32,000 nucleotides of DNA from contig NC_010163.1 of the NCBI RefSeq assembly GCF_000018785.1, positions 1,170,001-1,202,000 on the forward strand, read 5' to 3'. Made by a program: the position numbers and the translations under genes. Positions 1-32,000 of the stretch are shown here, piece by piece. Positions within the stretch are counted from its first letter, which is position 1. Every line of letters begins with the position of its first letter. The notes under the pieces are model-generated. The model saw nothing but the letters and a program-made list of their open reading frames with translations. It had not been told where the DNA came from and did no database searches. Origin of the DNA: Acholeplasma laidlawii PG-8A. Its GTDB lineage: Bacteria; Bacillota_I; Bacilli_A; Acholeplasmatales; Acholeplasmataceae.

Positions 1-1965
1 ATCCTGGTGCTACCTCTTGTAGTTTAATTAAATTATTAAATTTATCATAGAATCTAACTTCATAATAAAGATATGTTTCATCAAATAATGCTTTAATGGT
101 GCGATTTTCTTTAACTGCTAAGCCGTTATTATCCCAACCGACAAATGTATATTTAATTTGATTTGTACTAGTTTTATAACCTACTGGGAATGTGACATTT
201 TGACCCCAACCAACTTGTATTTTGGTTGTTTCATCACCATTAATAAGTGTGACTTCATAACTAATTAAACGTGATCCCTTATTTAAGTTAATTGTCTTTT
301 CTGCTGTAATAAAGTCTAGTGTGCTACTCCAAGATATAAAGTAATATTCATAGCCTGTAGCTTGATTTGGATGATCCTTTAGGTAAGTTGTTAAATCTGG
401 TGCTACTGCATCTTTTCCATATAATACATATTGTGTATTTAAGATGGTTGCACCATCTGTAAAGGTAATTAAGTATTGTCCAGCTACTTCTTGGTAGTTT
501 GCATATACTAAAGTATCTGAGGTAATATTTTTATAATTTGCACCCCAAGAGATAAACTTATAACCAATTTCTTTTGTACCTTCTTTAAATGGTATACCTT
601 CTGGTAATATAGCTGTTTTACCATACTCGGTTTCTACAGTCTTATAAACTGTATCTTGATCAATCATAAATGTTACTTGGTAAGTTCTTGGACTTGATTT
701 AAACACAGGATATATTTCTAGATTTCCCGTAATAACAGTAAAATCTTGATCCCAACCATCAAATGTATAAATTTCAGATACACTTGATGGTTTGGTTGGA
801 TTATTTATTGGTTGAACTGCACTATTTAAATATTCAACAACTTGTACTTTATCAATGATTTTGCCAAAGGCATCGTAAAACGATACTTCATAATATCTAT
901 CTACTCTAATGAATTTAGGTCTTACATTTAAGTTTTCTGTAATATAAGCATAATCTTCTATCCAACCATCAAACTTATAGGCATCATTGCCTGCTGGTGC
1001 TTGAGTTGGCACCTCACTTGGATGTGCAGCCATATCACCATATAGTACTTGTTGACTAGATAAAATACTACCATCACCATTAAAGAAGTTTACTGTATAA
1101 CTTCTTCTAACTTCTTTGAACTGTGCAATTACATCCATACTTGTTGTAATACTTGAAATATCTTTATCCCAACCACTAAATTCATATTTGAATTCAGGTG
1201 TTTGAGCCTTAATAGGTAATACACTTGGTGGTTCTACACTAAATAAATACTCACCCATTTTTGTTTCTATATGCATACCATCAAAGTTATAGAATTTAAT
1301 TTCATAATATCTTTGAACTGGTGTAAAGATTGGATGAATATCCATTGACTCAGTAATTACTACATTAAAGTTATAATCCCAACCTTCAAAGTGATACGCA
1401 TAAGTATCATAAGTTTTTGTAGGTATTTTACTTGTAGGTTGAATATATTGATTATATTCACCTTTTTGACGCTCAAACAAATGACCATCACCGTCATAAT
1501 AATTAATTGTATAGTATCTATCCATTTGATGATACTCTGCACGTATTTGAGTTGGTTTTAAAATTTGAGTACCATTAAAATCAAATATCCAGCGCATATA
1601 TTCATAAACATATAATGCATTTTTATTCTTTAATGGAATTAACCCGTCTGGTTGTTGAACATATTGTCCATGTCTAATTTCTTCTTCATGAATTACTTTA
1701 TTGTTGCCATCTATAAACTGTACTAAGTGATATGCTTCTTCCCATTTAGCATAGACTTCAATGTCTTTTTCTTCGTTAAATACTTGGATACTTTGACCCG
1801 ATTTATTAGTAAGTTGAATCTCTATACCATCTTGATCATAATACCAACCTAAGAAGTTATATCCAAAGTATGTTGGTACATATAATTGATAGTGTTCATT
1901 GTCTAATACATATTGTAGATTTTCATTTGTTGTTTCATTAAGTTCTTCAAATGTTACTGTGTATA
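1..1965 (-). repeat. Array of at least 9 Listeria-Bacteroides (Flg_new/InlB B-repeat-like) units of about 70 aa inside the giant CDS. It continues past the window edge.
   Basis: The pattern Y-x-V/I-x-F...G...V.YG...P...Y.F.GW recurs about every 205-215 nt. The GW-type motifs are FLGWYYD, YMRWIFD, FEGWDYN, FSGWDKD, FDGWIED, FDGWDQD, FISWGAN, FISWSST and FVGWDNN. Positions 1141-1560 were translated by hand; the rest was read by eye. Confidence 0.7.
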
Positions 1966-4900
1966 GTCTATTGTATGTACTTTCTTTAGATAGTGCTTGA
2001 ATGTGTGCTCTACTATCTTGAGCAAATACTTTTAACTGTGGATAATTTTCATTGAGTTCATTTAAGTTATAATTGGTTGACCAATGATCTAAGGGGCTTA
2101 CAAAATTCATTTGGTTAGAACTTGCACCAAATACATTTTGTCCAATCATGAATCTATGATCTAGTCCTTTAACATTATCACCATTAAAGGATGAACCGAC
2201 CGCACCTAGTGGTTTCGTGTGTGTTGTAGTATTTCGGTATGCACCTAATAAGGTTACATCAAAGTAACTATTATGAATACTTCCTGTATGGTAGAACCCT
2301 ACTAACATACCTATATGATTCTTACCATAGATAACGCCAGTGTTATAACTGTTGTATAGTGTTCCATTTAAGTATGCAGTTAAACCAGCTACATAATCAC
2401 TACCTGTAACTTTACCTTTATTGTATACATTTTTGATGACACCATTATTTGTAGCTGCAATACCAGCTACATATTGGTTCCCCACAATCACTGCCTGATT
2501 ATAAACATTTTCAATGACGCCATCATTGATTGCAGCAATGCCAGATACAGAATTTCTACCTGAAATATGACCTGATACACTAATATTTCTAACTTCACCG
2601 GTTGTACCTATATGACCAAATAATGCTTGATAGTCTAGTTGATTAGATACATGTACTCTAACATTGATACCTTTCCCATCTAAAATACCACTAAATGGTT
2701 TATCTTTTGTTCCTACAGGTGCAAATTTATAGTTGGACGGATGATCTACAAAGTTAAGTTCATCTATATCGCTACTTACTTCAAAATAAACACCTTTATA
2801 GGAATTACCATTGGTTGTACTATCAGCTAGTGCTAACCAGTCACTTTCATTTCTAATGAGGTAAGGATTTACCATGCTACCATCACCAACAATGAATGTA
2901 TGTGTTTCAACGGATTTTAAAGAGTCTTCTCTAACGTAGTCAAAACTACTGTTAGAAAACACAGTAAATTGTGGATAGAATGATGTAGAAATTAAACTTG
3001 GTAACATTTTGTATTTATTAGGGTTTGCAAGGTTCATGTTAGTAACTGATAAAGCGTGCATACCAATCATTTGACCGTGGTATAACCCGTTTGTTCTTAC
3101 ATCACTAGTTTTATTACCTACTGGATATTGAGGTTTTTTGTAACCTGATAAATCGCTTTGGTTGGTGACATCTATATCATAATAAATGGATGATAAATTA
3201 CCGTTTTCAATGAAACCGATAATAATACCAATGTCTTCAACACTATAGATTTCACCAAATTGGTAGACACTAGAAATTGAACCTGTGTTCATATAAGCAA
3301 CAATACCTGCAGCTTGACCTTTTTTACTTAAAATCATACCAGCGTTATAAGCTTCACTTAAATTACCAGCACTAAAGTTACCAACAATACCAGCGGCATT
3401 TTGGTTTGTAGCAATAATCTGTCCACTATTAAATACTTGATAGATAATAGAACTATTAGTACCAGCAATACCAGCAGCAATACTATCTTTTGCAAGAATA
3501 TGACCGCTGTTATAACTATTAGAAATTTCACCCATATTATGTCCTGTAATACCGGCAACGTTACTAAATCCAGTAACATCATTTCTATTATAGGCATCCA
3601 TAATTACACCATCATTTTGACCTGTAATACCACCTGTATATGATCCATTGGATGTTATTTTTCCTTGGTTAGTTACACGTTTAATTGTACCTTGGTTAAA
3701 TCCTACAATACCACCAATATCATTACCCAGTGTAGAAGTAATATGTGCATGATTATAAATATTTTCTATTGTACCTAAGTTTCTACCTGCTAAACCACCT
3801 AAATATGCATGTCCACGAATATTACCAGTAATGACCATGTTAGATACTTTAGCTGTTTCACCGATTGTGTGGAAGATACCAAGATATTCTGAATTTGTTG
3901 AAAGTTCAATAATAAATCTAGCTTGTTTACCATCAAAGATACCACCAAAGTTATATTCATTTGAACCAATTGGAGTATAACCTAGATCTTCTAAGGTTAA
4001 ATCAATTTGCGTAACTTTCGGTGCTACTTCAAAATATTTACCAACGAACTCATGGCCATCTCTAACATAATCACCAATGATCATCATGTCGTAACCATCA
4101 TAAATAAGATATGGATTTAACTTTGTTCCTAAACCTTCTAACTTATTATACGTAATACTTTCTAGTGAATCTTCTACAAAAACATTATATGCATGATCAA
4201 TGAATATATATAGTTCTGGGAAGTAGGTTGTAAAATCTGTTCCTTGTTTGGTTTGATATAAACTTTGATCAAAGTTCATTTGTGTAATATCATCACCTAA
4301 ACTATAGATAAATGTCATTTCACTTAATGTCCTAGCACTTACATGTGCGCTGTCTTCTACATTATAAATGGCATGTTTTACTAATTTATTTGAATCTAAT
4401 TGTTTCATATTTTCTATTTCTGTTGAATTATAATATGCATTTGAAATAAGTCCCTTATTTTCTACTACAATACCAGCAGCATAGCTATTTGCAGATAACT
4501 GGCCACTATAGAAAATTTCATTTATTTCACCTTCATGGATTGCAGCTATACCTGCTGCATAACTATTTGCAGTAATTGAAGTGGTTGCGTATGCATGTTC
4601 CAAACTCCCTTTAAAGTGACCAAATAAGCCACCAACATAGTTTGATTTAGAGGCATGAATTACACCACTTGAAAAGACATTCGTTAGAATAGATTCGGTT
4701 TCAATATAACCAATTAACCCACCAACATAGTTACTAGATGCATAAATTGAGCCCATAAAATATGTAGCATTTGCAGTGATTGTTTGACTGTGTCCTATCA
4801 TACCACCAACATAACTTAATCCTTCTACTACGCCCTTTAAGCTAATATTTAATAATTCAGTTATTTGGCTATCTCCTGCTAATAAACCAACATAATCATG

Positions 4901-7900
4901 ACCAGTTACGACCATATCTTTAATGTAAATATTAGAAACAACACCATTTAATCTACCCGCAAGTGCTCCAACGTAATGTTTACCTTGTACTTCTCCTTCG
5001 AGTAGAAGATCTTTAATCAGTGCATCTTCTGATACAACACCAAACAACCCTTGATAATCCTTATTTGGGTTTTCTATTTTTAAGTTTATAGTTTGATTAC
5101 TTCCATCAAATGTAGCCTTAAATGGATTACTATATGTACCAATTGGTTCATATAAGTTTTTAATTGGTTCAAAATCAATAATTGCATCTTGATAGACTTT
5201 ATAGACTTGATCGATAGTATCTAGACCATCTTTAACTGCAATACCTAATCCACGTAAGTCATAACTGCTATATATTAAATAAGGGTTTATTGAAGTACCT
5301 TCACCATAAAGAAGTGGATGCATTACAGAGTTTCTTGAATCAGTTGTAATGTGTGATTTAGATGATGTTTCAAATACTTTTAGTTGAGGATAGAATGCAT
5401 CAAATGCTTGACTTTGTCTTGATACAAAGACACCTGTTTCAAATGTTACAAATAACTGTTCAGATGTTAATTGATTTTTATACACTGCATTTGGACCGAT
5501 AGTGGATGGTTTAAAGTATCCACTTGTATCATTTAAGATAGGTTCAATGGCAAAGTAGGCATTTTCTATGACACTCACACCATCTGTTCTACCATATAAA
5601 CCTGAAATATAACCACTTCTTTCAGAGGTGATTGGACTTGCTTGATAGACGTTATATAAGTTACCACCTAAATAACCTGCGATACCACCTGTACCTCTTA
5701 GTGATGTACTTAAAGTAGAATGAATATTACCAACGTTATAGGCGTTTTTAATCATTCTATTTCTTACAATACCACCTGTAATACCACCTACATAGACACC
5801 AGTTGATTGTATATTTCCTGTATTAAATGTGTTTATGATGTCATGATTTGCATAACCTGATATACCACCAATATAGTTAGTACCTGTAATATGAGCTAGG
5901 TTATAACTATTTTCAATGATTCCATAGTTTCTACCTGATATACCACCAATAAAGTTAGTACCCTTAATACTACCTTCAACGCTGACATTCTTCACATAAC
6001 CGTTTGATCCAATAACACCAAATAAACCTTGGTATTCAAAGTTGTTATTTAAGTTAATATTAAATTTGACACCTTGGCCATCAAATGAACCTTGGAAATT
6101 GACACTGCTATTACCAATTGGTACATAAGGTATATCTAATAAGGTTAAATCAATATAGTCTACATCACTTGCTACTTTAAAGTAAGTATTTAACAAGCTA
6201 TAACGTGCCCCAATCATTTGACTTACAGATTCCATATCATAATGCGTTCTAATGATATATGGATCTTCAAAAGTTCCACTACCTTCATTAAACTTACTAA
6301 TGGTTACACTATCTTTAGAATAATCTTTAATTGGTTTATATATACTCTTTGAAAAACCTTTAATTTGTGGGTAATATGCATAGAAACCTACACTATTTTC
6401 AAATGTCCATTCATTTTCAAATACTAAGGTACCACTGTATAGTTTGTGACTTACAACACCATAGACACTATCTGTATTACCTTGATTTCCTGTTGCAATA
6501 AACGGTTTTGAATATCCTGTAATATCAGGGCTAACCTCTATTTTAGATTCATTGTAGTAAAGATTATATAACTCAGAAGCGTTTGATCCTACAATGCCGC
6601 CAACATAGGATGTCCCATAGATATTTGAAGATGCATATCCATCAGAAATAATGCCCGTATTATTACCTGAAATACCACCGATATGTTCGTTTCCTCTTAC
6701 ACTACCAATTGCGTAACTTACACGAACTTCTCCGTGGTTTGAGCCGGTTATGCCACCAACATTATCTTTACCTACTAAATCTGCTGTTGTAAATACATTT
6801 TCTATAACACCATAGTTTACACCAGCAATAGATCCTACAAAGTTATTTCCAGTGATACTTCCAGATACACTTAAATTCTTGACGTGAGCAGTATCTCCAA
6901 GATAACCAAATAATCCTTGATAATTTGATGAAGTATTCATCTTTACAACAAAATTCGTATGCGTACCATCAAAAGACCCTTTAAATTGTGTAGCGATTGA
7001 ACCAATAGGTTTATAGTTCACTTCATAAGTTAGATCGATAACCGATACATCTTCTTTAACTTTAAAGTAGATACCTTCAAAATCTATACCACTAGAAACT
7101 AAGTTAGAAAGTATTTCCATGTCATATTTATTGACAATTACATAAGGAACATCAAAACTACCTTCACCTACAAAAACATAGGATTTAACAGACTCGATAG
7201 AGTCTTTTTGAACGCGCTCACTTAGGTGAGTGCTAAATACTTTTAATTGTGGATAGAAAGCTTCAACACCATTTGTTTCAATAAATACCCATTCATTACT
7301 ATCTAGTGTCATATTAGATTGTCCTTTAAGCCCGACAATCTCTGTTTTACTTAAACCTTTAATATGTTCTTGATTGAGCTTGTTGCCAATGGATTGAATT
7401 GGTACATTATATCCTGTTGGGACTACGATGGAATCAATAATAGATGCATCATAATAAATATCTGATTCAAAGGTTGTACCTTCAATACGACCAATCAAGC
7501 CACCAAGATAACCTGTATTTTTACCTAAAATGACCCCAGCACTATAACCTTGAGAAATTTGACCGTTTCGGTGTGCACCTGTGATACCACCTATATAAGT
7601 TGCTGTTGTTGTACCTTCAACCATACCTCTGTTATAAACATAAGAAACATTATTAGCGTTATATAGATAACCTACAATACCACCAACTACTTGAACACCT
7701 TTAATATGTCCAAAGTTAAACACTTTACTAATTGTACTTGTTTGACTAAAACCGATAATACCACCAATATCTCTTGAGATTGCAGTAACATTGGCCATAT
7801 TATAGATATTATTTATATTGGAGTTTGTGCTTAAACCAATTAAACCACCAACATATCTTGTACCTAAAACTTCTGCATGATTAAAAATATTAGATATACT

Positions 7901-10900
7901 TGCACCATTGATTTCACCTGCAAGGGCACCAACATAATTTCTACCATGTACTTTACCAGTAATTTCAATATTTTTAACTTCTGCGTTTTGACCTAAATAA
8001 CCAAATAAACCTAAGTAATCTGTTGTAGTTTTTAATAATTCAATTTGGATTGTCACACCATTACCATCAAATCCACCTTTAAATTGTTGATTGATGCTTG
8101 CACTGTGACCAATACGTTCAAACCCTAAACCTTCTATCGTTAAATCAAGTAGACTTACACCATCTATTACCTTAAAGTATATGCCATCTAAGTTATTAGA
8201 TTTAGTGATGTCTGATAAAGCCTTCATATCCGCTTCATGACGAATGATATATGGGTTTGACTTAGAACCAGATCCATTCGCAAACCTAATTACACTTGTA
8301 TATAAGAGTGCATTTGTGCGTACCACACTACTTGCATGTTCTGCAAATGATTTTAATTGAGGATAGTAATCATATAAGCCATTTGTAGGGCTTAACTTCC
8401 ATAAATCATTACTTAATAAAATACCTTCTTGACTAAATACTTCTATACCTGTTAATGCTTCTTTTTCAACTTTAAAGTGATTAAATACAATTAGATTTCC
8501 AACAGCGTTATTTGGTTTAATAAAGCCATCTAAGATATCATCATAATAAATAATTGTACCATTATAATTTAAGTTTGAAATGAGTTCATTAGAACTAAAT
8601 CCTACAAGTGCACCCACATGGTTTTGACCATGGATCCTACCACCATAATAACCTTCATGAATGGTGCCTTCATTAAATCCTACAAGACCACCAACACCTT
8701 GGCTACCTGTAACATTTCCAGTACTAAACATTGTGTCTAGACTACCCTTATTATAACCTACTAAACCACCAACATTTTGGTTACCTGTAACATGAACCTT
8801 CGCATAGACATTTTCTATTTGTCCATCATTTTTACCAGCAACACCACCAACGTAGTTATTACCTTTTATAGTTCCTGAAACTGATAAATTTGAAATGGAT
8901 GCACCTGATGAAAGTTGACCAAATAGACCAACATAGTTTTTATCCATCATATCAAGTTCAATGATAAAGTGTGTATAGTCACCATCAAAGTGACCCTTAA
9001 ATGGTACATCTTGACCAATTGGTTTATAGTTTGTTCCAACTAAATTCATTTCAAATACATTTGGTGCAACGATATAGTATTTACCAAGTGCATCATATTC
9101 ATGTGATATAGAGTGTGAAAGTATTACCATATCATCTACATTTCTAATTAAATATGGACTTTCTTTTGTACCATCACCAGTAAATGGATTAGTTCTTGTT
9201 GAAATAATTGAATCATTTACAACATGTTCATTTGCATTTTCTGCAAAATATTTTAATTGAGGAAAATATGCATAATTGCCTTCAATTTCTTTAAAAGTCC
9301 ATGTGTTTAAATTAAAACCTCTTGTCAGCATTTGATCATTAAACATGGTTGCTTTATCAAGACCTTGGCCACCTAATGCATCACTTGGTTTAACATACCC
9401 TGATAATGGTGTAAAGGTTCTTAACATGGTGACTTCATAGTAGTTGTTTGTGTTTGTTAAATAACTTCCACTTGCTGAGGCATAGACCCCACCAACTCTC
9501 GATTTAGACGATACATACGCTGCATTATAGTTATATCTAATATTGGAGTTATTTTGGTAGCTTGCTAGTATTTGTCCAACAATACCACCCACTAAATCTG
9601 CTCCAATAACTTCACCTCTATTATAAGTATTATAGATATGACTTTGTAATCCTGCAGCCCCGACTACACCACCTACATAGTTTCCTGTGGATGTTACTTT
9701 AGCGTGGTTATATACGCGTTGTACGGTTGCACCTGTCATGTAACCTACAACACCACCGGTGTAGTGTCTTCCTTCTATACTTGCTAGGTTATAGACGTTT
9801 TCTACAGTACCACTAACTTGGTATGCCACAACACCTGATACATAATCATTTCCTTTAACAGATCCTGTAACATATAAGTTTCTTATCACACCAACACCAA
9901 AATAACCAAACAGTGCTTGGTAATCTTTTGTAGTATCTAAGGTATTTATATGAAACTCTGCGTTATTTCCATCAAACGTTCCATAAAATCTCTTTGTTGG
10001 TGTTCCAATGGGTTCGTAATCTTCAAAGACGAATCTTGTTACACCATCTGCTACCTTAAAATAGAACCCTTCAAAGGTATTCCCGTTTTTGACTTTGTTA
10101 TTAAGTTCGATAAAGTCTTCTTCATTATAGATAATAAACGGCATATCCGATGTACCCATACCATCTTTAATATCTAATGTGACTGACTCTTTAGATCTAG
10201 TTTTAGTTGTTGCTACTTCATTTTGACTAAATACTTTGAGTTGTGGGTAATACCCTAACTCATCCGTTTTTTCTTCAAAGTAAAAGTGTGTATTAGGTAA
10301 GAGTGCACTACCTTGAATCATTTGGCTCGTATTTTTTGCGTGTAATGCTGTTTCTAAACTTGATGGTTTGATTAACCCTTCTGGTTGATAATAATTAGCG
10401 ATTACGATAACATCGTAATATAAATTGGTAAGTCCTAAGTAGCTACCACCTGAGGCTACTCCATATACACCACCAACAGATCCTTTACCCGCTACTTTAC
10501 CTCTACTATAAACATGTCTTAAATAACTATTATTTGTATATGCTGCATAAATACCACCAGTAATACCACCGACATAAGTACCACCAATAATCTCACCTAT
10601 ATTATAGGCGTAATCTAATATACCATTATAGTAGGTTTGACCGGTAATACCACCGACATAGTTTTCAGTACCTGTGATGTTTGCTGTATTATATACATTT
10701 TGTACTCGGCTTCCTGTATGATACCCTACAATACCTGATACATAATTTCTACCAGTTACACTTCCAGATACCGATAAGTTTTCTATCACACCTGTTGTGT
10801 GATAACCAAATAAACCTTGGTAATCACTATCTGGTCGATTAATATCCAATATAAAGTTTGCACCATTTCCATCAAATGAACCTAAAAATGGTTTAGTTGG

Positions 10901-13093
10901 TGATCCAATTGGAATAAAGTTTCCTAAATCAAATTCAGTTAAACCTGCATCGACTTTAAAATGATAATTTAAATAAGTATTTCCTTTAGACACTGCCAGT
11001 GATAAATCATGCATGTCTTGTTCTGTCTTTATTAAAAACGGGGTTGTCTTTGTACCGAATCCATAAGATACATCCATTTTTACTGAATCTATGGAATCGA
11101 GTTTAATTTCCACATTTGGATTGGTTGTAAATATTTTTAGTTGTGGATAATATGCATAATCCCCTGATTTTGCTTTTAACTCCCAAATCGCTGCGTTATA
11201 CCCTAGAGTAACGAGTTCACTAAACAGTAAGAAGTCTGAGGTTTTACCTTGTGCAATATTTGTTGTGCCTGGTTTGTTATAACCTAAACCTGGGTCAAAA
11301 TCTGTAAGGATGGATGTATCGTAATAGTTATTGGTGTCTGTTAAATAACTTCCACTTGCTGAGGCATAGACCCCACCAACTCTCGATTTAGACGATACAT
11401 ACGCTGCATTATAGTTATATCTAATATTGGAGTTATTTTGGTAGCTTGCTAGTATTTGTCCAACAATACCACCCACTAAATCTGCTCCAATAACTTCACC
11501 TCTATTATAAGTATTATAGATATGACTTTGTAATCCTGCAGCCCCGACTACACCACCTACATAGTTTCCTGTGGATGTTACTTTAGCGTGGTTATATACG
11601 CGTTGTACGGTTGCACCTGTCATGTAACCTACAACACCACCGGTGTAGTGTCTTCCTTCTATACTTGCTAGGTTATAGACGTTTTCTACAGTACCACTAA
11701 CTTGGTATGCCACAACACCTGATACATAATCATTTCCTTTAACAGATCCTGTAACATATAAGTTTCTTATCACACCAACACCAAAATAACCAAACAGTGC
11801 TTGGTAATCTTTTGTAGTATCTAAGGTATTTATATGAAACTCTGCGTTATTTCCATCAAACGTTCCATAAAATCTCTTTGTTGGTGTTCCAATGGGTTCG
11901 TAATCTTCAAAGACGAATCTTGTTACACCATCTGCTACCTTAAAATAGAACCCTTCAAAGGTATTCCCGTTTTTGACTTTGTTATTAAGTTCGATAAAGT
12001 CTTCTTCATTATAGATAATAAACGGAAAACTTTGTGTCCCTATTCCGTCAGTAATATCCACCTTAACAGATTGAATTGAGCTGTTTTTCTTATAAGCTAG
12101 CGTGTCGTTAGGATGATTAATAAAATATTTTAATTGAGGATAGAATCCAAATCCCTCAGTCCTAGGTTCAAAATGCCAATAGTCTCCATGAAGTGATTTA
12201 GAATCCATATCATAAAGTTGTTGACTATTTTTTGCATGTGCTGTGGTTTCTAGGCTAGATGGTTTAACATACCCTTCCGGTTGATAATAATTAGCGATTA
12301 CGATAACATCGTAATAAGCGTTTGTGAGACCAAGGTAACTACCACCTGAGGCTACTCCATATACACCACCAACAGATCCTTTACCCGCTACTTTACCCCT
12401 ACTATAAACATGTCTTAAATAACTATTATTTGTATATGCTGCATAAATACCACCCGTTATACCACCAACATACGTACCACCTATGATTTCACCTGTATTA
12501 TAGGCGTAATCTAATATACCATTATAGTAGGTTTGACCCGTAATGCCACCGACATAATTTAGTGCACCATTTATAAACGCTTCATTGTAAACATTTAGTA
12601 TTCTACTATTTGTATGGAATCCAGCAATACCAGCAACATATGATTTACCAAAAACTCTACCACTTACAGATAAGTTTTCAATCACACCACCATTTACATA
12701 GCCAAAAAGACCTTGATAATCACTTTCAGGTCTATTAATGTTTAATATAAACTTGACACCGAAACCATCAAACGTTCCAGCAAACGGTTTAGTCGGTGAT
12801 CCTATTGGAATAAAATTGCCTAATCCAATTTCATTGACCGTTGACGATACTACAATAACTTTACCAGCAAATGTATTCCCTGCTAAGACAGCCTGAGATA
12901 AAGCATTCATATCTTCAGCATTACTGATGATATAAGGATTTGTCTCGGTTCCATCTTGGCCTTCTGCCATAAAAATAGACGCACCATATGGCGTTCTATA
13001 ACTAATAGTAATTTTTTCTTCATTGACTTCAGGTGACTGATTTGGTTGATTTAAAAGAATTATTAATGACGTTAAACATAAGATAACTAAGCA
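1..13093 (-). CDS. Giant modular secreted/surface protein, adhesin-like, more than 4,360 aa with the C-terminus beyond the window edge. It has an N-terminal signal/anchor, about 11 GLUG-motif modules, then Listeria-Bacteroides (Flg_new) repeats.
   Basis: The minus-strand frame with codon first bases at coordinates 1 mod 3 is open from the stop at 13109-13111 down to position 2. I hand-checked this at both ends and at 1141-1560 and 1921-2040. The track shows no closed ORF in this frame, consistent with the stop lying outside the window. The hand-translated N-terminus reads LSYLCLTSLIILLNQPNQSPEV...TNPYIISNAEDMNALSQAVLAGNTFAGK...PIGSPTKPFAGTFDGFGVKF...GLFGYVNGGVIENLSVSG...YVGGITGQ...YVGGITGG. 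The C-terminal part reads YYTINYYDGDGHLFERQKGEYNQYIQPTSKIPTKTYDTYAYHFEGWDYNF. The first in-frame start is TTG at 13093, but the start is ambiguous (see the A8 tract feature). Confidence 0.85.
9455..10141 (-). repeat. Copy 1 of a 687-bp 100% identical intragenic duplication, at an offset of 1884 bp (628 codons, in frame).
   Basis: Block-by-block comparison by eye of 9455-10141 with 11339-12025 found no mismatch. The antisense track ORFs 9950..10177 and 11834..12079 share an identical 64-aa prefix. Confidence 0.9.
11339..12025 (-). repeat. Copy 2 of the 687-bp identical intragenic duplication. The flanking module (12281-12560 vs 10385-10660) is also similar, roughly 85-90% identical by eye, with a 12-nt indel between the two matched regions.
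   Basis: Same comparison as copy 1. The next module is offset by 1896 bp, which is still a multiple of 3. Confidence 0.9.
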
Positions 13094-13102
13094 AATTGCT
13101 AT

Positions 13103-13110
13103 ATTTTTTT
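13103..13110 (-). promoter_or_regulatory. A8 (plus-strand T8) homopolymer that separates the RBS-proximal TTG start at 13128 from the giant ORF frame. It could be a phase-variation site, a slippage site or a sequencing error.
   Basis: GAAGAGGT-N8-TTG(13128) AAA AGT ATA AGA GTT AAA AAA AAT ... reaches TAA at 13072-13074 after 18 codons. With A9 the reading becomes MKSIRVKKKYSNLLSYLCLTSLIILLNQ..., a typical signal peptide fused in frame to the giant ORF. Confidence 0.5.
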
Positions 13111-13155
13111 TAACTCTTATACTTTTCAAATATAGTACCTCTTCATCCTAATAAT

Positions 13156-13184
13156 TAAAAAAAACCATGTATGCTACACATGGT
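13156..13184 (-). terminator. Intrinsic terminator/attenuator in the leader of the giant gene.
   Basis: The minus strand reads AACCATGT-gtagcat-ACATGGTT followed by a T-run (8 T in total). It ends about 28 nt upstream of TTG 13128. Confidence 0.7.
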
Positions 13185-13215
13185 TATAAATAGTTAAAAA
13201 AATTTATCTTCATTA

Positions 13216-13280
13216 TGCAGCTGGCTACCATTTTCAAGGCCCTATAGTTTTGCGCCCTATATTTTCATATAGTTTGCCAA
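13216..13280 (-). promoter_or_regulatory. Candidate c-di-GMP-I (GEMM-I) riboswitch aptamer.
   Basis: The minus strand reads tttGGCAAAC-TATAT-GAAA-ATATAG-GGCGCAAAAC-TA-tagggccttgaaaatgg-TAG-CCAGCTGC. This matches the remembered GEMM-I core: GGCAAAC, a 6-bp hairpin capped by a GAAA tetraloop, CGCAAA(G/A)C, a second hairpin closed by CTA/TAG, then GGUAGC and GCC.GCUGC. No covariance-model search was possible. Confidence 0.55.
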
Positions 13281-13303
13281 ATATTAATTTGGATGTATGA
13301 GTT

Positions 13304-13333
13304 AATTATAACAAAGCTATCAATCTTAAACAA
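13304..13333 (-). promoter_or_regulatory. Probable sigma-A promoter of the giant gene leader, with an extended -10.
   Basis: The minus strand reads TTGTTT-17 nt-TATAAT, with TG one base upstream of the -10 (TGtTATAAT). This predicts a leader of about 170 nt. Confidence 0.45.
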
Positions 13334-13499
13334 GTAAAACTATAATTTGACGACCTTATTAACCATTGTTTATTATTTTTCCGATGATAATTAGCTATTC
13401 AGCTTATTTTTACTACAATTCACCACACTTATTTGCAATATCTAGGAAACTACTGTTAATAATATTGATAAAATTATTAGAGAAAATTTTTTTTGTTTT

Positions 13500-13630
13500 G
13501 ATTAATTTCATAAATTATTTTACCCCTTTTCCTTATTTCCACTATTTACTTGGTTTTGCCTATCTAATACCCATATAAGTATACCATTTCCCTATTTGGG
13601 AATTCATAAATTGTAGTTATTGGATTAATG
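13500..13630. repeat. Direct repeat copy A, downstream of the AraC-family gene. It carries a decayed small-ORF remnant (MNSQIGKWYTYMGIR*).
   Basis: 13544-13630 aligns with 14708-14790 at roughly 80% identity by eye (tacccat.taagtataccattt.cctatttg.g...gttattg.a.ttatg). Similarity extends further left, with an insertion of about 30 nt in copy A. Confidence 0.7.
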
Positions 13631-13632
13631 CT

Positions 13633-14487
13633 TTATTTATGAATTGCAAACCATATCTCTTGGGTATTATCTGCACCATAAGCTTCAATAACAGGAAGAT
13701 CTGCTAACTTGTATTCAGAATTAGGTAACCAAATACTATAAAAATCTTGATATGTTTTTTTTACATGTACCTTTTTCTCAACATTAAATACAACCCATGT
13801 TGATTTAGGAAAATCTATAGCTTTAAAATTATCTACTTGCGGATCATCCTCTTTGGTAACTCCCACAATATATTTCATTTCTCTTGACTTACCCCATTGT
13901 CCATTAGCAGCAATACCAAGGATACCACACGGTTTTAAATTAGTTATCATACCCATTAGTGTTTCCATTGTTCCATCTTTTTTAACCGTTTTCCACATCT
14001 TTGGTACTTCTTCAAATGCGTTTTCTGTTAAAATATCAAACTCTTTTCCATAAACTTTAAATCCACTTAATTCTTCAATTCGGTAGTTCATTTGTTCTTC
14101 TCCTATAATTTTTATTTGGAATGATAGTTTAGGAGTTAAATTAAGTTGTACTATATTTTTTCTTACCTCTGATGGCAAACATCCATGAAATGTTTTAAAG
14201 GCTCTAGTAAATGCATCTTGTGAACTATATCCATACTTAATAGCAAAATCGATAATTTTTTCATTAGATTCTAAAAGTTCAATACCTGCTTTTGATAGTC
14301 TTCTTTCTCTAATATAGACGCCTAGAGTCTTTCCAGAAATATATGAGAAAACTTTTTGAAAATTCTCAAATGAACACATCATAATTTCAGATAATTGCTG
14401 ACTCGAAATACTTCCATCTAAATTTTTTTCAATATATTCAATTGATGCATTTAACTGTTTAATCCAATCCACTTCTATCATCTCCAC
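13633..14487 (-). CDS. AraC-family transcriptional regulator with a C-terminal GyrI-like effector-binding domain.
   Basis: 284 aa. The N-terminal HTH_AraC pattern reads ...LSEIMMCSFENFQKVFSYISGKTLGVYIRERRLSKAGIELLESNEKIIDFAIKYGYSSQDAFTRAFKTFHGCLPSEVRK. The C-terminal roughly 150 aa resembles GyrI/Rob-type effector domains. A strong RBS (AGGTGGAG) precedes the ATG. Confidence 0.8.
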   Translation of the reverse strand: MEMIEVDWIKQLNASIEYIEKNLDGSISSQQLSEIMMCSFENFQKVFSYISGKTLGVYIRERRLSKAGIELLESNEKIIDFAIKYGYSSQDAFTRAFKTFHGCLPSEVRKNIVQLNLTPKLSFQIKIIGEEQMNYRIEELSGFKVYGKEFDILTENAFEEVPKMWKTVKKDGTMETLMGMITNLKPCGILGIAANGQWGKSREMKYIVGVTKEDDPQVDNFKAIDFPKSTWVVFNVEKKVHVKKTYQDFYSIWLPNSEYKLADLPVIEAYGADNTQEIWFAIHK

Positions 14488-14696
14488 CTATATTATATTA
14501 ATCTGGCAATTTTATTACTCGCCTTTTTATGACTTTTTTAGTCGAATCCAACTAATTAAAGTATACTTTTATCTTCAAAAATAATAACCATAAAATATAA
14601 GAAAGAATGATGAGTTTTTTAGAGTTTGATTTTTAATTTGAGTGGTAAGAAAACAATAGGAAATAAGCAGTTCGTTGGTATGAATCTCGTTTTATT

Positions 14697-14790
14697 GATT
14701 TTTTCATATTTACTTTTGCATATCTATTACCCATGCAAGTATACCATTTTCCTATTTGAGACGTCATACACTCATGTTATTGAACTTATG
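14697..14790. repeat. Direct repeat copy B, upstream of the AraC-family gene. It overlaps an intact 44-codon minus-strand small ORF (14633..14767).
   Basis: Same alignment as copy A. The small ORF reads MTSQIGKWYTCMGNRYAKVNMKKSIKRDSYQRTAYFLLFSYHSN, which is below the track cutoff. Confidence 0.7.
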
Positions 14791-14881
14791 AAGTATTCAT
14801 TTGTATTATTGAGAAAGTATTCTTGACACTACCAAAAATTATTGTCGTACGATCAAATTAAATTGAATTAATACCATTTTC

Positions 14882-15241
14882 TTGTACTTTATGTTCTTTG
14901 TAGTTATTATATCATTTGTTGATTCATTGATGCTATATTCAGATGCATCAGAAGATACTTCTCACAATAAAAAAACTCTATTATCAAATAAAGTTTCATT
15001 GTTAAATAGTAAAAAGATACTCCCTAATTATGTTAAAAGGATTAAGAACTTCAAGAGTAATCACTCTATTGATGAATTTAAAAATATCATTGATAAAGTT
15101 AAAATTATTGATGCATTAACTTTTGAAATAAAACTCTCTTTGGTTAATCTTGAGTCAATTAATTATTTCGTTACTCATTCGACCATATCAATTAAGATAG
15201 GCAATCTAATGAAAGAAATTAAATATTATATTGTTCTCTAA
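14882..15241 (+). CDS. Hypothetical protein with a hydrophobic N-terminus and a K/N-rich body. Coding status is uncertain.
   Basis: This is a track ORF with a TTG start (or ATG at 14891), no convincing RBS and no recognisable family. A possible TTGACA...TACGAT promoter lies near 14823. Confidence 0.25.
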   Translation: MYFMFFVVIISFVDSLMLYSDASEDTSHNKKTLLSNKVSLLNSKKILPNYVKRIKNFKSNHSIDEFKNIIDKVKIIDALTFEIKLSLVNLESINYFVTHSTISIKIGNLMKEIKYYIVL

Positions 15242-15255
15242 TTTTTTAGATATGG

Positions 15256-15306
15256 TTCAATCACTTATCACGGACTTTTATTCAAGTGCTTCAATCACTT
15301 ATCACG
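15256..15306. repeat. Two copies of the 17-bp direct repeat TTCAATCACTTATCACG, spaced 34 bp apart.
   Basis: Exact copies lie at 15256-15272 and 15290-15306 in an intergenic region. Confidence 0.8.
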
Positions 15307-15384
15307 AGCATAGAATTTTTAATAAACAAATATTGTTTAGGACTATTGGCGCCAATTTAAAATGTCATCGATAGCCCTTTTTTA

Positions 15385-15408
15385 ATAAAAAATGCCCTAA
15401 AAGGGCAT
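15385..15408 (-). terminator. Intrinsic terminator downstream of tRNA-Cys.
   Basis: The minus strand reads ATGCCCT-ttt-AGGGCAT followed by TTTTTATT. Confidence 0.6.
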
Positions 15409-15455
15409 AATTTGGTATTATTTGGTAGTTTTTTGCTACCAATTAAAGATTTCTT

Positions 15456-15530
15456 TGGAGGCCCCGATCGGATTTGAACCGACGCGTCAAGGTTTTGCAG
15501 ACCCATGCCTTACCGCTTGGCTACGGGGCC
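15456..15530 (-). tRNA. tRNA-Cys (GCA).
   Basis: The minus strand reads GGCCCCGTAGCCAAGCGGTAAGGCATGGGTCTGCAAAACC...GGTTCAAATCCGATCGGGGCCTCCA. It folds as a cloverleaf with anticodon loop CUGCAAA and an encoded CCA. Confidence 0.9.
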
Positions 15531-15635
15531 AAACACGCTATTATATTATACGTTTTGAAAACGTAAATGTCAATGATAAAAACAACCTACAAATGGGAGA
15601 GACTAGTTTCACACATTTAGTAGGTTGTTCTTCTT

Positions 15636-16592
15636 TTATATTTGAGTTTCTAAATTTGAAGCTATATGTTGTAAAACAAAATCTGTTGTTAGATTATGTT
15701 TTTTAACATAGCGATTATTTGGATGAATTCTACAAGCATGTGAACATGATCCTAAATATTTTTCTTCAGATGCTTCACTTGCAAGTATTTGTTTATTACA
15801 CTCTGGATTTCCACAGTTAATATATCGTTCACATGGTTCGTTTGTAAAGTAATCTCTACCAACTACGACATGCTCGTGTTTATTGATATCCACTGCAATA
15901 CGTTCATCAAATACATACATTTTACCATCCCAAAGTTTGCCTTCAGTATCTTTACTTGTACCATAGTTGTGGATACCACCATGCAATTGACCTGCCACAT
16001 TAAAACCTTCTTTAATTAACCAGCCGCTAAACTTCTCACATCTTACACCACCGGTGCAGTATGTTAGAATTTCCTTGTCTTTAAATTGATCTTTGTTTTC
16101 TCTAATCCAGTCTGGTAAATCTCTAAAGTTTTTAATTTCAGGTTTGATTGCCCCTCTAAAGTGACCCAAATCAAACTCGTAGTCATTTCTAGCGTCAATA
16201 ACTACTGTATTTGGATCTTGTAGTTTTTGATAAAACTCAATAGGTTCTAAATACTTACCTGTAATTTCAAGTGGGTTCACATCATCTTCTAAACTTAAGT
16301 TCACTAATTCTTTTTTAACACGTACATGCATTTTACTAAATGCGTGTGCATCTACTTCATCAATTTTAAAGAAGATATCTTCAAAACCTTGAAGACTTTT
16401 TAAATAATCCATGTAGTTTTCTGTTTGTTCAAATGTACCTGATAAGGTACCATTAATACCTTCACTAGAAACTAAAATACGCCCTAGTAAATCTTGGCTC
16501 TTACAATAAGCTAAATGCTCATCTTTAAACTTTTCTGGGTTTTCAATGGCTGTATACTTATAATAAAGAAGCACTCTATAATTTTTTTGCAT
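15636..16592 (-). CDS. trhO: Rhodanese-domain tRNA uridine(34) hydroxylase (UPF0176/TrhO family).
   Basis: 318 aa. It has the family N-terminus (YRVLLYYKY...[16 protein letters not shown]), the rhodanese active-site loop CTGGVRCEK and a C-terminal Cys-rich tail. An AAGGAAG RBS is present. Confidence 0.85.
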
Positions 16593-16629
16593 TTAAATCT
16601 TCCTTTTTTGTTCATTCATTTACCGGTTT

Positions 16630-16658
16630 ATTATACATAATTGTGGTATGTCTTACAA
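16630..16658 (-). promoter_or_regulatory. Probable trhO promoter.
   Basis: The minus strand reads TTGTAA-17 nt-TATAAT. Confidence 0.45.
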
Positions 16659-16682
16659 AAGATTTGCCTATATCACTCATTA

Positions 16683-16709
16683 TTAGCACTCATCACTTGA
16701 CAGTGCCAA
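16683..16709 (+). promoter_or_regulatory. CIRCE (HrcA) operator upstream of clpB.
   Basis: TTAGCACTC-N9-CAGTGCCAA compared with the consensus TTAGCACTC-N9-GAGTGCTAA: the left arm matches 9/9 and the right arm 7/9. It overlaps the -35 box. Confidence 0.75.
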
Positions 16710-16725
16710 TTATTCGGCATATAAT
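16697..16725 (+). promoter_or_regulatory. Consensus sigma-A promoter of clpB.
   Basis: TTGACA (16697-16702), a 17-nt spacer, then TATAAT (16720-16725). The AAGGAGGA RBS precedes the ATG at 16761. Confidence 0.75.
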
Positions 16726-16760
16726 AATGTTATATTATAGAATTTTAAGGAGGAAATAAT

Positions 16761-18887
16761 ATGCAATTTAACCCAATGGATGATTATTCAAAAGATCCTG
16801 ACATTTTAAAAAAGTTCGGTAGAAATATTGTAGAACTTGTTAAAGAAGGTAAAGTCGACCCAGTGATTGGTCGTGAGGAAGAGATTAGACGTATTATTAA
16901 AATTCTATCTAGAAAAACCAAAAACAACCCTGTTTTAATTGGTGAACCGGGGGTGGGTAAAACAGCGATTGTTGAAGGCTTAGCTAGAAGAATTGTTGAT
17001 AAAGACGTACCTTTAAGTCTGCAAAATAAAATTGTTTATGAACTAGACTTAGCTCAATTAGTTGCTGGTGCAAAATTTAGAGGTGAGTTTGAAGAACGTT
17101 TGAAGGATGTTTTAAATAAGATTAAAGAAAGCGATGGCCAAATCATCTTATTTATTGATGAATTACATAATATTGTAGGTGCTGGTCGTGCAGATGGTGC
17201 AATGGATGCCTCAAACATCTTAAAACCAATGCTTGCACGTGGTGAACTTCACTGTATTGGTGCTACAACATTAAATGAATACCGCTTATATATTGAAAAA
17301 GATAGTGCACTCGAAAGAAGATTTCAAAAGATCACTGTGACTGAACCAACTATGGAAGATACAATTTCTATCTTACGTGGACTTAAAGATCGATTTGAAG
17401 CACATCATGGTGTGCACATCTCTGATGGTGCCATCATCGCTGCTACAAATCTATCAGCACGTTACATTACAGATAGATTCTTACCAGATAAAGCAATCGA
17501 CCTTATTGATGAGGCTTGTGCTTCTATTCGTATGGAAATTGATTCTATGCCAGTGGAACTTGATGATGTTCAAAGAAAAATACTACAACTAGAAATTGAA
17601 AAATCTGCTTTAAGTAAAGAAACAGATACATTAAGTAAAGAGCGTCTATCTAAAATTAAATCTGAGATTGATGATTTAAAATTAGAGGAAGCCAGTCTAA
17701 AAAGTAGATGGGAAAAAGAAAAATCTCAACTTAATTTATCAAAACGCAAAAAAGAAACCTTGGAACAACTTAAAAACGAACTTAATACTGCTTATAACGA
17801 AGGTAACTATTCTAAGGCTGCAGAACTTCAATACTCAAAAATACCTAATCTAGAAAAAGAAATATCTGAATTATCAGATACTTCAACAGATGATAAACTT
17901 CTAACAGAAACTGTTACCCCTGAATCGATTGCTGAAATCGTAAGTAAATGGACCCATATACCTGTAACAAAACTAGTATCAGGTGATAGAGAAAAACTTA
18001 GAAACCTACGTTTAAGCCTAGGTAAACGTGTATTAGGTCAAGATCATGCACTAGAACTGATTAGTAACGCCATATTACGTCATCGTGCAGGTATCAAAGA
18101 TCCAAATAGACCAATTGGTTCATTCTTATTCTTAGGTCCGACTGGTGTTGGTAAAACAGAGGCTGCTAAAGCACTTGCTGAAAATTTATTTGACTCAGAA
18201 AATCATATTGTTCGTATAGATATGTCAGAGTATATGGAATCACATAGTGTCTCTCGTTTAATCGGCGCACCTCCAGGATATGTAGGTTATGATCAAGGCG
18301 GTCAACTTACAGAAAAAATAAGACGTATGCCTTACGCAATCGTCTTATTTGATGAAATTGAAAAGGCACATCCTGAAGTCTTTAATATCCTACTTCAAGT
18401 ATTAGATGATGGTCACTTAACAGATGGACAAGGTCGTACAATAGATTTTAAAAATACTGTCATTATTATGACATCTAACATTGGCAGTCAATATTTACTA
18501 GAAAACGCAAGTGATGCCCAAGAAAAAATAGATAAACTGCTAAAACAATCCTTTAAACCAGAATTTTTAAATAGAATTGATGAAATTATTACATTTAACT
18601 CACTTGGATTTAAAGTTCAAGTGGATATCACAAGAAAACTACTCAATGAACTTTCAGAAAAATTAAAAGAAGAAAACATCTACATTACATTGGGTGAAGA
18701 TGTTCAAAAATACGTTATCAAAAACGGATTTAATGAACAATTTGGTGCAAGACCACTTAAACGTTATATCCAAAGAGACATAGAAACATTTATCGCAAAA
18801 GCAATCATTTCAGAAGATGTACTGCCAAATCATCACTATGAAGTTATTGTAGACAATGATACATTAAACATTAAATTAGTCTCATAA
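16761..18887 (+). CDS. clpB: ATP-dependent chaperone ClpB, short form lacking the N-terminal domain.
   Basis: 708 aa. It has two AAA+ modules ([15 protein letters not shown] and GPTGVGKTE Walker A motifs), a long coiled-coil middle domain and the C-terminal ARPLKR motif. It begins at the position equivalent to about residue 150 of E. coli ClpB. Confidence 0.95.
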
Positions 18888-18893
18888 ATTAAA

Positions 18894-18925
18894 ATATCCC
18901 TATCACTAATTTGTGATAGGGATAT
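18894..18925. terminator. Bidirectional intrinsic terminator between the convergent clpB and Ppx/GppA genes.
   Basis: ATATCCCTATCAC-taattt-GTGATAGGGATAT, a 13-bp stem with T-rich tracts on both strands. Confidence 0.8.
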
Positions 18926-18927
18926 CT

Positions 18928-19827
18928 TTATTTTTGGATTTGTTCTAACAAGTAACCTTCTCTAATACCTGATTTACTTACAATAATTTCTTCAATATTA
19001 AAGAAATTCATTAAAGTTTCTAAAATTATTAGACCTGGCATAATCGTATGAATACGTTCTGGAATCATACGAATAATGGATAGATACGTCTTTTTCTTAG
19101 TAGGATCTATCTTTGAAATTAAATCTTGAATGTTTTGACGTGTTAACTTATCAAACTTCTTTTGGTAAAAGTTTTGTAGTAAAACAAGGCTTGCTTGAAC
19201 AGTTCCACCTATACCATAAGCTACTTTCACATCTACTTTATCTACTTTATGTAGTTTTAATGCTGCAACGACTGCAGATGAAATACGTTCTACTTCATGT
19301 GTAGTTGGAAAAATTTCTTTGACATAGGTAATATAGGTGTTTAATGACCCTAAATTAAGCGATACAGAGTCTTTAAGCTTACCATCAGTTACGAGTGATA
19401 ACTCTGTGGAACCACCACCAATATCAACAATTAACCCTCTATCAATTTTGTGATTAAGTGATACACCTTTATAGCCATAATAGCCTTCTTTTTCTTCATC
19501 TAGTAGTTCTACTTTCATCCCTGATGCTGTTTTAATACGGGTTAAGATTTCATTTTGATTACGTGCTTCTCTAATCGTTGCAGTCGCAATCATAAATAGT
19601 TTTTCTAATTTATAACTTTGACTTACTTCCATAAAATCTTTAACAACTCGAATCACAGAATCGATACCTAAATCAGATAAATAGCCTTCGGGTAATAAGT
19701 AACTCGCTAAACCTACAACTTCTCTTTTTGAAAATATATTGGTTAGTTTATGATTCTCATACGTAAATATTTCTAACCTAAGTGAATTAGATCCTAAATC
19801 AATAATGCCATAGTTCATATTAATCAC
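18928..19827 (-). CDS. Ppx/GppA-family phosphatase (exopolyphosphatase / guanosine pentaphosphate phosphohydrolase-like).
   Basis: 299 aa. It has the N-terminal ASKHA-fold motif GIIDLGSNSLRLEIF and a second phosphate-binding motif VDIGGGSTE. The true start may be the Met at 19818. Confidence 0.8.
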   Translation of the reverse strand: MINMNYGIIDLGSNSLRLEIFTYENHKLTNIFSKREVVGLASYLLPEGYLSDLGIDSVIRVVKDFMEVSQSYKLEKLFMIATATIREARNQNEILTRIKTASGMKVELLDEEKEGYYGYKGVSLNHKIDRGLIVDIGGGSTELSLVTDGKLKDSVSLNLGSLNTYITYVKEIFPTTHEVERISSAVVAALKLHKVDKVDVKVAYGIGGTVQASLVLLQNFYQKKFDKLTRQNIQDLISKIDPTKKKTYLSIIRMIPERIHTIMPGLIILETLMNFFNIEEIIVSKSGIREGYLLEQIQK

Positions 19828-19942
19828 CGCCCCTTTAATTATATAATATCAAAGAACATGTATTTTGTGTGTATGTTTTACATATAAATGATTTGAAAAT
19901 ATGCTAAATACTTGGTATCATTAACTAAAGGAGATTTAAACA

Positions 19943-20626
19943 ATGAAAAAAACATATAATCTAGGTTTACTAACAGGTGGTATTTCTTTAATGCTCGCAC
20001 TGATTGCCTCATTTGTGCTACAGGATTACTTTTCAGAATCTTTTCTGACATTGAGCTTCACATTTGATACCTTTATATTAATTGCAGTCGCATTTATGCT
20101 CATCTTACAATTCAAATCATTTGATAAGATTGCTGCAATCGTATTGGTCATATATGGTGCCTTTAATATTCTTTATGGTATCGTAGGAAGTCAGACATTA
20201 TCTGATGTGATCAATTCAACTGAACTTGAAGTGATCTTCATCTTAGGGTTATTATTAGGACACGTCTTATTTGAAATTGCTGTACTCTTTGTACTACTTC
20301 ACTTAACTCAACAAAGATTTGAGTATAAGTTCACTAAGAAGTTTGTGATTGTAGCACTATCAGTTTCACTTCTGTTACTTATTGCGATTTCACCACTTGT
20401 AACATTTATGACTTTTCAATCGATTATTCGTATGGTGTTCTCTATTATTTCTATTATCGCGTTGTATTTTTGTATCCAACAAATGGTTACAGATACACCG
20501 ATTGTAGTTGAAGCACCTGCTAAAGCAGTACCAAACAAAAGATTAGAGTTATCTAAGTTATACGAACGTGGTATCATCACTCAAGAAGAGTATCAAACAA
20601 GACTAGATTTAATCGATAAAGAATAA
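19943..20626 (+). CDS. Polytopic membrane protein with a C-terminal SHOCT domain.
   Basis: 227 aa with about 6 hydrophobic segments. The C-terminus is LSKLYERGIITQEEYQTRLDLI (SHOCT pattern L..L...G.I(T/S).EEY...). A GGAG RBS is present. Confidence 0.75.
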   Translation: MKKTYNLGLLTGGISLMLALIASFVLQDYFSESFLTLSFTFDTFILIAVAFMLILQFKSFDKIAAIVLVIYGAFNILYGIVGSQTLSDVINSTELEVIFILGLLLGHVLFEIAVLFVLLHLTQQRFEYKFTKKFVIVALSVSLLLLIAISPLVTFMTFQSIIRMVFSIISIIALYFCIQQMVTDTPIVVEAPAKAVPNKRLELSKLYERGIITQEEYQTRLDLIDKE

Positions 20627-20638
20627 TTAAAAAAAGAA

Positions 20639-20673
20639 ACTGCGTTATACCTTAAATTAGGGTATAACGCAGT
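20639..20673. terminator. Bidirectional intrinsic terminator.
   Basis: ACTGCGTTATACC-9 nt loop-GGTATAACGCAGT, flanked by an A-run and a T-run. Confidence 0.8.
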
Positions 20674-20676
20674 TTT

Positions 20677-22287
20677 TTATTTGGATAGAATGATTTCATT
20701 TAATTGTGATACTTCAAGTGGTTTATAATAATAAAAACCTTGGACATAGTCTACATCATGTAGTTTTAATATATCAATTTGTTCAATGGTTTCAACACCT
20801 TCTAAAACTATCTTTTTAGACATCGCATGCGATAAGTCTAAAACAAACTTTAAGAAATGTCTTTCAGTTGGTGATTTATCAATTTTGGCGATAAAGTCCT
20901 TATCCATTTTAATAATGTCTACTGGTAAATGTTTAAAGTAAGTTAATGAAGAATATCCACTTCCAAAATCATCTAATGCGACTAAAAAACCTTTCTCTTT
21001 GAGTTGTTTTAAGACGATGATTGTTTGATCAATATTTTCAAGTGCCATCGATTCAGTGATTTCAATAATCACTTGTTTATGATCGATTTCATGTTTTTTG
21101 ATGTAACTTCCAATATCTTCTATGAATGTTGGATGCATCAATACCTTGGGTGAAATATTAATATCTACTGTAAAGTGTTTACCCATTTCATTCCAAGTTT
21201 TAATTTGACCAAATACCTTATCATATAAAAAGTGTGTAAGTTCTAAAATAGAACCCGATATTTCAGATAGATATATAAAATTATTTGGTGGAATATAACC
21301 CATGGATGGGTGATTCCATCTAAGTAGTGCTTCTAACTTTCTAATTTCACCTGATTTAAAATCTAGAATTGGTTGATAGACTACATAAAATTCATTGTTT
21401 TGAAGTGAAGGTTTGATGGCATTTGTAATTTCATATTCACGTTCTTTGGATTCATGCATAAAGGTATTATAAATCACTACTTGGTCTTTACCGTTTTTCT
21501 TTGCAGCTGATAATGCAAGATTAGCATATCTTAAGATATCTCCATATACCAGTCCGTGATCTGGATAGATAGCAACCCCTGCAGATGCTGAGTAAAAGTA
21601 AGCTTCACTTTGTTTAGACATTAAGTTTTTTACTTTGTTGATACTTAAATCCGCAAGTGTCTTAATTTCATCTAGATGTTCAAATTGATAGAATACTAGA
21701 ACAAATGAATCTTCGCTCATTCGAGCTACAATATGTTCCTTACCAACCTTCGTAAGTTCTTTAGCAATGAGTAATAATGCCTCATCACCCCATTTATGCC
21801 CTTTTAATTCGTTGATTGCACCAAAGTCATCAATATCTAGATAAAGCAGCGCAAAAGGTGTTCTATTTTGAATTAAACGGTTAACCTTAATCTCTAATCG
21901 GTTACGATTGATTAAGCCCGTTAAAGCATCGAAATAGGCTAAATTGAAGTGTTTTTCTTCTAAGGTGGTCAGTTGTTTATTTTGATATTCTAATTCAAAT
22001 AGAACCTTTTTTAATTGTTCATTATTTGATAAGTACTTCTTAACTCTTCTATACACAATAATATAATAGACCAGGCCAATAAGACCCAGAGAAATAAAGC
22101 CCTTGAGAGTTTGAATCACTTGAGCGGTGTTTGGATCTGTTACATACTCTAAAATCAACCAATCACTAAACCATATATATGCATAAGCACATATAAAGTA
22201 TGCTAATGTGATTTCAGTTGATTCCCTAAACGCTGATTTTACTTTTTTTTCATCCTGATGAACATTATTTTGCATTTGTAACTCCAT
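20677..22287 (-). CDS. Membrane-anchored c-di-GMP phosphodiesterase-type protein with a degenerate GGDEF domain and an intact EAL domain.
   Basis: 536 aa with two N-terminal TM segments and a coiled coil. The GGDEF fold is present (FDALTGLINRNRL, LDIDDFGAINE), but the signature reads ARMSEDSF instead of R.GG(D/E)EF. The EAL catalytic set appears complete: LEALLRW, DINIS, EITES, DDFGSGYSSL, KMDKDF, EGVET and QGFYYYKP. Confidence 0.85.
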   Translation of the reverse strand: MELQMQNNVHQDEKKVKSAFRESTEITLAYFICAYAYIWFSDWLILEYVTDPNTAQVIQTLKGFISLGLIGLVYYIIVYRRVKKYLSNNEQLKKVLFELEYQNKQLTTLEEKHFNLAYFDALTGLINRNRLEIKVNRLIQNRTPFALLYLDIDDFGAINELKGHKWGDEALLLIAKELTKVGKEHIVARMSEDSFVLVFYQFEHLDEIKTLADLSINKVKNLMSKQSEAYFYSASAGVAIYPDHGLVYGDILRYANLALSAAKKNGKDQVVIYNTFMHESKEREYEITNAIKPSLQNNEFYVVYQPILDFKSGEIRKLEALLRWNHPSMGYIPPNNFIYLSEISGSILELTHFLYDKVFGQIKTWNEMGKHFTVDINISPKVLMHPTFIEDIGSYIKKHEIDHKQVIIEITESMALENIDQTIIVLKQLKEKGFLVALDDFGSGYSSLTYFKHLPVDIIKMDKDFIAKIDKSPTERHFLKFVLDLSHAMSKKIVLEGVETIEQIDILKLHDVDYVQGFYYYKPLEVSQLNEIILSK

Positions 22288-22335
22288 TAGTTTGTATAGT
22301 GTAAGTTAAGTGAATTAAGACAGTTATTTATGATT

Positions 22336-22710
22336 TTAAATATTTTCTAAAATTGCTTTACGGCGTGCTTCATATTCTTCTCTTGAAATCACACCACGGT
22401 CAAATAATCCGTCTAATTGTTTTAGTTTTTGTTCTACAGTTACTGGTTCTGTGTCTGTTGAACTTACACCAGTTCCAGCGAGTAAACCAAATATGCCACC
22501 AATTGTTGAAGTGAATATTAAGTAAATACTATAGTTTGTAACTTGTTCTTTTGTTGCTTCACCTTTTTTAGCTTTATCAAATACTGATGCAGCTTTAAAG
22601 TTAAAGTATGCTAGAACTAGTGGGAAGATTAATAATCCGCCCGGGAAAATAAATAAAACCCCTGAAATAATTGCGAATACTTGTGCTACTGTTAAGAATG
22701 TTTTGTTCAT
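22336..22710 (-). CDS. Small membrane protein with a C-terminal SHOCT domain.
   Basis: 124 aa with hydrophobic segments. The C-terminus is LKQLDGLFDRGVISREEYEARRKAIL. Its N-terminus (MNKTFLTVAQVF) is paralogous to the upstream gene. Confidence 0.7.
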   Translation of the reverse strand: MNKTFLTVAQVFAIISGVLFIFPGGLLIFPLVLAYFNFKAASVFDKAKKGEATKEQVTNYSIYLIFTSTIGGIFGLLAGTGVSSTDTEPVTVEQKLKQLDGLFDRGVISREEYEARRKAILENI

Positions 22711-22724
22711 GTTTTTTGCCCCTT

Positions 22725-23159
22725 TTAGACACTTTCTATTATTTTTTTACGTCGTTCATGGTACTCATCTAAAGTGATTAAACCCTTATCAAACAAGTTA
22801 TCTAGGTCTTTTAATCTTTTTTCTAATGATGAACTTTCGCTTTGAGTTTGGCCATTATCTTCAAGCAGTACACCAAGTAGTGCAAAGACACCACCAAGAA
22901 TATTAGATGTCAGTAATAAGATAATACTGTATATGATAATTTCAGTTTTCATATATGGATTGTCTTTGGCTTGTCCAATTCTAATAAACACAAAGATGTT
23001 AAATCCCACAATGATAAACATCACCAAACCAACGATATTGAAGGTGACATCACTTTCAATTTGGCCTAAAACAAACATAAAGATTAGTGCATAAATACCT
23101 ATCACTGCAGCAGCGATAGCTACAAACACCTGAGATATTGTTAATAACGTTTTATTCAT
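22725..23159 (-). CDS. Small membrane protein with a C-terminal SHOCT domain.
   Basis: 144 aa with hydrophobic segments. The C-terminus is LKDLDNLFDKGLITLDEYHERRKKII and the N-terminus is MNKTLLTISQVF. Confidence 0.7.
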   Translation of the reverse strand: MNKTLLTISQVFVAIAAAVIGIYALIFMFVLGQIESDVTFNIVGLVMFIIVGFNIFVFIRIGQAKDNPYMKTEIIIYSIILLLTSNILGGVFALLGVLLEDNGQTQSESSSLEKRLKDLDNLFDKGLITLDEYHERRKKIIESV

Positions 23160-23192
23160 TTAGAATAATCCCCTTTCGTACGTACATAAATT

Positions 23193-23221
23193 ATTATATT
23201 ATAATTCGTTCGATATTTCAA
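23193..23221 (-). promoter_or_regulatory. Probable promoter of the SHOCT-SHOCT-EAL operon.
   Basis: The minus strand reads TTGAAA-17 nt-TATAAT. An 8-bp palindrome GTACGTAC (23178-23185) lies between the -10 and the RBS. Confidence 0.5.
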
Positions 23222-23236
23222 AAATAATTGATAATT

Positions 23237-23896
23237 TTATTTTATAACTGCATGTATCCAATTAGGAACATAGGCTGATGTACAACCAGGAGCGACTTTC
23301 ATATCTTTATAAACACCTAATTCTTCTGATAAATTTAATACTTTTGTTCTATATGCTTCATAAGTAATGCCTATTTGTGCAAAGCATCGATTCATCATCC
23401 ACTGAGCTTTAGGTGTTTCATCCACTAAGTTGCGTTGTATGTTGTCTAAAAGATAAAGAACTTCATTATCATCTATTATCTTTAGACGAACACGTTCGAC
23501 GTTAATCGCCCAAAGTGCACGTTTTAACATATCAGAGTCACTATCCTTTAACATATCATACAACACATCTACTTCTTCAATCAAGGTAACTACTCTAAAC
23601 ATAAAATCATCGAGTACTTGATCAAATGTGATAATACCTAACACATCATATGCTTCTTTAGCACTTAATTTAGATACATCAAACAGCATGACAGCAAGTA
23701 GCATAGCATCTGTATTTAATGTATGCATAAGTTTAAATGCTAGATCATGATGGGTACCTATTTTTTTAGCATAAGCTCTTAAATAACCTAATAATACACC
23801 ATAGGTATTTTCACTTGCACCGGCTTTTAATAAACTCTTTTTTCTAGAAGCGTTAGAGTTTAATTTCAAATCATTCATTACTTGTTCTAATGTCAT
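23237..23896 (-). CDS. DNA alkylation repair protein (AlkD/AlkC-like HEAT-repeat family).
   Basis: 219 aa. The pattern MT.E.V...L......RK..L.(A)GA.E...GV..G.LR..AKKIG..H.LA..L..T.N.DAM.LA, together with a C-terminal segment matching that family, agrees with my memory of about 220-aa PF08713 members. No search was run. Confidence 0.55.
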   Translation of the reverse strand: MTLEQVMNDLKLNSNASRKKSLLKAGASENTYGVLLGYLRAYAKKIGTHHDLAFKLMHTLNTDAMLLAVMLFDVSKLSAKEAYDVLGIITFDQVLDDFMFRVVTLIEEVDVLYDMLKDSDSDMLKRALWAINVERVRLKIIDDNEVLYLLDNIQRNLVDETPKAQWMMNRCFAQIGITYEAYRTKVLNLSEELGVYKDMKVAPGCTSAYVPNWIHAVIK

Positions 23897-23947
23897 TGTA
23901 TGATTCCTTTCAAATTTAAACTACTTTGATTATATCCTTATGGAATG

Positions 23948-23982
23948 AAAAAAGTACATTGATATGATCAATATACTTTTTG
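23948..23982 (-). terminator. Intrinsic terminator after copZ.
   Basis: AGTACATTGAT-atg-ATCAATATACT, an 11-bp stem with one mismatch, flanked by an A-run and a T-run. Confidence 0.6.
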
Positions 23983-23988
23983 TGTTGA

Positions 23989-24198
23989 TTATTTAATCTC
24001 TTTAACTTCGTAACCAAGAGTATGAATTGTATCTAAAATAACATCATGATTAACTGGGTCTTTAGTCTTTAGAACTGCAAAACCTTTATCAAGATTCACT
24101 TTAGCAGATTGAACACCTTCAACTGTTGAAAGTGATTTTTCCACCTTAGCCATACAATTTTTACAATGCATACCATCAATGTATACTGTTGTTTTCAT
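23989..24198 (-). CDS. copZ: Copper chaperone CopZ (heavy-metal-associated domain).
   Basis: 69 aa with the GMHCKNC metal-binding motif. It starts 3 nt after the copA stop. Confidence 0.9.
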   Translation of the reverse strand: MKTTVYIDGMHCKNCMAKVEKSLSTVEGVQSAKVNLDKGFAVLKTKDPVNHDVILDTIHTLGYEVKEIK

Positions 24199-24201
24199 AG
24201 T

Positions 24202-26448
24202 TTATCCTTTCTTTACGATCGGTTTAAATCGTTTTAGTCTTAATGCATTTGCAAGTACTGAAACAGAACTTAGACTCATTGCTGCTGCAGCAAACATAGG
24301 ATTTAATAGTGGTCCACCAAATAGATGTAATACGCCCATTGCTATAGGTATACCAAGTACATTATACCCGAATGCCCAAAATAAGTTTTCTTTAATGTTC
24401 TTAATTGTTTTTTGACTTAAATGAATTGCATTTGCAACATCCAATAAATCATTTTTTACTAATACAATATCCGCAGATTCTATCGCAACATCCGTACCAC
24501 TTCCAATAGCGATACCTACATCAGCTTTGACAAGTGCTGGTGCATCATTTATACCATCACCAACCATAGCCACTTTTTTACCACTATTTTGAAGTTTTTC
24601 AACCTCGTTTGCTTTATCTTCTGGTAAGACCTCAGATAAGACTAAATCAATGCCTATTTGTTTTGCTATTGCATCTGCAGTGAGTTTATTATCACCTGTG
24701 ATCATAACAACTTCTACACCCATTTGATGGAGTTTATCAATGGCTTGTTTAGAGGTTGGTTTGATGGTGTCTGCAACTGCAATCATACCTGCTAACTTTT
24801 GATTGATTGCTACAAACATTGGTGTCTTACCTTGGTTAGCTAAGTTTTCTGATTGATCAAATAATTCTGATAAATCGATAGCTTGTTCTTTCATAAGTTT
24901 TAGGTTACCTAGTAGAATAACTTGGTCTTCTATCACCACTTCAATACCATGTCCTGGTATGGCATGGAATTTAGAAGGTGTAGTCAGTTCAATACCCTTA
25001 GATGTCGCATCTAGTACAATCGCTTCACCTAATGGATGCTCTGATCCTTTTTCTGCGGATGCAGCTAGTCTTAGAAGATTTAGTCCATCGATTTCACTTG
25101 TTGTAATGATATCTGTAACAACCGGTTTACCTTGTGTAATAGTTCCTGTTTTATCTAGAATCACTGTATCTACTTTGTGAAGTGTTTCAAGTGATGCACC
25201 ACCTTTAATTAAAACACCATACTCAGCACCTTTACCTGTACCAATCATAATTGCGGTTGGTGTTGCAAGTCCAAGTGCACAAGGACATGCAATCACTAAA
25301 ACTGCGATAAAGATTGTCATTGAAAAGTTTAGGTCTTGACCACCAAATATATACCAAAGTAATCCTGAGATGATAGCAAGTACAATAACAACCGGTACAA
25401 AGTATCCACTAATAATATCTGCTAGTTTTGCAATTGGAGCTTTAGAACTTTGAGCATCTTCTACAAGTTTAATAATTTGAGCAAGTGCTGTATCTTTACC
25501 TATTTTAGTTGCCTTATAATGAATTGTTCCAAACTTATTAATACTTGCACCTACAACCAAATCACCAATTTGCTTTTCTACTGGAATAGATTCACCTGTC
25601 AACATCGATTCATCAATTGATGTGTGACCAAAAGTGACAACACCATCTACAGGAAGTTTATCCCCTGGTTTAACAACGATTATATCGCCTACAACCACAT
25701 CTTCAATAGCAACCCTTACCTCAATGCCATTTCTTAGAATAGTTGCTTCCTTTGGTGCTAAACCAATTAACTTTTTTATTGCAGCAGATGTTTTACCAAT
25801 AGAAATAGATTCTAAGTATTTACCTAATGTAATAAGTGTTAGAATCACTGCAGCTGATTCAAAATATAAATCGTGTACAAAATGATGATTTCCGTTAATA
25901 ATCATAATGAGTGCATATACACCATATATATAGGCTGCAGAGGTTCCAATAGCAATTAATGAATCCATATTAGGGCTTAGTTTAAAAAGTGTTTTAAAAC
26001 CTATTTTAAAGAACGGATACCCAATAATCATGACTGGTGTTGTTAGAATAATTTGTATAATCGTAAAATTTAGGGGACTTAGGTCAGGATGCATAAAATC
26101 CGGTAACCACAATCCGATCATAGGACCCATTGCAATATATAGTAACGGTAATGTAAAAATTGCGGATACCAAAAATCTAGTCCATAAGTTCTTAATTTCT
26201 TGTTCTTTTCTCAGTTGATGCTCATCTGCCGTTTCTGTTTCTGTTAAAACTTCATAGCCAACAGCTTTTACAGCCTTTTTAACATCTTCGATAGAAACTT
26301 TATCCATATCATAATCAAAGGTTAACTTTTCGGTTGTTAAATTGACATTGACATTTGTTATACCCTCTAGTTTAGCTGTTGCTTTTTCAACAGATGCTAC
26401 ACAGGATGCACATGTCATACCTTTAACACTTAAATTTTCATGTTTCAT
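24202..26448 (-). CDS. copA: Copper-translocating P1B-type ATPase.
   Basis: 748 aa. It has an N-terminal HMA domain (GMTCASCV), the CPC transmembrane motif, the DKTGT phosphorylation site, and the TGDN and GDGINDAP motifs. Confidence 0.95.
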
Positions 26449-26468
26449 CTAATCACCTTATCTTTCTC

Positions 26469-26489
26469 ATACCCCTATGTAGGGGGTAT
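26469..26489. promoter_or_regulatory. CsoR-type operator (GC-rich inverted repeat) at the copA promoter.
   Basis: ATACCCCTA-TG-TAGGGGGTAT resembles Firmicute CsoR operators of the TACCC-N-GGGGTA type. It lies just downstream of the -10 box. Confidence 0.5.
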
Positions 26490-26493
26490 ATAT

Positions 26494-26523
26494 ATCTTAC
26501 AATAGTAACTACCAATTTGTCAA
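26494..26523 (-). promoter_or_regulatory. copA-copZ promoter.
   Basis: The minus strand reads TTGACA (26518-26523), an 18-nt spacer, then TAAGAT (26494-26499). The AAGGTGA RBS precedes the ATG. Confidence 0.55.
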
Positions 26524-26583
26524 GGAGCTGGCATTATAAATATAAAAAAAAGACCTTTATCAGATCTCATCATTTGTAAATTA

Positions 26584-26658
26584 ATGGAGCGGGTGAGCGG
26601 AATCGAACCGCCGTCTTCAGCTTGGAAGGCTGGGGTAATAACCATTATACGACACCCG
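26584..26658 (-). tRNA. tRNA-Gly (UCC).
   Basis: The minus strand reads GCGGGTGTCGTATAATGG...CAGCCTTCCAAGCTG...GGTTCGATTCCGCTCACCCGCTCCA. Confidence 0.9.
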
Positions 26659-26666
26659 CAAGTAAA

Positions 26667-26744
26667 ATGGTCGGGAAGACAGGATTTGAACCTGCGGCCC
26701 CTTGGTCCCAAACCAAGTGCTCCACCAAGCTGAGCTACTTCCCG
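26667..26744 (-). tRNA. tRNA-Pro (UGG).
   Basis: The minus strand reads CGGGAAGTAGCTCAGCTTGGTGGAGCACTTGGTTTGGGACCAAG...GGTTCAAATCCTGTCTTCCCGACCA. Confidence 0.9.
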
Positions 26745-26802
26745 ATTACTTTGTCGCGCTAAATAATTGTATCAAAGTTTTTTTACTTTGTCAATCATTA
26801 AA

Positions 26803-26879
26803 TGGCGCACCCAAGAGGACTTGAACCCCTAACCTTTTGATCCGTAGTCAAACGCTCTATCCAATTGAGCTATGGGTGC
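26803..26879 (-). tRNA. tRNA-Arg (ACG).
   Basis: The minus strand reads GCACCCATAGCTCAATTGGATAGAGCGTTTGACTACGGATCAAAAGGTTAGGGGTTCAAGTCCTCTTGGGTGCGCCA. Confidence 0.9.
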
Positions 26880-26887
26880 AAATAAAG

Positions 26888-26963
26888 TGGTGACCCGTAC
26901 GGGATTCGAACCCGTGAGTGCATGCGTGAAAGGCATGTGAGTTAACCGTTTCTCCAACGGGCC
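26888..26963 (-). tRNA. tRNA-Glu (UUC).
   Basis: The minus strand reads GGCCCGTTGGAGAAACGGTTAACTCACATGCCTTTCACGCATGCACTCACGGGTTCGAATCCCGTACGGGTCACCA. Confidence 0.9.
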
Positions 26964-26981
26964 ACTTAATGCGCATGTATA

Positions 26982-27009
26982 ATTATATCAACTTATTATG
27001 ATTTGTCAA
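26982..27009 (-). promoter_or_regulatory. Probable promoter of the tRNA Glu-Arg-Pro-Gly cluster.
   Basis: The minus strand reads TTGACA-16 nt-TATAAT, ending about 19 nt upstream of tRNA-Glu. Confidence 0.6.
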
Positions 27010-27042
27010 CAATTAAATGACATTTTTTTTGATTTGTAGCAA

Positions 27043-27588
27043 TCAATACATAATGTTGTTAATAAGCGATTTAGATAATGCTTCATCTTGATTTTTCTTA
27101 ATAATTTGATATACAAATTCAATTACAGCCCCTGCTGATCTTGCAGTGATAATTCTAGGTGTAACTACAACTTTTTTAGAAGCTAAGTAATGCCCTAATT
27201 TAGCATCTTCTTCGGAGCCCGGAAAGGCTGTAAAGTCTAGGTTGTCTAAGAGTCCTAATCGGCCTAAAAAGCGTGGTGCAGCACAGATTGCATAGATATC
27301 CTTATCTTCTCTTTTAAATGCTTTAATTAGGTCATATATATAGTCTGCATGATCAATCACTTTAGCTACATAGCCACCACCAGGTATGATTAAAAATTGA
27401 TAATTGGATAGCTTAATATCATGTAAATGGTAATCTGCTTTAACAGTGATACCAAAACCCGTTTTCACATATAAATCAGGTTCTTTAGTTACAGAATCTA
27501 TGTGCATCCCTGCACGTCTTAATAAAGCTAAAGTAGATAGTGCTTCATTATCTTCCATACCGTGTGAAAAAATGATGAGACCTTTCAT
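27043..27588 (-). CDS. DJ-1/PfpI (ThiJ-like) family protein.
   Basis: 181 aa. It has a nucleophile-elbow Cys in IYAICAAP and the family motif LIIPGG. Confidence 0.8.
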   Translation of the reverse strand: MKGLIIFSHGMEDNEALSTLALLRRAGMHIDSVTKEPDLYVKTGFGITVKADYHLHDIKLSNYQFLIIPGGGYVAKVIDHADYIYDLIKAFKREDKDIYAICAAPRFLGRLGLLDNLDFTAFPGSEEDAKLGHYLASKKVVVTPRIITARSAGAVIEFVYQIIKKNQDEALSKSLINNIMY

Positions 27589-27589
27589 A

Positions 27590-28219
27590 TTAAATCACCT
27601 CTAATACTTGATCGAGTGCATCAATTAAAGCATTAGATAGTTCTGTTTCACTTTTTTTGTATACTTCCATTTGGTCATGACTACCTAATACATCGGATAC
27701 TACTTTAATAGCTAATACAGGATATTTGTAGCTATGCGCTACTTGATAAATACTTGCACCTTCCATATCCACGATATATGAATTTGGATTAATTGGTTTT
27801 GTAGAGAATATATCACCTGTGTATAATCTGATTTGATTGAAATCTTCTAATTTATTTAGTATTTTAGTATCTGTAAAATAGAGTGTTGGATATTTAGGAA
27901 TTTGTCCATATTCATAGTTAAATATCGTTAAATCCACATCATGGTAAGTGACCTCAGATACCAGGTATGTATCATAAAGATTCACCTTATGTCCACCAAC
28001 GATACCAAGATTGATTATAAATCTAGTTTCAGGATGCAATGTTAAGATATGTGATAGTGCACTAGATGCATTTGTTTTACCAATGCCAGAAATGATAAGC
28101 ATCACATCTTGTCCCTGGTATTTACCCTCATATATGTTATAAGGGTGTGTTGATTTTAAGTTTAAATTGGAAGTAAGTACTTCTACTTCAGATAGCATCG
28201 CTGCAATAATAACTATCAT
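27590..28219 (-). CDS. mtnN: 5'-methylthioadenosine/S-adenosylhomocysteine nucleosidase.
   Basis: 209 aa with PNP_UDP_1 fold motifs ISGIGKTNASSA and DMEGASIYQVA. It overlaps the udk stop by 4 nt. Confidence 0.8.
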   Translation of the reverse strand: MIVIIAAMLSEVEVLTSNLNLKSTHPYNIYEGKYQGQDVMLIISGIGKTNASSALSHILTLHPETRFIINLGIVGGHKVNLYDTYLVSEVTYHDVDLTIFNYEYGQIPKYPTLYFTDTKILNKLEDFNQIRLYTGDIFSTKPINPNSYIVDMEGASIYQVAHSYKYPVLAIKVVSDVLGSHDQMEVYKKSETELSNALIDALDQVLEVI

Positions 28220-28839
28220 ATAGACTCCTTTACAGTTTTAAGCATGTTGACAATGACATCCACTGCTGCACTGTGTTTATCATCATTAGGTATGATGATA
28301 TCAGCATAACGTTTGGTTGGTTTTACAAATTTGTGGTACATTGGCTTAACCGTAGTTATATATTGATTGATGACTGATTGCATCGTACGTCCTCTATCTT
28401 TAACATCTCTTGAAAGACGTCTAATAAAACGGATATCATCATCTAATTCTACGTAGAGTTTTAAATCAGCAAGGTCACGAATAGAATCATCTACTAAACT
28501 TAAAATACCTTCAAGTATAATAATTGGTTTGGATTCTACTTCTTCAATCACTTCACTTCTTGTGTAGTTACTATAATCATATGTAGGTTTATGAATTGTT
28601 TTTCCTTCAAGTAACATTAAGATATCTTTCTTTAATAGTTCAATATCAATACTTTTAGGATGATCATAGTTCATGAGTACTCGCTCGTGCATTGGAAGTT
28701 CATTTTGATCTAAGTAATAGTCATCTTGATTGATGACTAATACATGCTGAATGCCTGCTTTTTCTAATATGGACTTAACAACTGTTGACTTACCAGAGGC
28801 TGAACCGCCTGCTACAATCATAAAAAATGGTTTTTTCAT
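28216..28839 (-). CDS. udk: Uridine kinase.
   Basis: 207 aa with P-loop GGSASGKST, INQDDYY, and the udk-like NYDHP and RRLSRD motifs. Confidence 0.9.
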   Translation of the reverse strand: MKKPFFMIVAGGSASGKSTVVKSILEKAGIQHVLVINQDDYYLDQNELPMHERVLMNYDHPKSIDIELLKKDILMLLEGKTIHKPTYDYSNYTRSEVIEEVESKPIIILEGILSLVDDSIRDLADLKLYVELDDDIRFIRRLSRDVKDRGRTMQSVINQYITTVKPMYHKFVKPTKRYADIIIPNDDKHSAAVDVIVNMLKTVKESI

Positions 28840-28851
28840 ATATTTTTCCTA

Positions 28852-29157
28852 TCAATTAAAGATATCTTCTTGAGGGAATTCATCTAGATTTAGTAATACT
28901 AATATATCATTTAAACTGTTAAATGAACCTAAAACATTACCATCTGAATCTCTTAACTCATACCTAACTTGGTTATTGTAATATCTATTATAGTTAAGTT
29001 TTGAATAAATTACGTATGATTTTCCATTCACCTTAAATTTCTTTATCGGTTCATGATTTCTCTTTCTAATTTTTAGAGTATTAGTGATACTTACAACAAC
29101 AACTATAATAAACACGATAAAAAAGATTGTAAAAAACCCTGAAAAAAATGGTGGCAT
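28852..29157 (-). CDS. Hypothetical N-terminally anchored membrane protein.
   Basis: 101 aa with one strong TM segment (FFTIFFIVFIIVVVVSI). It is the first gene of the udk operon. No family was recognised. Confidence 0.5.
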   Translation of the reverse strand: MPPFFSGFFTIFFIVFIIVVVVSITNTLKIRKRNHEPIKKFKVNGKSYVIYSKLNYNRYYNNQVRYELRDSDGNVLGSFNSLNDILVLLNLDEFPQEDIFN

Positions 29158-29302
29158 GTGAATTCTCCTTCAAATATTTTCTCATTACTATTATATATGA
29201 AATCATCATAAATAGGTGTGAAACTATATAATTAATCAAATTTCCCATGATTATTTAAATTTATTTTATAATAGTATTAAAGTAAAAAAATGAGGTAAGA
29301 CT

Positions 29303-30049
29303 ATGGTAAAAGCAATCCAAAGAATGGAAAAGTTAGCAGAAAAATTAAAAAGCTATAAAGATTGTCAATGTTTATTAGGATTAGGCAGTATGTCTCAGGT
29401 TAGACGTGCTGATAATTACTCGGATATGGATTTCTTCTTAATTGTAAAAGAAGGTTCTAAACAGTCATTTTTAGAGGATTTGAAATGGTTAAGTGTAAGA
29501 CCACTTGTTTACATCTTTAAGAATACTATGGATGGTTATAAAGTGTTATTTGATGATGGTGTATTTGCTGAATTTGCAGTATTTACAGAAAAAGAAATAG
29601 TTGATGCACACTTTACTAGAGGCATCGTCTACTATAAAACAAATGATTTTGATGTATCACTTGTTGCACCAAATAATATGCCAAAGAAGAAAGTAATTGA
29701 CAAAAATTACCACTTAAATGAAGCTCTAACAAATATTTATATTGGTTTAAATAGGTTACATCGAGGCGAGATTTCTAGTGCTACAACCTTTATTCAAAAC
29801 CATGCATTCGATAATATTTTACGCCTATTTGACAGTATTTTTAAGAAATTGGATGACTATTTTGACCCTTATGTCTATGAAAGACGCATTGAATTTAAAT
29901 ACACTGAAGCAGCAGATCTACTTCCTAAATTCAGACAAGGATATGATAAAAATAAGGAATCTGCGCATGAAATGTTGAAGTTTTTAGTTGAAAACTTTGA
30001 AATTAACCCTTATTTATTAGATAAAATCAATGAATTACTCCATATTTAG
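29303..30049 (+). CDS. Nucleotidyltransferase-fold protein, ANT(6)/AadK-like in architecture. The substrate is unknown.
   Basis: 248 aa. It has a Pol-beta-type NTase motif GLGSMSQVRRADNYSDMDFFLIV, a second acidic strand (LFDDGVFAEFAVF) and a helical C-terminal domain. A GAGGT RBS is present. Confidence 0.4.
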   Translation: MVKAIQRMEKLAEKLKSYKDCQCLLGLGSMSQVRRADNYSDMDFFLIVKEGSKQSFLEDLKWLSVRPLVYIFKNTMDGYKVLFDDGVFAEFAVFTEKEIVDAHFTRGIVYYKTNDFDVSLVAPNNMPKKKVIDKNYHLNEALTNIYIGLNRLHRGEISSATTFIQNHAFDNILRLFDSIFKKLDDYFDPYVYERRIEFKYTEAADLLPKFRQGYDKNKESAHEMLKFLVENFEINPYLLDKINELLHI

Positions 30050-30054
30050 ACAAA

Positions 30055-30086
30055 TAAAAAACTCACAGTTCATGTGAGTTTTAATT
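30055..30086 (+). terminator. Intrinsic terminator after the NTase gene.
   Basis: AAAAA-ACTCACA-gttca-TGTGAGT-TTTAATTT. Confidence 0.7.
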
Positions 30087-30097
30087 TATAAAAAAAG

Positions 30098-30174
30098 TGG
30101 CGCCCACTGCTGGACTCGAACCAGCGACCCCCTGATTAACAGTCAGGTGCTCTAACCAACTGAGCTAAGTAGGC
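30098..30174 (-). tRNA. tRNA-Asn (GUU).
   Basis: The minus strand reads GCCTACTTAGCTCAGTTGGTTAGAGCACCTGACTGTTAATCAGGGGGTCGCTGGTTCGAGTCCAGCAGTGGGCGCCA. Confidence 0.9.
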
Positions 30175-30234
30175 TTACAATTGATAATTCATGGGTGACA
30201 CTAAGCTACATATAAAATATTTAAGAAAGTAAAT

Positions 30235-30347
<113 letters not shown>

Positions 30348-30411
30348 ATAATGCTCTCAAAACTAGATAAATGATTTTCTCTGAAAAGAATGTGATGCGA
30401 ATCATCACGAA

Positions 30412-32000
<1,589 letters not shown>

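Follow-up and report, generated by a model that had tools for sequence, protein, structure and literature searches.

Class I c-di-GMP riboswitches have already been described in front of genes for surface and adhesion proteins. The class I switches of C. difficile are transcriptional OFF switches, for example before flgB, and one of them precedes the gene of the calcium-binding adhesion protein CD2797 (PMC11477304). In B. thuringiensis, the collagen adhesion protein Cap is under an ON switch, the Bc2 riboswitch, whose antiterminator forms on ligand binding (PMC4933901). A preliminary description of the locus considered here had mentioned such riboswitches before large adhesins, and these reports bear it out. 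Within the class I aptamer, the interhelical pair C44-G83 is universally conserved (PMC4744006). Among the mollicutes, Acholeplasma laidlawii is exceptional in encoding 14 GGDEF/EAL proteins, a number reported in 2008 (PMC2408644).

We analyzed a window of 32,000 nucleotides from A. laidlawii PG-8A, whose ClpB is 98% identical to the A. laidlawii protein. On the minus strand, positions 13288-13213 carry a full-length c-di-GMP-I (GEMM-I, RF01051) aptamer. The covariance-model match spans model positions 1-87 of 87 and scores 54.3 bits, compared to a gathering score of 35, with E = 3.9e-8 for the 32-kb window searched on both strands with 4,227 families and 8e-10 locally. The GEMM-I assignment of the preliminary description is therefore upheld by the RF01051 score, and the sequence features it had picked out are all present on the minus strand where it placed them. 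When the whole window was compared with the 4,227 Rfam families, c-di-GMP-I was the sole riboswitch at or above its gathering score, and the scan yielded no second credible family at the aptamer site. The c-di-GMP-II model (RF01786) returned zero matches between 13000 and 13650 on either strand, even at E <= 10; the one extra match in this permissive rescan was a spurious sRNA. Within clan CL00126, RF01051 is the top scorer at this aptamer. The downstream gene (1..13129, minus strand) runs off the window after more than 4,376 codons and encodes a surface protein with an N-terminal hydrophobic anchor or signal, GLUG motifs, and Listeria-Bacteroides repeats. From the family match and the conservation described below, we consider that this element very likely functions as a c-di-GMP-I riboswitch in the leader of this giant surface-protein gene of A. 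laidlawii.

The aptamer reads GGCAAAC-UAUAU-GAAA-AUAUAG-GGCGCAAAAC...GGUAGCCAGCUGC (13278-13217, minus strand), and its functional nucleotides were assigned from the model alignment. The G20 equivalent, which contacts one ligand guanine, is G13278, a G that precedes the GC junction pairs and is itself unpaired, within the GGCAAAC string where it had been expected. It is invariant in 26 of 26 related aptamers, 19 of which were gathered by a pattern that fixes conserved single-stranded positions and leaves the stems free. The intercalating adenine A47 (role from PMC4744006) corresponds to A13251, in agreement with the preliminary description, and the G20-to-A47 spacing of 27 nt equals that of Vc2, Vc1, and Bc1 (PMC4744006, PMC11218506). 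Between them, the G45/C46 equivalents (13253-13252) form the junction pairs with C22/G21 (13276-13277). The C44 equivalent, partner in the interhelical pair (role from PMC4744006), is C13254 and pairs with the G83 equivalent, G13225, which lies within GGUAGC; both nucleotides are invariant in the 26 related aptamers. The same GGUAGC motif had been taken to supply C92, which is incorrect. The C92 equivalent, making the Watson-Crick contact with the second guanine, is C13217, which stands in CAGCUG-C-AUAA and aligns to the leading conserved C in 'gCCgaa' of the model.

Structurally, the P2 hairpin CUAUAU-GAAA-AUAUAG (13257-13272) comprises 6 bp closed by a GNRA tetraloop, as seen in both the model alignment and folding. 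The GAAA-capped, P2-type hairpin recognized earlier is the P2 of the model, and all six of its pairs covary. The P3 hairpin is of a short form, AACU..GGGCC-UUGAAAAU-GGU-AG-CC-AGCU (13219-13249), with the distal helix of the model deleted in the alignment and an A-C mismatch (13248 with 13220) at its base. A candidate P1, identified by eye, would pair the 5' strand AUUAAU (13283-13288) with AUAAU (13216-13212) in 5 bp with one bulged A. This helix is weak and A/U-rich and is absent from the RNAfold prediction; an orthologous metagenome leader, L122, can form an equivalent, UUUAAU/AUGAA, in which a U-A pair is changed to U-G. The isolated aptamer region is no more stable than its shuffles (z = -0.86), so stability alone lends no support to the assignment. 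Weak isolated folding is usual for A/U-rich aptamers that rely on tertiary and ligand contacts. Compared to Vibrio cholerae Vc2 and the RF01051 family, the window aptamer shares the G20/A47/C92 and C44-G83 equivalents, the GC junction pairs, and the 6-bp GAAA-capped P2. It differs from Vc2 in having no distal P3 helix, its CCU...AUGG receptor halves being joined by a 5-nt loop, in its weak, A/U-rich P1, in a joining strand of 4 nt and not 5 nt, and in an A instead of a C following C92.

The nucleotides at positions 20, 47, and 92 bear directly on the ligand. GEMM-I variants of altered specificity exist, with G20A binding cGAMP and a G20A/C92U mutant binding c-di-AMP (PMC7288161). The variant families share the Rfam clan with RF01051, and nearby lineages carry a U at position 92, all of which could favor an aptamer for another cyclic dinucleotide (3'3'-cGAMP or c-di-AMP) or one with promiscuous binding. 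The consensus of one such clan member, RF03167 ('GGC'), reads GACGC-G-AA. Taken together with its name, this indicates that the three-letter names denote positions 20/47/92, and canonical members would then be G-A-C, as in the window. None of the altered nucleotides of cGAMP-sensing GEMM-Ib and of the variant families c-di-GMP-I-GGC (RF03167) and -UAU (A20; G47; U20/U92) occurs in the window aptamer, which instead has the canonical triplet G20/A47/C92. Moreover, since RF01051 is the best match in the clan, RF03167 must score below 54.3 bits and hence under its own gathering score of 59. The genome also encodes GGDEF/EAL enzymes (PMC2408644). A ligand other than c-di-GMP, or a relaxed specificity, is accordingly very improbable, and the element presumably senses c-di-GMP.

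The second hairpin had appeared unusually short in the preliminary description, suggesting a minimal or variant aptamer. We scanned 185,579 species genomes with a GEMM-I pattern comprising a 6-bp P2, a GNRA loop, and 10-22 nt from CGCAAA to AUGNNAGC, and found this short-P3 form at no fewer than 120 genome loci. The majority of the loci listed read ...GGGCCUGUAAAAUGGCAGCCAGUUGCA..., which is nearly the window's own sequence. Among the matches listed, sources include Lachnospiraceae, Clostridia, Fusobacteria, and Paenibacillus, as well as metagenome-assembled genomes (MAGs) of Acholeplasmataceae, Anaeroplasma, and Izemoplasmatales. All 18 non-mollicute loci sampled match clan CL00126 (17 to RF01051, 1 to RF03167), and the mollicute-type loci all score 52-68 bits. 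The short P3 is therefore a widespread GEMM-I subtype, and the idea of a new minimal aptamer was ruled out, the form being common to at least 120 loci and present also in the RF03167 consensus. The P3 of this subtype keeps the CCU and AUGG halves, which resemble an 11-nt receptor, around a small A-rich loop, of 5 nt in the window, and we infer that it may act as a hairpin-capped tetraloop receptor. Window and subtype (Lachnospiraceae, Clostridia, mollicute-like) have the same architecture and a near-identical P3 and 3' tail (GGGCCUUGAAAAUGGUAGCCAGCUGCA). The window differs by lineage-specific substitutions and the A-C mismatch at the P3 base, common to L122 and a further locus, L042.

The association of aptamer and gene was examined from the protein side. 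Metagenome contigs were searched with the first 350 residues of the giant protein, with no reference to RNA, which retrieved three loci (L121, L122, L123) at 49-62% identity. Their genes encode GLUG proteins, and all three loci carry RF01051 matches ending 80-90 nt before the gene. At L121 two complete riboswitch units lie in tandem (L121a, L121b), while L122 and L123 share the 5' flank of the window. Sequence changes in these leaders preserve the helices. The P2 of L122/L123 shows a compensatory change from U-A to C-G (the loop-closing pair in L122), the L121 copies have G21-C46 swapped to C-G or U-G, and at another locus (L025c) C22-G45 is swapped to U-A. Across the 26 mollicute-lineage aptamers, 98.4% of cells in the alignment are paired (96.8% in P2), and 9 of 17 pairs have changes in both partners, among them the six of P2 and the two of the junction. 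At the junction pairing is complete (100%), with one pair being GC in 22 aptamers, CG in 3, and UG in 1, and the other CG in 25 and UA in 1. None of 500 shuffles reached the observed values, and sliding the 3' partners reduced pairing to 13-42%. Conservation in homologous leaders, a comparison to which the preliminary description had pointed, is thus observed as RF01051 matches, retained key nucleotides, and stems with compensatory changes.

These data also bear on whether the element could be a chance resemblance or a decayed, non-functional relic. Such a reading could draw on the A/U-rich region folding no better than shuffles, on the weak P1, and on the mismatch at the base of P3. Against it stand the E-value of 3.9e-8 for the covariance model, the conservation with compensatory changes before genes whose proteins are only 49-62% identical, and a promoter, terminator, and antiterminator that are all intact (see below). 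We consider a relic or chance match the least likely of all the alternatives. Look-ups of exact proteins, namely the upstream AraC/GyrI-like protein and the two closest N-terminal homologues (P0001, P0002), returned zero contigs. A synteny comparison with a named A. laidlawii-type assembly did not place the riboswitch segment at the same position; the whole riboswitch/giant-gene segment is strain-variable.

Upstream of the aptamer lies a predicted sigma-70 promoter (13305-13333, minus strand), consisting of a -35 element TTGTTT (13333-13328), a 17-nt spacer, and the extended -10 element TGTTATAAT (13313-13305) that had been noted before. The -35 is weak and agrees with the consensus at 3 of 6 positions, which is why a consensus scan missed the promoter. 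An extended -10 (TGCTATAAT) likewise precedes the orthologous aptamer in L122/L123. As judged from these elements, the transcript would start near 13298. Downstream of the aptamer, an intrinsic terminator (13157-13185) is formed by the stem AACCAUGUGU-AGC-AUACAUGGUU (13185-13163) with a 3-nt loop, followed by U8 (13164-13157). Folding gives it 10 pairs and -10.0 kcal/mol, to be read against 0.5 terminator-like sites expected per 900-nt region from shuffling. An 8-bp hairpin with T8 had been reported here; the run of eight stands, and the stem has 10 pairs. A U7 run (13204-13198) was considered as a first terminator and dropped, as it has no stable stem before it and is not conserved in L122. 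The giant gene begins with a Shine-Dalgarno sequence AAGAGG (13143-13138) and a TTG start codon (13129-13127), and the TTG start and first residues (LK..R.VK) are kept in L122.

A fold of the full leader pairs CAUCC/CUC (13295-13291, 13301-13299) with GGAUG/GAG beside the Shine-Dalgarno sequence (13148-13139), which could point to translational or dual control by sequestration of the ribosome-binding site. The L122 leader has no counterpart of this long-range pairing, which we treat as a chance occurrence. It also lies upstream of the aptamer core and is thus uncoupled from ligand binding, and in every orthologue a strong U8 terminator stands between the aptamer and the ribosome-binding site. 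Control at the level of translation is hence highly doubtful, and a transcriptional platform, as originally proposed, is present, its logic being conserved in L122 and L121a.

This logic resides in the 3' tail of the aptamer. In the unconstrained leader fold, P2 forms, and the tail GCUGCAUA-UG pairs with CA-UGUGUAGC (13182-13173), a segment made up of the terminator hairpin's 5' arm and its loop, so that the terminator cannot form. The predicted antiterminator 5' strand, GCUGCAUA-A-UG (13211-13221), overlaps the base of P3 (three pairs), C92, and the 3' strand of the candidate P1. When the aptamer tail is withheld or sequestered during folding, the terminator forms. The two alternative pairings are conserved. 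In the window, L122, and L121a alike, the complement of the tail coincides in part with the terminator's 5' half, while the sequences differ: the window has GCUGCAUA/UGUGUAGC, L122 has CAGC+GCAUG/CAUGC+GCUG, and L121a has a perfect 9 bp of CAGUUGCAA with UUGCAACUG. This covariation of the antiterminator in three independent orthologous leaders is suggestive and not statistical. In L121b an antiterminator is not evident; its terminator keeps its stability in either state, and the complement of the tail falls within the loop. A different pairing had been hinted at in the preliminary description, in which an aptamer segment partly mimics the 3' arm of the terminator. The resemblance of AAAUGGUA to the 3' arm is real, but the AAATGGTA mimic is not the conserved alternative pairing. 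The mimic (AAAUGGUA / ACAUGGUU) makes 5 contiguous pairs with the terminator 5' arm and has no counterpart in L122, and it was rejected as the switching element.

Comparing the two states, the fold with aptamer plus terminator and the antiterminated fold amount to -23.5 vs -28.2 kcal/mol in the window, -26.2 vs -29.2 in L122, and -27.4 vs -30.8 in L121a, as thermodynamic values without a ligand term or co-transcriptional kinetics. The ligand-free minimum is therefore the antiterminated fold, by 4.7, 3.0, and 3.4 kcal/mol, respectively, and from its greater stability in all three leaders an OFF switch is predicted. Tight ligand binding could plausibly overcome energy gaps of this size.

We postulate that transcription would start at the extended -10 promoter, approximately 20 nt upstream of the aptamer. 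At low c-di-GMP, an antiterminator would arise by pairing of the tail GCUGCAUA-UG with the downstream hairpin (5' arm plus loop), allowing RNA polymerase to read into the giant gene. With c-di-GMP bound, the tail would be kept in the aptamer by the base of P3, C92, and the weak P1, the 10-bp hairpin with its U8 could form, and transcription would stop. The net effect would be a transcriptional OFF switch, with high c-di-GMP leading to less of the giant surface protein. Overall, a class I c-di-GMP riboswitch with a termination-based OFF mechanism in the leader of the giant GLUG gene is probable; for the direction taken by itself, OFF is favored with slightly less assurance. For a putative adhesin, OFF control would go against the widespread view of c-di-GMP as a signal that promotes adhesion.

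A close parallel is provided by the C. difficile class I switches, in which a class I aptamer is combined with a terminator platform of the OFF type. Their logic has been tested experimentally, whereas that of the window is deduced from alternative pairings that are conserved. The setting differs as well, since the window belongs to a mollicute without a cell wall and its switch precedes the gene of a GLUG/Listeria-Bacteroides-repeat protein that exceeds 4,376 residues. In Bc2, too, the 5' UTR of a large surface adhesin gene contains a class I aptamer and is under termination/antitermination control, but in the window it is the ligand-free state that is predicted to be antiterminated. Were the window aptamer to work as an ON switch in the manner of Bc2/Cap, the ligand would prevent termination and high c-di-GMP would induce the surface protein. 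This would fit the expectation that c-di-GMP favors adhesins (PMC4933901; class II switches, PMC11477304) and the clearly ON-type architecture of many related copies in Acholeplasmataceae MAGs.

Those MAG copies (L010, L015, L020, L034, L111, L115) belong to the same lineage and have the short-P3 aptamer, with RF01051 scores of 54-68 bits. Their platform is built differently. The 5' arm of the terminator is itself the 3' strand of the aptamer, GCCAGUUGUCAUU...AAUGAUGCUGGC followed by a U run, so that the folded aptamer prevents termination. In these copies P1 is clear (AAUG/CAUU) and U takes the place of C92; they often occur as 2-3 copies in tandem and lie upstream of a gene for a membrane protein of ~235 aa and not of a GLUG giant. 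In the window, L122, and L121a, by comparison, the terminator is a separate hairpin without any aptamer strand, and the 3' tail is complementary to the terminator 5' half, so that a folded aptamer frees the terminator. We found no pairing by which a bound aptamer would disrupt it. The contrast with the ON-type copies supports the view that the separate terminator and tail complement of the window constitute a different, OFF-type platform, and an ON switch at this locus is unlikely.

With regard to the source of the signal, a GGDEF+EAL protein is encoded at 20677..22287 on the minus strand (Pfam EAL 4.8e-66, GGDEF 3.9e-28), 7.4 kb from the riboswitch. Since the GGDEF motif has degenerated to SEDSF while the EAL signatures remain intact, it is likely a c-di-GMP phosphodiesterase. 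No mollicute lineage other than Acholeplasma is known to have retained c-di-GMP signalling, and the literature searched describes no output of it. The search likewise returned no paper linking Acholeplasma, c-di-GMP, and a riboswitch; PMC5289693 cites the genome paper of Lazarev et al. 2011, which lay outside this search, for 'riboswitches and T-boxes'.

The preliminary description had called a riboswitch of this kind on so large a gene notable. This was overstated, as the 14 GGDEF/EAL proteins have been known since 2008 (PMC2408644) and class I switches linked to adhesins are established. As a member of a well-studied family, the element is canonical and standard, and its subtype is common. 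Any Rfam-based pipeline would annotate it, and knowledge of riboswitches would be unchanged. What is new is modest: the element's conserved association with GLUG surface proteins of giant size, its prediction as an OFF switch, and the strain variability of the whole segment.

A broader picture can be offered tentatively, at less than even confidence. In a wall-less bacterium, a conserved class I switch of the OFF type would let c-di-GMP repress a surface protein that varies among strains and has more than 4,376 residues, while sister lineages would use ON-type copies with U92 before another membrane-protein gene. Together these might form a small, riboswitch-based c-di-GMP regulon in Acholeplasmataceae, of opposite polarities and possibly of two ligand specificities. 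The giant protein probably serves in attachment, and for an adhesin a switch predicted to be OFF is the less expected outcome; if true, repression of the giant protein by c-di-GMP would reverse the usual association of high c-di-GMP with more adhesin. The findings suggest that c-di-GMP levels may set the expression of the giant surface protein, and the riboswitch provides a concrete target for c-di-GMP output in Acholeplasma.

The ligand-contact positions of the c-di-GMP-I aptamer are not uniform across the comparison loci. Copies from Acholeplasmataceae and 'Tenericutes' metagenome-assembled genomes (MAGs) read ...AGCCAGUUG-U-CAUU, and in the alignment to the Rfam model the C92 equivalent is a U, while G20 and A47 are retained. 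Such copies are found at L034 (2779-2706, minus strand) and, in two copies, at L010 (3015-3088 and 3150-3223), as well as at L015 and L020 (three copies each), L111 (two copies), L033, L040 and L115. The altered position is followed by a clear P1 (AAUG/CAUU). The expression platforms are predicted to be ON-type, with the units frequently arranged in tandem, and the downstream gene encodes a membrane protein of ~235 aa (MRLSTILG...). Judged from the aligned sequences, these copies would be natural 'G-A-U' variants. Because ligand specificity shifts when G20A/C92U changes are engineered (PMC7288161), these copies might prefer another dinucleotide.

Variation also extends to the helices and the junction. 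In the leaders of the giant-protein homologues L122 (aptamer 2317-2392) and L123 (aptamer 2128-2203), P2 is capped by AAAA where the window has GAAA, and CUGG replaces the receptor-like AUGG in P3; both presumed docking partners have therefore changed together. Within the 26 mollicute-lineage aptamers aligned for covariation, AUGG is missing from every aptamer with a non-GAAA loop (5/5). In the base helix of P3, the window has an A-C mismatch at the second pair (13248 with 13220, minus strand), as do the orthologue L122 and L042; the other mollicute copies have G-U or A-U there, and many Clostridia have G-C. Upstream of the giant-protein homologue at L121, two complete riboswitch-plus-terminator units lie in tandem (aptamers 3713-3788 and 3838-3913), and the junction pair G21-C46 is replaced in both, by C-G in one and U-G in the other. 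Although its A47 is canonical, the short-P3 aptamer of the comparison locus L008 (4074-4149, minus strand) reaches 62.5 with the model of RF03167 (c-di-GMP-I-GGC), a variant family whose gathering score is 59. This is apparently because that model likewise has a short P3, which may lead to mis-assignment by automatic annotation.

In the window, ~300 nt separate the AraC/GyrI-like gene from the riboswitch promoter, and this gap holds a 32-codon ORF (MKLIKTKKIFSNNF..., 13413-13511, minus strand), preceded by a purine-rich AAGGAAAAGGGG; Rfam returned no match in this region. Further along, a GGDEF+EAL protein is encoded at 20677-22287 (minus strand), and its gene is called shorter (376 aa) in a related assembly. 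As its GGDEF motif is degenerate (SEDSF) and its EAL signatures are intact (EALLR, DDFGSGYSS, EGVE), the protein is probably a c-di-GMP phosphodiesterase rather than a cyclase.

The giant gene carries an internal duplication of ~1.9 kb, with repeat copies 89-91% identical (9386-9685/11270-11569 and 10330-10629/12226-12525). Whole GLUG modules have thus been duplicated, which could favour recombination or assembly collapse. When the window was compared with L124 (GCA_015709225.1, an A. laidlawii-type assembly), positions 15378-28892 aligned at ~92% nucleotide identity from 15378 rightwards. Segment 1-15377, which carries the AraC/GyrI-like gene along with the riboswitch and the giant gene, is absent from the matching position in L124, which instead holds integrase/transposase (rve) fragments and unrelated genes. 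The similarity boundary (~15378) falls close to tRNA-Cys (15456-15530, minus strand), whose 3' end is ~80 nt away; no GC anomaly is seen. Given this absence and the proximity of the boundary to tRNA-Cys, the giant-gene locus looks strain-variable and tRNA-adjacent. At L001, from an Anaeroplasma MAG, a predicted ON-type c-di-GMP-I riboswitch (3380-3306, minus strand) precedes a gene whose secreted product is at least 1,089 aa long and includes a bacterial Ig-like domain (aBig_2); here too, a riboswitch and a large surface protein are paired in the mollicute lineage.
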